Made by a program: the position numbers and the translations under genes. 64,000 nt of DNA, from assembly GCA_043228905.1 (NCBI GenBank), contig JBHGNT010000001.1:29264001-29328000 (forward strand), written 5' to 3'. The notes under the pieces were generated by a model, which saw only the letters and a list, made by a program, of their open reading frames with translations, did not search any database and was not told the DNA's origin. Of this stretch, positions 1 through 64,000 are shown one piece after another. The DNA is from Azolla caroliniana (lineage: Eukaryota; Plantae; Polypodiophyta). How positions within the stretch are numbered: the first letter of the stretch is position 1; each line of letters starts with the position of its first letter.

Positions 1-2265
1 CTCTTTTCCGCCATTCGATCGCAGGCACTTGATCTTCCGTCCTATTTCTGTTTCCACGAACCCTTTGAGGTCACGGAAACAGTCGAAGACTTCGCTCTTC
101 CTCTCAATGAGGTAGATCCACGTGTGCCGCGTGTGGTCGTCGATGAAGGAGACGAAATATCGGCTCCCGCCAAGACTAACGTTTTGTGTCGGCCCCCACA
201 CATCGGAGTGTATAAGGTCGAGCTTGTTCCGGCTCCGGTTCCGCTCGTTGGGGAAAGGAAGTCGGTATTGCTTCCCGAGTTGGCAGGCTTCACAAATTTG
301 TGCCTTTCGGCTACTAAATTTGGGCAATCCGAACACTACCTGTTTCGATTGCAGATCTTGAAGCCGCTGGTAGTTGACGTGGCCTATCTGCTTGTGCCAC
401 AAGTCAATGTCCGACTCGGTCTTTTGTCCCTTCGCGAACATTGCGGTGCCGCCGTCAGTGGAGTCGAGGATGAACATCCTCCCGTCTCTGCGCCCTTGCG
501 CAATCACACGGCCTTCTTCCTCAATGAAGCACCCGAGGTGTGTAAACCGAACCTCCATCCCTTGGTCAACGATCTGTCCGACCGAGACCAGGTTTTTCGT
601 GATTGTCGGAACGTGCAACACGTTCATGAGTTTCCCTTTCTACTCGACATGGCTAAGGGGAACTTCTCCGACATTCGCGATCGGATGCGGAGTGTCGTCT
701 CCTGTTGCGACTACTCCAGGTTGTATCAGTTTTTCAAGGTACGAGAACCACTCCTTATGGCTCGTCATGTGGTTTGACGCGCCGGAGTCTACGTACCACA
801 CCTCGTCTGATCTCGGGGTGGTCTGTTTCATTGAGTTTGCTTCGTGTCTCGTCACGAAGGCAGTCCCTTCTCCGACTCTCCCGGAGTCTTCGGCGTAGTG
901 CGATCGCTGCCGATTTCCCTTGTCGGTATGTCTGGAGCTGCTCCCGGAACCAGTTCTCTTTGAATCGGCGCGCTTCTTCCAGCACTCACTTTCCTTGTGG
1001 CCTTTCTTGCCACATTACCAGCACTCCACGATGGACTTCCCTTGCCGGTTCTCATCGCTTTGACTCTCCCTGTTTCCGAAGGGTCTGGAGTTGTTGTCGG
1101 CATCACTTCGGTGCCTTCTTCCCTAATCTCGTCGGCCGCCTCCATTGCGCGGCGACTCGCCTCGTCCTCCACGTCCACGGGGCCTATCTCCCTCTGTGTA
1201 CATCATTCAGTTGTCGGTGTGCGTGCTTGTAGACGCACCCGCGTGGTTCTCCTCTACCAGGAGCATTGACTGTAAGTCGAAAAAGGACGACGTATTCTCC
1301 CGGGTACACACAGCCGTTCGGAACGCTCCGAACTTCGATGCCAAACCTCCGAGACAGATCTGGACCATCTCACTCTCCTCGATGTTCACCTCTATGGAGG
1401 CGAGGGAGTTGCAGATATCCTTGATCTTTGAGGTATAGTCTGCCACCGACAAGTCGCGTTGTCGTAGGTTGCTCAACTCCTGTCGGAGCTGAAGCTTCCT
1501 GGCTGTGGTGCTCGCGGCGAAAATCTTCTTCAGATTTTCCCACGCACCCTTCGGCATCTTTGCATCCCGAACATAGCTCAATAGTTGTTCGCCCACACAC
1601 GACGCGAAGCAGTATAATACCCTGCTCGCCGATTGCTCCCACGACGGGAAGTCTCTGTGTGTTGATTCGGGTGCCACGTCATTAGCTCCTTCGACATAAC
1701 TCCAGTAGCCGTGCTCGAGCAGGTACTGGTGCATCTTGTAGGACCACGACGCATAGTTGGTTCTGTCGAGCTTCTCTGTTGGAAGCGAGCTCGCCATGCC
1801 TCTATCCATCGTTCTACTTGTTTTTCTTCGTCAAGCTATGTCGGCTGCAGAGAGGTTCTCAACCCTCGCGCTCTGATACCATGTGAAAAGTAACATGCGG
1901 AAGCAAGTATGAAGACCGAACAGAAGGAAGAAAACTCAGGTTTAATGGAGAGCTTGAGCTTACGCAGTATACGCGGGAGAGACAGAGAGAGAACACAAGA
2001 ACTATATTCAACAATAATACTCAGTCTGTACATAAGACGTGCTCAGTGAACACTTTTATACAAGTCCTAGAAGGACTGACCGAAGTACTGACAGTACTTC
2101 AATGCTCATCAAGAGCTCCTACACTAACTCCCAAATATATTCCTCACGGAATATCTTTCCGAACGACCTCCCGGTTTACGCACTCGGCCTAACCGATTGG
2201 TCCCAATCGATCCGGTCCTCGGCTTCTTCAGCCGATCCAGCCGATGTTGAGCTTGTCTCTCAACA
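1..2265 (-). mobile_element. Ty1/copia LTR retrotransposon, 5' part (continues off window); degenerate gag-PR-IN
   Basis: 5' LTR 1882-2265 (TG...CA), same family as 43330-49104. tRNA-iMet PBS TGGTATCAGAGC at 1870-1881. UBN2-type gag ORF 1207-1809, protease WYVDSGASNHM (640-855), integrase LIHSDVWG region. Confidence 0.95.
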
Positions 2266-2822
2266 ATGCTCATTGTCATGCTAGAAAACCTCTTTGGAGA
2301 ATATGAGAGCCTTTAAAATGCAAATGAAATAATATCACAACAGGAGAAAAGTCCTTCACTTTGCATACGTTGAAAACATTTTAATGCTTCAAAACCATCT
2401 CTTGAAATTAAAAAAAACCTCCCAAGGCCAAAATCATTGTATTCCACATCCCTATATCTCTAAATCGAAGCTTTGAAAATATTACTTGTGCCTTACCAAG
2501 TAAACCACAAAAAAACTATGATGGGCCATGCTCAACATATATTGTAATCGATGCATTCCACAAGAGAACATTTCTATTTGTAAGAGTATCAAATACATAT
2601 TGTGCATCTAACAAAGATCAACACCTATCATACATCCCTATCACACTATTATCAATACAAATATCACTTTTGAGACCATCCCATACCATCTCTGCCTACA
2701 ATCCTCGTACTTTCTCAATGTCTCCTACTCTTCCACACGCTTTCAAGCATCACAAATATGTTACAGTCGTTGGAATAGTCTCCTCCAACTTCATTTGCTG
2801 AATACATTTGAAAACATCACTA
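2266..2822 (-). pseudogene. Heavily degraded L1-like LINE ORF2 remnant, contiguous with 15439-16145 before later insertions
   Basis: Hand translation of the minus strand gives only scattered L1-like words (DRFY, LRWL, WDGLKSDI) among many stops. Confidence 0.35.
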
Positions 2823-2827
2823 AAAGG

Positions 2828-3100
2828 TGTCGGGAACTCAACGCTCCTTATGTCCAACGCTCGGCCACAACCTAGCGTCTTCTCATACACAGAAATAACG
2901 GGAAACAAATGCACGACACAAAGGAGAGAAATTACACAGGAGGTTTACATGGAAAACCCCAAACTAGGGGAAAAACCACAGCAGCCCACAGGCTGCAAAC
3001 TGTCACTATGTAATAATGTACAAAACAGTGAGTTCACGGAGGCAACGACCTTGTGCTCACGATCTTTGCCATAGGCGGCGGTTACAACAGAGGCAACGAC

Positions 3101-3137
<37 letters not shown>

Positions 3138-3624
3138 CACAGTTACGTGCTCTCTCTTCTTCTTTCACCAACAAGAAAATAACGACTACAATTGACAACT
3201 ACAACAACAGTTACTAAAAGTTTGCCCTAAGTCATATTTATACTAATATGACTTTTCGGCTATTTACAAATGTAGCCTCGATGGGCTCTCAGAAACATAT
3301 TTACGAATATGTCTCTTCCTCCGGTTCACACCGGGTCTGCGTCATCCGGCTATCCGTAGCCGGGTACTCCTCATCCGGTTCACACCGAGTCTGCATCATC
3401 CGGCTCTCCGTCGCCGGGTTCTCCTCATACCGTTTCGGCCTCGACCGAGTTTGTTCATCGGCACTGTATCATCCGGCTCTCTGTAGCCGGGTACTCCTCA
3501 TCCGGTCTTCACCGGGTCTGCATCATCCGACTCTCCGTAGTCGGGTTCTCCTCATACCGTTTCTGCACTGTTCATCGGCACTGTTCTTCTCCCTTCCCAT
3601 CCGGAGGGACCTGTCTCCCAACCA
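2828..3624. mobile_element. Solo LTR (family A) with internal ~54-bp tandem repeats
   Basis: TG...CA termini, 5-bp TSD AAAGG (2823-2827/3625-3629), inverted homologue at 34363-35088. Confidence 0.85.
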
Positions 3625-4050
3625 AAAGGTCCATATTCAACGTTGTCGCGGATTTCCGCGAGCGTGTGATGGAACGGGGTGGGACCACCGGGGTCTTGGA
3701 CCAAGGAGCCAGTGAGAAAAGATGGTTGTCGGGACCGGATTCCAGAAGCGTATCTGAAGCGGTTCGGTTCCCGGATGTTAGACGGTGAGCACACGGGCTC
3801 AGAGATCTATACCGCTTCGGACCAATTGACGGATAGCATCGAGGAGCTCATGGGCTCACACACACAGAAGGCACGCTCAAACAGAAACGGAATAGATGCA
3901 AGAACACAGAGAGACACAACAAGATTAATGATTAACAAGGTGGAGATAGAAAGTTACAACCGGCTCGGCCAACAATAGAGCTTCAAACTCTTCATGCGCA
4001 TGCACGCACTCAGAATAGGCCTCTGATCGAGAGCTCACGAGCGCCTTCTT

Positions 4051-4502
4051 CTAGAAATCAGCACAAAACAGAAGTCTCCCCTTTCTAGGGCTCTCAACCC
4101 ATGCCATGAAGTCTCGCTTCGACAGCCGAAGCGAGTCATCAAACCCATACATATCGAGGAGCCGCAACTCGAACTCCTCCCAAGTCTGGCATCCGGCTAG
4201 CGCCTCAAGAACCTCTGCGTGGATGCTCGGCGTCACCACCCGAGGGAATCCGGACAACCGTTTGTCCACCGAGATATCCCTCATGATCATTTTGGCCCGT
4301 TAGGCCTCCAAGTAGCTCGTGGCATTCTTCCCACCGAATTGACCTATGGTGCCGACGATGGACTTAATGGCCCTGTCGAGGGCACCTGTTCCCTCGCGAG
4401 CGCTCACTAGCCGGTCGACGGCTACGACCATAGCTTCAGCAAGCTCGGATCCCCTCATCCTTCACTCCTTTGCCGCCTGTTTCACGTCGGGTTCACCAAA
4501 TA
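4051..4502 (-). mobile_element. Second PBS plus gag N-terminus downstream of a 3' LTR (tandem/shared-LTR remnant, truncated by deletion)
   Basis: Near-identical to 14107-14534; tRNA-Trp PBS at ~4482-4498. Confidence 0.85.
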
Positions 4503-7365
4503 TGTTGAGTTGTTACGCTCTTCACATGTGGAAAGAGGCTGGACCGCGGGGGCCATGAACCATGGAGCGGGAGAAAGAAGAGAGAGAGGGAGAAGTCTTG
4601 CAGAAACAACGAGGGAGAAGGAGAGAACAAAGTCTTAATTACAAATCAAACGATTACAACCGGCAAGCCGGCAACAGACCCAACTCAGGTGAACACACAC
4701 ACACACACACAATGCTCACACGCCAAGCACAGAAACGTGAAGGAAGAGCCTCTGATGGAAGCGCACGGGCTGTCCACGAAGCAGAGACGGCGATCTCCCA
4801 AAACCCGTAGAGAATGACCACCGAAGGAGGAGAGAGAGAGCTCGGTACAAGGTCCGGCAACACTTCGTCCTCGCTAATCCATGATACCCCCATAGGCCGT
4901 CGAGGTAGGCCGTTGCACCCTCGTTTTCATCAAATTATTCTTTGTCCTTTCGAACAGAGATACTCGTTGATTCCCTAGACTTTTGATGCGTCACATCTAG
5001 TCTATTTACACTGACCGTCCTACTCCTAGTTATGTACAAGGTATTAATTGGTGTGGGAAAGTGTAGGGTTGGTTCATGCGCCTTGCTTCGCCGATTCCGC
5101 TTTTGGCCGGTTTTCTTCACGACATCCACCCCCACCAAACCGCGCATCCACCGGTATGCGCTGGAGAGGGACAGATATCGGAGAAAACCGGCTCACGTTC
5201 ACTCGTCGCTCTTCGAACTATCGGTGTCCCTGAACCGATCGTCGTCGTTATCGCTCCCTCGCTTCGGCTCGTCTTCGTACCGCTTCTTGAACGCTTTAAT
5301 CCGCTTCCCGGCTACCGGCACCGCCAATCATGTCCCGTCGAGCTCCGCAAGATGGTACGTGCCGTTTCCGTTTGTGCTCGTCACCATGTAGGGCCCGAAC
5401 CATCTCCTCGCGAATTTGCGAGTCGCCTTGTGCTGGTTGTCGAGGCTGCTGTCGTAAACCAGCACCCAGTCGCCTTCCTCGATCTTCTTCGGTCGTAGTT
5501 GGTGCGTCCGGTCGAACTTGGTTTTGTTTCGTTCCCTTGCCGCGCGCAACTTCTCCTTCGCCCGTTCCACGTCCTCCGGTCTTCACTCAAGTTGCCGGAT
5601 CCGCGCCGCCAACAACTCTTCCCGTCTCATTTCGTCCTTCCAGCCCACCGCGGCCCACGAAGAAATCATCCATTCCACCGGCATGATTGACTTCTACCCG
5701 CACATTAGTTCCGTCGGCATGAACCCCGTTACCGAACTGTGCGTAGTCCGGTTTGCCCACAACGCATAGGGTAAGAGCCGCGACCAGTTTCCGACTTGGC
5801 CCCCACACGCCCGTACTAACGCTTTGACGATCGGTTCGTGTCCGCATTCCACCTTCCCGTTAGCCTCCGGATTGTATGCCGTGGTGAGCGAGAGTTTAAC
5901 CCCTAGCAGGTCAAACAACTCTTCCGCCTCTTGCGCGTCTAGTTCCCCGCGGTCGGCCATGATCTTGCCGACGCACCCATACCGGCATACCACATCTTCA
6001 ATTAGAAACCGGCACACGACCGCAGTTGTTTTGTTCTGCAACACTCGGCCTTCCGCCTGGTTCGTCAGGTCCTCCCGAGCCAGCACCAGATATCGCATCT
6101 GCCCTACCCCCATCGACATCGTCACCAGATCCACCATCCACTTGAAATGGACGGTCGGAGGGTAGGTCGGGTGAAGCTCGTCTCGATGTCGGGCTATGGA
6201 GTGCATCTGACAGCTTTCGCAAGTCGTTACGAACCAATGCACGTCTCGGTATAGTCCTGGCCACTAGTACTTCCCCTTCAGCTTCTTGAATGTGGCCCAT
6301 GTCCCGTGGTGTCCGGCTCAAGGACTCTCGTGGTACGCCATAAGCAACGCTTTTTGCTCGTCCTCCCTCGCCACTACGCGGAGTGGGGTGCCACTTCGCT
6401 TCTTCGGGTGCTTCCATATGCGCCCTTCCCATAGGAAGAACCAGTACGCTTTCTTCTGCACATGGCAGGCCTCTTCTCTCGTCCACGCTGTGTCCGGCAT
6501 CATCGTCCGTAGGAACCTCCCGATTCGGAGCCACTCTCTGTCGTATTCGCTCTCGTCGAACTCGTTAAGCGTCGGAGTGCTCCCCGTCCCAGTTGTCACG
6601 CCAGCTGATCCGAATAAGTCCTCGCCGACTTCTTCGTCTTCCGAAATCATGTTGTCCTCGTCGCTGAACCACGCCCTCGAAAGCATGTCGACCATGGCGT
6701 TGTCCTTTCCGGAAATGTGCCGCATTTCCGGATTCAGGGACTAGATGTACGCTATCCACCGGAGCATTGCCAGGTCCGGCGTCGCGCATCTGGAAACCAT
6801 ACTGAGAATCGGTAGGCAATTCGTTTCAATGATTACTTCTGTCCCGATCAGATAGTCTTTGTCGGCCTTTACTTCCGAAACGATACCCCATAGCTCGCTG
6901 TCACGAAGATGCGCGTGTGAGCGTGCTTCGCTTGAGCGGGACCACCGGGGTCTTGGACCAAGGAGGATGTCCATCAAGGTATTGAGAAGAAGACGATGTG
7001 AATGTAAGATTGGAGGAAGACCTATTACACTTGAGAAGATTGAAGATTGTACACTTTCAGAAGTAGATAAATAATTACAGGATAGATGCGAAGAAGAAGA
7101 AATAGAAGCTTATATTATTGATGGTGATGATGATGGTCATATCATATTGAGCCCCCCCCTTTTACACAAGCCGTACTAGGGGTTTTATAGGTTTGTCCAT
7201 GCACAAAACCATGGGCTTGGAGCCATGGTTTCTATGCACACAGTTTTGCTTTGTGACATCCAAGAAACCATGGGCTTAAAACCGTGGTTTTGTGTACACA
7301 GTTTTGTTCGTTTGTTTCCTACAGAATACTGAATATGAGAAAGAAATATAGAACATCTAAAGCAC

Positions 7366-7437
7366 TTAGTAGTAGCTTTAGTGGTAAGGTAATTGCCTCT
7401 TATCTTAGAGGTGCAAGGTTCAAATCCTACTTGCAAC
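7366..7437 (+). other. tRNA-derived sequence (Pol III A/B boxes) inside LTR D; copy at 10365-10436
   Basis: TAGCTTTAGTGG (A box) and GGTTCAAATCC (B box) at tRNA spacing; CTCTTAT loop resembles Lys-CTT; stems degenerate. Confidence 0.7.
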
Positions 7438-8645
7438 CCTCTACATGCACTCAATGCCATTGTGACCTAGGTTTATTTATTTTCATTTTTACAAGTATTC
7501 GTGAAATGTGTGTGGATCCTCAATTTTTGACTTTTTCTCGCACTAGACATGCCACATCACGACATCCACCCCCACCAAACCGCACATCCTCCGGTATGTG
7601 CCAAGAAGAAAAGAGTGATGTGGAAGGGTCAAAGGTGGTTGGTGTTTGATTTCCTCCTTTCTTGCGCCTCGTCCGCACCATCTTTTTGTTGTCTACTTCA
7701 AACTATCGTTGCCATCCGATCCACCATATCATTCACTCACCTTTTTTATTGCCATGTCTAGTTGTCATGGCTCCCTTTGCTCCTCCCGAGCATAACGCTT
7801 CATGCCTCATGCATGTGCCACCTTCATCTCGGCCATCTCCTTGGTCACCTAACTTTCCTTTATCATCATTTCTCGTCTCATGCTTGCCTTTGCTTATGCT
7901 CACTAGCCTCAACCGGGTGTCACGACTCGTCTGCTTCGACCTCCGCCTAGGCCGGTTCAACTTTTGTCTGTCTCGACCAATCAGCTTCTGGCTTGGTCGG
8001 CCTTCCTCCGAATTCGCATTAGGCTGAATCAGACTCAGACGATCGACTTTCGTCCGTGTCAGTTTCCATCCGGTTTTCGGTTGGGTCGGGCCCGTTTGAT
8101 CAACTCTCGTTCGGGTCGGCTTCCGTTCGGGTCGGAATACCAACCGCGTCATCTTCCATCCGGATTGTATTCTATCTCTTCCTTTCTTGCCGCTATCTGG
8201 CTCTTCATCGAACTCTATTGTAGCTTTGTTTTTGGCGTCCTTGTTGGCCACATTCCTCCGTATGCGCTGGCGTCGACCCTCATCTCCTCGCCGCCACCTT
8301 CCATCTCTCCGGTCTTATGTTCGCTCTCGGGCACAACTGCCGAAGTCTCCAGAATCGGTGTGGAGGGATTCCTTCGTCTGTGGCCATCCTCCTCATCGTT
8401 GTTTCGGTCCTTCGATTTCCAGCCGCCACCTTCCGTCTCTCCGGTCTCACGTTGACACTCGGGCACAATTGTCGAAGTCTCAAGAACAATTGTGGGGAGA
8501 ACCTCGACACCATCGGTCACCGTCTTCTCATCCGTAACCATCTTTCGCTCAATGTTGTTATTCACATTGTCTTCAATATTTTCTTCCCCACCACTTTCCG
8601 TCTCTTGGGTCTCATGTTGGCTCTCGGACGCAACTGCCCAAGTCT

Positions 8646-9755
8646 CTAGATCAAGTGTTGGGAAAGTCTCGACAGGTCATTCACCGTGGACTCTTCCTTA
8701 GCCATCTGCGACTCGATGTCGTTCCTCGTGGCTACCACCTCAATCACGTCAACCTTGCACTCTTTACATCCCTTGATCACACAAGCTTCTCTCATGCTTG
8801 CACCTTCATTACTCGATATTTCGGACACAACATGTGTTCCGAAATGCTCGTCCACTCTTAAAGCAACATTTCCCGCTCTCGAGTCTTCGGCCTTTCTCTT
8901 GACCGTCGTTCCTCCATAAGTCGAGAAGGTGGCTTGTTTCACACCTTCTCCCATGGTGCTGTCATACCAAACCTGGGCCTTCGTATTGGCCGCACCATTA
9001 GTCTGCATTTGTCGGGAGGTCTCCTCTTCGTCGATCACCATTTTCCTCGGTTTTGTTTTCAGCTTCTCTTCAACCTCGACTTGTGCCTTTAAGTTCTTTA
9101 ATGCCTCTCTCATCAAGGCTTGTATGTTGAGTTCTGTCGAAGCTTCCCTCTTCGAGCTTTCTTCCTTCAGTGGGTTTTTATTGCCACATCCCATTCTCCT
9201 TTGAACATCCCTTGTGGGTCGTGTTGTTGTCGATGAGAGTCTCATCTCTCTCTTATCATGTTGTCGGCATACCCTTTCCACTTTGGCCCAATCCTCAATG
9301 AGGCCATTTTCACCATTGTCATCCTCGAGTGGGATTCCAATGGCCTTTCTTTCATTCTGATTGATTGACTTTACAAACATTAGAACTTTATTCACCCCCA
9401 CCAATCTTCGATCCCGGTCCGAGAGTTGAGCGAAGCGATACTCAAACTCAACGAATGCATGCATAGCACTCTGGTGGGTCTTTCTCGATGACACCCATTC
9501 GTGAAACTCATACAGACCTCGTCCCTTTTGCTCTTCGTAACCATATGATTCTTGTAAAGCTTCTTTGAAGGACACCCACGAATCGTGAGTTTTTTGAATC
9601 TCTTTAATCTCTTCGAAGATTGGTTCGGCCACCACTCGACAAAAGTACTCCAGCCTCATTGCTTCCTCCACTCCTCTTGAATCCATTTCGGCATTGTAGG
9701 CCTTTAGAAATTTTTGGACTTTGCCTCCATCGAAAAACCCGACTCGCTTGATCAT
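8646..9755 (-). CDS. gag: Gag-like protein of family D element
   Basis: GFFDG..FLKAY..EM, F...FAQLS..DR and VLMFVKS align with gag at 18205 and 13381. Confidence 0.85.
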   Translation of the reverse strand: MIKRVGFFDGGKVQKFLKAYNAEMDSRGVEEAMRLEYFCRVVAEPIFEEIKEIQKTHDSWVSFKEALQESYGYEEQKGRGLYEFHEWVSSRKTHQSAMHAFVEFEYRFAQLSDRDRRLVGVNKVLMFVKSINQNERKAIGIPLEDDNGENGLIEDWAKVERVCRQHDKREMRLSSTTTRPTRDVQRRMGCGNKNPLKEESSKREASTELNIQALMREALKNLKAQVEVEEKLKTKPRKMVIDEEETSRQMQTNGAANTKAQVWYDSTMGEGVKQATFSTYGGTTVKRKAEDSRAGNVALRVDEHFGTHVVSEISSNEGASMREACVIKGCKECKVDVIEVVATRNDIESQMAKEESTVNDLSRLSQHLI

Positions 9756-12700
9756 GCTTTCGATGGCTAGTTGGGCCGCATGTCATGTTTTCCCTTCTCT
9801 TGAAAACTCCATCATCATCTTTGACATTGCCTTCATTAGATATTCCTCGTCCAGCTTCATCCTCCCCTACCGCTCTTCACGTCGGGTTCACCAAAAATGT
9901 CGCGAAGATGCGCGTGCGAGCGTGCTTCGCTTGAGCGGGACCATCGGGTTCTTGGACCAAGGAGGATGTCCGTCAAGGTATTGAGAAGAGGATGATGTGA
10001 ATGTAAGATTGGAGGAAGACCTATTACACTTGAGAAGATTAAAGATTGTACACTTTCAGAAGTAGATAAATAATTACAAGATAGATGCGAAGAAGAAGAA
10101 ATAGAAGCTTATATTATTGACGGTGATGATGATGGCCATATCATATTGAGCCCCCCCCTTTTACACAAGCCGTACTAGGGGTTTTATAGGTTTGTCCATG
10201 CACAAAACCATGGGCTTGGAGCCATGGTTTCTATGCACACAGTTTTGCTTTGTGACATGCAGGAAACCATGGGCTTAAAATCGTGGTTTTGTGTACACGG
10301 TTTTGTTCGTTTGTTTCGTACGGAATACTGAATATGAGAAAGAAATATAGAACATCTAAAGCACTTAGTAGTAGCTTTAGTGGTAAGGTAATTGCCTCTT
10401 ATCTTAGAGGTGCAAGGTTCAAATCCTACTTGCAACCCTCTATATGCACTCAATGCCATTGTGACCTAGGTTTATTTATTTTCATTTTTACAAGTATTCG
10501 TGAAATGTGTGTGGATCCTCAAATTTTGACTTTTTCTCGCACTAGACATGCCACATCACGACATCGCGCTTAACTTGGGCATATCCTCGCTGCCGCTCGC
10601 TCAATACCTTCACCCCGAACCGGATCGGGAACCGTACGCCGTCCTTGTCCTCCTGACTGATCACCCACCCGATCCCGGTTGGGCTCATGTCCACCGTCAC
10701 GTAGATGGGGACTTCCTTGCCACAAACCGCTTTCCGGAGAGCCGGTGCCGCAACAAGCGCCTCCTTCAGTCTCCGGACCGACTCTGTGTTCTTCGTCCTC
10801 CACTCGAACCTACGGCCTTTCTTCAATAGCCCGTAGAGCGGTTCCACGACATGTGCGTAGTGCGGAATCAAGATGTGGTAGAACGCGCACACACCCAAGA
10901 ATCGGCTAACCTCCGTAACCGACCTGCAATCGTCCTTCATCACGGAGATGGCTTCTACCTTTGTCGGGGACGGTTTCCGGCCGTAGGGCCCGCACAAGTG
11001 TTCGACTACCAAGATCTCTGTCTGCCCGAACGCTGATTTCTCTCCAGAGAAGGTGAGTCGCGCGCTCTCGAGCCTTTGCAGCACCTTCTCGTAGTCGTTG
11101 ATGTGGTTCATGACGAACCTCCGGCATCTGTCCGGCCCGACTGTGTCGTCTACGTCCTCCACCAGACACCCTTTTATCGGTACGTCGTCGAGGAACGACA
11201 TAGTGATGTCTGGGATGCAATCCCTCAGCACCTTGTTCATTGCATTCACCATGTGTGCCACTGAATTCGTTCCTCCTTGCGGTAGGGTACACATCCGCAC
11301 CAAGCCGAGAGGAGTCTGCATTGTCGTGATGTCCCTGCTCTTTACGGCTAGTTGGAACTGGTCGTACCCTGAGTATAAGTCACCGACCAAATAGATCGAC
11401 CTCCCGGCGAAGGCCTCTGCGAACTCGTCTATGGTCGGCCCAATTCCTGCGTTATGGATGGTCACCTTGTTGACCGGTTGCAGGTCCTGTATGAAGCGCA
11501 ACGTGCCGTTCTTCTTTGGCACCGTGAACCACCGATTCAAGTATGGGGCACTCGACGGTTCGAGGATGCCCATATCCACCTTCTGCTTCAGTAGCTCCAT
11601 CAACATCGAGATGTGAGCTCTGGGCACCGGAATCGGCTTGAGATTCCACGGCACATGCGGTACCGTGAAGATCACCATTGGCTCGACGATTGTCGGGTCT
11701 ATGCACCTGATCTCCTCCAGCGAGAATGCGAAGGCCTTCCCGTGCCTTCAGAGCATCCTCCGAAACTGGTCATCCTCCTCCGGCAGTAGAAAGCCACCCC
11801 CACCAACCTTGAGCTCCCGTAGTGTTATGTCGGTGAACTGGTGCCTTATGCCGGCTGGATTCCGTAAACTTGGGTCCGACGCGACCCCCTTTATCTGCTC
11901 TCCGCTGCCCATCCGGCAAGGATGCCGCAACTGGCCTCACCTTCCGGTCCACAGTCTTGTACTTCGTATCCACGCGGGCCGTTTGATCCGACCCGATCCT
12001 CTCCCCAAAGTTCGCGATGACTTCGTACATTCCCATCGAGCTAACCGGAATGGTCCGGTCTTCACTAAGGCCTTTATCGACCACCTCTCGTAATTCGCCC
12101 AAGGTGTCGTCAAAAGAGACCGCCTCCACAACGCCGCTAATTTCTTCATTGGGGGAGAGGACTCCACACTCCCTAAGTCGTCTCTCCGCCCGCTTCCTCT
12201 CTTGGCGATTGATGTCGGTTAGTGTCCAACCTCCGTTTTCGGAGAGCCAAAATTTCCTACCTATAATACATGTGTGGGGTTCTTCCGGGGTGTCCGGACT
12301 ATCGCGGCCCCACGCCTTGATAGCCCACTCTAAAAATCCCCTCGGCTGTCGGTGCCGAGGGTCTCACGGTTTCGCTCGTGGTTGGGTCGCACTGTCATGA
12401 ATTGTACGGAATGCCGACCGTCTTGGCTCTTGACGCGCGCATATGCTGAACCATTGTTCAGTACTTTTTTCTCCATGCGTGTTACCGTAATGTACGGCTC
12501 GCCGAGAATTACTGGGTGCGAGGAAGTCTCCTGCACGAAGAAATGCTGATCTATCTTGACGTCGTCGATCTTCATGCGTACGTTCGAGCACGCACCATGC
12601 AGCTCCTCTGTAGCACGCATCGTCGCGCGTATGTTCCACTTTTTATAGAAGTCCATGGACATCAGGTTGATCTTCGAGACGTGGTCTACCAATGCCACCA

Positions 12701-14723
12701 CTGGCTCCTGGACGTCGCTGATCTGAACAGGGGTTTTCGTAGTGGCCCTAGCCCAATGCGGCTTCGCGTAGCGGCTTTCCGCCAACTCATCCTTTAGGGC
12801 CGTGTCTTCTAAGTGCTTCGTCCGCACTTCCACCAGCCTCTCCGGTTCTGGCTTCGTCAAGAGCCTCTTCCGCTTCACCAAGTCCACGATGGAGTCATGA
12901 AACTCCTTCCACCAGCCTCTCCGGTTCCGGCTCCGTCGAGAGCCTCTTCCGCTTCACCAAGTCCACGATGGAGTCGTGGAACTCCTTCTTGGGGATTCCA
13001 AGCACCTCCCGTAACGACAACTCGACCTTGCTGTTGAGAATTCTCTCTTCCAGGACCTTTCTCAGGTCCGTTGTTCGTTCAATTTCGGTGCTCAACCGGA
13101 AACCGGCCTGCTTCTTCTTCCCCGGCATGCCGTCGTTGGCGGCCTCATTCGGCTGCGGTCTGAACCGGGTCTTGTACCGTTGCGAGGGCCTGCCCCCTCC
13201 GGCCTTTCTCGCACGCTTGTCTTCTACCAGAACCTCGTAGTTCTGGCATGCGGCTACCACGAAGCTAGTCTTTTCTTCGACCGGGTCGTCCCATCCGGTG
13301 ACCTCCCGGATCTGTTGTTCCGCGCGGTCTACCTCTTCCTTCTTTAGTCGTACTCCGGAGAGACCGTCTAGCACCAGTGGCTAGAATCCGGAGTCCTTCG
13401 CTTTCCGGGTCTCTGCCGACGCCGAGTAGTTAACGGCCTCTGCATGTCGTGCCATGGCCTCTTCCATCAACCACTTCATTCCGCCGCGCCCCGTATTCAA
13501 CTCTAGAGCTTTTTGGGTCTCGCTCGCGTGCACCCGTCCGTTCCCAAGGTACACCATGTTGGTCCTGAGTGCCTCGGCAAAATCCGCACACTCTTTCCGG
13601 ATGTGGCCGACCGCGTCGCACCACATGCACTGCTGTGCCGCCGGCGGCCTTCGGTCACGAGACTGTTCGCCGTTGTCCCTCCGAGCTTGTGCAATTTGGA
13701 GATCTCGCACCATCTGCGACAACTCTTCTAGAGCCGCGCCTCCGGAGGGACCTTTGACCACTCCGCTCGAGGCTGAGCCCGTCTCAAGCCAACTCCGAGT
13801 TTCTTCCTTCCTAGCCGGTACTGACACCGGCTCCTCGAGCTCCCTCGCCGGGACCGGCCTTGCCGCCGACGAGCCCTCCTCGCTCCACTCACGCCGCTTG
13901 TCGAAACGACCGCAAACCCTCCTTACCATGGCCAAGTCTGTCGTGAGCCCTTCATCCGTTTCCAACAGGAGACCCACCTTCTCCCGATCCATGGCGTCCA
14001 CTGACTTGACGAATAGTAATACCCGGCTTGTGTCAAGCACGGTCCGGTCCAACGTTGACAGTCGTGCGAACCGTTTCTCGAACTCCTGGAGGAGCGCCGA
14101 CACGTTTCTCCCCTTTCTAGGGCTCTCAACCCATGCCATGAAGTCTCGCTTCGACAGCCGAAGCGAGTCATCAAACCCATACATATTGAGGAGCCGCAAC
14201 TCGAACTCCTCCCAAGTCTGGCATCCGGCTAGCGCCTCGAGAACCTCTGCGTGGATGCTCGGCGTCACCACCCGAGGGAATCCGGACAACCGTCTGTCCA
14301 CCGAGATATCCCTCATGATCATTTCGGCCCGGTAGGCCTCCAAGTAGCTCGTGGCATTCTTCCCACCGAATCGACCTATGGTGCTGACGATGGACTTAAT
14401 GGCCTTGTCGAGGGCACCTGTTCCCTCGCGAGCGCTCACTAGCCGGTCGACGGCTACGACCATAGCTTCAGCAAGCTCGGATCCCCTCATCCTTCACTCC
14501 TTTGCCGCCTGTTTCACGTCGGGTTCACCAAATATGTCGAGTTGTTACGCTCTTCGCGTGTGGAAAGAGGCTGGACTGCGGGGGCCATGAACCATGGAGC
14601 GGGAGAAAGAAGAGAGAGAGGGAGAAGTCTTGCAGAAACAACGAGGGAGAAGGAGAGAACAAAGTCTTAATTACAAATCAAACGATTACAACTGGCAAGC
14701 CAGCAACGGACCCAACTCAGGTG

Positions 14724-14759
<36 letters not shown>

Positions 14760-16370
14760 GCTCACACGCCAAGCACAAAAACGTGAAGGGAAAGCCTCTG
14801 ATGGAAGCGCACGGGCTGTCCACGAAGCAGAGGCGGCGATCTCCCAAAACCCGTAGAGAATGACCACTGAAGGAGGAGAGAGAGAGCTCGGTACACGGTC
14901 CGGCAACACTTCGTCCTCGCTAATCCACGATACCCCCATAGGCCATCGAGGCAGGCCGTTGCACCCTCGTTTTCCTCAAATTATTCTATGTCCTTTCGGA
15001 CAAAGATACTCGTTGATTCCCTGGACTTTCGATGCGTCACATCTAGTCTATTTACACTGACCGTCCTACTCCTAGTTATGTACAAGGTATTAATTAGTGT
15101 GAGAAAGTGTAGGGCCGGTTCATGCGCCCTGCTTCGCCGATTCCGCTTCTGGCCGGTTTTCTTCACGACACCGTTATATTAGTTGTAAAGGCAACCGCTT
15201 TTCTCTCAGATCTTCCCCCAATTCTCTCCCTTCAATGCCCTTTTATTCCTCTCCATCCGCGTGGCCATAAAGTACCTATCAAATCCTTACTACCTAGTAT
15301 TCCTTAACACTCAACTATTACTATGTTATTTATACACGTTTGTACACAAAAGGCAGTCTCAAGTACACCTGTGCACACCCTCGTTCATGTGCATCCGGAT
15401 ATGTTTCTCCTAGTAGTTGGAATTCCTCACAACAACGTATCCCGCAATCAATGAATTCCACGATACATAAATAGGAACCATTTGAATGCTTCTTTAGCAT
15501 ACTCATGTTCATGTTCATCATAATTTGCAATCAACACATTGCAACAAGCTATTCCTTAGAGTGAAACCAAAGTGGTTGCATCCTGAGACAAGCCATCGCA
15601 GCTCCTAACTTTGAACTATTTCAATCCTTCTTCAACATGCTCATAGTTAGCAACATGGAAGGCATGCTACCAAATGTATACATCTAATACAACACCTTTT
15701 GACAGTTTGACTCCACTCATCCTCAAAAAAATGAGAAAAACGCTCCCCAAATTTTAAAAGTAAATGAAAACATAATCAAGTTTCCTTATCACTCCTTAGA
15801 ACTACTTCATCGTCCATCTCTACCACTAACTTAGACTAAAAACATTTTCCTATCAAGATGGCTTCCTAGTAGTGTACAACAAATGTATCCAATATCCCTG
15901 TCACTCCATAAAAAATGCGTCCTCCTCCCATATCATCATCCTTCTCCAACACAAAATTATTTTTATGTTGTTCAAGTCAGTGGATGACTTCCCCAAACAA
16001 AGCCAATCCTTAAACCCCGCTCAATATCTAGTCTAATAGTATTAGTAAATGCAACATCCACCATCAACATCTGTCTATGGTAATTGCACAACAGGAGTGC
16101 ACCATAGTCCATCAACTATACAATAAAATCTATCAACCAAAACGATGTCGTGGATATCCGTGTGTATGTGTCGGAACGGGGTGGGACCAACGGGGCCTTG
16201 AACGAAGCAGTTGGTAAGAGAGGGTGAGGAGTCTTTCCGGAACACTTCGTCGGCACACAGGCTCACATGCTATCGATCCAGACCGGTCACCAGATATCGG
16301 TTGATGGGCACACATGCCCAAATATGTATACTATTTTAGACTACTGCCGGATACCGATTGATGAGCACAT

Positions 16371-16549
16371 GAGCTCAGAAACACAAATAACGCACAAGAT
16401 GGATGAAAACAGGAAAGGGAAATACTGGCTCAACACTGAGATGAGAATCAAACACAACAAACAAATGGATTAAATAACATCGGAATACAGTTGGACTCAG
16501 CCGGCAACAAAGCTTCATGCTCCCGAAGACACGCACAACCACATTGTAG
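16371..16549 (+). repeat. 179-bp target-site duplication, left copy (right copy 30491-30669)
   Basis: Ungapped alignment with 9 mismatches, all transitions; the host LTR continues after the right copy. Confidence 0.92.
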
Positions 16550-16904
16550 GGTTATGGACCTTACGTTTGGAACAAGGAGTGCGGAATGGTGGATCATCAA
16601 CGGGTGGAGGTAGGCGAAGAGGAAACACCACGCTCAATTTGAGCACACCCGAATCGAAGACGAGGTAGAAGAAAGGAGAGGGAGGTGGCATGATTAGGAA
16701 TAACAAAAAGGAAGGGGGGTGGGGAGTTAAACACTAAGATTAAAAACATAAACACTAAAACAAAAAACATAACCTGACAACTAACATACATAAATCTAAA
16801 TCTAGAAACATGAACCTAAAAATAAAGTAAAGGGTGGGGTAATTAGAAAGAAATTAAAAGATAGGGTTAAAGGGAGGGGGATTAACATACTAATTAAAAT
16901 AAAG

Positions 16905-17120
16905 TGAGAGAGAGAGAGAGATTAAAACATAAGTAAACCTAAGATTAAAACTAAAGAGAGAGAGAGAGATTAAAACATAAATAAACCTAAGATTAAAACT
17001 AAAGAGAGAGAGAGAGAGATTAAAACATAAATAAACCTAAGATTAAAATGAAAGAGAGAGAGAGAGAGAGGGAGGGAGAGAGATTAAAATATAAATAAAC
17101 CTAAGATTAAGACTAAAACA
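16905..17120. repeat. ~4 tandem copies of (GA)n-ATTAAAACATAAATAAACCTAAGATTAAAACTAAA in the non-coding unit
   Basis: Direct reading. Confidence 0.85.
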
Positions 17121-18204
17121 TGAGACTAAAAACATAATTAAAATTTAAAACGAGGGTTACGGGGAGGGAAGAGGATTACCATACTAATAAAAATGAAAGA
17201 GAGAGGTGCTATTACGAACTAGAGAAACATAATTAAAACACGATTAAAAGAGAGAGGGAGAGGGGGAGAAACATAATTAAAAACATGTAATTAACATTAT
17301 AAATGAAAAATTACATGGGGTTTGAGGTATGGTCTTATGGCAAACTAGTTTCGCCCATCACGGTGTCGTGAAGAAAACCGTCCATAGGCGGAATCGGCGC
17401 ACCCAGGCGTGGGAACCGGTTCTTCACGCGCACAAGCTCCAAGTTGTACATAGAAGCGAATTAGGAGGATAATCGGCAGGAACGGGCCCTAACACAAGTG
17501 GAGACAAAGACCGCGCGAACAGTCTTTTCGGTCGCGCGCGCGAGCGAAGGAACTGTACGAGTCGGCGGCGTAACTACGCGGACGCGTGAAGGACGGAGCG
17601 GATCCCTGTCCAAAAGGGACAGGGAATAAAGCTGACATGACGGCCTGCTCGTCGGCCTATATAAGGAGCAGGAAAGAGCTGTTGCAGGCATCTCGCGCAG
17701 AGAGGACGAAGTGCTGTCGGACCGTTTCTGGACGCTTCTCTCTCTGTTTCCTTCCTTCTTGAGCTCCATAGCTTTTCTGTGCAGGGTTCCGAGGAGGCTC
17801 GCGCTGTTTCGAGGAACGCCCGAGTGCTTCCGGCAGCACCTCCGACCGACCTGCTACCCCTTTGTGCGTCGAAGCGAACAGGCATCGGCATCTGTTCGCC
17901 GGCCTGTTCGGTTGTAACCAACCTGTGCCCCATCGAGGGTTGTAGTCGTGTTAGCCATTTTTCTTAATATACATATTTAGTCATTCGCATCTGTCTGTGT
18001 CGGTGTCTGTTCGCGTTCTCCGTGCTGAAGGGCCGTGTCCCTGTGTATCCCCGGTCCTGCGTAGCCGGTTCTCTCTCTTTCTCCTCCCTCGCTTGCTCTT
18101 TGGTTCGAGACCCCCGCGGTCCCGCCTCGTTTCCACACGCACTTGCGTAATATCTCGACATCTTTGGTGAACCCGACGTGAAAGAGGCGGCAGAAGAGTA
18201 GAAG

Positions 18205-20331
18205 ATGAGGGGGTCGGATCTTGCAGAGGCCATGGCTTCGGCCGTGGATCGGATTGTAAACGCGCGCGAGGGCACCGGTGCCCTCGACAGAGCTATTGAG
18301 GCGGTCGTCGGCACGATCGGCCGGTTCGATGGGAAGGATGCCACGAAGTATTTGGCGTCCTACGGTGCAGAGATGCTGATGCGGGACATTCCGGAAGAAA
18401 GGCGTCTTGCCGGATTTCCCCGAGTGGCGATGCCGAGCATCCATGCGGAGGTGCTCGAGGTGCGGGCGGAGAGCCGTACCTGGGAGGAGTTCGAAGGTCG
18501 GCTCCTAGAGAAATACGGGCTGGACGACGCGCTCCGGCTTTCGAAGCGAAGGTTCATGGAATGGGTGGAGTCCCCGGGGAAGGGAAGAAACGCGTCGGCA
18601 CTCCTCCGGGAGTTCGAGGAAAACTTTGCGCGCCTTTCGGCGCTCGACCGAACCATCCTGGACACGAGCCGGGTCTTGCTGTTTGTCAAGTCGGTCGACG
18701 AGTGGGATCGGGAGCAAGTGGGCCTCTTGCTGGAAACCGAAGACGGGCTCACTACCGACTGGGCGGTTGTCAAGAAAGTCTGTGGCCGTTTCGACAAACG
18801 GCGAGAATGGGCGGATAACGGGGCAGCCGGGTCGGGCTCGGTCGCAGCAAGGAAGCTCGAACCAGCGCCACAGGTGCGAAAGGAAGAGACCCGAGAGTGG
18901 TTGGAAACCGGTTCGGCTTCGACCGGCGTAGTCAGAGGCTCAACCGGAGGAGCAGCGCTGGAGGAATTGACGAGGGCGATAAAGGACCTCCAAATCGCGC
19001 AAGCCCGAAGGGAAGGTGGCGAACCGGCTCGTGACCGACGGCCGGCGGCAGGAAACAGGTGCATGTGGTGCGATGAAGTCGGCCACATTCGGAAGGACTG
19101 CGGCGACTTCGCGGAGGCGCTGAGGAACAGGGTGGTGTACCTGTGGGAAGGACGGGTGCATGCCAGCGACACCCGAAGGGCCCTGAGCCGAAACGACGGG
19201 CGAGGTGGTATGAAAAGGTTGATGGAAGAGGCGGCGGCCCGACACGCGGAAACCGTCCACTACTCGGCGTCGGCCGGCATTCGAGTCGGGGGCGGCGAGG
19301 CCCGAAGGGAAAGCAAAGCCGGATTCTGGCCGACGATGCTGGAAGGCCTTGCCGGTGCAAGGCTTAAAAGGGAGGAATCGGACCGTGTGGAGAAACGGGT
19401 ATGGGAGATGACCGGGTGGAGCGACCCGGTCGAGGAAAAGACGGGCTTCGTGGAAGCTGCTTGCCAGAACTACGAGGCTCTGGTAGAAGAGAAGCGGGTG
19501 GGGAAACCCGGGACGACCGGGCCCTCACAACGATACGAGACCCGGTCCGGCCCACGATGGGACGAAGCCGGCGAGGCCGGTACGCAAGATAAACCCCAGA
19601 AGGGCGGGTACCGTCTGGGGACGGAGATAGAAAGGACCACGGACTTACGAAAGGTCCTGGAGGAACGGATCCTCGACAGCAAGGTGGAGCTGTCGTTACG
19701 AGAGGTGCTGGGAATCGCCAAGAAGGAGTTCCATGACTCCATCGTGGACTTGGTGAAACGGAAGAGGCTGTCAACGGAGACAGAACCGGAGAGACCGGTG
19801 GAAGTGCGGACGACGCACCTAGACGACATGGCGCTGGGAGACGAGTGGGCGGAAAGCCACTATTCGAGACCACACTGGGCCCGAGCGACCACGGAAACCC
19901 CGGTGAAGATCGGCGATGTCCAGGAACCGGTGATAGCTTTGGTGGACCACGGATCGGAGATCAATTTGATGTCCATGGACTTCTATAAGAAGGGCAAATG
20001 GCCGATCAACACCAAGCACGGGTGGAAAATAAGGGCAGCAACGCGCGCCACCGAGGAACTGCACGGGGCCTGTCCGAATGTGCGAGTCAAGATCGGCGAC
20101 GTCGAGATTGACCAGCACTTCTTCGTGCAGGAGACGTCTTCACATCCGGTCATTCTGGGAGAGCCGTACATCACGGCGGCGCGAATGGAGACCAAAGTGC
20201 TGGACAATGGTTCGGCCTACGCGAGGGTCAAAAGCCAAGACGGGCGCCATTCGGTCCAGTTTCTGACGGTACGGCCGAACCACGAACGTAACCGCGATTC
20301 CCTTGGTTCCGAAAACCGAGAGGATTTTTAG
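18205..20331 (+). CDS. gag: Gag-protease
   Basis: CCHC knuckle CMWCDEVGHIRKDC; aspartic protease LVDHGSEIN. Confidence 0.95.
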   Translation: MRGSDLAEAMASAVDRIVNAREGTGALDRAIEAVVGTIGRFDGKDATKYLASYGAEMLMRDIPEERRLAGFPRVAMPSIHAEVLEVRAESRTWEEFEGRLLEKYGLDDALRLSKRRFMEWVESPGKGRNASALLREFEENFARLSALDRTILDTSRVLLFVKSVDEWDREQVGLLLETEDGLTTDWAVVKKVCGRFDKRREWADNGAAGSGSVAARKLEPAPQVRKEETREWLETGSASTGVVRGSTGGAALEELTRAIKDLQIAQARREGGEPARDRRPAAGNRCMWCDEVGHIRKDCGDFAEALRNRVVYLWEGRVHASDTRRALSRNDGRGGMKRLMEEAAARHAETVHYSASAGIRVGGGEARRESKAGFWPTMLEGLAGARLKREESDRVEKRVWEMTGWSDPVEEKTGFVEAACQNYEALVEEKRVGKPGTTGPSQRYETRSGPRWDEAGEAGTQDKPQKGGYRLGTEIERTTDLRKVLEERILDSKVELSLREVLGIAKKEFHDSIVDLVKRKRLSTETEPERPVEVRTTHLDDMALGDEWAESHYSRPHWARATTETPVKIGDVQEPVIALVDHGSEINLMSMDFYKKGKWPINTKHGWKIRAATRATEELHGACPNVRVKIGDVEIDQHFFVQETSSHPVILGEPYITAARMETKVLDNGSAYARVKSQDGRHSVQFLTVRPNHERNRDSLGSENREDF

Positions 20332-20453
20332 AGAGGACTGCCAAGGCGTGGGGCCGCGACAGTCCGGATGCTCCGGAAAAACCCCACATCTGTACGGTAA
20401 AACCGTGTACAATAGGTAGGAAATTTTGCTTCTCCGACAGCGGAGCATGTACG

Positions 20454-23400
20454 ATGGTCGGCATCACCGGCCGAGAGAAAACAAAGACGGAGGGGAGACT
20501 TCGGGCGTGCGGAGTTCTCGGCCCTGACGAAGGAATCAACGGAGCCGTGGAGGCAGTCTCCTTCGACGACACCTTGGGAATGCTGGGGAAGGTAGTCGAA
20601 GAAGACCTTAACGAAGACCGGACGATACCGGTATGTTCCGAAGAAATGTACGAAGTCATCGCGGACTTCGGTCGAGGGCTCGAGTCGGAACGGACGGCCC
20701 GAGTTAGCACCAAGTACAAGACTGTGGACCGGAAGGTGAGGCCAGTTGCGGCGCCCTTACCGGAGGGCAGCGAATCCCGAATCAAAGGGGTTGCATCGGA
20801 CCCCAGCTTACGAGATCCGGCCTGCATAGGACACACCTTCACCAACGAGACGCTCCGCGAGCTGAAGGTCGGTGGGGGCGGGTTCCTACTGCCGGCGGAG
20901 GAAGACCGGTTTCGGAGAATGCTCGGAAGGCACGGGAAAGCCTTCGCATTCTCGCCGGAGGAAATCGGGTGCGTGGACCCGACGATCGTAGAGCCGATGG
21001 TGATATTCACGGTACCGCATGTACCGTGGAATCTCAAGCCAATTTCGGTTCCGAGAGCTCACATCCCGAAGTTGATGGAGCTGTTGAAGCAGAAAGTTGA
21101 TATGGGCATTCTCGAGCCGTCGAGCGCCCCGTATTCAAACCGCTGGTTTACCGTACCAAAGAAAAACGGATCATTGCGCTTCATTCAGGACCTGCAGCCG
21201 GTCAATAGAGTGACCATTCGGAACGCAGGGATCGGACCGACCATAGACGAGTTCGCGGAGGCCTTCGCCGGAAGGTCGATTTACTCGGTCGGTGATCTAT
21301 ACTCAGGGTACGACCAGTTCCAGCTAGCCGTGGAGAGCAGAGACATTACGACGATGCGAACTCCCCTCGGCCTAGTGCGGATGTGTACGCTTCCGCAAGG
21401 AGGGACCAACTCGGTGGCCCACATGGTGAATGCGATGAACAAGGTGCTGAGGGACTGCATCCCGGACATCACCATGCCGTTTCTAGACGACATCCCGATC
21501 AAGGGATGCCCGGTAGAAGAGAAGGACGAGACGATCGGGCCGGACGGATGCCGGCGATTCGTGATGACGCACATCGACGACTGCGAGAAGGTGCTGCAAA
21601 GGCTAGAGGATGCGAGGCTCACCTTCTCGGGGGAGAAATCAGCCTTCGGGCAGTCGGAAATCATGGTGGTCGGACACTTATGTGGGCCATATGGCTGGAA
21701 ACCGTCTCCGGCAAAGGTAGAAGCCATCTCCGCGATGAAGCCCGACTGCAGCTCGGTCACGGAAGTACGAAGATTCCTGGGGGCATGCGCATTCTACCAC
21801 ATATGGATCCCGCATTACGCCCACGTTGCGGAGCCGCTATACGGATTATTGAAGAAAGGGCGAAGATTCGAATGGCTAGACAAGCACACGGAGTCGGTCC
21901 GGAAGCTGAAGGAGGCTCTTTCGGCAGCACCGGCGCTCCGAAAGGCCGTCTACAGGAAGGGCATCCCAGTGTACATAACGGTTGACACGAGTCCGACCGG
22001 AATCGGGTGGGTCGTCAACCAAGAAGACGAGGACGGCAATCGGTTTCCGATCCGATTCGGCGCGAAGGTCCTCAGTGAGCGGCAGCGAGGATACGCCCAG
22101 GTTAAACGCGAACTCTGGGGTATCGTTTCGGCGGTGAAGGCCGACAAGGACTATCTGATCGGGACAGAGGTAATCATAGAGACGGATTGCATGCCGATTC
22201 TCGGCATGGTTTCCGGATGCGCGACGCCGGACCTAGCAATGCTCAGGTGGATAGCGTACATCAAGTCCCTGGACCCGGGAATACGACACATTTCCGGGAA
22301 AGACAACGCCATGGCCGACATGCTTTCAAGGGCGAGATTCGATGACGAGGGCGGCATGGTTTCGGAGGACGAAGAGGTCGGCGTGGACTTCTTCGAGACT
22401 GCGTATGTGACAACCGACGGAACAAGCACTTCGGCGCTTAACGACTTCGACGCGAGCAAGTACGACGGGGAGTGGTTGCAGATCGGTGGGTTTTTGAAGA
22501 CAATGACGCCCGATGCGTCATGGACGAAGGACGAGGCCAACCGGATCCGGAAGAAAGCGTACCGGTTCTTTCTCCGGGATGGATACTTGTGGAGGCACCC
22601 GAAGAAGAGGAACGGCGTCCCGCTCCGGGTGGTGGCAATGAAGGAAGATCAGGAGGAGCTGCTAGCGGCCTACCACGACAGCCCTTGGGCTGGACACCGT
22701 GGAACATGGGCTACGTTTGAGAAATTGAAGGGGAAGTATTGGTGGCCGGGGCAGTACCAGGACGTGCATCGGTTCGTGACAACTTGCGAGAGCTGTCAGA
22801 TGCACTCCATAGTCCGACATCGAGACGAGCTTCACCCTACGTACCCTCCGGCCATCCATTTCAAATGGATGGTAGATCTGGTAACGATGCCAATGGGAGT
22901 AGGACAGATGCGGTACCTGGTCCTAGCGCGGGAGGATCTGACGAACCAGGTGGAAGGCCGGGCCCTTCCGAACAAAACGACCGCGGCCGTATGTCGGTTC
23001 CTAATCGAGGACGTGATATGCCGGTACGGGTGCGTCGGGAAGATCGTGGCTGACCGAGGGGAGTTGGACGCCGAAGAAGCCGCGGAGCTGTTGGACCGGC
23101 TGGGAGTCAAGCTCTCGCTCACCACTGCGTACAATCCGGAGGCGAATGGAAAGGTGGAGCGCGGACACGGGCCGATTGTCAAGGCGCTGGTTCGAGCATG
23201 CGGAGGCCGAGTTGGTAACTGGCCGCGGCTGCTACCTTATGCTTTGTGGGCGGACCGGACTACGCACAGTTCGGTAACCGGGTACATGCCGACGGAGCTC
23301 ATGTTCGGCCAGAAGCCGATCATGCCGATGGAACGGACGATCTCCTCATGGGCAACGGTCGATTGGAGGGACGAGATGAGCCGGGAGGAGTTGTTGGCCG

Positions 23401-23810
23401 CGCGTATACGACAACTCGAGCGGAGACCGGAGGACGTGGAACTGGCTGCGGAGAAGCTCCGGGTGGCGAGGACAAAGAACAAAGCCAGGTTCGACCGAAC
23501 GCACCGGCTCCGACCGAAGAAAATCGAAGAAGGTGACTGGGTGCTCGTCTACGACAGCAGCCTCGACAACCAGCACCGAGCCACACGGAAGTTCGCACGA
23601 AGGTGGTTCGGGCCTTACGTGGTACGGAGCGCCAATGACAACGGGACATATCACCTGGCGGAACTCGACGGCACGAGAGTGGCGATACCGGTTGTAGGGA
23701 AGCGGATCAAAGCGTTCAAGAAGCGACATTACGACGAGCCAGACCCGGCTCTCCTAGTCAGCAGTGACGAACGATCCGAAAACGAGGAAGAACCGACGGG
23801 CGAGGAATGA
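20454..23810 (+). CDS. pol: Pol (RT-RNaseH-IN), probably reached by -1 frameshift at ~20322-20328
   Basis: LPQG and FLDD RT motifs, RNaseH TVDTS/ETD, IN HHCC and DDE; frame is open back to the gag stop. Confidence 0.95.
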   Translation: MVGITGREKTKTEGRLRACGVLGPDEGINGAVEAVSFDDTLGMLGKVVEEDLNEDRTIPVCSEEMYEVIADFGRGLESERTARVSTKYKTVDRKVRPVAAPLPEGSESRIKGVASDPSLRDPACIGHTFTNETLRELKVGGGGFLLPAEEDRFRRMLGRHGKAFAFSPEEIGCVDPTIVEPMVIFTVPHVPWNLKPISVPRAHIPKLMELLKQKVDMGILEPSSAPYSNRWFTVPKKNGSLRFIQDLQPVNRVTIRNAGIGPTIDEFAEAFAGRSIYSVGDLYSGYDQFQLAVESRDITTMRTPLGLVRMCTLPQGGTNSVAHMVNAMNKVLRDCIPDITMPFLDDIPIKGCPVEEKDETIGPDGCRRFVMTHIDDCEKVLQRLEDARLTFSGEKSAFGQSEIMVVGHLCGPYGWKPSPAKVEAISAMKPDCSSVTEVRRFLGACAFYHIWIPHYAHVAEPLYGLLKKGRRFEWLDKHTESVRKLKEALSAAPALRKAVYRKGIPVYITVDTSPTGIGWVVNQEDEDGNRFPIRFGAKVLSERQRGYAQVKRELWGIVSAVKADKDYLIGTEVIIETDCMPILGMVSGCATPDLAMLRWIAYIKSLDPGIRHISGKDNAMADMLSRARFDDEGGMVSEDEEVGVDFFETAYVTTDGTSTSALNDFDASKYDGEWLQIGGFLKTMTPDASWTKDEANRIRKKAYRFFLRDGYLWRHPKKRNGVPLRVVAMKEDQEELLAAYHDSPWAGHRGTWATFEKLKGKYWWPGQYQDVHRFVTTCESCQMHSIVRHRDELHPTYPPAIHFKWMVDLVTMPMGVGQMRYLVLAREDLTNQVEGRALPNKTTAAVCRFLIEDVICRYGCVGKIVADRGELDAEEAAELLDRLGVKLSLTTAYNPEANGKVERGHGPIVKALVRACGGRVGNWPRLLPYALWADRTTHSSVTGYMPTELMFGQKPIMPMERTISSWATVDWRDEMSREELLAARIRQLERRPEDVELAAEKLRVARTKNKARFDRTHRLRPKKIEEGDWVLVYDSSLDNQHRATRKFARRWFGPYVVRSANDNGTYHLAELDGTRVAIPVVGKRIKAFKKRHYDEPDPALLVSSDERSENEEEPTGEE

Positions 23811-24698
23811 AGACGGGCCGGTTTTCTCCGTCCCAACTCTCTTGGCGCATACCGGAGGATGCGCGGTTAGGTGGGGGCGGATGTCGTGAAGAAAACCGTC
23901 CATAGGCGGAATCGGCGCACCCAGGCGTGGGAACCGGTTCTTCACGCGCGCAAGCTCCAAGTTGTACATAGAAGCGAATTAGGAGGATAATCGGCAGGAA
24001 CGGGCCCTAACACAAGTGGAGACAAAGACCGCGCGAACAGTCTTTTCGGTCGCGCGCGCGAGCGAAGGAACTGTACGAGTCGGCGGCGTAACTACGCGGA
24101 CGCGTGAAGGACGGAGCGGATCCCTGTCCAAAAGGGACAGGGAATAAAGCTGACATGACGGCCTGCTCGTCGGCCTATATAAGGAGCAGGAAAGAGCTGT
24201 TGCAGGCATCTCGCGCAGAGAGGACGAAGTGCTGTCGGACCGTTTCTGGACGCTTCTCTCTCTGTTTCCTTCCTTCTTGAGCTCCATAGCTTTTCTGTGC
24301 AGGGTTCCGAGGAGGCTCGCGCTGTTTCGAGGAACGCCCGAGTGCTTCCGGCAGCACCTCCGACCGACCTGCTACCCCTTTGTGCGTCGAAGCGAACAGG
24401 CATCGGCATCTGTTCGCCGGCCTGTTCGGTTGTAACCAACCTGTGCCCCATCGAGGGTTGTAGTCGTGTTAGCCATTTTTCTTAATATACATATTTAGTC
24501 ATTCGCATCTGTCTGTGTCGGTGTCTGTTCGCGTTCTCCGTGCTGAAGGGCCGTGTCCCTGTGTATCCCCGGTCCTGCGTAGCCGGTTCTCTCTCTTTCT
24601 CCTCCCTCGCTTGCTCTTTGGTTCGAGACCCCCGCGGTCCCGCCTCGTTTCCACACGCACTTGCGTAATATCTCGACAACGGGCTCATCAGTGCCAAC

Positions 24699-24867
24699 CA
24701 TAGTTCTAGCCATACGTCCCATTCGTGTCATACTCAAACGCCAATATTCGTATCATACTCATACGTGAAAAGGCTCCAAGTATGATTGAAATCCATACGC
24801 GGTACATAGATATATTATATATACATATGGTGTATATGGTGTACATAGTGTGTGTGTGTTTGAGGGG

Positions 24868-24928
<61 letters not shown>

Positions 24929-25310
24929 TGTGTGATCTAGAGAGAGAAGCCCTGTTTTGCATGTGTGAGGAGACAGTGATTGAGTGTATATCTAGACTCT
25001 AGAGAGAGAGAGAGAGAGGAGCTATGGGTTTTGTCTGTGTGAGGGAGTATGTAATATGTATATTAGATATCTAGATTTTGTAGAGAGAGAAAATCTGTCA
25101 GTTCTCGTGAGAGAGAGAGAGAGAGAGTGTGTGTATGTGTGTCAGATGTCACTTCTATTCACAAAATATTATGAATATCAAAAATTTAAAAAACTAAAAA
25201 AAAGTCAAAAAAGAAGAAGAGCCAAACGAATATCGCGTATCATACGCGTACGTTTGCAAACGTTCGCGTACGTCCAGTAAATTGGATGTACGTGAATATT
25301 AGGAACTATG
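24699..25310. mobile_element. hAT-type MITE (612 bp) with (GA)n tracts
   Basis: TIR CATAGTTC/GAACTATG; 8-bp TSD GTGCCAAC at 24691-24698 and 25311-25318. Confidence 0.9.
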
Positions 25311-25345
25311 GTGCCAACATAAGACCATGAGGGTAAGGGAGGGGG

Positions 25346-25353
25346 TTTATATA
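25346..25353 (-). promoter_or_regulatory. TATA box of the inverted non-coding unit
   Basis: TATATAAA ~34 nt upstream of the reconstructed HHR core, after a C-rich tract; mirrors 30254. Confidence 0.6.
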
Positions 25354-25833
25354 GGATTTTAGGAGAGGGGTATAGTGAGGGTGTGGGATCAAAGTTGGGA
25401 GTGGGGAGCAAGGGTGTGCTATGTGCATATGTGCACATTTAAGGGAGAAAAAGATAGTGGGATGTAAGTTTTAAGGTTTTTTAAGGATAGGGAAAAGGGA
25501 ATGGTAAGAGGGAAGGAGTGAGAGGGTATGGGAAAGAGTGTAGGGAGAAGTGAGAGAGAGGGGGAAAGGGATGTGCATATGTGCACACGTGCATGTGCAT
25601 GTTTTAAGGAAGGAGGGGTAAAGTTGTTATAAGCTAGGGAAAAGGGAATGGTGATGTGGGCACATGTGTGGGGTTAAAAAGTAAGAGAGAGGGGAAGGTA
25701 TGGGTTAAAAAAGAAGAGAGAAGGGGAAGGTAGAGTTTTAAGAGAGATGAGGGGTAGGGATAGGGATACGATTTAGGGTTTGCCTTACGGCTTTGCAAGG
25801 AGTGCGAGTCGACATACCGCTCGAATACGGAGC

Positions 25834-27660
25834 ATGTCCACTCTTGATAGCAATGGGCCCCCCGAACCCATTACTACCGTAGATGTAACTAGGACCCCCC
25901 AAAAAACTACGAGTACCCAGGTAATCTCCAATGAATCACCGCTAATTTCCCAACACTTTGAAGATTACAAGTGTGGAATAATAGCAGAGTTTAAAAGCCT
26001 CTATCAAAAAGCACAAAAAGAAAAAAGAACATACACTCGTATGTCAAACCTAAATTCGCATAATATAGCCCCTCATAGCTTGAGAATCCAACCCCCTAGA
26101 CTAGTTATCAAACACGAAGATATTAATAAAAGTTTACACCTAGAGTTTGCTTCCATTACAACACAATATAGTAAAGATCTCACTATCGCCTATGTTAAGC
26201 ATTTAGACAGCCTTGTGCATTATTATACTAAAATTGTAGATGACTTTCCCACAACCGTGCGAACAGATATACTCAAGCTTGCTAATCTCCTAAAAGCCCC
26301 CACTTGTTTTGACATAATAGAACCCGATTCAAACCCAAACTCATTTAGCAAACAACTTGAAGATTTCAGAGAAAAATTTGCCACTAATATTTTAAAAGAA
26401 TGTAATACAATAGCTCTATCATTCACTTATAAGGAAGCCTTTAGAACTGCTGCAATGCAAACAAGAGATAAAGCACAATTAAAAAACAACAACACTCAGA
26501 GCACAAGCAAGCACCATATTAGAGAGATAGACCTAGATATGGAGTCTGAAGATGATAGTGAAAAGTTAGTAGATAGTTTTGAGAAAGAACAATATGACAA
26601 ATTTCAGTTTACATCTCATCACAATAACCTTAACTTGAGAACAAACCCTAACTCTACCTCTAACTCTAACCCTAACCCTAACTTGAAAAAAAACCCTAAC
26701 TCTAGAATAAACCCTAACCCTAACCCTAACTCGAGAATAAACCCTAGCCCTAATTTCAAAACAAACCCTAACCCTAACCCTAACCCTAATTTCAAAACAA
26801 TCCCTAACCCTAACTTGAGAACCAACCCCAACCCTAACCCTTGGCCTCGAACAACAAACCCGAAACCTCTTCCACCACAAATTAAGCGTGGATCATCCAA
26901 CCACCACAACCATCCTCAATTCATCTGCAACATAAATAATAATGAAGTTAGCATGAACCCTTATCCTAACAACCTCAATCATAGAAACCCAAAAGTATTA
27001 TTCTATAGACCCAATGGCCTTTCGATAGGCCCGAACACAAACTCAGCCCACCTCCACCATAACACAAGGATAACACCAACATTCCCGAACTCCAACTTCA
27101 CCACATATGTTTCCCCTTATACAGGTCCATCGCATCATCCACCACAGGATCTCCATCATCGACCATCACAACTTTTTGGTGGTGGTGGCGGCAATGACAT
27201 CAACCACCATACGCTAGCTTGGCCACACAGCTCACACGGAGTACCCCCATCTCTAATCCATACTTTCCACTCATCGATCACACCTGTTGGTTTCTCGTCA
27301 GCCCTACAAAACCACCAACAACACGATGGATTAAAGCTAAAGACGGGTGGCGATGTTCTCGACTCGGCGCGTACAGTTGACTATAGAGGCGTCGACCTCC
27401 CCCATTCTCACCTTCCCCCCTTGCTCTCCAGCCCTCCTCTGTATACTGAGCCCCTCAAAGCCTCTCATCCCTCCTCCTTTGCCCCTCAATTTTCTTTCCC
27501 TCCTCCTACAATAGGGCAACATAATCCATCCCCCTTTCCTTATTCATGGCCACTACACCCACACCCCTTTCACTCTCAAAACCCTCCCACATTTTCTACA
27601 AATTCCTTGTATACACACACTCTCTCTCTCTCCAACCTAACCCCCTCTGTTACTTTCTAA
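25834..27660 (+). CDS. PLE ORF1: helical N-terminal half, Asn-Pro repeat, Pro/His-rich tail; function unknown
   Basis: Uninterrupted ORF (first ATG 25834) directly upstream of the PLE RT, with the same C/A-rich strand bias. Confidence 0.75.
   Translation: MSTLDSNGPPEPITTVDVTRTPQKTTSTQVISNESPLISQHFEDYKCGIIAEFKSLYQKAQKEKRTYTRMSNLNSHNIAPHSLRIQPPRLVIKHEDINKSLHLEFASITTQYSKDLTIAYVKHLDSLVHYYTKIVDDFPTTVRTDILKLANLLKAPTCFDIIEPDSNPNSFSKQLEDFREKFATNILKECNTIALSFTYKEAFRTAAMQTRDKAQLKNNNTQSTSKHHIREIDLDMESEDDSEKLVDSFEKEQYDKFQFTSHHNNLNLRTNPNSTSNSNPNPNLKKNPNSRINPNPNPNSRINPSPNFKTNPNPNPNPNFKTIPNPNLRTNPNPNPWPRTTNPKPLPPQIKRGSSNHHNHPQFICNINNNEVSMNPYPNNLNHRNPKVLFYRPNGLSIGPNTNSAHLHHNTRITPTFPNSNFTTYVSPYTGPSHHPPQDLHHRPSQLFGGGGGNDINHHTLAWPHSSHGVPPSLIHTFHSSITPVGFSSALQNHQQHDGLKLKTGGDVLDSARTVDYRGVDLPHSHLPPLLSSPPLYTEPLKASHPSSFAPQFSFPPPTIGQHNPSPFPYSWPLHPHPFHSQNPPTFSTNSLYTHTLSLSNLTPSVTF
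26625..26840 (+). repeat. Degenerate (AACCCT)n telomere-like tract encoding NPNPNP
   Basis: Direct reading. Confidence 0.85.
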
Positions 27661-27990
27661 TATTCCCCAACCTAACCCCCTTCCCCCTTTTTGTAATGAC
27701 CCCCATCCATATTTTCCCCCGAACACTTTGTATAATTCTGGTCTTACCCCTCCCCCTATTTTTAACACAGCCCCCTCCCCCCCTAATATCTTCACACACT
27801 CCCTCTCCTTTCTTAATAATTCCACACATGCACCCCCCCCCTTTTTCTCACATAATTTGAAAAATAATACCCCTCCCCTTTTTCCTAATTCTAACTCGTT
27901 TGCCCCTACCACACACCCATATAATAAATCAAACCCCCATAGCTCTTACAAACCCCCCCCTCACCCCCAAACTAAAACTCGGTCATATAC

Positions 27991-30000
27991 ATGTAGACCA
28001 AAAAACGGGTAGCGAGGCGTGCTAAACGAATTAGTAAACGTTTTAAGCATGCCTTGCACCCTTGTAAGCGTCTCTTTTACATACTAGATAGGCCCCCCTT
28101 AACTTGTGATACCTACATGTGGCTAGGTAGAACAAACTCTCATTTCCCCTTCTCCCCTTACACTAAATCACACACTAAAAAGTCAAATACTAAAAAACCA
28201 CGAACCAAATTTTGGACTCCCCTCCTTAGGAAACCTGTAATTAATAGTAGGATACACAATCACTCTGATTATACCCTCTCCAAACACGAGACACAACTCC
28301 TCAACCTAGGTTTGAAACACATCCTCCCATCTTCCCCACCTCCACCTCTTATCCTACTTAAAGAATTTGATAGCCTTAGTAGGACCCTCCGACTTAAACA
28401 CTTTTTCAAAGATGAGGATAATTCCCCCCTAAATCCCTTTAAACTACCTAACCCTAGTTGGCAACCCCCTACTAAATACATACCCCTAGAAAACATTATA
28501 GTTAAACATCAAACTCTCTTTAGTAATACACTTCATACACTCAAATTAAAACCCACTAGGATTCCACTCCACTTATTACAAGCCTTACAATCTCTTAAAA
28601 ATAACAATAGAATCATAATTTTACCCGCGGATAAAAACGTTGGAGTTTATGTTCTTAACAAAGACACATACTATAACAAAGCTGTAGAACACCTTTCTGA
28701 TTCTAATACCTATAGAGTAGTTTCCCACTATCCACTTGAAGAGTTATCATATAGACTTAAAAAGATTGTTAACAACCATCTAGGTACCTTATCCACCATA
28801 GAAGCCAACTACATACTACATAAGCCCTCAACAGGATACCAAGTATGCAATCTCTACTTCTTCCCCAAACTCCAGAAGAACCCAATGGGCTTTAGACCTA
28901 TTTGTTCATATAATAACTCTCTTTTTGAACAGACGTCTAAATGGCTTCACCACCAACTCATGCCAATCCTTCTCCTTCAAAAACAATATTTGAAAGACTC
29001 ACACTCCCTTATCCAAACTCTAGAACATCTTAAACCACCCCCTAATAGCTTTATCTTTACCTTTGATGTTGAATCCTTATATCCTAGCATCCCCCCTAAG
29101 CTAGGTCTAGAAGCCTTACGAAAAATCATTACCCCCCATTTTTCGACTTCTAAAACTAACCTTATTTATACACTTAGCGCACTCGCATTAGAATATCACT
29201 TTCTCTCTTTTGACGACGTAATTTATCAACAAGTAAAGGGTACAACCATGGGTAGTAATTTTTCTGTAGTATATGCTTGCCTTTTCTTAGCTCACTTAGG
29301 GAATTCGCAACCACCACACCCAAATCTTTGCTTTTTCACTAGATATATAGATGACGCTTTCGGAATATGGACGGGTACTAAACTCGAGTTAGAAAATTAC
29401 CTTCAATTCTATAATACCTCTACTAATAATTGTATCAAACTTACCATCACCACTTCCCCCTCTAGATTACCCTTCCTAGACTTATGGATTAACCTAGAAA
29501 ACTCAAAATTCTCCTTTAATTGCTACCAAAAGCCCCAAAATGCTTACCAATATCTCCCGTTCTCGTCAGAACACCCTCTTCATTTAAAAAGACATTTTAT
29601 TATTAATGAACTAAAATGATACCTAATTAGAGAAAGCACTCCTTTAGGTTTCCATTGAATGAAAAAACTATTTTTTACTAGACTAATTACGAGAGGATAT
29701 CACCCTTCTTTCATAAAAGAGAATTATAAAAATGTCCCCTTTAGGGTTAGGAAATCACTAATATATAGTAGGAAACCCAAAAGTACTCTTCTACCCGTTA
29801 TCTTCAAACTTAGATATACACAAGATACCCCTAAGATAGGAATTCACGACATGCTAAAAAACCTCCACGAGGATTTACTCTTAGATCCCAAACTATCTCA
29901 GATACCTAGACCTTTTGTGTGTTGGACTAAGTCCAAGTCCATTCACTCTTTTTTGGTCAAAATTAAATATAAAAGGTCATCCCCAAAATCTCTTACTTAA
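27991..30000 (+). pseudogene. Penelope-like reverse transcriptase, no GIY-YIG endonuclease; 3 in-frame stops (27994, 29617, 29656)
   Basis: LNLGLK, PADKN, FPKLQK..FRPICS, FDVESLYPSIP, QVKGTTMGS, RYIDD, PFLDL, YQKP..YLPFSSEHP, RLITRGY. ORF ends shortly after SIHSFLV with no GIY-YIG on either side. Confidence 0.93.
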
Positions 30001-30253
30001 CACTACACATTTACTTACTTATAACCCCCCACTTATGCATAACACACCCCCACTTATTACTTACCATAATCTCCCACTTTTCATAGCCCACCCCCACTTA
30101 TTACTTAGCATACACATACTTATAACCCTCCAGTCTTCTTAGCCCACCACCACTTTGTATCATTCAACTGCCTACCATTACCCCCTTCTTCTCTCTCCCA
30201 TCACTAACTCTTATTTCTCCTCTCTCCCTCTCCCTCTCCCACCTCCCCCACCT

Positions 30254-30261
30254 TATATAAA
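30254..30261 (+). promoter_or_regulatory. TATA box in PLE pseudo-LTR
   Basis: TATATAAA 30 nt upstream of the HHR core. Confidence 0.6.
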
Positions 30262-30282
30262 GCTACACCCATCTTGTAATAG

Positions 30283-30335
30283 ACCTTTGCACTGATGAGC
30301 TCATTCTTGAGCGAAACTAGTTTGCTGCATAAGGT
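30283..30335 (+). ncRNA. Type I minimal hammerhead ribozyme (PLE pLTR type)
   Basis: ACCTTTGCA-CTGATGA-GCTCA-TTCT-TGAGC-GAAAC-TA-GTT-TGCTGCATAAGGT; palindromic stem III AAACTAGTTT. Confidence 0.92.
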
Positions 30336-32691
30336 ATTTCTTTTCATTCTAATGATATTTTCTTGAGTCTCTCTCTCTCTCCCCCCCCCCCCCCCCTTTG
30401 GTACTCACAATCTATTTTCTTCCTATTAGATTATCTACCCTATTACTACGTCGCTCGCACTCCTTGTAACGACCCAACAGTTGACAATAAGAGCTCAGAA
30501 ACACAGATAACACGCGAGATGGATGAAAACAGGAAAGGGAAATACTGGCTCAACACCGAGATGAGAATCAAACACAACAAACAAATGGATTAAATAACAT
30601 CGGAATACAGTTGGGCTCAACCGGCAACAAAGCTTCACGCTCCTGAAGACACGCACAACCACATTGTAGTGGGCCTATGATCGGGAGCACACGGGCTTCC
30701 AACGCGAAACAGAGGCCTCACCACCATGCAACAGATACACAAAGTAGAAATCAACAAAGCTCGGTCCGGTAGCACTTCGTTCTCCAAAATTGTGGATCCT
30801 TCTTCCGTCTTCCACCCCTCCTTTTATAGCTTGAGGAGCGAGAGAGGAGTCGTTACATCAGGTCGTTAAGACAACCGCTTTTTGTCCTTGATTCTCTCCT
30901 CGATTTCCTCCAATCAATCACCTTTATTCTTCTCTATTCATGTGATCATAAAGTACCTATTAAATCACTCCTACCTAATATTCATCAACATTCCAAATAT
31001 GTTATTTACAAATGTTTCTACATAAAGACAATTTCGTGTGCATCCGGGCACACCCCCGTTCACGCGCATTCGGTGAGTTTCCTCCTAGTAGCCGGAATCC
31101 TTCAGAACATCCACCCCACCAAACCGCACATCCTTCGGCATGTGCCAAGTAGTGAAGCGGTGGGGATTCCAGGTCAGTCTTCACTCGTCCTCTCCCAAAC
31201 CGTCGTCGATCTGGTCCTCATCCGGCTCCTCGCCCTCGTCGACGCTTTTGACCTCTTTCTCCGGATTTAGTTCCACTTTGTGGCGTTTCTTGAAGGCCTT
31301 AATCCCCTTTCCCACACTCGGTACCGCTATCCTCATCCCGTCGAGCTTCGCAAGGTGGTACATCATATTGTCATTGTTGCTCGTCACCACATACGAAATG
31401 AACCACCTCCTCGCGAACTTCCGGGTCGACCGATGTTGGTTGTCAAGGCTGTTGTTGTAGACCAGCATCCAGTCGCCTTCCTCGATCTTCTTCGGTTGGA
31501 GTCGGTGCATCTGGTCGAACCGGCCCTTGTTCTTCTTCCTCGCCTCTTCCACCATCACCATCGCTCGCTCCATGTCCTCAGGCCTTCGCTCTAGCTGTCG
31601 GATCCACGCTGTCAACATCTCCTCCTGACTCATCTCGTTCGACCAGTCGATCGACATCCATGAGGCTATTGTCCACTCCACCGACATAATCGGCTTTTGC
31701 TCGAACATGAGTTCGACTGACATGTATCTTCCTGATGCATCCATACCAGCAGATCACGTCTTTGATTAGGAACCGGCATACCGCTGTTGTTGTCTTGTTC
31801 GTCAGGTCCTCTCTTGCAAGCACCAGGTACCGCATCTGTCCCACCCCATTGGCATCGTCACGAAATCAACCATCCACTTGAAGTGAATGGTCAGGGGTAA
31901 GTCGGGTGCAACTCATCGTGGTACCGGATCGCTGAATGCATTTGGCAACTCTTAGACGTCGACATGAAGTGTTTCACATCTCTATACGGTTCCGACCACC
32001 AATACTTCTTTTTCAACTTCTCGAACGTGGCCCATGTTCCCTAGTGTCCAGACCAGGGACTCTCGTGGAACTCCGACATGACTATTGCCTGGTCCTCTTC
32101 CTTTGTCACCACTCAGAGTGGTGTGTTAGTCCGCTTCTTTGGATGCTGCCAGATCTTCCCGTCTTGTAGAAAGAACTTGTATGCCTTCTTCCGGATCCAA
32201 CTCACTTCTTCCTTTTTCCACGATGTGTCTAGTGACATAGTTGTCGTGAAGATCCGTCACTAGGCGCGGATCGCGAGGCGGAACCGCCGGGGTTTTGGAC
32301 CGGAAGGATCGAAGTTCTCACCAAGCTTAGCGAGAAAGTATTTAAGATAGATTGAGAGAGAGAAAAAGATTAAGATTAAGCGCTTGACTTAGATTGAGAA
32401 AGATTGATATGGCCAAGAGAGAGATATTGAGATTAAGATTTTAACTCTTGATTTAAGAAACAAGATATATCATCAATGAGTTTTCTTCTTATTAATTTTC
32501 TTAGTTCATACATGGATCCATAATACATTTTCATCCATCTTTTTATAGATGCCCCCATGCATATGATGCATGTTTGCCATTTGGCGCTCGTGTATTACAT
32601 GTGGTGCATGATAACCATGTCACTCATTTTAGCTCTCATGCATAAGAATTTACATGTAAAAGTACGATGATAGAAATATAATTTTAACTAA

Positions 32692-32762
32692 ATATCTTGG
32701 CTCAATGGTAAGCCAATTGACTCCTAACTTGGAGGTGCAAGGTTCGAATCCTTACTTGCCTT
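32692..32762 (+). other. tRNA-derived sequence in LTR E
   Basis: TGGCTCAATGG (A box) and GGTTCGAATCC (B box); homologous to the tRNA-like part of LTR D. Confidence 0.72.
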
Positions 32763-34362
32763 CCTTGTATATGTATATATATATATATATTTATCTAGTC
32801 GTCAGATGTCGGTTCCACCGGCTAGCTGGTTCCGCCGGATCATCGGTGTGCCACCGTCGCTTTGTCGGCTGTCGCCGGCTCCATCGCTGGTTTGGCCAAA
32901 ACCTTTATAAGTGGCTAGGCCACCTCCACTCTTAGTTACAGTTACCTTGAACTCTTACATAGAGAGTTCAAATAGACACAAAGATAATAGCTTTTGCTCT
33001 ACCTTATATATGATGAGAGCCGTATTTGTCGTGCCTATGTGGGATATCTCACAATTTTCTCTTTTCCTTTCACAAACTTTATACCCTCATATCTTGACAT
33101 CTAGTTGTCCGTTTCTCGTGTAATAAAGTGCATTCGAAAGCTCTTGAAGGCCTCCATCATTTTGTACTTAGATATTAAACTTATTTAAAATGTTATCTTC
33201 AGTATTATTGTTTTATGTGATTCATACTCGATTTTGTACGTTTTATGTGATTTTCACACCATTGCCGAAAATCTTCACGACATCCACCCCCACCAAACCG
33301 CACGTCCTCCGGTACGTGCCAAGAAGAGAGAAAGTGAGATTTCGGCTACGGTGGTCAATCAAATTCCTCCATGTCTTCATTTACATCCACCCTATTATGT
33401 TCATCGTTGAGGTGATCAAGGTCAAGATCCTCGTCTTGTCTTTTCTTGAAAATCTTTACTCTTTTTCCCGCAATGGGTACGGCCAACCTTGATCCGTTCA
33501 GCTCCGCAAGGTGGTATGTGGCATTATCGTTGGCACTTGTCACCACATACGGCCCGAACCATCTTCTTGCGAACTTTCTTGTTGTATTGTGTTGATTGTC
33601 AAGGTTGCTGTCGTAAACCAAAACCCAATCTCCTTCTTCAATCTTCTTGGGACGAAGTCGATGCGTGTTGTCGAACCGAACTTTGTTCTTTACTCGGGCT
33701 GCCTCCATCATCTTTCACACTTTTTCTAGATCTTCAAGTCTTCTTTCAAGTTGCCTTATCCGCGCCGCTAATAACTCTTCTCGGCTCATCTCATTCTCCC
33801 ATGGTATCGCTACCCATGAGGCGATCGTCCTTTCGATGGGCATTATCGGCTTTTGTCCATACATAAGCTCCATCGGCATATACCCTGTCACCAAGCTGTG
33901 TGTCGTTCTGTCGGCCCACAAGGCATAGGGTAATAGTCGTGGCCAATTCCCGACTCGACCGTTGCATGCCTGTACGATGGCTTTGACGATAGGTCCATGC
34001 CCTTGCTCGATCTTCCCATTCGCTTCCGGATTGTACATAGTCGTGAGGGAGAGCTTCATGCCTAGTCGTTCGAAGAGCTCCATCGCTTCGTGCGCATCAA
34101 ACTCCCCTCGGTCGACCACTATCTTCCCCACACATCTGTATCGGCAAACAACCTCTTCAAGTAGAAATTTGCAAACGGTTGAAGTCGTCTTATTTGTCAA
34201 GGCTCGTCCTTCCACTTGATTTGTCAAGTCTTCCCTTGCCAGCACTAAGTACTTCATTTGTCCTACTCCCATTGGCATTGAGACCAAATCCACCATCCAT
34301 TTGAAGTGTATGGTGAGTGGGTATGTCGGTTGTAACTCATCACGATGACATATATTTGAATA

Positions 34363-35088
34363 TGTTGGGAAATAGGTCCCTCCGGATGGGAAGGGAGAAG
34401 CATAGTGCCGATGAACAAACTCGGCCGAGGCCGAGACCGGATGAGGAGTACCCGGTTACGGAGAGCTGGATGGTACAGACCCGGTATGAACCGGATGAGG
34501 AGGACCCGGCTACGGAGAGCCGGATGGTGCAGACCTGGTATGAACCGGATGAGGAGGACCCGGCTACGGAGAGCCGGATGATACAGACCCGGTGAAGACC
34601 GGATGAGGAGTACCCGGCTACGCAGAACCGGATGAAGAGACATATTCGTAAATATGTTTTCTGATAGTCCATCGAGGCTATATTTGTAAATAGCCGAAAA
34701 GTTATATTAGTATAAATATGACTTAGGGCAAACTCTTAGTGTTGTTGTCATTTTCTTGTTGGTGCAAGAAGAAGAGTGAGCACGTAACAATGTACAGAGA
34801 GAGAGAGAGAAAGAGGTCGTTGCCTCTGTTGTAACCGCCGCCCGTGGCGAAGATCGTGAGCACGAGGTCGTTGCCTTCATGAACTCATTGTTTTGTACAT
34901 TCCAACTTAGTAATAGTTTGCAGCCTGTGGGCTGCCGTGGTTTTTCCCTCTTTGGGCTTTCCACGTAAACATTCTGTGTACCCTTTTCTCTCCTTTGTGT
35001 CGCGTGTTTTCGTTTCCTGTTTTCTGTGTATGAAAAGAATCTCGGTTGTGGCCGAGCATTGTGCATAAGGAGCGTTGAGTTCCCGTCA
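34363..35088. mobile_element. Solo LTR family A (inverted relative to 2828-3624)
   Basis: 5-bp TSD GAATA; interrupts the IN motif CQIYS|NICHRDEL. Confidence 0.9.
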
Positions 35089-35468
35089 GAATATATTTGG
35101 CAAGTTTCGCATGTGGACACGAAATGGAGTACATCTTTGTACATGCTTGGCCACCAATACTTCTCCTTCAACTTTTCGAACGTCGCCCATGTTCCTCTAT
35201 GACCTGCCCAAGCACTCTCGTGGAATTCGGTCATCAGCGTCTCTTGCTCTTCTTTCTTCACCACCACTCGACGTGGTATTCCTGTCCTTCTTTTTGGATG
35301 TCGCCAAAGGAATCCTCCCTTCAAGAAGTATCGGTAAGCTTTCTTCCGGATTCGTAGGGCCTCCTCCTTTGTCAACGAAGCATCTGTCATCAATGTTCTT
35401 AGGAATCTACCAATGAGTAACCACTCTCCTTCGTACTCATTCTCGTTGAAGGCGTGGAGGGTTTGCGT

Positions 35469-36229
35469 TGTCGTGAAGAATTTCGGCCAGAGGCGGAAAC
35501 CGGGAAACATTGGCTACATCGGCGGGGTGCAGCGTGTGTATGCACCCATGTACATTTAGTGTGAATATCGAGGGCGCCTTTATGGCACCGAAGAGTAGTC
35601 AAGTCGGGGCAGACGATCCCATGTAAGTCGGGATTTGTCCCACATTGTAACCCATCCCTTTCCTTGTTCTATAAAAGGAAGGGAACACCCTTTGTGAAAG
35701 GGTTGCCCATTTTGCATTAGAGGGTATACCCTTAGGTTTAGAGTTAGTTTCTTCTTCTTCTTCTTCTTCTTCTCCTTCGTGTTTGCTTAGGGTTTGCTTC
35801 AGCTCATCTCCTGCGCAAGACCCCGCTCGGCGCGAAGAGCCCGTGAGCTCCCCGACGGCGGCTTGGCAGCTAACGACTACTATAACCTGCCTTGGAACAG
35901 CTCGAAGCCGGGAATGTATTCTTCTTTTTATATACATATATACGTTTGCGTCTGTCTTTGTATATTCGCGTCTTCGTTGGTGTCGGGTGCTTCCCCTTTC
36001 CTGCACTTCCTGTACTTATGTGTGTGTGTGTGTGTGTGTGTGTGAGTGTGCGTGAGTCGGTGTTAAGCGCTCTCTCTCTCTCTCTCTCTCTCTCCCCCTT
36101 CGGTTGCTTCCGGTGTGCTTCTGGGATGCCCCGGAAACGGTGAAGCACGACTTCCTACGCTTCATCACTCCCTAGTCCAAGACCCCCGTGGTCCCGCCTT
36201 TCTCCACGCACGCGCGTAACAACGCGACA
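35469..36229 (+). mobile_element. Solo gypsy LTR (family F)
   Basis: TGTCGTGAAG...CGACA, TSD GCGT; termini resemble the LTR at 17364. Confidence 0.9.
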
Positions 36230-39200
36230 GCGTGTCCTGGTCTTCCGCCGACAATCGAGCCACCTTGAAGAAGTCGAGGGTGACATCTTCATCTTCCGAA
36301 ACCATGTCACTTCCATTTTCAAATCTTGCCCTCGACAACATGTCAGCCATGACGTTCTTCTTCCCTGCAATGTGACGGATCTCTGGGTTTAAAGACTTGA
36401 TGTAGGAGATCCACCTTAGCATAGCAAGATCTGGGGTCGCACATCCCGAGACCATTCCGAGAATTGGGAGACAATCTGTCTCTATTATCACTTCCGACCC
36501 GATCAGGTAATCTTAGTCCGTCTTCACTGTTGACACAATACCCCAAAGTTCCCGCTTGACTTGGGCATATCTTTGTTGCCGTTCGCTGAGAATCTTTGCT
36601 CCAAACCGGACGACATATCGTGCATTATCTTCTCCTCCTTGATTGATGACCCACCCGATTCCAGTTGGGCTCGTATCTACGGTCACATAAATCGGCTTCC
36701 CTTCGGCATAGTCGGCCTTCCTTAGTGTCGGAGCTTCAAGAAGTAGTTTCTTCAATCTTCGCATCGCATTTGTGTGCTTGTCTCGCCATTCGAACTTCAT
36801 TCTTTTCTTTAGTAGTCCATATAACGGTTCGGCGACATGAGCGTAGTGCGGAATCCAGATATGATAAAATGTGCATGCTCCAAGGAACCTTCTAACCTCT
36901 GTTTGGTTTTCGCATTCTTCTTTCATGTCTTGGATTGCGTTCACTTTGTATGGCGAAGGCTTCCGGCCGTATGCCCCACACAAGTGACCTACCACCAAAA
37001 TCTCCGGTTGCCCGAATGCGAATTTTTCTCCCGAAAATGTCAAATTCGCATCTTCGAGCCTTTGAAGCACATTCTCGCAATCTTTCATATGATCCACAAC
37101 GAACTTTCTACAACCTTCCTTATCTTTTGATTCATCTTTCTCCACATCCGAACATCCTTTTATCGGAATATCATCCCAGAATGGCATCGTGATGTCCGGG
37201 ATGCAATCCTTCAAGACTTTATTCATGGCATTCACCATATGAGCCACCGAGTTCGTTGCACCTTGGGGTAAGGTACACATCCGCACAAGCCCGATCGGAG
37301 TCCTCATGGTTGTAATGTCCCGACTGTCGATCGCCAATTGGAATTGGTCATATTCGGAGTAAAGATCGCCAATGGAGTAGATGGACCGGTCCGCAAACGC
37401 TTCGGCAAATTTGTCCACGCTCGGACCGATTCCGGCATTTCGAATTGTCACCTTGTTGACGGGTTGAAGATCTTGGATGAATCGCAATGATCCATTCTTC
37501 TTCGGCACCATGAACCACCTATTGGAATAAGGAGTATTTGACGGTTCTAAAATTCCCATACTCACCTTCTTCTTTAAGAGCTCGATCAGCTTCGGAAGGT
37601 GTGCTCTCGGAATCGGTATCGGTTTCAAATTCCAAGGCACATGAGGCACCGTGAAGATCACCATCGACTCTATAAACTTTGGGTCGGCACATCCGATTTC
37701 TCGTGGGAAGAATGCGAAAGCCTTCCCATGTCTCTCAAGTATATCGCGAAACATTCGCTCCTCTTCAGGGAGAAGGAAATCCTCTTTTCCAACTCGTAGC
37801 TTCCCCTTCGTCTCTTTGGTGAAGACATGACCTATCGTCTTCGGATCTCTTAAGCTTGGATCGTTAGCAGCTTCCTTCATCTTTTGCCAGCTATTTTCCG
37901 GTAGCGGAACCGCAACTGGCTTGATCTTCTTATCCACCATTTTATATTTTGTGTTGATGCCAGCTTCCTTCATCGAGATGCCATGACGGTATTCATCGAT
38001 GATAGCATACATGTTGACAGAGTTAACCGAAATCACATAATGATCGTGAAGATAGCTCAAGTCCACGACTTCCTCGATTTCACCGATGGTGTCGTTAAAT
38101 GAGGCTTCTTCCATAATATGAGTCACAAACTCTTCTTCTTCTATTATGTTTTCTTCTTTCAGCATCTTCTTGAAGTTTTGTATCCGATGCTTGTCCTTCT
38201 TGTCGGGTAGTACTAGTTTACATGCGCCACTAGGTGTGACACATGTTGCTTCTCCTCACAATCCACGCACTCTACTTTCTTGTGGGGACTTGTGATTGCT
38301 CGGACTATTTGTGCCCCGTGCTTCAATAGTCCGCTCTAAAAATCCGAGGATTCGCCTCCGAGACTATCTCAATTCCTTTCATGATTGGCTCGCACCGTTA
38401 GGAATTGGACCGAACTTTGGTTGTCAAGAATCTTTATTCGTGCGAAGGATGCTCCATTATCGAACACTTTGGTCTCCATCCTAGATGATGTGATATACGG
38501 TTGCCCTAGGATGACAGGATGCGACGTTGATTCTTGCACGAAGAAGTGTTGATCTATCTCTGCATCCCTGATCGTGACTTTGACATTGGGACAAGCTCCG
38601 TACAAGTCCTCCGTAGACTTTGTTGCCATGCGAATCTTCCATCCGTGGTTTGTATTGATTGGCCATCTTCCTTTTTTGTAGAAGTCGGTTGACATGAGGT
38701 TGATCTCCGAGCCGTGGTCGATCAAAGCTACCACGGTCTCTTTCTTCTCCCCGATCTTCACCGGCGTCTCCGTTGTCGTTGTTATTCCTTAGGGCCGGAC
38801 AATAGCCTAACACAGGGTGTCTACGGAAGACACTTCACCAAAGGGGTGTTACGACGAGATAACTTAAGACACAACGATTAATCAGACTTAATTGGTTACT
38901 TAGCAATATGACATTAAACTTGATACACGCGTATGATAGAACAATTAGTACAGAACGGTAATCAATATTTAAAGATAAAACAAGAATCTCTATTTATTAT
39001 CCGTCAAAGTTTTACATTGTAACTGGGCCTTTATATAGGTCACCGGTGTTGAGTACAAAACGGTGCCAACCGGCACCAGTTCGGAACCAGTCCGGATCCG
39101 GATCGGCATACCGATTCCGGTCCGTCCGTTCACGTCTTATAAACTACTTAATTATAATCTATTCCGAATAAGCATTCCCTTTCACATTCTGGTCTTTAAC

Positions 39201-39373
39201 TCCTTTGTCAGCCGGGTAACACATGGCATGCCCGTGGGACAGTATCTTTTACGTCGAATCCCACTATCCAGCCCTTAGCCTTCATCCAAGATATCCAGAA
39301 TACTCTGCTCCAGGGTGTCCAATGGTTCTTCGGAACTCTGTTGTTGCTGTTGTGGTTGTGGTTGTTGTGGCTG

Positions 39374-42246
39374 CTATGGCGTTTGATCGACTCTCAGTAC
39401 CGGCAGTTGTGGCAGTAATTCCTCCGTCAGCTGCTCTGCCGGATTTGACTCCGATTGACTTGTCCCGGCCTTGTCTCCGTCCGGTCCTTGACCCGACGAT
39501 GGCTCCTCATCGTTGAGGTTAACGGTCGCCGCCTGCTTTGCTTCTTCTTTCCGTAGCCTGGTTCGCTCATAGCTTTCAAACTGGATTTGAGCATCCAATT
39601 GATCATCGTCCATCTGTGCTACCAGTTGCTGGACCACTACTGACTGTTCCTCTTCCAGAGTTACAAAATCTTTTGCTAACTCATCTCTTACGACGATGAA
39701 GCCCTCCTTTGTTAGCATGTAGTAGTCGTCGCCATCCTTCTGCCGGTTTTCCACGTTCGCCCTTAGCAACTGGAGCTCGGCTGTATGCTTTGCCCATTTG
39801 TCCCACCATTGCGCGGAGCTTTCGTCAATCAAGCATTTGGTCTTGTTCCTACATGCCTGGACAATGAACTGGATCCGCTCAAGTCCCATCTTCGATTTGT
39901 CCTCCGCGGCTTGCCATTCGTCCTTCAATTGCTTGATCAGCACCATCGTGTCCGCCTCCTGCTCCCGGTAATGTGACAATTGGTGTTGGTAGGTGTTCTG
40001 CAACCTCTGCAATACCATTGTCGCTCTTTCCTTCTCTTCATAATGCTGCTTATGGAGCTCCATACGTTCTTGCGCGGCTTCCTCCAGCAGCGTGGTTCTT
40101 TCAGCCCGTTCCTCCGCTAGCGCCGTCTCAGCTCGATGCACCTCCTACAGGAGCTTTGCCATCTTCTCCTGCTAGTTCTTATGCTCCGTATCCAGGTGCT
40201 TGTAGTCCCAGTGGAGGTGCTCAAAATCATCGGTCTTCTGCTTTTGCTTCTGGTTGAGTTACCGACGAGCGCAGTCTTCCCGATCCTTTTGTTGACGGAG
40301 TTCTTCTTTAAGTCTTTCAATCTCTGTTTCCGCCATCCGTCGCAGCTTATCCTTTTCTTTCAACGCTTTCTCTTTCTCCTCCTTAAGCCGGTCATATGCT
40401 TGATGTCCTTTCCGCAAATTGTTTTCTGCCCGGTGGAGGTTCTCAACAGTCTTCCTTTGTTCTTCTTCTACCGCTTTCTCGGGTGCGTAATGCTTCTTGT
40501 GCGGCCAGTTCATCTTTCAATTCAGCAAGCTCTTTTGCTTGCGCCGCCACTATCTCCAGGACTGGTTCCGTCTCCAGGGTCTCATTGTTATGTACATGTG
40601 CCGGTGTGTCTTTATTCTGTACATCTACCGAAGTCACCGGTGCTTGGATCGGTGGTCCGGTTAAGGCCATATTGGCCAATTCTTGTGTGGCCAGGTTCAA
40701 GTCTTGTTCTAGGCTCCGGATCCTTGACTGAGTCATCTCTAGTTCTCCGGTTGTGACGAGCAACCGGTCCATCTGCGCTTTCTCTTCCGCCTCTATGTAG
40801 TGCACCACTCCGGCAATCTGTTCTCCAATCCACCGGAGCCATTGGCTGCCGGTGCCCTGTTGTTGTGTCTGCCCAGAGGGTTTGCTATTGGTGTCGCTGG
40901 GCAGCGGTCGATTTTGTCTCTGTCTCTGGTTGGTGACCACTTTGCCGTTTTGGTTCCGGTTGCGGCTCCGTTGGCCGCTCCGCCTCAGATTGCTCTTGAC
41001 CTGCCAGTGGGGTAGGCAACTGTACTTCCGACGCTTGCATTTCGGGTCTTGTTGTATCCTGACCCGCCGGTATAGTTTGTTGTGCGGGGAGCTCTGTGAC
41101 CAGTTCTGTCCGAACCGGTTCCGGTTCCACCCTTGGTGCGGGATGCTCAATTCAGGGTAGAGGCGTTCCATCCTTCTTTGGTTCCGAATGCTCCCCGGCC
41201 TATTCGAAGGTGCTTGCCTTCTGGCGCCGCTGGAGGTGCTCTAGCGGGTCCTCCTCTACTTCCTCCTCCTGAGTTCCGATGTTGATTTTTGCTGCCAAGG
41301 GGTCCAGCTCTTGTTGAACCGGTCGGCGAAGTCTGATCTTGATTGGCCGTGCCGGTGGCTCCTGCTGGAGGCGCTCCTTTGCCACCTGGTCCATGTCGGT
41401 CGCCTTCCCTTTGGTTGTCTTAGAGGCCAACAACTGTTGCCGTTTCGAGGCCGTTTTCGGGGTGCCTTCGGTTGTTCTTCCCCGCTTCGTGGTCTTGACG
41501 GGCTCGATAGGTGGCGCCAATAGGGTGAGCCATTGCGCCACTGCCATCCATATCTTCCGACCCTCCTTGCCTCTTACAGAGTCGATGGCTGCACAGAGGC
41601 CATCCGCAATCAGTACCGGCCAGTCCACCTTCACGCCTTCATATGTTGCTATGATTAAGTCGGCTCGGTTCTGAGGCATGCACGAGGGTCGAGGGTATAC
41701 ATGTCCAAATTCATGGAGCACACGAGCAATCTCTCGAAATAGTGGATCTTCGCCGCCCTGTGTCTGGTAAGCCTTGCTGGCCAGAGAGTATTCCCCAAAA
41801 TATTTTCGAAGCTGCTCCGGGTTAGGGTTGTCGATAGTGAAGATGCCCCCATCTGGAAGGCCAATCAAAGCATGGATGGCCTCCTCTGTGATCAATTCCG
41901 TGTCGATTTCCTTTACTATCTTCTCCACCTCCCGGTGCGGTGGCGCCTCCATGATTGTGAGGAAACCTTCTAACCCATGTTGCCTTTGCCACTTCTTGGC
42001 TGCTTCAAAGAGTGCTTGGCAGTCCATGGCTTCTTCGAGGTCGGTAAGCGCTAGTGAGGGGTGTGTTTGAGGAGGCTCTGTGTGCGTGGGCTCGCATCTG
42101 ATGATCTTCAATCGCTTGTGCTCGTTTGTGCTCCTCTGTTCGCGAAATGTGAAGGCTTCCATGCGGTGGGAGTTTTCTTGCTGCATGTTGGCGTCTTCTT
42201 TTCTAACTCGCGCGTCTGCACATCGTGTACTAAAATAGAATGACAT
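39374..42246 (-). pseudogene. Frameshifted extra ORF (env-like position), long coiled-coil
   Basis: Consecutive sense ORFs 41200-42246, 40885-41130, 40443-41171, 40259-40513 and 39374-40141 between IN and the 3' LTR; E/K/Q-rich. Confidence 0.7.
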
Positions 42247-43329
42247 GCCATGTGGTGGCGGTTTAATATCCTATTAATAGCCCACTACGTACCTTTTCAA
42301 AGTGCCTGTTCACTCATTGTTCTTGCATGTGTCCGTTCACACCTCACCCTTGCATGATTTACTTTGATTGATTTGATTTTCGTTTTTTTTTTTGATAAAA
42401 TTGTTTGGTTAATTCGCATCCGGTCCCGTCGGACCCCTATCCAAATTGTGGGACTTGCCCGCCACGGGACTACTTGCCGTCGCGTCGTTCTTGCTGTTTG
42501 CCGACTCGTGCTTCCTCTTGCCGATTGCGAATTGTGTTGCCGTTTCATCCGACTTACCGGTGTCTGGCTCTGTGTCGGCCTTTACTTGTTCAAATGGGTT
42601 TCTTGGCATGGGTCCATTGTATGGTTTGAGTCGGAACCCATTGACCCATTTACCCAGAAACTCGCCGGCGAGTGTCCCTAACTGGTACGAACCGTTGAAC
42701 TCACGCGTAATCCAGTATGGTCCGGTCCACCGAAACCGTAGCTTCCCCGGCATCTTACCCATCCGGGTCTGGAATACTAGTACCAGCTTACCATTTTCGA
42801 ACATCTTTTTGTTCCCTTTTCGGTGACGATGCACGAACGCTTTCCTTCACCGCTGCTCTAGTTCTAGGTGCATGATGCTGGCTAGCCGATGTTCTTCCAA
42901 TTCGAACAACGCGGCTAACCGGATAGCTTCTGATTCCTTCTCATTTAGGCGTTCCCGAATCTGTATTCGTAAACTCGGTACCTGGAACTCGACCGGCATC
43001 ACTGCTTCCAATCCGAATGCAACCCTAAACGGTGTTGTGCGGATACTTGTCTTATATGTTGTTCAGTAGGCCCAGAGTGCACTGTGTAGCTTTGTATCCC
43101 AATCTGTCCGGTTCTCATTGACGATTTTTCGAAGGATGTTCTGTAGTGTTTTATTTGTTGACTCGGCTAATCTGTTGGCTTGCGGATAATAGGGAGTGCT
43201 CCGTTTGTGCACCACCGCATAAAATGTCGTCAAACTTTCCACTACTTGCCCTAAGAAGTGCCCACCTTGGTCACTTATTAGCTCTATCAGACATCCATAT
43301 CGGCACCAGATGTATTCATATAAATTTTT

Positions 43330-46300
43330 TGTTGAGAGACAAGCTCAACATCGGCCTAATCGGCTGAAGAAGCCGAAGACCCGATCGGTTGGGACCGATC
43401 GGTTAGGCCGAATGCGTAAACTGGTACGCAGACCGGTGCGTAGGTAGGGACGGATCGGTGCGTAAACCGGGAGACCGTTAGGAAAGATATTCCATGAGGA
43501 ATATATTTGGGAGTTAGTGTAGGAGCTCTTAATGAGCATTGAAGTACTGTCAGTACTTCTATCAGTCCTTGTAGGACTTGTATAAAAGTGTTCATTGAAC
43601 ACACATATGTATAGAGTGTGGTGAATAGAGATTTAGTACTACTGTTGAATATAGCCCGCGTATACTGCGTAAGCTCAAGCTCTCCATTAAACCTGACTTT
43701 TCTTCCTTTTGTTCCGTCTTCATACTTGCTTCCGCACGTTACTTTTTACATGGTATCAGAGCGCGAGGGTTGAGAACCTCTCTACAGCCGACACAGCTTG
43801 ACGAAGAAGAACAAGAAGAACGATGGATAGAGGCATGGCGAGCTCGCTTCCAACAGAGAAGCTCGACAGAACCAACTACGTGTCTTGGTCCTACAAGATG
43901 CACCAGTACTTGTTCGGGCACGGCTACTGGAGTTATGTCGAAGGAGCTAATGACGCGGCACCTGAATCGACACACACAGACTTCCCGTCGTGGGAGCAAT
44001 CGGCGAGCAGGGTATTATACTGCTTCACGTCGTGTGTGGGCGCACAACTATTGAGCTATGTTCGGGATGCAAAGACGCCGAAGGGTGCGTGGGAAAATCT
44101 GAAGAAGATTTTCGCCGCGAGCACCACAGCCAGGAAGCTTCAGCTTCGACAAGAGTTGAGCAACCTACGACAACGTGACTTGTCGGTGGCAGACTATACC
44201 TCGAAGATCAAGGATATCTACGACTCCCTCGCCTCCATAGAGGTGAACATCGAGGAGAGCGAGAGGGTCCAGATTTGTCTCGGAGGTTTGGCGTCGAAGT
44301 TCGGAGCGTTCCGAACGGCTGTGTGTACCCGGGAAAATATGCCGTCCTTTTTCAACTTATAGTCAATGCTCCTGGTAGAGGAGAACCACGCGGGTGCATC
44401 CACAAGCACGCACACCGACAAAAGAATGTTGTACACGGAGGGAGATAGGCCCCGTGGACGTGGAGGACGAGGCGAGTCGGCGCGTAATGGAGGCGGCCGA
44501 CAAGATCAAGGAAGAAGGCACCGAAGTGATGCCGACAACAACTTCGGACCCTCCGGAAACAGGGGGAGTCGAAGCGATGAGAACCGGCAAGGGAAGGCCA
44601 TCGCGGAGTGCTGGTACTGTGGCAAGAAAGGCCATAGGGAAAGTGAGAAGCGCGCCGATTCGGAGAGAACCGGTTCCGGAAACGACTCCGGACATACCGA
44701 CAAGGGAAATCGGCAGCGATCGCACTACGCCGAAGACTCCGGGAGAGCCGGAGAAGGGTATGCCTTCATGACGAGACACGAAGCAAACTCAATGAAACAG
44801 ACCACCCCGAGATTGGACGAGGTGTGGTATGTAGACTCCGGCGCGTCAAACCACATGACGAGCCATAAGGAGTGGTTCTCGTACCTTGAAAAACCGATAC
44901 AACCTGGAGTAGTCGCAACTAGAGACGACACTCCGCATCCAATCGCTAATGTTGGAGAAGTTTCCCTTAGCCATGTCGGGTAGAAAGGGAAACTCATGAA
45001 CGTGCTACACGTTCCGACAATCACGAAAAACTTGGTCTCGGTCGGACAGATCGTCGACTAAGGGATAGAGGTTCGGTTTATACACCTCGGGTGCTTCATT
45101 GAGGAAGAAGGCCGTGTGATTGCGCAAGGGCGCAGAGACGGGAGGATGTTCATCCTCGACTCCACTGACGGTGGCACCGCAATGTTCGCAAAGGGACAAA
45201 AATCCGAGTCGGACATCGACTTGTGGCACAAGCGGATAGACCACGTCAACTACCAACGGCTTCAAGATCTACAATCGAAACAGGTAGTTTTCGGATTGCC
45301 CAAATTTAGTGGCCGAAAGGCACAAATTTGTGAAGCCTGCCAGCTCGGGAAGCAACACCGACTTCCCTTCCCCAACGAGCGAAACCAGAGCCGGAACAAG
45401 CTCGACCTTATACACTCTGATGTATGGGGGCCGGCACAAAACGTTAGTCTTGGCGGGAGCCGATATTTCGTCTCCTTCATCGACGACCATAGGTGGCACA
45501 CGTGGATCTACCTCATTGAGAGGAAGAGTGAAGTCTTCGACTGTTTCCGGGACCTCAAAGGGTTCGTGGAAACGGAAACGGGACGAAAGATCAAGTGCCT
45601 GTGGTCGGATGGCGGGAAAGAGTACTTTTCCGGTCAATTCAATGGTTATCTACAACAAATGGGAATTCGGCACGAATTCAGTTGTAGATACACGCCAAAG
45701 CAGAACGGCGTGGCCGAGAGGAAGAATCGGTCAGTTGTGGAAGCGGCACGGGCAATGCTGGAGGAGAAGAGCTTGCCCAAGTTCTACTGGGCCGAGGCGG
45801 TAAGGACCGCGGTATACATCCAGAACCGAATCGGAGAGAAAGTGTTGGCGCACGAGCTATATTTCCGAACGAAGCCGAACTTGCAACACTTGAGGGTGTT
45901 CGGTAGCATTGCGTATGTGCATGTACCGAAGGAGAAAAGGAGGAAGCTGGACGCAAAGGCCGAGAAATGCATCTTGGTCGGTTACTCGGACGAGCAGAAG
46001 GGTTATAAGTGCTATAACCCTCGCACCAAACAAGCGCATGTTAGCCGCGACGTTGTGGTTGACGAGTCCGCGTCCTGGTACCAGCCCCGGACTCCGAATC
46101 CCGACTCCAATCCGAGTTCTGACGATGAGGTCAGCGAGACCGAGATGCCTCCGGATGAGCCCGAAATCGAGACCTGCGAAGAGAGTCTGATTTCACTCCG
46201 TTTAACTGGACCGATTGGACAACTGAGTCGGTACGATCAGTCCGATGAAGAGCCGGTGAGTAGTGGAGACTGGGCCATGCATTCCCCACGCAGGAAACCG

Positions 46301-49104
46301 AGGAGACGGCTTACGCGCAAAGAGAAAGGCAAGAAGAAGGTGTCGGATTCCGGCACGGATAGGAACGAGTCAGACCGACGCGAGTCCGACTCCGAGGGAA
46401 CCAGTGACGGGTCTTTAAAGGTGAAGTCTGCGTCGACCGAGAAGGCCTCAACATCGGCTAATGTGAGATTACGTCGATCTACCCGCCAGAAGAATCCTGT
46501 TTTGCGGTTCGGATACAACGAGTACATGGCGCATCACTATGCATACATGACCCATATAGCGGAAGTGCGTGAGCCGGAGAGCTACACAGAAGCGGCGAAG
46601 GACGCGAATTGGCGCACCGCAATGGAGGAAGAGATGCACGCATTGGCGGAAAACGAGACTTGGGATCTGGTTGACGCACCGAAGGGTGTGAAGCCGATCG
46701 GATGTAGGTGGGTGTACAAGGTCAAATACAACACCGACGGCTCGGTCAACCAATACAAGGCCCGGTTAGTGGCAAAAGGTTACACGCAGAAACACGGCAT
46801 CGACTACGATGAGACGTTTGCGCCGGTCGAGAAAATGACGACCATCCGTGTTTTGCTCGCAGTAGCTACGGTGAAAGGGTGGCACTTACATTAGATGGAT
46901 GTAAAGAATGCATTCCTGCAAGGTGACCTTGAGGAACAGGTGTACATGGTACAACCCCCCGGATTTCACTCTGGAACGAACTCCTTGGCAGTATGCCGAC
47001 TAAAGAAGTCCCTTTACGGACTGAAGCAAGCCCCGCGTGCCTGGAACGCGAAGATCACGCAACAACTGCGTCGGATGGGCTTCATCACGTCAAAATCAGA
47101 CTCTTCCCTGTTCATCCGGAAAGGTCGACTTGGACCGGTTAGTATTTTACTATATGTTGATGACTTGGTCATCACCGGCGCCGACCTAGGTGGAATCGAC
47201 CGTGTGAAGCTCCAGCTTGCGGCATTGTTCGACATGAAGGATTTGGGGGACCTTCATTACTTCCTCGGGATCGAAGTGATCCGTACCCCCGAAGGCATAT
47301 TGATCAACCAACGTCATTACGTGCTAAGTATGCTCTTCAAATTCGTGATGGCCGACTATAAGTCCGTCCCGACTCCTCTGGACATAACCGTCAAGCTTCG
47401 TCCCGATATGGGAAAGGTATGCGACCCGACGAGGTTCCGACAAATTGTCAGAAGCCTCATATACTTGACCATCACCCGACCCGACCTCAGTTATCCGGTC
47501 AGAGTGATCAGTTAGTTCATGGCGCGACCTACCGAGGAGCACCTTCAGTGTGCGCGACGCATACTTCGGTATGTCAACGGCACTAAGGACCGGGGACTGC
47601 TATATCGGACCGGTGCAGTCGCGCAGTTAGTCGGCTACACCGATGCTGATTGGGCTGGCAACGCCGCCGATCACCGATCCACGTCTGGATACGCGTTCTC
47701 CCTCGGGAGTGCCGCGATCGCGTGGAGCAGTAAGAAGCAGCCGACAGTTGCACTGTCGAGCATCGAAGCTGAGTACCGAGGAGCGGCTGTCGTGACATGC
47801 GAAGCCATATGGTTGAAGCGGCTACTTAAGGACCTGCAAGAGGAGGTGTCAGATCCGACAACGATCTACTGCGACAACCTCAGCAGCATCCAGCTCGCGA
47901 AAAATCCTGTTTTCCACGCACGGACCAAGCACATTGAGGTGCACTACCATTTCGTCCGTGAGCGTGTCCTTTCCGGTGAAGTCGAACTTCAGTACATTCT
48001 GACGGATCGGCAGACTGCCGACATCTTCACCAAGCCTCTTGGTCTGGACAAGTTGCGGCAATTCTCCGGTGCGCTCGGGTTGCGTCACCTCGACGTGCCA
48101 AACTTGAGGGGGAGAACAGTCCCGAATGACCAAGCAAGGCAGCATGAAAGGAGCGGAGACCGCGACACCAAGTCGGTTGACTCGATTGTCGAGTTCGACT
48201 TTGGATCGGCTGAAGAAGCTGAGGGTGGACCCGCGGAAAAGTCCGAAAGCGGACAGAAGGGGAACAGCCGAAGGAGAGAGCCAAAGCCAACCACAACCAC
48301 GCATGGGGAAGATGACGTCATCGAGGGCGAGAAGACCGAAGACAAGTTGGAGACAACCAACTCGGACGAGAGCGAAAACCGATCGGAGGTAGCCGAGTCA
48401 GTACAGATGTTTGATTCAGATACGCTGAATCAACCGAGGCCCAAGTGGAAGAAAAGGCAGCAGGAGAAGCATCAACACCGCAACAGTAGAAGAGCTTATA
48501 AGGGCCACATGAGCAGACAAGCCGACCAGAAGGGTCGAAGCACGTGGAGTCGAACAGGTCGAGGAGCGCGAGCGAGGCATGAAGCCAAGAGGAACCGGAG
48601 TTGTGAGCCCAAAGATCCCGAAGAGCCTCAAGTTGAGCTTGAGGGGGAGTGTTGAGAGACAAGCTCAACATTGGCCTAATCGGCTGAAGAACCCGAGGAC
48701 CGGATCGGTTGGGACCGATCGGTTAGGCCGAATGCGTAAACCGGTACGCAGACCGGTGCGTAGGTAGGGACGGATCGGTGCGTAAACCGGGAGGTCGTTA
48801 GGAAAGATATTCCGTGAGGAATATATTTGGGAGTTAGTGTAGGAGCTCTTAATGAGCATTGAAGTACTATCAGTACTTCTGTCAGTCCTTCTAGGACTTG
48901 TATAAAAGTGTTCATTGAACACACATATGTATAGAGTGTGGTGAATAGAGATTTAGTACTGCTGTTGAATATAGTTCTTGTTTTTCCTCTCTCACTCTCT
49001 CTGTCTCTCCCGCGTATACTGCGTAAGCTCAAGTTCTCCATTAAACCTGAGTTTTCTTCCTTCTGTTCCGTCTTCATACTTGCTTCCGCACGTTACTTTT
49101 TGCA
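43330..49104 (+). mobile_element. Full-length Ty1/copia element with several nonsense mutations
   Basis: LTRs 43330-43750 and 48650-49104, TSD TTTTT, PBS TGGTATCAGAGC at 43751, PPT GAGGGGGAG. gag-PR-IN-RT(LYVDDL)-RH(DADWAG) 43823-48655. Confidence 0.97.
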
Positions 49105-51627
49105 TTTTTTGCCATGGATGCCGTGGTGTTGTCGCGTAGTGCTTTGGCTTCCACCCATTTTGTGCAATAATCCGTTGCTACAATTACGTACCAGTTGCCG
49201 GTTCTCATTGCTGGTGGTTTGAATGGATCGACAAAATCCAGCCCCCATTTCTGAAATGGTTCTAACGTTAGCACGGGCTGGTGAGGCATCCTGGCTTGTT
49301 CGATTGGTTGGCCCATTCGCTGACATAGGTCGCATTCTTTAGCGTACCGGACTGCATCCTTCAATGTTGTCGGCCACCATAGTCCACTCTGCCATATTTT
49401 CCTTGTTGTAGCGTCTCCAGCATAATGTCCTTCAGCCACTCCGCAGTGTGCTTCGCGCAATATTATTTCCTTTTCATCACTATGCACTGCACGCCGCCAT
49501 ATGCCATCTATGCCTTTGTGGTACAGTGTGTCCTGTAATAGACATAAGTGTCGGCTTTGAACCGCTAAGCGTTTCCTTTCGTCTCAGTTCATCTCGTCCG
49601 GAGGTAAGCCGGTGCTCAGAAATTGGTGCATGTTGATGAGCCACTTGTCTTCCTTTGCGACCGTACCATCTGTTGTCGTTTCTGCTGTAACTCTAAACAA
49701 CTTTGCATCCGGAAAGTCGTCTGGGACGCCATCACCGGTTTCGCCGGAATCTAACCGGCTCAAATAGTCTACTACCGCATGTTGTATGACGGGTCGGTGG
49801 AATATCCCGAACTCAAATTCTTGTAATAGTAACGTCCACCGGGCCTGCTTACCGGTGAGTGATGCTTTGGACACCAAGTAGAGGAGCGCTGAATGATCTA
49901 CGTGAAAGGAAATTTTCCTTCCCAACAGATAGTGTCTAAACTTGGTGACACTGTAGATCATACCCAAGGCCTCCCTTTCCGTTGTGGAATAATTACATTC
50001 TGCTTGGGACAGCTTCCAACTGGCATAATACATTGGCCGGTACCATTTCAGTTCTGTAAGTTGCATAAGCGTGCTCCTGATTGTGATGTCGGACGCGTCA
50101 ACGAACACATGGAACTCTTTAGACCAATCCGGAGGTTGCAACACCGGCGCTTGTGACAACAGTACTTTTAGTGCCCGGTAAGCTTGGCCTTCTGTGTCTG
50201 TCCATCGGAACGGTATCCGATGTACCGCGACATCCAATGGTGTAGCCAAGTCTGCTAGATACCGAAGCATTCGGCTATGCCACCGAATTTGTCCTAAGAA
50301 CCGGCTTAGTGCCTTTGCCGTGGCTGGTGCCGGTGCCTCCAGGATTGCTTTTACTTTGTCCGGATCCACTGTGATACCGTCCTTGCTCACTATTTGGCCC
50401 AGTAACACTCCGTTGGTTACTCTGAACACACATTTTGCCGGGTTAAGGCTTAGTCGGAAAACCCTACATTTCTCCAAACATAGTTGGAGGTGTTGAATGT
50501 GATCCCCTTCCCGGCTATAAACAGCGAAGTCGTCCAAGAACACCTGCATGAATGCCAGAATGAATTCTCTGAAAATATCCATGATGATCCGTTGGAAGGT
50601 TGCCAACGCCGTTTTCAGTCCGAACATCATAACTACGACAACAAAGACTCCCCATTCGGTGACAAAAGCGGTTTTCTCCTGGTTGTCGGGGTGCATCTGG
50701 ATCTGATTATAGCCGCTGAAACCATCCAGAAAACTATACAACTCATGACCGGCGATCGCATCCAAGACTCCATCCGTGAATGGAAGTGGAAAGGCGTCTG
50801 TTACCATAGCCGCATTTAATTTCCAGTAGTTGACGCAAACTCTTATCTTACCGTTCTTTTTCGGTACTACGACTATCGGACTGAGCCATGTGGTTTTCTT
50901 TACCGGTCGGATGAAGCCAACCCTTAGCAACTTGTCGATTTCTTCTTTGACTTTTGCTGCGTAATTCAGGTTCATTCGGTAACATTGTTGCGCTACCGGT
51001 TTGGCGTCTTTACTCAGATGTATCTGGTGTTGATACAACCGACGATCGAGTCCCCGCATGTCCTCATAGGACCAGGCGAACACATCGCGAAATTCTTTTA
51101 GGAGTGTGATCATTGCCATTTTGTTCACCGGGGTCATTTCCTTGGCAATGTGCACCGGTCTTGCGTCCTCTGTGGTACCTAGGTTTACCTCTTCTAGTTG
51201 GGATGCTTTCACGCGCTGCGACACTGCTATTTCTCTTTCCAGTGCCTCCTGTGCTTGCCATAATTCCTGGATTGCTTCTTTATCCGGTTCCTCCTCGGTC
51301 CCGTCCGATTGCAGTATGTATGGTGATACTGCTTCGGCTACATCAATCTCGAACAGAGGTACGATCTTCGGATTTTCCTGTAAGTATTGATCGACCTCTT
51401 CGTCCGCCAATCCTTCCAGGATGTTGACACATTCCGCTTCGATTCCTTGCCGTTACCGAACTGTGGTTGAGTCGGTACTCGCACTTTCGCTTTTCCACGC
51501 CGGAACATAATGATATTCTTCCTCCAGTTTTGCTTGATTTGTGTTGTTTTTAACCAAGGGCGTCCCAACAATAGTGGGTAAGCTCCCTGAGCCTATAGCT
51601 AGAGAACTACTGCGGAAATGCAAAATC

Positions 51628-52101
51628 CTTATTATTATTATTATTATTAGAAGTGAACAATGGGTCGTGTCGTTCCAGATAATCTAATTCATTGAAAGCT
51701 TCCTTATTGGAGAGGTAAGGATGCACGAATCTAGCACACTTGGGTAACACTATAGTAGAGCACATCAATGGTTGCATGCTCTTGAATATCCCCCACCGAT
51801 TCGTCACCGTTTGTGAGTATACTTTGAATGCCCCTAGTATAGAGGGGTAGAAAAGAAGAAGAATATTGACGTCTCTAAAGAGGTTAATTTGGCTTGTGAA
51901 CCCAAAACAATATATAGATTGTATAACTTGTTTTAGAAATAAAACTGAAGAAACACTAGAGAGAGAGAGATGGTGATTAATAAACATGCGAGCAACCAAT
52001 ATAAGGCTCACCATGGCCAACCAATATAAGGCTCACCATGGCAATGTTGATCAAAATGAAATAATACTATATTCATAATGATTTGAGATTAAATTTATAT
52101 A
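51628..52101 (-). pseudogene. Truncated duplicate of SAUR promoter/5' CDS
   Basis: Aligns with ~53563-54019; start ATG changed to ACG; SAUR domain absent. Confidence 0.88.
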
Positions 52102-53190
52102 AATGAAATGATATAATGGTTTAATTAATGGTTTTTTATTGATTTAATTAATTTAACTTAAAGATTTATTTAATTTAATGGTTCAATTAAAGTTTCTTTT
52201 ATTGATTTATTAAAGTTAATGAAAGATTTATTTATTTGGTGTACATTGTAGATAAGGTTCACATAAAACTACGTACATGGAACCAATTGCCATAATTGAC
52301 CATCCTTAAATGGTGTATACATGGAACTAATAGGTGAAGTGGTACATCACGTTGAACATTAGCTTTGATATACCACTTCATTGTGATGAGGTAATGTTTG
52401 AGGTAAAAAATTATGGCTGACAATGACTTTGCTCCTCCCGCTTCCATATGCTTGCCCATTTCCTTGACAACTTCAAAACATTGCAGTTGTTTTAGTGCTC
52501 GAGAATTGTTCTAAACACTCATAAGTATGTCTCAATCAAGGTAAAAACACTAGGTTTTTGGAAAATATTTGTGCACGACAATGTGATAATTATATGTTGG
52601 CTTTTACAAAAATTTGGCAAATATGTTTGTGGATGTGAAGATATACAAACAAGTGGAGTGTATAAGATAAGAGAGGTGAAGAGGTGGTGAGTGGATGAGT
52701 GAGTGAAGAGATTTGAGCATATGGACAAGTGGATGGGGAGTTGGAAGAGCAAAACAACACAAATCAAAGTAGACGAAAGAATTTAGATCACATACGCTAC
52801 ACATGAATGTTGATCACAAATGCTACAATTGCCCAACAACCAGAATTTGATTGTATGAATTAAACTTTTTGCTAGAAAATGCCAAATGCATGTTTTCTAT
52901 TGTTTCTGACACCTCTCCAAAATCTACAATATGATATGACACAAAACGTTTTGGTTTATGATTTCATCTTTTTCTTCATCCAAGAAACCCTTTATCAAAA
53001 TTTGGTGATATGGTGTGATGACAAATTAATCCCATACATTGTCACATAGTTTTTGGAGTTCAACTCATAACCATTTGTTTTACTCGAATCTTAAATTTGA
53101 TCATGTACATGTAAAAGTGGGGATCAATGAACCAATATCATTACAAATATATCAATCACACATTTATGAGATTGATGCATTAGTGTAAGA

Positions 53191-53736
53191 TTAATTGTTG
53201 GATTCGACTAACAAAATGATATGCTCAAAGAAGGCAATATCACACGGAATTGTGATGGGTCCCTCTTGATCGAACCCGAATTCTTCATTAGCCTTCTCTA
53301 ATAAGGTTGCAAACAAAGGATGGTTAATCATATCTGCCTTTAAAAGAAATCGTCTCCTTTCTTCACCCACATACAAAGCAAAGTAGCCTCGAGGTGTTTT
53401 GCTGAAACTCTTCTTCTTGCAATTAGTATTGATATTAGCCATGTTTGAGGGGCGCCTTAACGGTGACATGAAATAGGATAATGATTTTGATAATGAATTC
53501 AGTGGTGACCTCGGTAAATATTCAATATTATTATCATTAGCACCATTATGATAAGGTTTATCATTATTATTATTAGAAGTGAACAATGGTTCATGTTGTT
53601 CTAGATAATCTAATTCATTGAAAGCTTCATTATTGGAGCGATAAGGATGCACAAATCTACCACACTTGGGTAACATTATATTAGAGCACATCAATGGTTG
53701 CATGCTCTTGAATATCCCCCTCTGATTCCTCACCAT
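53191..53736 (-). CDS. SAUR: SAUR-like auxin-responsive protein, intronless
   Basis: TPRGYFALYVGEERRRF...HPLFATLLEKANEEFGFDQEGPITIPC matches the Auxin_inducible domain consensus. Confidence 0.93.
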   Translation of the reverse strand: MVRNQRGIFKSMQPLMCSNIMLPKCGRFVHPYRSNNEAFNELDYLEQHEPLFTSNNNNDKPYHNGANDNNIEYLPRSPLNSLSKSLSYFMSPLRRPSNMANINTNCKKKSFSKTPRGYFALYVGEERRRFLLKADMINHPLFATLLEKANEEFGFDQEGPITIPCDIAFFEHIILLVESNN

Positions 53737-54381
53737 TTATGAGTACACTTTGAATGCCCCTGGTATAGAGAGGTAGAAAAGAAGAAGAGTATTGATGTCT
53801 CTAAAGAGGTTAATTTGGCTTGTGAACCCAAAACAATATAGGTTGTATAACTTGTTTAAGAAATAAAACTGAAGAAACACTAGCGAGAGAGAGAGAGAGA
53901 GAGAGAGATGGTGATTAATAAACATGCGAGCAACCTATATAAGGTTCACCATGGCATTGTTGATCAAAATGAAATAATATTATATTCATAATGATTTGAG
54001 ATTAATTTATATAAATGAAATTCTTACAAATCACGCACCTCCCCATAGTCAACAACTTTCTTTATTTATGTTTAGAACTAGGATTAGAGCTCCTATGTTT
54101 TATCACAGTCCAAATCTTTGTAGGTGATATGTGCACCTTCCCTCACTTATATGAGAAGATAGATTCTGCCTTTGTAATGTTCTCTCAAGCTTCACATAGG
54201 GAGTCATTGTCCTTGACATATTTCAAAAAATACACAAACAACTTTATATTGTCTCCCATTCTTTTCTCTGTCTTTGTCATTCGGTTTGACTATTTCGTGC
54301 AACGAAACAGTTATAAGGAAATAATCAATAGTTCATGTTGGTTCCTCAGAGTGTCTTCCTCCGGCTTAAGTTAGTTAGGTC

Positions 54382-54591
54382 CATAGTACGTAAAATTCGT
54401 GTTCGTCTAGCATAACATTCGTTTTCCTACATTGGAAAACGAATGCGAATGTTATTCAAACATTCTTGTGTTTTTTTTTGTTTTTTCCCTACCTCATAAT
54501 AAATAGTTAATCCGAAGGTATGGTAGTTATCATTCTTTGAGGGTGTTTTTCTTACGCGAATGCACGTATGGTAGGTATGGTTCATACTATG
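54382..54591. mobile_element. hAT-type MITE (210 bp)
   Basis: TIR CATAGTA/TACTATG; 8-bp TSD GTTAGGTC. Confidence 0.85.
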
Positions 54592-55700
54592 GTTAGGTCA
54601 CTTTGACATGGACTTCTATAAGTCATTATTCAATGAATATTTAAGAAAAATAAAACATCTAAATTGAACGTGTTAAACAATAAGAATAATAAATGACCAC
54701 TAGTACAACACAAAGATTTTAAGAAGATATCATGAACAATACAAATTACAATAAAGTCTCTAGAATATAATGTAGCATTTCCTTAAGTACATATGTCCCC
54801 TCTTTCTCGACAATATTTAAGGAACCCTTCGTGAATTCGGTATCTTCCTCTCGTATCAATGTACATGGTGTCTATTAGGAGGGTCCCATCATGAAGGAAG
54901 TTAAATACTTAATACATTGATCAAGTGTCAAATGACAAATGCGTGTTTAGGAAGGAGTATTCAATTTTGGTTTTTACATGTCTTAATACATATATTTTGT
55001 CAATACTTAAACTTAGGTCATTTCAAGTTAATAAAGTAAATGTATGTACATATATGTCAATGTACTTGAAACTTGATTTCCTTTATGATAAGAAAGCCAT
55101 CAAGGTTTATAACCCGATTAGCTTTGCATGGGTAATTTAAAATACCATGTTTTCAATAATCATGAAAAGATAATCATAGTAAAATGTGATACATCTAAAC
55201 AAGATATTGCAAGATATCTCTTTTATGTGCTACAAAGTCATAGAAAGGGAGACTTGAAGAAAAGTCTCTTGTCTTTGAAAGGAATACGGGATGAGTGATA
55301 TAAATTAATTGAAATATGGGAAAAGTACCAGGATACCCCTGGAAGTTTGTCTATTTACTAGAATGCCCCTGGAAGTTCTAAATTTACCAAACTACCCCTA
55401 TGTCTAAAAAAATACAATTTATAAAGTAATTATACACTCAAATATACAAGCCTTATTTACCAAAGTAGCCTTAAACCTAAACTTATTTATCATAATGCCA
55501 CCATATACCTATTTTGACCAATTTATACCACTTTTATTTTTCAAAATACATCATAAATCAAACTAAATTATCAAAATTATATTATATATAAAAAATTTCA
55601 ATTGAAAAGTCACCTTAAAATCCAATTCTATGAATTTATACCGAGTTATACTAGCTTAATCCCATAAATTAACATGTAATTACACCGAGGTATATAGTCT

Positions 55701-58700
55701 TGTTGAGAGATCAAGCTCAACTTAGTTTAGTTAGTTAGTCAACCATGTAACTTCGTAGTTAGCTAGATAGAATCTAGTTAGAAGTGTTGACTATAACGCC
55801 TTAAATAGGACCTTGTACTTAATTGGGATATTCTAGATCCTCCACTCCTAAGTACATTTAATATAGGACTTACACATTAATACCTGTATTCTACTCACAC
55901 ATGTGCACCTTTGCACATGAGATGTATATATACCTCATTGTGGGTATTTTTGTATCTGATGATGATGATGAAGCTAATATTAATTTAATATAGTCTCTCA
56001 TCCCCCATCTTGTGTTGTTCATAAGTCTCTCTCTCTCTCTCTCTCTTCCTCTCACACACATACATACACATATCACATAATTTTCCGCTTATCACTTAAT
56101 CACATAATTAGGTACTAATTAACCCTTGCTTAATTACTTACCTAATTATTAACATGGTATTAGAGCATGTGGTTTAAAAAATCCACTAAGCCCACCCAAC
56201 TTTGTGATTGTGTGTTTGAGACACCAACGACAAAATCCGGCTATCCGCTACCGTAGCACGTGTACGTGATCGAAGGAAGAAAAGCAAAAGAAGAGAAGAC
56301 ACAATCAACATGAACACACAAATGGGTAGCTTGCTCCCTACTAAAAAGGTAGACTGGAGCAATTATTCATCTTGGGAATACAAGATGACCCAATACCTCC
56401 TCGGCCAAGGGTATTGGAGCTACATCAACAACGCTCAAGAAAATCGACCCGACTCAAAGAACACCAACTACGCGACATGGGAGCAAGCGGCTAATCGAGT
56501 AATGTATTGCTTGGCAACATGTGTCCACGACGACATGCTTAGCCACATTCGAAATGCCAAGATGCCTAAAGAGGGGCGGGCGAATTTAAAGAAAATTTTC
56601 GCCGCCAACATGACCGCCCGAAAGCTTCAACTCCGACAAGAGTTGAACAACATCCGGCAAGAAGTCTATATGTCTGTGTCGAACTACACTATCAAGATCA
56701 AGAGCATTTGCGACTCACTTGGCTCCATCAACATAAACGTCGATGAAGACGAGCTGGTTCAAGTATGCTTGGGCGGCCTCGCACAACGATTCGATCCAAC
56801 ACGACTGCACGAAAGCTTCAACACCGACAAGAGTTGAACAACATCCATCAAGAAGATATGTCTGTGACGGACTACACCGCCAAGATCAAGAGCATTTGCG
56901 ACTCACTTGGCTCCATCAACATAAATGTTGATGAAGACGAGATGGTTCAAGTATGCTTGGGTGGCCTCGCACAACGATTCGATCCATTACGGACGGAAAT
57001 CTTGGCGAGAGAAAACCCTCCTTCATTCTTCGACCTCCAATCAATGTTATTAGTCGAAGAGAACCACGTCTGAACCAAAAGCAAGACGTCGGAAGGACAA
57101 ATGTTCTTCTCGAATTCGAACGGTGGCCGAGGAGGAGGTCACAGCAGTAGAATAGGTCAATTCGGCCCATCACACGAAGGGAACTCAAAGATTCACGGAA
57201 GCCATCGAGGAACCTTCGGAAGAAGGGGGAGCTTTCACACCGAACAAGGTCGGCAAACAAGGCCCGCAACTTGCAATGATTGCAGCAAAATTGGCCACCA
57301 CGAGGAGGAGTGCCGAAAAAGAAGAAACGAGTCGGTCTCCACAAGTCGACAACTCACAAATTACGTCGTCAACTCCGAATACGACGATTACGGCAGACTA
57401 TTCATAATGAGACATAGAGCGAACTCTATGTCGGCCTCCAACTCCGCAAGCGCCTCCAACTCGAAAGACGTGTGGTTCGTCGATTCCGGCGCCTCACATC
57501 ACATGACATCTCACAAAGTTTGGTTTCCTGATTTACGAACATCGGATCGACCCGGCTTCATAGAGACGGGAGATGACACCACGCACCCCATTCGGCACAT
57601 CGGCAATGTCCCATTCGGGAAAGAAGGCGAACAAACTTGCATCAAGAATGTCTTGCACGTGCCCACAATAACGAAGAATTTGGTCTTCGTTGGCCAAATC
57701 GTGGAGCAAGGCATGCAAGTCCACTTCAACAATGAAGGTTGTTTCATTGAGAAAGATGGTCAACTCATAGCTAAGGGGCGGAGAGACGGTCGAATGTTTA
57801 TCCTCGATTCAAACGAGGTGAAATCGGCAATGTATGCCAAAGGTCTCAAAACTGAGACAAGCATCAAGTTGTGGCACAAGAGAATCAGCCACATAAACCT
57901 CCAACAACTTCGAGCGATGCAAACTAAGGGAGTCGTCATCGGACTTCCGACATTCGAGTCGAAACGAGTATGCGAAGTGTGTCAACTCGGCAAACAACAT
58001 TAGCTACCATTCCCGAAGGAGAGCTCCGCAAGCAAAGGCCTCCTCGTCTTCATACACTAAGATGTATGGGGACTGGCTCAAACGCTGACGATCGGCGAAT
58101 GCCGATATTACGTAACCTTCATCGGCGACTACTTGCGCTACACGTGGATCTACCCGATGAAGTAGAAGAGCGAAGTGTTCTCACACTTCCAAAAGCTCAA
58201 GGGGCAAGTCGAAAAAAAAACCGGTCGGCACATTCGATGCCTACGATCGGATGGAGGAAATGAGTACTTCTCCGACAAATTCACCTCCTACCTCCAAAGT
58301 GAAGGCATTCGGAGAGAATTCTCGTGCCGACACACACCCCAACAAAATGGAGTAGCCAAAGGGAAGAATCGGCAAATACTCAAGGTAGCACGCACCATGA
58401 TGCACAAGGAAGAATCAGCAATGTATGCCAAAGGTAAGATGCCCGAATACAAAGTCGACCACCTTGATGACAATGATTCGGATGGATCGGCTCCCTCACT
58501 AGATAGTGAGTTCGGTGTACCCATCATGCGGACACTCGAAGTAAAGAAGGCGCTCACATTGGCGAGTGAAAAACTTCGACGCTCATCTAGAGCTAAGAAC
58601 CTCGTCACGCGGCTTGGCTACAACGAGTATATGTCCCATTACTATGCCTTCACGATGAAGGTAGTGGCCGAACAAGAGCCCAAGAGCTCCACTGAAGCGG

Positions 58701-59215
58701 CTTGTCACCCACGATGGGTGGAAGTAGTCAGCCTTCGCCCACACACTACAAGCCTTCGTCACCGGCTTGAGGGGGAGGACCCAAGATTGCCACGGTGAAC
58801 AAAGCCGAAGGCGGATGGAAGCCGCACAGAATCCGACATCGAAAGACGGACAACACCGGATGTCGGACACCTCACACTTGAGCTTGAGGGGGCGTGTTGA
58901 GAGATCAAGCTCAACTTAGTTTAGTTAGTTAGTCAACCATGTAACTTCGTAGTAAGCTAGATAGAATCTAGTTAGAAGTGTTGACTATAACGCCTTAAAT
59001 AGGACCTTGTACTTAAGTGGTATATTCTAGATCCTCCACTCCTAAGTATATTTAATATAGGACTTACACCTTAGTACCTATATTCTACTCACACATGTGC
59101 ACCTTTGCACATGAGATTTATATATACCTCATTGTGGGTATTTTTGTCTTTGATGATGATGATGAAGCTAATGCTAATTTAATATAGTCTCTCATCACCC
59201 ATCTTGTGTTGTTCA

Positions 59216-59283
<68 letters not shown>

Positions 59284-59366
59284 ATCACATAATTTTCCTC
59301 TTATCACTTAATCATATAATTAGGTATTAATTAACCCTTGCTTAATTACTTACCTAATTATTAACG
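55701..59366 (+). mobile_element. Internally deleted copia (second family), lacks RT/RH
   Basis: LTRs 55701-56154 and 58895-59366, PBS TGGTATTAGAGC, PPT, imperfect TSD AGTCT/AGTTC. gag with ~190-bp duplication, PR WFVDSGAS, partial IN. Confidence 0.92.
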
Positions 59367-59427
59367 AGTTCCTTAAATGGCATTTTTCTTTTATAGCATT
59401 ATTAACCATTTTGTGAATGTTAAATTA

Positions 59428-61625
59428 CCACTCGGTATCTAGGAACGTGGATTGGGGTAGATATCGACAAGGGAATTCAGCTGCAACATATTCAAAGCAA
59501 AATCTGTGACAAAATTCGCAACTGGTCAGGGATGAACTTATCATTGGCTGGCAGGATCATAGTAGCTAACCATGTGCTTTTGTCTACATTATGGCATGCA
59601 GTTTCAATGTGGATGTTTGACAAGCAAGCTATTCGTACTGTTAAAGCGTGTATTAGGGGATTTCTTTGGGCTGGGATGAGGAAAGACAATGCGGCAGCCA
59701 AAGTATCATGGTCTACATTGATTCTTCCCAAGAGTAAGGGGGGTTTAGGATTGGTTGACCTTGGATTGCAGAGTCAGGCATTGTTATGTAAGATATTGGT
59801 AAGAAGCTTGCTACCCGGTGATGAGTTATGGAAAACATTGATACATAATAGGAGCATTCTATGGAGTCCATGACTGGGTGGGCAATGGAAGTCACACAAA
59901 GCGTGGCCTTTTTGCATGGACTTAAAATTGAGGAAATCTAACCGATTGGCTGATCGTACTTGTATGTCAGTGATGCAGGCGTGGAGTATGCTTCGTGGGC
60001 ATCTAAGTCGGAATCGTCCAAGTACTAGTGCTGAATAGATGCGCCAACCCCTATTGTGGAACGAGACCGTGCAATCGCTAGAAGGAATGATGCTTGGACA
60101 AAGCAAGCGCATGTCGTGGGCTATATTGCATTGTCTAGGGATACACTCGGTGGCTGATTGGCTGCGGTTGTCCGGCAATAATCGTGATCAATTATATGAA
60201 GACATGGGAAAGGTCAGAAATGGCAGAAAGATGCTTGACGTGGTCAATACAACTGTCTCCTCGCTTCCTATTGGTAATGAGGAAGAGGGTGAATGGTCTG
60301 GACAATGTGATGGTACCGGAAATATTATCAATGTCAGGGGTCTAGGAAAGAGTGGGAAGACCGTCCTGATGGGATTATTAGATGAAAGTGCAAGTTGGTA
60401 CCCTATTAGAATTGTGGCAAGACACGGAAAGAAATGGAAGGTGAATCCACCAGTCGGAGAGGTCGAGGAGGATTGGATCTTGTACGTGGTTGAAGGCAAG
60501 CCTCTCGAGCGTGTAGAATGGGATCCCGCTAAATATAGGTGGAAGGGAGAACAAGCTAAATCACTAGGTTTCTTCGAATACTCGACGCGCTTAGGGAGAA
60601 AGTTAGGTTCGTATCGTGAGAAATGTGCCAACAAGTGGCCCCATGCAGCTATCGATTCAGTCTTCGTGGATAGAACCAGGAGCAGGATATGGAACTCATC
60701 CCTTCCCGAGCAAATCAAAGTGTTTTTCTGGTTAATCACCCATCGGGCTGTTCCAACGGGAGAGTGGCTTGGGAATAGAGGCGGCATGAGTGGTTGCAAG
60801 GCGTGTAGTGCGAGCTTGGAGGACATCGCTCATTGTTTGTGGTGCTGCCCACGAGCGCAAGAAATCTGGCTGAGGAGGTTAAGAATCTTGGCTCGTTTTG
60901 GGGTTGAGGTTCATGTATCGAGCGTAGCAATCACTTGGCTGGCCACTGAATCGGCCTCGTGGTTTCAAGGGTGGAATGGAATTAGTCCTTCTTTAATGGT
61001 GAAGCAAGGATCTGTGCAAACAACAACACAAGGAGGTTTATTCTTCTTACAGGAACGCTACGTGGACATATGGGTATTAGTGGTCGGCCTTACTGTCTGG
61101 CAAGTGTGGGTATCTCGGTGCAAGGAGACCCTCGCAGGTAAACGAACCCCACCGGCTGAGAATTTAATGATGATCTGGTTTAATCTTATTTCTACGTTGC
61201 GAGGTGAGTTTGAAAGTCTTCAAGGGCCATCTGATGCAAGTGAAGAAGCTAGAGCTCGATTCCTTCGGAAATGGAGCGGTTCGCCGATGCTGCAGATAAT
61301 GGATGGTAAAGTGAAGTGGAATTATCAACCACCGCGGTGGCTGTTCCCTCCAAGTGTTCCTAACATCTAGATGGGTGTTGCCATGAGGAGCAAATGGAGG
61401 ACATCTATGCTGAATTCTGTTTTGTATGAGGCTCACGTGGAGAATGTGTTCGAGTAATGCTATACACATAGAATGATGTGGTGTTTTGGAGTTGTTTTTT
61501 TTATGTTGTTTCATCTACACATTGTTTTCCTTTGACATGCAAGATGTCTTATAAGATATGAGTTGTAAATGATTCCTTTGTACATTCTAAACTAATGGAA
61601 GTAGATATTTTTTTGGAAAAAAATA
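59428..61625 (+). mobile_element. 5'-truncated L1-clade LINE (ORF2 C-terminus, zf-RVT)
   Basis: LSLAGRI, VSWSTLILPKSKGGLG, IKVFFW...CKAC..EDIAHCLWCC; A-rich end ~61616. Boundaries approximate. Confidence 0.88.
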
Positions 61626-61869
61626 AATTATATTAACTTTTTGTTGGGCAATTTCTCAAACTATGAGTGTTTTTGATATTTTTCTCTAGATTCTATATGT
61701 AGATGGAGTCAATGCAAACTTTTTTCTACTTACAAACATATGCAAGTATTTTTTATTTCACCTAGATATTAATTATATTACGAAGGATGTATAACTACGT
61801 ATCCAACTACATACCACATAGGATTAAATTGAATGTAGTACATTTGAAAGATGATTTGCTACCATCGAC

Positions 61870-62359
61870 TAGCTATGGCCCGTGAAACCAAACCAAACCA
61901 TTTATAGAAAACAATAACCAAGCCACTTAGGAAAAGTGAAACCAATCAGTTTATGAAAGTTTTTTTTTTCAAAGAAAGATGCACCTTAGTATATTACTTG
62001 AGAACTGCACACACAAAAAACAGAAGGAGACAGTTTATGGAAAAGTTAAAATCTAATCGAACCATTTAATCACAAATTTAAACATAACCTTTTGATCCAG
62101 ATCAACTAAGTAATTAAATAACCATTAAATCAAATAAGCATGTAAGTTAAATTAATAAAATCATTAAACAATAAATCATTAATTAAACCATAAGGAAATA
62201 AAAACAGTTAACCAAAAACTGAGAAACTTAAGTTTTAGAACCAAACCGTTTAATAATAATTGAACCAAACCAAACCTTTTAATTATATTGGAACTAATAA
62301 ACCCTTAAGCCATAACTTAATGATTCGGTTCGGTTTGAGTTGAAGTTGGGCCATAGCTA
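61870..62359. mobile_element. hAT-type MITE (490 bp)
   Basis: 12-bp TIR TAGCTATGGCCC, 8-bp TSD CCATCGAC, AAACC subterminal repeats. Confidence 0.92.
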
Positions 62360-62744
62360 CCATCGACAAAGAAGACATTTTCATTTCATTCATCCTGCAA
62401 AATATGTTGATGGAGAAAAAGGTAAAGATTATGCTAGACTTGGGTTTCCTAGAGTTGTATTAGTCCAAAGTGCTTAATGTGAGTAGCCATATGTAAATTG
62501 GAGAATCATGTGAGAGCTATAAAACTCAACCTCTTAAAATGTATGTGCCTATGAACTCAATCTTGGGTGGACACCAAGAATAATAAGTAATTTTTTGGGA
62601 AATGTTGGTATGAAACATTGGAAAATAAGGATTCACAACTTTTTTGAGGTATGTTTTCTAGTGTTAGGTTATTTATGTACTAAAATATGGTTATGGTTCC
62701 AACAACCCATCTCCTCATGACAAAGTTTGAGATTTGTCAATCTG

Positions 62745-63320
62745 TAGTACATAGTCAAAGTGCCGATAATGTAGTAATAATTTTAGTCAATCCAAGTACT
62801 CACATATTTGTCATTCTTGCATCGAGATGGTAGAACATGTCTAATGTTCAAACTCAATCATACACTGAACCTTCACTTGATAGTACTATGCAAATGGATA
62901 TTTTATTGATAAAATATATATTGTGACATTTAGAATTGTGCGAAGCAAATTCCATACACCTCATTGCCAACCAAGGTACTCTCACATTCACCTTTCTTGT
63001 ATTGAGATGGCAAAAGATGTCTCCAGTCTAAACTCAATCATACAATGAAGCTCCACGTAGTTGTACTATGCAAACAAGTAAGTTCGTGATACGAAGATAT
63101 ATCATGACATTTAGAATTGTGTGAAGCAAATTCCGTATACAAGTTACTAACATGTTCACCATTATTGTATTGAAATGAAAAAGCATGTCTCGACTCTAAA
63201 ATCTATTGTACATTGAAACTCAAATTGGTTATATTGTGCAAAGCGTTATTTTATTGATACATAGATTATATATATCATGAAATTTAGAATTGTGCAAAGC
63301 AAATTCCATGTATCTCACTT
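62745..63320. repeat. ~3 diverged copies of a ~180-bp tandem repeat
   Basis: ATTTAGAATTGTG..AAGCAAATTCC recurs at ~62928, 63108 and 63281. Confidence 0.8.
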
Positions 63321-63361
63321 ATAATCCTGAATTTGGTTAACAAATGTTTTTCAATGCAACA

Positions 63362-64000
63362 TTTTTTTTTTTTAAAAAGTAGGTTCACCTTGGTATTAAT
63401 GGAAAGATGTCGAAAGGCTACAACGAGTTCATACAATTTATTACAACCCTCATATCCACATCAACCAGCATGTCAAAAGCCCTCATGAAGGTTGTTCCAA
63501 GACGAGGGGTGGAAAAAGCCAACTTGGTGGAGCATATCTCCACTTTATTCTTTCTCCAAAAGAGACGAAGACCTTAGCGTTTTTCCAAATTTCTCTGAAC
63601 TATTGTTGTCTCCGAATCACAACCTCAGGCTCACCAGTTATTGCATCATATTGACCTCTTAAAGCGTGTATGAGCATTAACCATACCTCTTTGACTAACT
63701 CAACTGCATTATGTTTAACATTCTAAAATACACATTTACATCTAGCCTTCCACAATACACAAATGACTAGAGAAGATATCGTAGACCAGACCATATCCTC
63801 TTCCAAACAACAGACTAATGTAATTTTAGAGACCTCCAATACAAGTCTTCCATTAGAGAGGAGAAGGAAATCACCATACTCCTTTTCATAGTTTTGAATT
63901 TCTTTAGCCAATCTTCCCCATCTCACAAAACCCCATGTGTACACCTGCCTACCATAAATAGGATATAACATTCTCAACATTCTTTTCCAAACTGCTCTAG
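63362..64000 (-). mobile_element. L1-like LINE 3' end (continues off window)
   Basis: VLWKARCKCVF (W..RN-like motif); T-run at 63362-63373 as poly(A) tail. Confidence 0.6.

Follow-up and report, generated by a model that had tools for sequence, protein, structure and literature searches.

Why should one short sequence lie close to the ends of three neighbouring retroelement units, twice on one strand and once on the other? The question is raised by a 64-kb stretch of DNA from Azolla caroliniana, analysed here in full and called the window, in which an 11-mer, CGCACTCCTTG (hereafter the box), accompanies a coding Penelope-like element (PLE) and two non-coding units. We favour, with a probability of roughly 70%, the reading that each of the three boxes represents the 3' end of a different retroelement RNA and that all three RNAs were copied into the same chromosomal break; on this reading the box stands on both strands simply because three truncated elements abut head to head. 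The locus touches on a general problem. To our knowledge it is not known how the reverse transcriptases (RTs) of PLEs, the closest relatives of telomerase, choose an RNA template and start on it, and in the literature searched only the hammerhead and telomere-complement tags are described for PLE templates.

Three exact boxes, each near the end of a unit

The box occurs three times in the window as an exact match, at the positions and on the strands given in the initial annotation (Table 1), and each site has the end of a retroelement unit 23–31 nt away. The chance expectation for any given 11-mer is 0.03 per 64 kb, and the three sites are far above it. The further alignment of the two minus-strand ends that the annotation described is also present: downstream of the box, both the 16573 and the 25796 sites have N6-7, CGTAAGG, N2-5 and AACCCTA. 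The 25796 and 30456 sites have 18–19 nt in common, GTCG(A)CTCGCACTCCTTG. A single site in the window matches the box with one mismatch, 46977(+); it lies inside copia-like coding sequence and was rejected as a fourth box. A covariance model of the longer module that contains the box (see below) scored 41 bits for the M1 copy and 47 bits for the M2 copy, and a scan of the window with this model found no copy beyond the three known.

A composite between two copies of its flank

The boxes belong to three units, M1, M2 and P, and the whole composite sits between X and X' as direct repeats, both of which terminate in ...CATTGTAG (Table 1).

Table 1. Features of the composite and its flanks, in window coordinates
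Feature	Position	Strand	Remarks
X, left copy of the 179-bp direct duplication	16371–16549	+	95% identical to 30491–30669
M1 3' part, non-coding, hammerhead-bearing	16550–17363	-	86% identical to L040:1–436
M1 3' module	16542–16593		
M1 box	16573–16583	-	exact match
Gypsy-order LTR retrotransposon, later insertion	17364–24678	+	797-bp LTRs 99.9% identical; RVT_1, RNase H and integrase domains; TSD ACGG at 17360–63 and 24679–82
M1 hammerhead core piece, between the two later insertions	24683–24698	-	core block 1, CUGAUGAG, in reverse complement
MITE-like 612-bp insertion in M1	24699–25310		inverted ends match at 10/12; not in L040; flanked by the 8-bp duplication GTGCCAAC at 24691–98 and 25311–18
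M1 5' part	25311–25768	-	87% identical to L040:949–1389
M2, 3'-terminal 124 nt of a unit	25772–25895	-	84–90% identical to L021, L023, L041, L048 and L056
M2 box	25796–25806	-	exact match
P, coding Penelope-like unit without endonuclease	25893–30490	+	92–96% nucleotide identity to L001–L007
P ORF1 frame	extends to 27660		
P RT frame	28054–30000		two in-frame stops
P TATA box	30254–62		
P hammerhead core	30282–30335		
P 3' module	30446–30497		
P box	30456–30466	+	exact match; in C/T-rich tail
X', right copy of the 179-bp duplication	30491–30669	+	95% identical to X

M1 is an internally deleted element that retains the hammerhead. Its best guide is L040, an intact tandem M1 unit with an ATGGAGG leader, a hammerhead and a box-bearing tail. 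The copy in the window starts at the equivalent of L040:949, with about 510 nt of the 5' end missing, and its hammerhead is interrupted by both the LTR element and the MITE-like insertion; the short piece left between them completes the hammerhead core that is intact in L040:1389–1427. Homology to L040 ceases at 16543, and at the joint with X there are up to 8 nt of microhomology between the tail of the family, as seen in L040, and the end of X. The 'TAG' of TAGGGTT at 16547 is assigned to the flank because X' terminates in the same way, and the 16547 site is therefore no clean telomeric repeat. We rejected the idea that the telomere-like strings beside the unit ends were added by telomerase: the one at 16547 is partly X, and that at 25772–81 is the family's own tail.

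M2 belongs to a family (L021, L023, L041, L042, L047, L048 and L056) whose units, about 430 nt long, are arrayed in tandem and begin with a PLE-type leader, with no recognisable ORF or hammerhead. Against the Rfam 5S_rRNA model the family scores 39.7 bits, where the gathering threshold is 38, with a 27-nt internal gap. A 5S-like stretch and a shared tail module are features expected of a SINE, but the family also has the PLE-type leader and the tandem arrays. Homology of the window copy to L021 ceases at 25772, and its terminus is a plant telomere-like tag, CAAACCCTAAA. The tails of M2a units terminate in this tag, which is extended as CCCTAAA repeats in L021, and they fit the telomere-priming habit known for this class of elements (PMC8557442, PMC6431247); the telomere-complement tag is absent from M2b and from the P families. 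In L047, an M2 end is directly followed by a P-type module fragment of about 45 nt, an arrangement that suggests successive switches onto the 3' ends of RNAs. In the window, M2 stands head to head with P, and the two overlap only by GAC at 25893–25895.

A Penelope-like element without an endonuclease

Relatives of P were reached by protein searches in 19 contigs from environmental assemblies, the DNA of which evidently comes from the same plant or a close one. By RT homology P is a PLE: its RT shares 96% identity with P0001, an intact protein of 627 aa, and among the 139 homologues the closer ones have DUF8422 and HTH_animal, and distant ones (~33% identity) are 700–830 aa long and carry the GIY-YIG domain (PF01541). 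This domain is absent from P0001, which stops at 627 aa, and from the ORFs of the window; a Pfam search with the RT ORF of the window itself gave no match. Hammerhead blocks, CUGAUGAG followed by CGAAAC, with flanking helices, are found in P, in M1/L040 and in all coding relatives. At gathering thresholds Rfam gave no matches in the whole window, and a permissive scan of 30230–30500 returned nothing except a weak hammerhead match in P (17 bits, E = 0.42, below gathering). The composite is not at a chromosome terminus within the 64-kb window, as it lies between the X copies with LTR elements on both sides.

Copies of the same family (family A, 92–96% nucleotide identity to P) are arranged in head-to-tail arrays, in which a 218-nt 5' region with the ORF1 start ATGGAGG directly follows the 3' end of the preceding copy. 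In the window copy nothing corresponds to this region, so this copy is 5'-truncated, by about 215 nt, and lacks the ORF1 start. At the other end, homology to the relatives ceases at 30490–30495.

This anatomy bears directly on the initial annotation, which took the coding unit to be bracketed by inverted repeats of its own. Functional inverted terminal repeats, with sense and antisense RNAs that both end in the box as templates, or with a panhandle, would fit the inverted match of 18–19 nt between 25796–25815 and 30449–30466. However, the left arm and the 100 nt around it belong to the 3' end of another repeat family, M2, and the tail that follows its box is of the M type and not of the P type. 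Moreover, P is 5'-truncated at the joint, and none of the five related coding families has an inverted module: an inverted box upstream of ORF1 was looked for in the other copies and is absent, their 218-nt 5' region being unrelated to 25775–25892, and such an absence is what the annotation itself had named as a refutation. With the left box assigned to the 3' terminus of a foreign, non-coding unit, nothing calls for antisense RNAs or panhandle templating, and we consider this explanation very improbable. The annotation had also proposed an RT recognition element at the 3' ends of both kinds of RNA and, from it, template jumping. Its 3'-terminal signal is upheld by what follows and jumping between RNAs stays plausible, but the antisense part fails, as the box is found on the sense strand only in the relatives, and panhandle or two-strand templating goes with it.

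A conserved module at a fixed distance from unit ends

In the five coding families with 63–96% RT identity the box reads CGCACTCCT(T/C)(G/A), on the sense strand, and has the hammerhead on one side and the next ORF1 start on the other, in surroundings that have diverged. It is also present, again on the sense strand and 24–26 nt before the unit end, in three non-coding families. Across these eight families pairwise identity is 95% in the box and 30–39% in its flanks, and 188 kb of plant-derived DNA hold 24 exact copies against 0.09 expected. Matches to the covariance model in the coding relatives L001–L014 are all on the sense strand. Coding families at 42–49% RT identity (L016, L017 and L019) have no box, which is therefore specific to one clade; the covariance model likewise found no module in the distant families L015–L019, and L016 terminates, in place of the box, in CCCTAAACCCTAAACC, a telomere-complement tag. 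When the collection was scanned for the box followed by CGTAAGG, 38 loci were returned, nine of them in assemblies that also gave the RT relatives, with flanking homology in common; the other 29 were set aside as unrelated chance matches.

The distance from the box to the unit end is +24 in the P families, +24 in M2a and +26 in M2b. For M1 it is only bounded, at +23 to +31, because the microhomology with the flank blurs the joint. Constant unit ends after the box were seen beside at least nine different flanks. Between M1 or M2 and the coding loci, BLAST found low-complexity matches and the hammerhead only.

Four to five nucleotides after the box there is a hairpin of 3–4 bp with the tetraloop CAAC, UUAC, AUAC, GUAA or GCAA, and the 3'-terminal module thus consists of the box, this hairpin and a tail of 10–14 nt. 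The third pair of the hairpin (27–36) is A-U in eight sequences, G-C in seven and G-U in one, and is never unpaired. On covariation the hairpin outscores 497 of 500 shuffles and every slid control, in families that are related, so that the counted events are not independent. For 16 module sequences, minimum-free-energy folding yielded z-scores of about 0, which does not surpass shuffled sequence, and it is therefore covariation that supports the hairpin.

In tandem arrays the box also lies 47–68 nt upstream of the next ORF1 start. The conserved GGAG in the 5' leader is a candidate partner for the box, in a pairing of 4–5 bp that is invariant. One could suppose that the box acts chiefly within the 5' leader, in translation, packaging or strand transfer, and that its presence at 3' ends follows from the tandem design: all tandem coding relatives have it just upstream of the conserved ATGGAGG start, and a TATA box 35–50 nt upstream of the hammerhead core predicts transcripts with an upstream box. 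Yet M2 units and isolated 5'-truncated fragments of 45–124 nt retain the fixed distance from box to 3' end, and M2 is a family in which neither an ORF nor a hammerhead is recognisable, so we think a principal role in the leader unlikely.

Since three kinds of element with unrelated bodies have the same box and the same end distance, we read the module as a cis signal. Judged by sequence, it is common to a clade of endonuclease-less plant PLEs and to M1 and M2 as their putative non-coding passengers. A 3'-terminal signal is supported, and its function is probably RT recognition or definition of the 3' end: the module would direct the RT to the RNA 3' end, or would set that end. In a version of the latter, box and hairpin would be purely a signal for RNA 3'-end formation, by termination or cleavage about 25 nt downstream, and the RT would start at any 3' end. 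This would account for an end distance that is constant at 24–26 nt despite unrelated tails, and for copies without poly(A), but no known processing signal matches in the Rfam scan of 30230–30500 and the sequence is read through in tandem arrays; we hold this version to be unlikely.

Proposed copying of three RNAs at one break

Beyond the observed anatomy, family assignments, conservation and constant end distance, we propose a scheme in which RT binding, the order of events and their unity as a single event are what we infer. The geometry of the locus agrees with priming from both 3' ends of one break. The element's RT, or the machinery that makes RNA 3' ends, would read the module, and from any free DNA 3'-OH cDNA synthesis would begin about 24–26 nt beyond the box, with a few bases of pairing as a help. 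Because no endonuclease is encoded, free DNA 3' ends would be required. First, the top-strand 3' end of X would prime on M1 RNA. Second, after an early stop on M1, synthesis would switch to the telomere-like 3' tail of M2 RNA. Third, the bottom-strand 3' end of X' would prime on P RNA and, finally, the two cDNAs would meet at the 3-nt overlap. With priming from two sides, the boxes of M1 and M2 would come to lie on the minus strand and that of P on the plus strand. A switch of template from one RNA to another is plausible, and fits the chained 5'-truncated units both here and in L047. As X and X' differ by 5%, it is from the geometry that a single event is proposed.

A broader possibility, to which we give somewhat less than even odds, is that box and hairpin form the template-recognition element of a telomerase-related, endonuclease-less RT, and so mark out a network of mobilisation that takes in autonomous PLEs, deletion derivatives with a hammerhead and SINE-like passengers derived from 5S rRNA. 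The predicted order of parts in M2a, a helix and then a telomere-template-like 3' terminus, resembles a minimal telomerase RNA.

The literature searched holds no description of the box, nor of a PLE-mobilised passenger with a 5S-like part. The box itself thus appears undescribed, whereas the inverted 5'-truncated partner is already described for PLEs. These results matter in several ways. First, a short box that is sharply conserved, keeps a constant spacing to the 3' end and is shared with unrelated passengers is a concrete target for mutational assays of binding and initiation. Second, a tempting but wrong idea, that of two-strand or panhandle templating, is removed. Finally, the locus adds what may be a sequence-level example of a break-primed insertion made from several RNA templates by an endonuclease-less element.

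Comparison with known systems

PLEs form partial tandems and often bear an inverted 5'-truncated copy at their 5' end, in complex insertions together with a pseudo-LTR (PMC8557442), contrary to the impression in the initial annotation. As in these complex insertions, an inverted 5'-truncated unit abuts the 5' end of the coding unit here, and short inverted repeats flank it. Unlike in them, the inverted arm comes from other, non-coding families, only a module of 18–19 nt is repeated, and there is no encoded endonuclease to resolve an intermediate. A second parallel is the twin priming of L1 that Ostertag and Kazazian reportedly described in 2001, in which the 3' ends on both sides of a break are said to prime, giving head-to-head cDNAs with a joint at microhomology. 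Our scheme shares with it the head-to-head cDNAs started from both 3' ends of a break, and differs in the use of different RNAs on each side, in an extra template switch and in the long, 179-bp duplication.

Among PLEs, the nearest relatives in organisation are those deficient in endonuclease, which the passages citing Gladyshev and Arkhipova 2007 in PMC8557442, PMC4209133 and PMC6431247 give as the Athena, Coprina and Selaginella elements; those of Selaginella are plant PLEs without endonuclease and with hammerheads (PMC4209133). Like them, the elements described here have a PLE/TERT-related RT without GIY-YIG, preceded by an ORF1, and a candidate hammerhead motif in the terminal repeat region; they form head-to-tail arrays, with frequent 5' truncation and, in M2a and L016, a telomere-complement 3' tag. 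Unlike them, the P families have no telomere tag, and the insertion is interstitial and accompanied by the 179-bp duplication. In the rotifer (Athena) model the hammerhead fold directly adjoins the telomere-complement stretch (PMC6431247), whereas here the hammerhead lies 130–800 nt upstream and it is the box and hairpin that adjoin the 3' end.

The non-coding partners have parallels of their own. Animal non-LTR retrozymes are regarded as PLE derivatives without autonomy (PMC7229834; bioRxiv 10.64898/2026.07.22.740005), and M1 is similarly non-coding and tandem-forming, with a type-I-like hammerhead and a relation to the PLE terminal region; unlike theirs, its host is a plant and its partner has no endonuclease. 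Sharing of 3' ends is likewise known, both between non-autonomous and autonomous Chlamys PLEs (PMC8557442) and, as 3' tail sharing, between LINEs and SINEs (PMC5786205, PMC8557442). In the same manner, unrelated bodies, one of them 5S-like, here bear the 3' module of an autonomous retroelement. What sets the present case apart from these is that the partner is an endonuclease-less PLE and that the shared part is about 50 nt long, made up of the 11-nt box and the hairpin; and, unlike classic SINEs, the M2 units retain a PLE-type 5' leader.

Promoters, leaders and repeats

Across all families, including the distant ones, a TATA box precedes the hammerhead core by 35-50 nt (the window, L009, L016, L019 and L040), and transcripts are therefore predicted to start at the ribozyme. 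The coding units and the non-coding, hammerhead-bearing M1 also have a 5′ leader in common, ATGGAGG N10-13 GGAG N3 GG N ACCCA, which is conserved at the unit starts of L001, L014, L009, L010 and L040. ORF1 of P, the coding Penelope-like element (PLE) of the window, features degenerate AACCCT-type tandem repeats (26612-26840) that read as Asn-Pro runs and whose copy number varies among relatives.

Features located in the window
Feature	Position	Remarks
MITE-like element, 612 bp	24699-25310	inverted ends and 8-bp duplication GTGCCAAC
TATA box of P	30254-30262	upstream of hammerhead

Insertions and duplications

The M1 hammerhead hosts two insertions, an LTR element and the 612-bp MITE-like element, which lie 16 bp apart. 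In the M1 family, the 3′ module (an 11-nt box, small hairpin and tail) is contained in a 148-nt tandem duplication (L040:2041-2240), such that a unit has two to three boxes; the M1 copy in the window has one.

The 179-bp copies that flank the composite (16371-16549 and 30491-30669) are 95% identical. Outside them, 1 kb to the left versus 0.2 kb to the right, 15172-15434 and 30851-31109 share a weaker similarity of 72%, which makes the target region itself repetitive.

RNA gene-like sequences on contigs with M2

At the end of one contig, L042, lies a 5′ portion of U1 snRNA (8004-8055); this contig additionally contains an M2 unit whose 5S-like arm is inverted. The M2 units of L056 (three units), L048, L041, L023 and L042 include a 5S-rRNA-like sequence, which has a 27-nt internal gap and is preceded by a PLE-type leader and followed by the PLE 3′ module; the window retains only its final bases (25880-25895). 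Possibly, M2 is a PLE passenger of 5S origin.

Follow-up and report, generated by a model that had tools for sequence, protein, structure and literature searches.

Two Penelope-like units from a coding and a gene-less family joined head to head inside a 179-bp target duplication in Azolla caroliniana

Introduction

In this study, we show that 64 kb of Azolla DNA (hereafter the window, i.e. the whole stretch analysed) contain an insert in which two Penelope-like elements (PLEs) of different families lie head to head between the copies of a 179-bp target-site duplication. One unit is a decayed member of a coding family whose reverse transcriptase (RT) belongs to the kind without endonuclease (EN), the other stems from a family without genes. 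Both were probably acquired together, in a single old event: a break staggered by 179 nt offered two 3' overhangs, and each primed reverse transcription of a different PLE RNA via short microhomology. Such an arrangement varies a known PLE habit and is not a new two-part system. Its new aspects are that the partner comes from a different family without genes, that the duplication is long and that an EN-less lineage occupies an internal site. EN-less PLEs have been described as confined to chromosome ends, and the locus bears on the origin of the tandem and inverted arrangements of PLEs.

Results

The insert and its target-site duplication

The insert and its surroundings comprise the following features.

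16371-16549: left copy of the target-site duplication, 179 nt, last 7 nt ATTGTAG
16550-30490: whole insert, 13,941 nt, flanked on both sides by the direct target repeat
17364-24678, plus strand: Ty3/gypsy element with 797-bp long terminal repeats (99.9% identical), gag (DUF4100) and pol (RT, RNase H, integrase)
24699-25310, unstranded: MITE-like element, 612 bp, inverted ends CATAGTTC...GAACTATG
30491-30669: right copy of the target-site duplication, 179 nt, starting with GAGCT

Alignment of the flank copies confirms 30490 as the end of the insert, and subtraction of both nested elements leaves 6,002 nt, in agreement with the original prediction of about 6 kb. The two copies of the duplication are 95% identical and differ at 9 positions, all of them transitions. 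No third copy of the 179-nt repeat exists within the 64-kb window, a stretch rich in gypsy elements and dense in repeats, and none of the plus unit, the minus unit and the flank is present there a second time. The 179 nt were probably a single-copy target before insertion. This target is non-telomeric, and the insert lies internally between its copies, not at a chromosome end, as had been predicted. Inside the insert the order is minus unit, one telomere unit, a third 3'-end fragment and plus unit. Both units point their 3' ends outward, and the duplication adjoins exactly the 3' termini of both, which supports the proposal that they were inserted jointly.

The nested elements both landed in the hammerhead of the minus unit. 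The gypsy element, which is young, lies in loop II and is flanked by a 4-bp duplication, ACGG (17360-17363 and 24679-24682). The MITE-like element, which is hAT-like, lies in stem I and is flanked by an 8-bp duplication, GTGCCAAC (24691-24698 and 25311-25318).

The coding unit

25887-30490, plus strand: plus unit, a decayed, 5'-truncated EN-less PLE with the end ...GACAATAA
up to 27660, plus strand: ORF1 remnant, with a CCCTAA-like repeat block at 26612-26838
27661-28053, plus strand: broken stretch between ORF1 remnant and RT ORF
28054-29616, continued in frame at 29659-30000, plus strand: RT ORF, with two in-frame TGA at 29617 and 29656
3' region, plus strand: C-rich region, TATA at 30254, hammerhead at 30282-30335 (predicted cleavage 30322/30323), CT tract
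30454-30464, plus strand: tail-end motif with hairpin

All components expected of the plus unit were recovered: ORF1 as a remnant, an RT without GIY-YIG, C-rich region, TATA, hammerhead and CT tract. Its extent had been given as 25772-30490; the end is correct, whereas homology to the plus family begins only at about 25887. Positions 25777-25886 were rejected as part of this unit, as they represent the inverted third 3'-end fragment. The copy lacks about 200 nt of the head, including the ATG of ORF1. It is 93-96% identical to its coding family, in which the intact RT, 627 aa long, is free of GIY-YIG, and in which ORF1 is long (805-819 aa) and includes a translated CCCTAA-like repeat block.

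Searches with the RT found 139 homologues, some of them GIY-YIG-bearing PLE proteins. A-D-K is invariant in an alignment of 20 RT sequences, corresponding to the N-terminal ADK(N/G) of PLE-type RTs, which are related to TERT, and the DKG motif is PLE-specific. A profile search matched RTs and TERT in PDB at E=0.002, phmmer of the RT against PDB gave no match, and the Pfam models of a local copy did not recognise the RT of the plus family; the RT is assigned on the basis of its homologues, of precomputed Pfam marks and of the profile search. GIY-YIG (PF01541) was absent from the plus unit and from intact relatives of 612-636 aa in a search in which the EN-bearing control P0051 did score. In a FastTree phylogeny, which is unrooted, carries no labelled Athena, Coprina or TERT and shows a plant EN-less clade, the RT groups with proteins of Selaginella, Ginkgo and Cryptomeria, and all 15 GIY-YIG proteins form a separate clade. 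The nearest named RTs are those of land plants. Homologues, controlled GIY-YIG search and tree agree in placing the RT among EN-less PLEs, as the original prediction held, and its close and distant RT relatives are devoid of GIY-YIG.

The gene-less unit and its relatives

25771 to 16550, minus strand: minus unit, 1,283 nt after removal of the nested elements
16550-17363, minus strand: 3' part, with tail-end motif, 48-64-nt CT-rich repeats and 3' half of the hammerhead
16583 to 16573, minus strand: tail-end motif CGCACTCCTTG, with decayed hairpin
17363 to 17331, minus strand: 3' half of the hammerhead, predicted cleavage between 17343 and 17342
24683-24698, minus strand: middle piece of the hammerhead between gypsy and MITE-like element, with CTGATGAG at 24691 to 24684
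25311-25771, minus strand: 5' part, with 5' strand of stem I, TATA and C-rich tract
25326 to 25311, minus strand: 5' strand of hammerhead stem I
25353 to 25347, minus strand: TATA box
25772-25781, minus strand: one telomere unit of plant type (minus-strand sequence AAACCCTAAA), where the third tail-end adjoins the truncated minus unit
25777-25886, minus strand: fragment c, terminal ~110 nt of a third 3' end of PLE type, including a GCC/GGC hairpin
25806 to 25796, minus strand: tail-end motif CGCACTCCTTG of fragment c

The minus unit has the architecture ascribed to it (C-rich tract, TATA, hammerhead, CT-rich repeats), and the description as about 1.3 kb without convincing ORF is accurate: its 1,283 nt contain no ORF of at least 80 aa. 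It is 5'-truncated, since homology to the closest relative, L027, stops at about 25768 and the ~540-nt head of the family is missing. A blastn comparison of the minus unit with four coding families (L001-L013) gave the hammerhead as sole match, which led to a pattern scan that recovered gene-less relatives. The closest of these, including L027, come from related assemblies, are 86-87% identical to the minus unit and represent complete RT-less units of 1.65-2.4 kb; L027 itself measures 1.65 kb and has no ORF of at least 70 aa outside the tail. By tblastn, neither RT nor ORF1 was detected in 16 contigs with minus-type hammerhead. In these related contigs the gene-less family is seen alone, in tandem and with telomere repeats, with no RT nearby; the tandem periods are 2.36-2.40 kb, and no contig spans two hammerheads of one array. 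Both families are multi-copy in Logan contigs, where uninterrupted minus-type hammerheads occur. A basidiomycete host, to which DUF4100 and CCCTAA hexamers could point, was rejected in view of the land-plant affinity of the nearest named RTs, the CCCTAAA form of the telomere unit and the plastid ndh genes carried by one related contig.

Coding and gene-less families have in common the head with the ORF1 start codon, the hammerhead core and an 11-nt 3' motif. Since its relatives retain only ORF1 start, hammerhead and 3' motif, the minus family is an ordinary non-autonomous PLE deletion derivative and not a special satellite. The possibility that the minus unit is the truncated end of an ordinary coding PLE is contradicted by relatives that are complete without RT or ORF1 body. 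Neither is it an inverted copy of the 3' region of the plus unit, in keeping with the prediction: the TATA-hammerhead segments are 66% identical, the 11-nt motif is shared, and the rest aligns no better than shuffled sequence.

Hammerheads and the conserved 3' end

The hammerheads are putative ribozymes of type I. Rfam reported no hammerhead in the insert, either at gathering threshold or at E<=10, and they were therefore established from a sequence pattern, an alignment and counts of paired positions. All 11 variants have the core CUGAUGA...GAAA without change; the stems pair in 93.6% of cells as compared to 30-41% with partners slid, and in stem II UA is swapped for CG in a compensated manner. 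When the minus hammerhead, split by gypsy and MITE-like element, is rejoined, its length and stems equal those of uninterrupted copies in L027 and a Logan contig.

The motif CGCACTCCTTG plus hairpin marks unit ends in 30 related contigs, and both outer ends of the insert lie 8-14 nt past it. As covariation of the 3' hairpin was not above that of shuffles, we claim conservation only.

Tandem joint and junction microhomology

Fragment c lies in tandem, upstream of the minus unit. The same joint layout is found in L025, L026 and L030, with about 130 nt of (CCCTAAA)n, and (CCCTAAA)n follows or precedes tail-ends in L025, L026, L028, L030 and L032. The relatives show the reverse-complement telomere repeats that EN-deficient PLEs have beside 3' end and hammerhead; the window has one unit only, at an internal joint. 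Units of L001-L005 are continuous from tail to head.

At the left junction, the 7 nt ATTGTAG that end the duplication are complementary to the bases past the tail-end in the closest relative (TTACAAT, as compared to CTACAAT of the target); at the right junction, AAGCT past the tail-end in the intact family corresponds to GAGCT of the target. Both comparisons use relatives and not the actual templates, and both matches are short.

Discussion

The locus is best read as the natural footprint of what was probably one integration, with outward 3' termini, microhomology at both junctions, a 179-bp duplication and partners from two families. As deduced from the anatomy, two nicks on opposite strands, 179 nt apart, would have produced two DNA ends with 179-nt 3' overhangs. 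The top-strand 3' end would have annealed over about 7 nt to an RT-less PLE RNA just past the conserved 3' motif and primed the cDNA now seen as the minus unit; an upstream tail-end and telomere repeat may have been part of the template from the start, or the RT may have jumped onto an RNA with these parts. The bottom-strand 3' end would have annealed over 4-5 nt to the RNA of an autonomous PLE and primed the cDNA of the plus unit. Both cDNAs would have ended before the 5' head and been joined together, and fill-in of the overhangs would have left the 179-bp duplication. The RT was presumably supplied by an autonomous element, this one or a relative, and would have acted in trans on the gene-less RNA. 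Later, transitions may have built up (5% between the duplication copies; stops in both ORFs), and MITE and young gypsy element would have inserted into the minus hammerhead. If two 3' overhangs acted as primers, both units should have their 3' ends outward, as they do. A purified PLE protein elongates either strand of the DNA and begins reverse transcription at a position within the RNA; this two-strand extension is known from an EN-bearing element whose own endonuclease cuts both strands (PMC11167929). That 33 related contigs contain no inverted pair speaks against our reading, although contigs built from short reads break at structures of this kind.

Typically, a PLE insertion has a pseudo-LTR and carries at the 5' end a 5'-truncated copy in inverted orientation (Evgen'ev and Arkhipova; Craig et al. 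2021, PMC8557442). The present insert follows this structure, with both units 5'-truncated, an inverted copy head to head with the coding copy, 3' ends outward, and a partial tandem on one side, here fragment c and the minus unit. It departs from the usual structure in that the inverted unit stems from a different family, devoid of RT, instead of copying its neighbour, that the endonuclease to which the structure has been attributed is missing in this lineage, and that the duplication is 179 bp long.

The original prediction was a two-component system in which this RT mobilises a retrozyme-like satellite RNA in trans; in a dedicated form of it, the RT element and the satellite with its ribozyme, as RNA of unit length and possibly circular, would be a regular pair that is both packaged and integrated jointly. 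Co-insertion of both units inside one duplication, the hammerhead, head and 3' motif common to coding and gene-less families, and the predicted dimerisation of purified PLE protein (PMC11167929) would fit such a system, but we consider it unlikely. No inverted pair was found in 33 related contigs, in which all motifs have one orientation, and an inverted 5'-truncated neighbour is a published general feature of PLEs (PMC8557442). In 16 related contigs the gene-less family does without an RT nearby, alone, in tandem or with telomere repeats. A retrozyme-like satellite is not supported for the minus family: its 1.65-2.4-kb units still carry the PLE head with the ORF1 start codon, like ordinary deletion derivatives, and both copies in the window are randomly 5'-truncated.

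Two successive, independent insertions would require that the first made the duplication and the second hit its 5' end exactly, e.g. if, as in telomeric arrays, further PLEs are drawn to an exposed or fragile end of an element. EN-less PLEs do form arrays in which telomere repeats separate 5'-truncated copies (PMC8557442), and such a joint (tail-end, CCCTAAA, truncated unit) is present inside the minus part. Against this quite improbable course of events, the second insertion must strike precisely where the 5' end of the first unit meets the duplicated target, while itself neither duplicating nor deleting sequence, growing arrays keep one orientation instead of forming head-to-head units, and each outer end is a genuine 3' terminus that shows microhomology to this one duplicated target. 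Still more improbable is a composite made elsewhere and copied as a block between pre-existing host repeats (as read-through RNA over an inverted pair, or as DNA filler in break repair), in spite of a region crowded with repeats and a non-zero Logan depth over the right flank, since one RNA has one true 3' terminus, the left boundary too is a family 3' terminus with microhomology, and the 179-nt repeat, present only twice in the window, stops on both sides exactly at the insert.

In L1 twin priming, reportedly described by Ostertag and Kazazian in 2001, cDNA synthesis is said to start from both 3' ends at a staggered target, so that target duplications enclose one inverted 5' segment and one direct 3' segment. 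Our preferred reading, two RNAs primed in one event, differs from it in that each of two different RNAs would be primed at its proper 3' recognition region, no endonuclease of the element is involved and the stagger is about 10 times longer. The two segments do not derive from the same RNA; outside TATA-hammerhead and 11-mer their alignment is at shuffle level, and they match different families.

The closest known systems are the EN-deficient plant PLEs of the Selaginella type and Athena/Coprina, which likewise have an RT without GIY-YIG. Selaginella PLEs share the type-I hammerhead in the 3' repeat region, with 2-bp helix III and palindromic ACUAGU (PMC4209133), and Athena/Coprina carry sense-strand (CCCTAAA)n beside their 3' ends and hammerheads, as do the relatives described here (PMC8557442). 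The continuity of units from tail to head is a further common trait. Unlike these EN-deficient PLEs, the present copy lies internally, within a 179-bp target duplication and not at a chromosome end, and ORF1 is long (805-819 aa) with the translated CCCTAA-like block. The minus family resembles animal non-LTR retrozymes and the non-autonomous Chlamys elements (MRC1), which are RT-less, keep the PLE 3' region and hammerhead, form head-to-tail arrays and presumably use a PLE RT in trans (PMC8557442; bioRxiv 10.64898/2026.07.22.740005; PMC5680766). All of these structural traits recur here; L027 and the 16 contigs contain a non-coding hammerhead unit that would need a foreign RT. In contrast to those derivatives, the units measure 1.65-2.4 kb and not a few hundred nt, retain the 5' head with the ORF1 start, and belong to a plant host and an EN-less lineage.

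Being a single old copy, the locus is at present a generator of hypotheses and not a result. If the two-RNA event took place as proposed, extension of both target strands, seen in vitro with an EN-bearing PLE, needs no endonuclease of the element's own, gene-less PLE derivatives of plants and their coding relatives rely on one and the same 3' recognition region, and telomere-type retroelements can settle at internal breaks. A further idea, doubtful but conceivable, is that the EN-less PLE RT works on two sides: it would regularly take up a pair of RNAs, in many cases an autonomous and a gene-less one, and elongate both 3' ends at nicks that already exist and are spaced by roughly one nucleosome repeat. 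Heterologous head-to-head pairs with ~180-bp duplications would then be recurrent and diagnostic of interior colonisation in plants. Target duplications of more than 100 bp are likewise attributed to the R9 rDNA retrotransposons of rotifers where PMC8557442 cites Gladyshev and Arkhipova (2009); R9 differs in that it is reportedly a site-specific non-LTR element with its own endonuclease.

Results

Structure of the insert

The original prediction described a two-component Penelope-like element (PLE) system without GIY-YIG endonuclease at 16550-30490, and these boundaries proved correct. Without the gypsy and the MITE-like element nested in it, the insert comprises 6,002 nt. It is directly bordered by two copies of a host stretch, which differ at 9 positions, all of them transitions.

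Features of the locus
16371-16549 and 30491-30669: copies of a 179-nt host stretch, directly outside the insert
16550-30490: insert
25771 to 16550, minus strand: minus unit, with in order a C-rich tract, TATATAA, a hammerhead, a 778-nt tail with CT-rich repeats of 48-64 nt, and CGCACTCCTTG 30 nt from the end
17364-24678: nested gypsy, 797-bp LTRs at 99.9% identity, gag and pol domains, 4-bp duplication ACGG
24699-25310: nested MITE-like element, 612 bp, inverted ends, 8-bp duplication GTGCCAAC
25772-25781: one copy of the plant telomere unit AAACCCTAAA, between the third 3' end and the truncated minus unit
25777-25886, minus strand: last ~110 nt of a third PLE 3' end, with the conserved terminal 11-mer and hairpin
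~25887-30490, plus strand: coding plus unit; 3' of its RT follow a C-rich stretch, TATATAA (30254), a hammerhead (30282-30335), a CT tract, the terminal motif CGCACTCCTTG, a small hairpin and ...GACAATAA

Gypsy elements form a nest across the window (17364-24678, 4075-15170 and 31281-38778). The one within the PLE is very young; its LTRs show a single difference, and a purine-rich tract lies 5' of its 3' LTR. On each side of the locus lies an older relative (70-78% identical) in opposite orientation.

The coding plus unit

The plus unit is 91-96% identical to seven related contigs from public assemblies (L001-L007), in which ORF1 is unbroken (805-819 aa), the RT has 627 aa and the 3' end continues directly into the head opening the next ORF1. 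The RT of an intact relative (P0001, 627 aa) is 96% identical to that of the window. Missing from the window copy are ~200 nt of the head, and with them the ORF1 start; its ORF1 is disrupted at 27661-28053, and TGA codons interrupt its RT frame twice, at 29617 and 29656. Residues 25777-25886, previously taken as the start of this unit, belong instead to the third 3' end on the minus strand.

As predicted, a domain search that scored an endonuclease-bearing control detected no GIY-YIG domain in the window RT or in any close relative, full-length ones included. In a FastTree phylogeny of 111 homologues, built without an outgroup or labelled Athena or Coprina sequences, the window RT groups with Selaginella, Ginkgo and Cryptomeria proteins in a clade with good support, and all 15 GIY-YIG-bearing proteins form a separate clade. 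The RT family profile matches reverse transcriptases and TERT among solved structures.

At 26612-26838, ORF1 of the plus family carries CCCTAA-like hexamer repeats read as (NP)n. Intact relatives keep the surrounding frame open (the ORF1 of L004 has 819 aa); this block is a putative translated telomere-like repeat. A contig of run X14, which we guess to be RNA, places the base just past the plus hammerhead directly before the tail-end motif (30325-30451), skipping the 125-nt CT tract; it is a processed form or else a family variant that is shorter.

The minus unit and its family

Freed of the nested elements, the minus unit measures 1,283 nt and, as originally proposed, has no convincing ORF (none of at least 80 aa). 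It shares CGCACTCCTTG with the 3' end of the plus unit, and the TATA-hammerhead portions of the two are 66% identical. Outside this portion and the 11-mer, alignment with the 3' region of the plus unit is no better than for shuffled sequence, so the minus unit does not represent an inverted duplicate of the plus element, again as proposed. Nor is it the 3' terminus of a standard coding PLE, its closest relatives being complete gene-less units. A pattern scan with the minus hammerhead type retrieved 16 contigs (L015-L030), none with RT or ORF1 similarity. The closest, L027 (86-87%), holds a complete 1.65-kb unit between two tail-ends (~540-nt head, C-rich tract, TATA, hammerhead, tail) without a sizeable ORF; the more distant L025, L026 and L030 form arrays with periods of 2.36-2.40 kb. 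Gene-less heads can be aligned to those of three coding families, and the alignment takes in ATGGAGG at the ORF1 start. Minus-family units are RT-less internal-deletion derivatives, i.e. non-autonomous PLEs, rather than the special satellite first suggested. The window copy lacks the head and is therefore 5'-truncated. Both families are multi-copy in Logan (short) contigs; the related contigs are short-read assemblies. In gene-less units the ORF1 start persists, along with an open frame of 72 codons (L025:817-1035) whose beginning is homologous to ORF1 of coding families.

Hammerhead and telomere repeats

Rfam reported no hammerhead. The catalytic core of the predicted hammerhead does not change among 11 variants drawn from coding and gene-less families, and 93.6% of stem cells are paired, as against 30-41% for slid partners. 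Stem II exchanges U-A for C-G between the coding and gene-less groups, and distal stem I differs among sequences while remaining complementary within each. Helix III consists of two pairs flanking UA, so that the palindrome ACUAGU results; a type-I form with such a helix III, thought to need a dimer, was reported for Selaginella PLEs (PMC4209133). The 3' hairpin is conserved, with covariation not above shuffles. The hAT-like MITE-like element splits the minus hammerhead, which when rejoined matches in length the uninterrupted copies of L027 and of a related organism's Logan contig.

In L025, L026 and L030, a tail-end is followed by ~130 nt of (CCCTAAA)n and the next unit, the layout seen in the window. 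Such an arrangement has been described for endonuclease-less PLEs adding themselves to G-rich overhangs (PMC8557442). Sense-strand blocks of up to ~130 nt occur between tail-end and next unit in gene-less and coding relatives alike (L025:620-750, L026, L030, L023, L028, L032). In L025 and L026 the composite is itself repeated with a period of ~2.37 kb; the telomere-addition joint has therefore been propagated as part of the unit.

Discussion

The locus is a PLE insertion whose two head-to-head units come from different families and which carries a long duplication; its PLEs belong to an endonuclease-less plant lineage that also comprises non-autonomous derivatives. The observation behind the original prediction was confirmed; its interpretation is supported only in part.

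Both outer boundaries are family 3' termini, 8-14 nt past the hairpin, each facing the duplicated target. Beyond the terminus intact relatives read AAGCT versus GAGCT in the target at the right junction, and TTACAAT versus CTACAAT at the left. This geometry requires a top strand ending at 16549 and a bottom strand ending at the equivalent of 16371, leaving 3' overhangs of 179 nt on both sides. Either overhang would have paired with an RNA of its own and primed cDNA synthesis on it; the resulting cDNAs, both incomplete, would have been joined to each other, and fill-in would have produced the 179-nt duplication. On sequence grounds, and for this single locus, of which an empty counterpart was not recovered, we consider twin priming on two templates without an element endonuclease the probable origin. 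It is consistent with purified PLE protein extending both strands and initiating within RNA (PMC11167929), and with the frequent inverted 5'-truncated copies at PLE 5' ends (PMC8557442). That the two RNAs form a regular two-RNA system is unlikely, and two successive insertions, each bringing one unit, are slightly less likely still. Copying of the whole block from elsewhere is very improbable.

The insertion is old, as shown by 5% divergence between the duplication copies and by stop codons in both ORFs. The 179-nt stagger approximates one nucleosome repeat length; as pure speculation, nicks in the two linkers around one nucleosome would yield it.

In Logan contigs the MITE-like element is far deeper than the PLEs. 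It was found beside or within PLE sequence twice, in the window and in L014, where an 84% identical copy (70-532) abuts a 5'-truncated PLE RT fragment. Besides these, L014 carries plastid-like genes, resembling ndhG, ndhI and ndhA in plastid order (8891-10694), at 61x coverage versus 3-20x for other contigs; misassembly is one possible explanation, a mosaic (organellar or nuclear-plastid) another.
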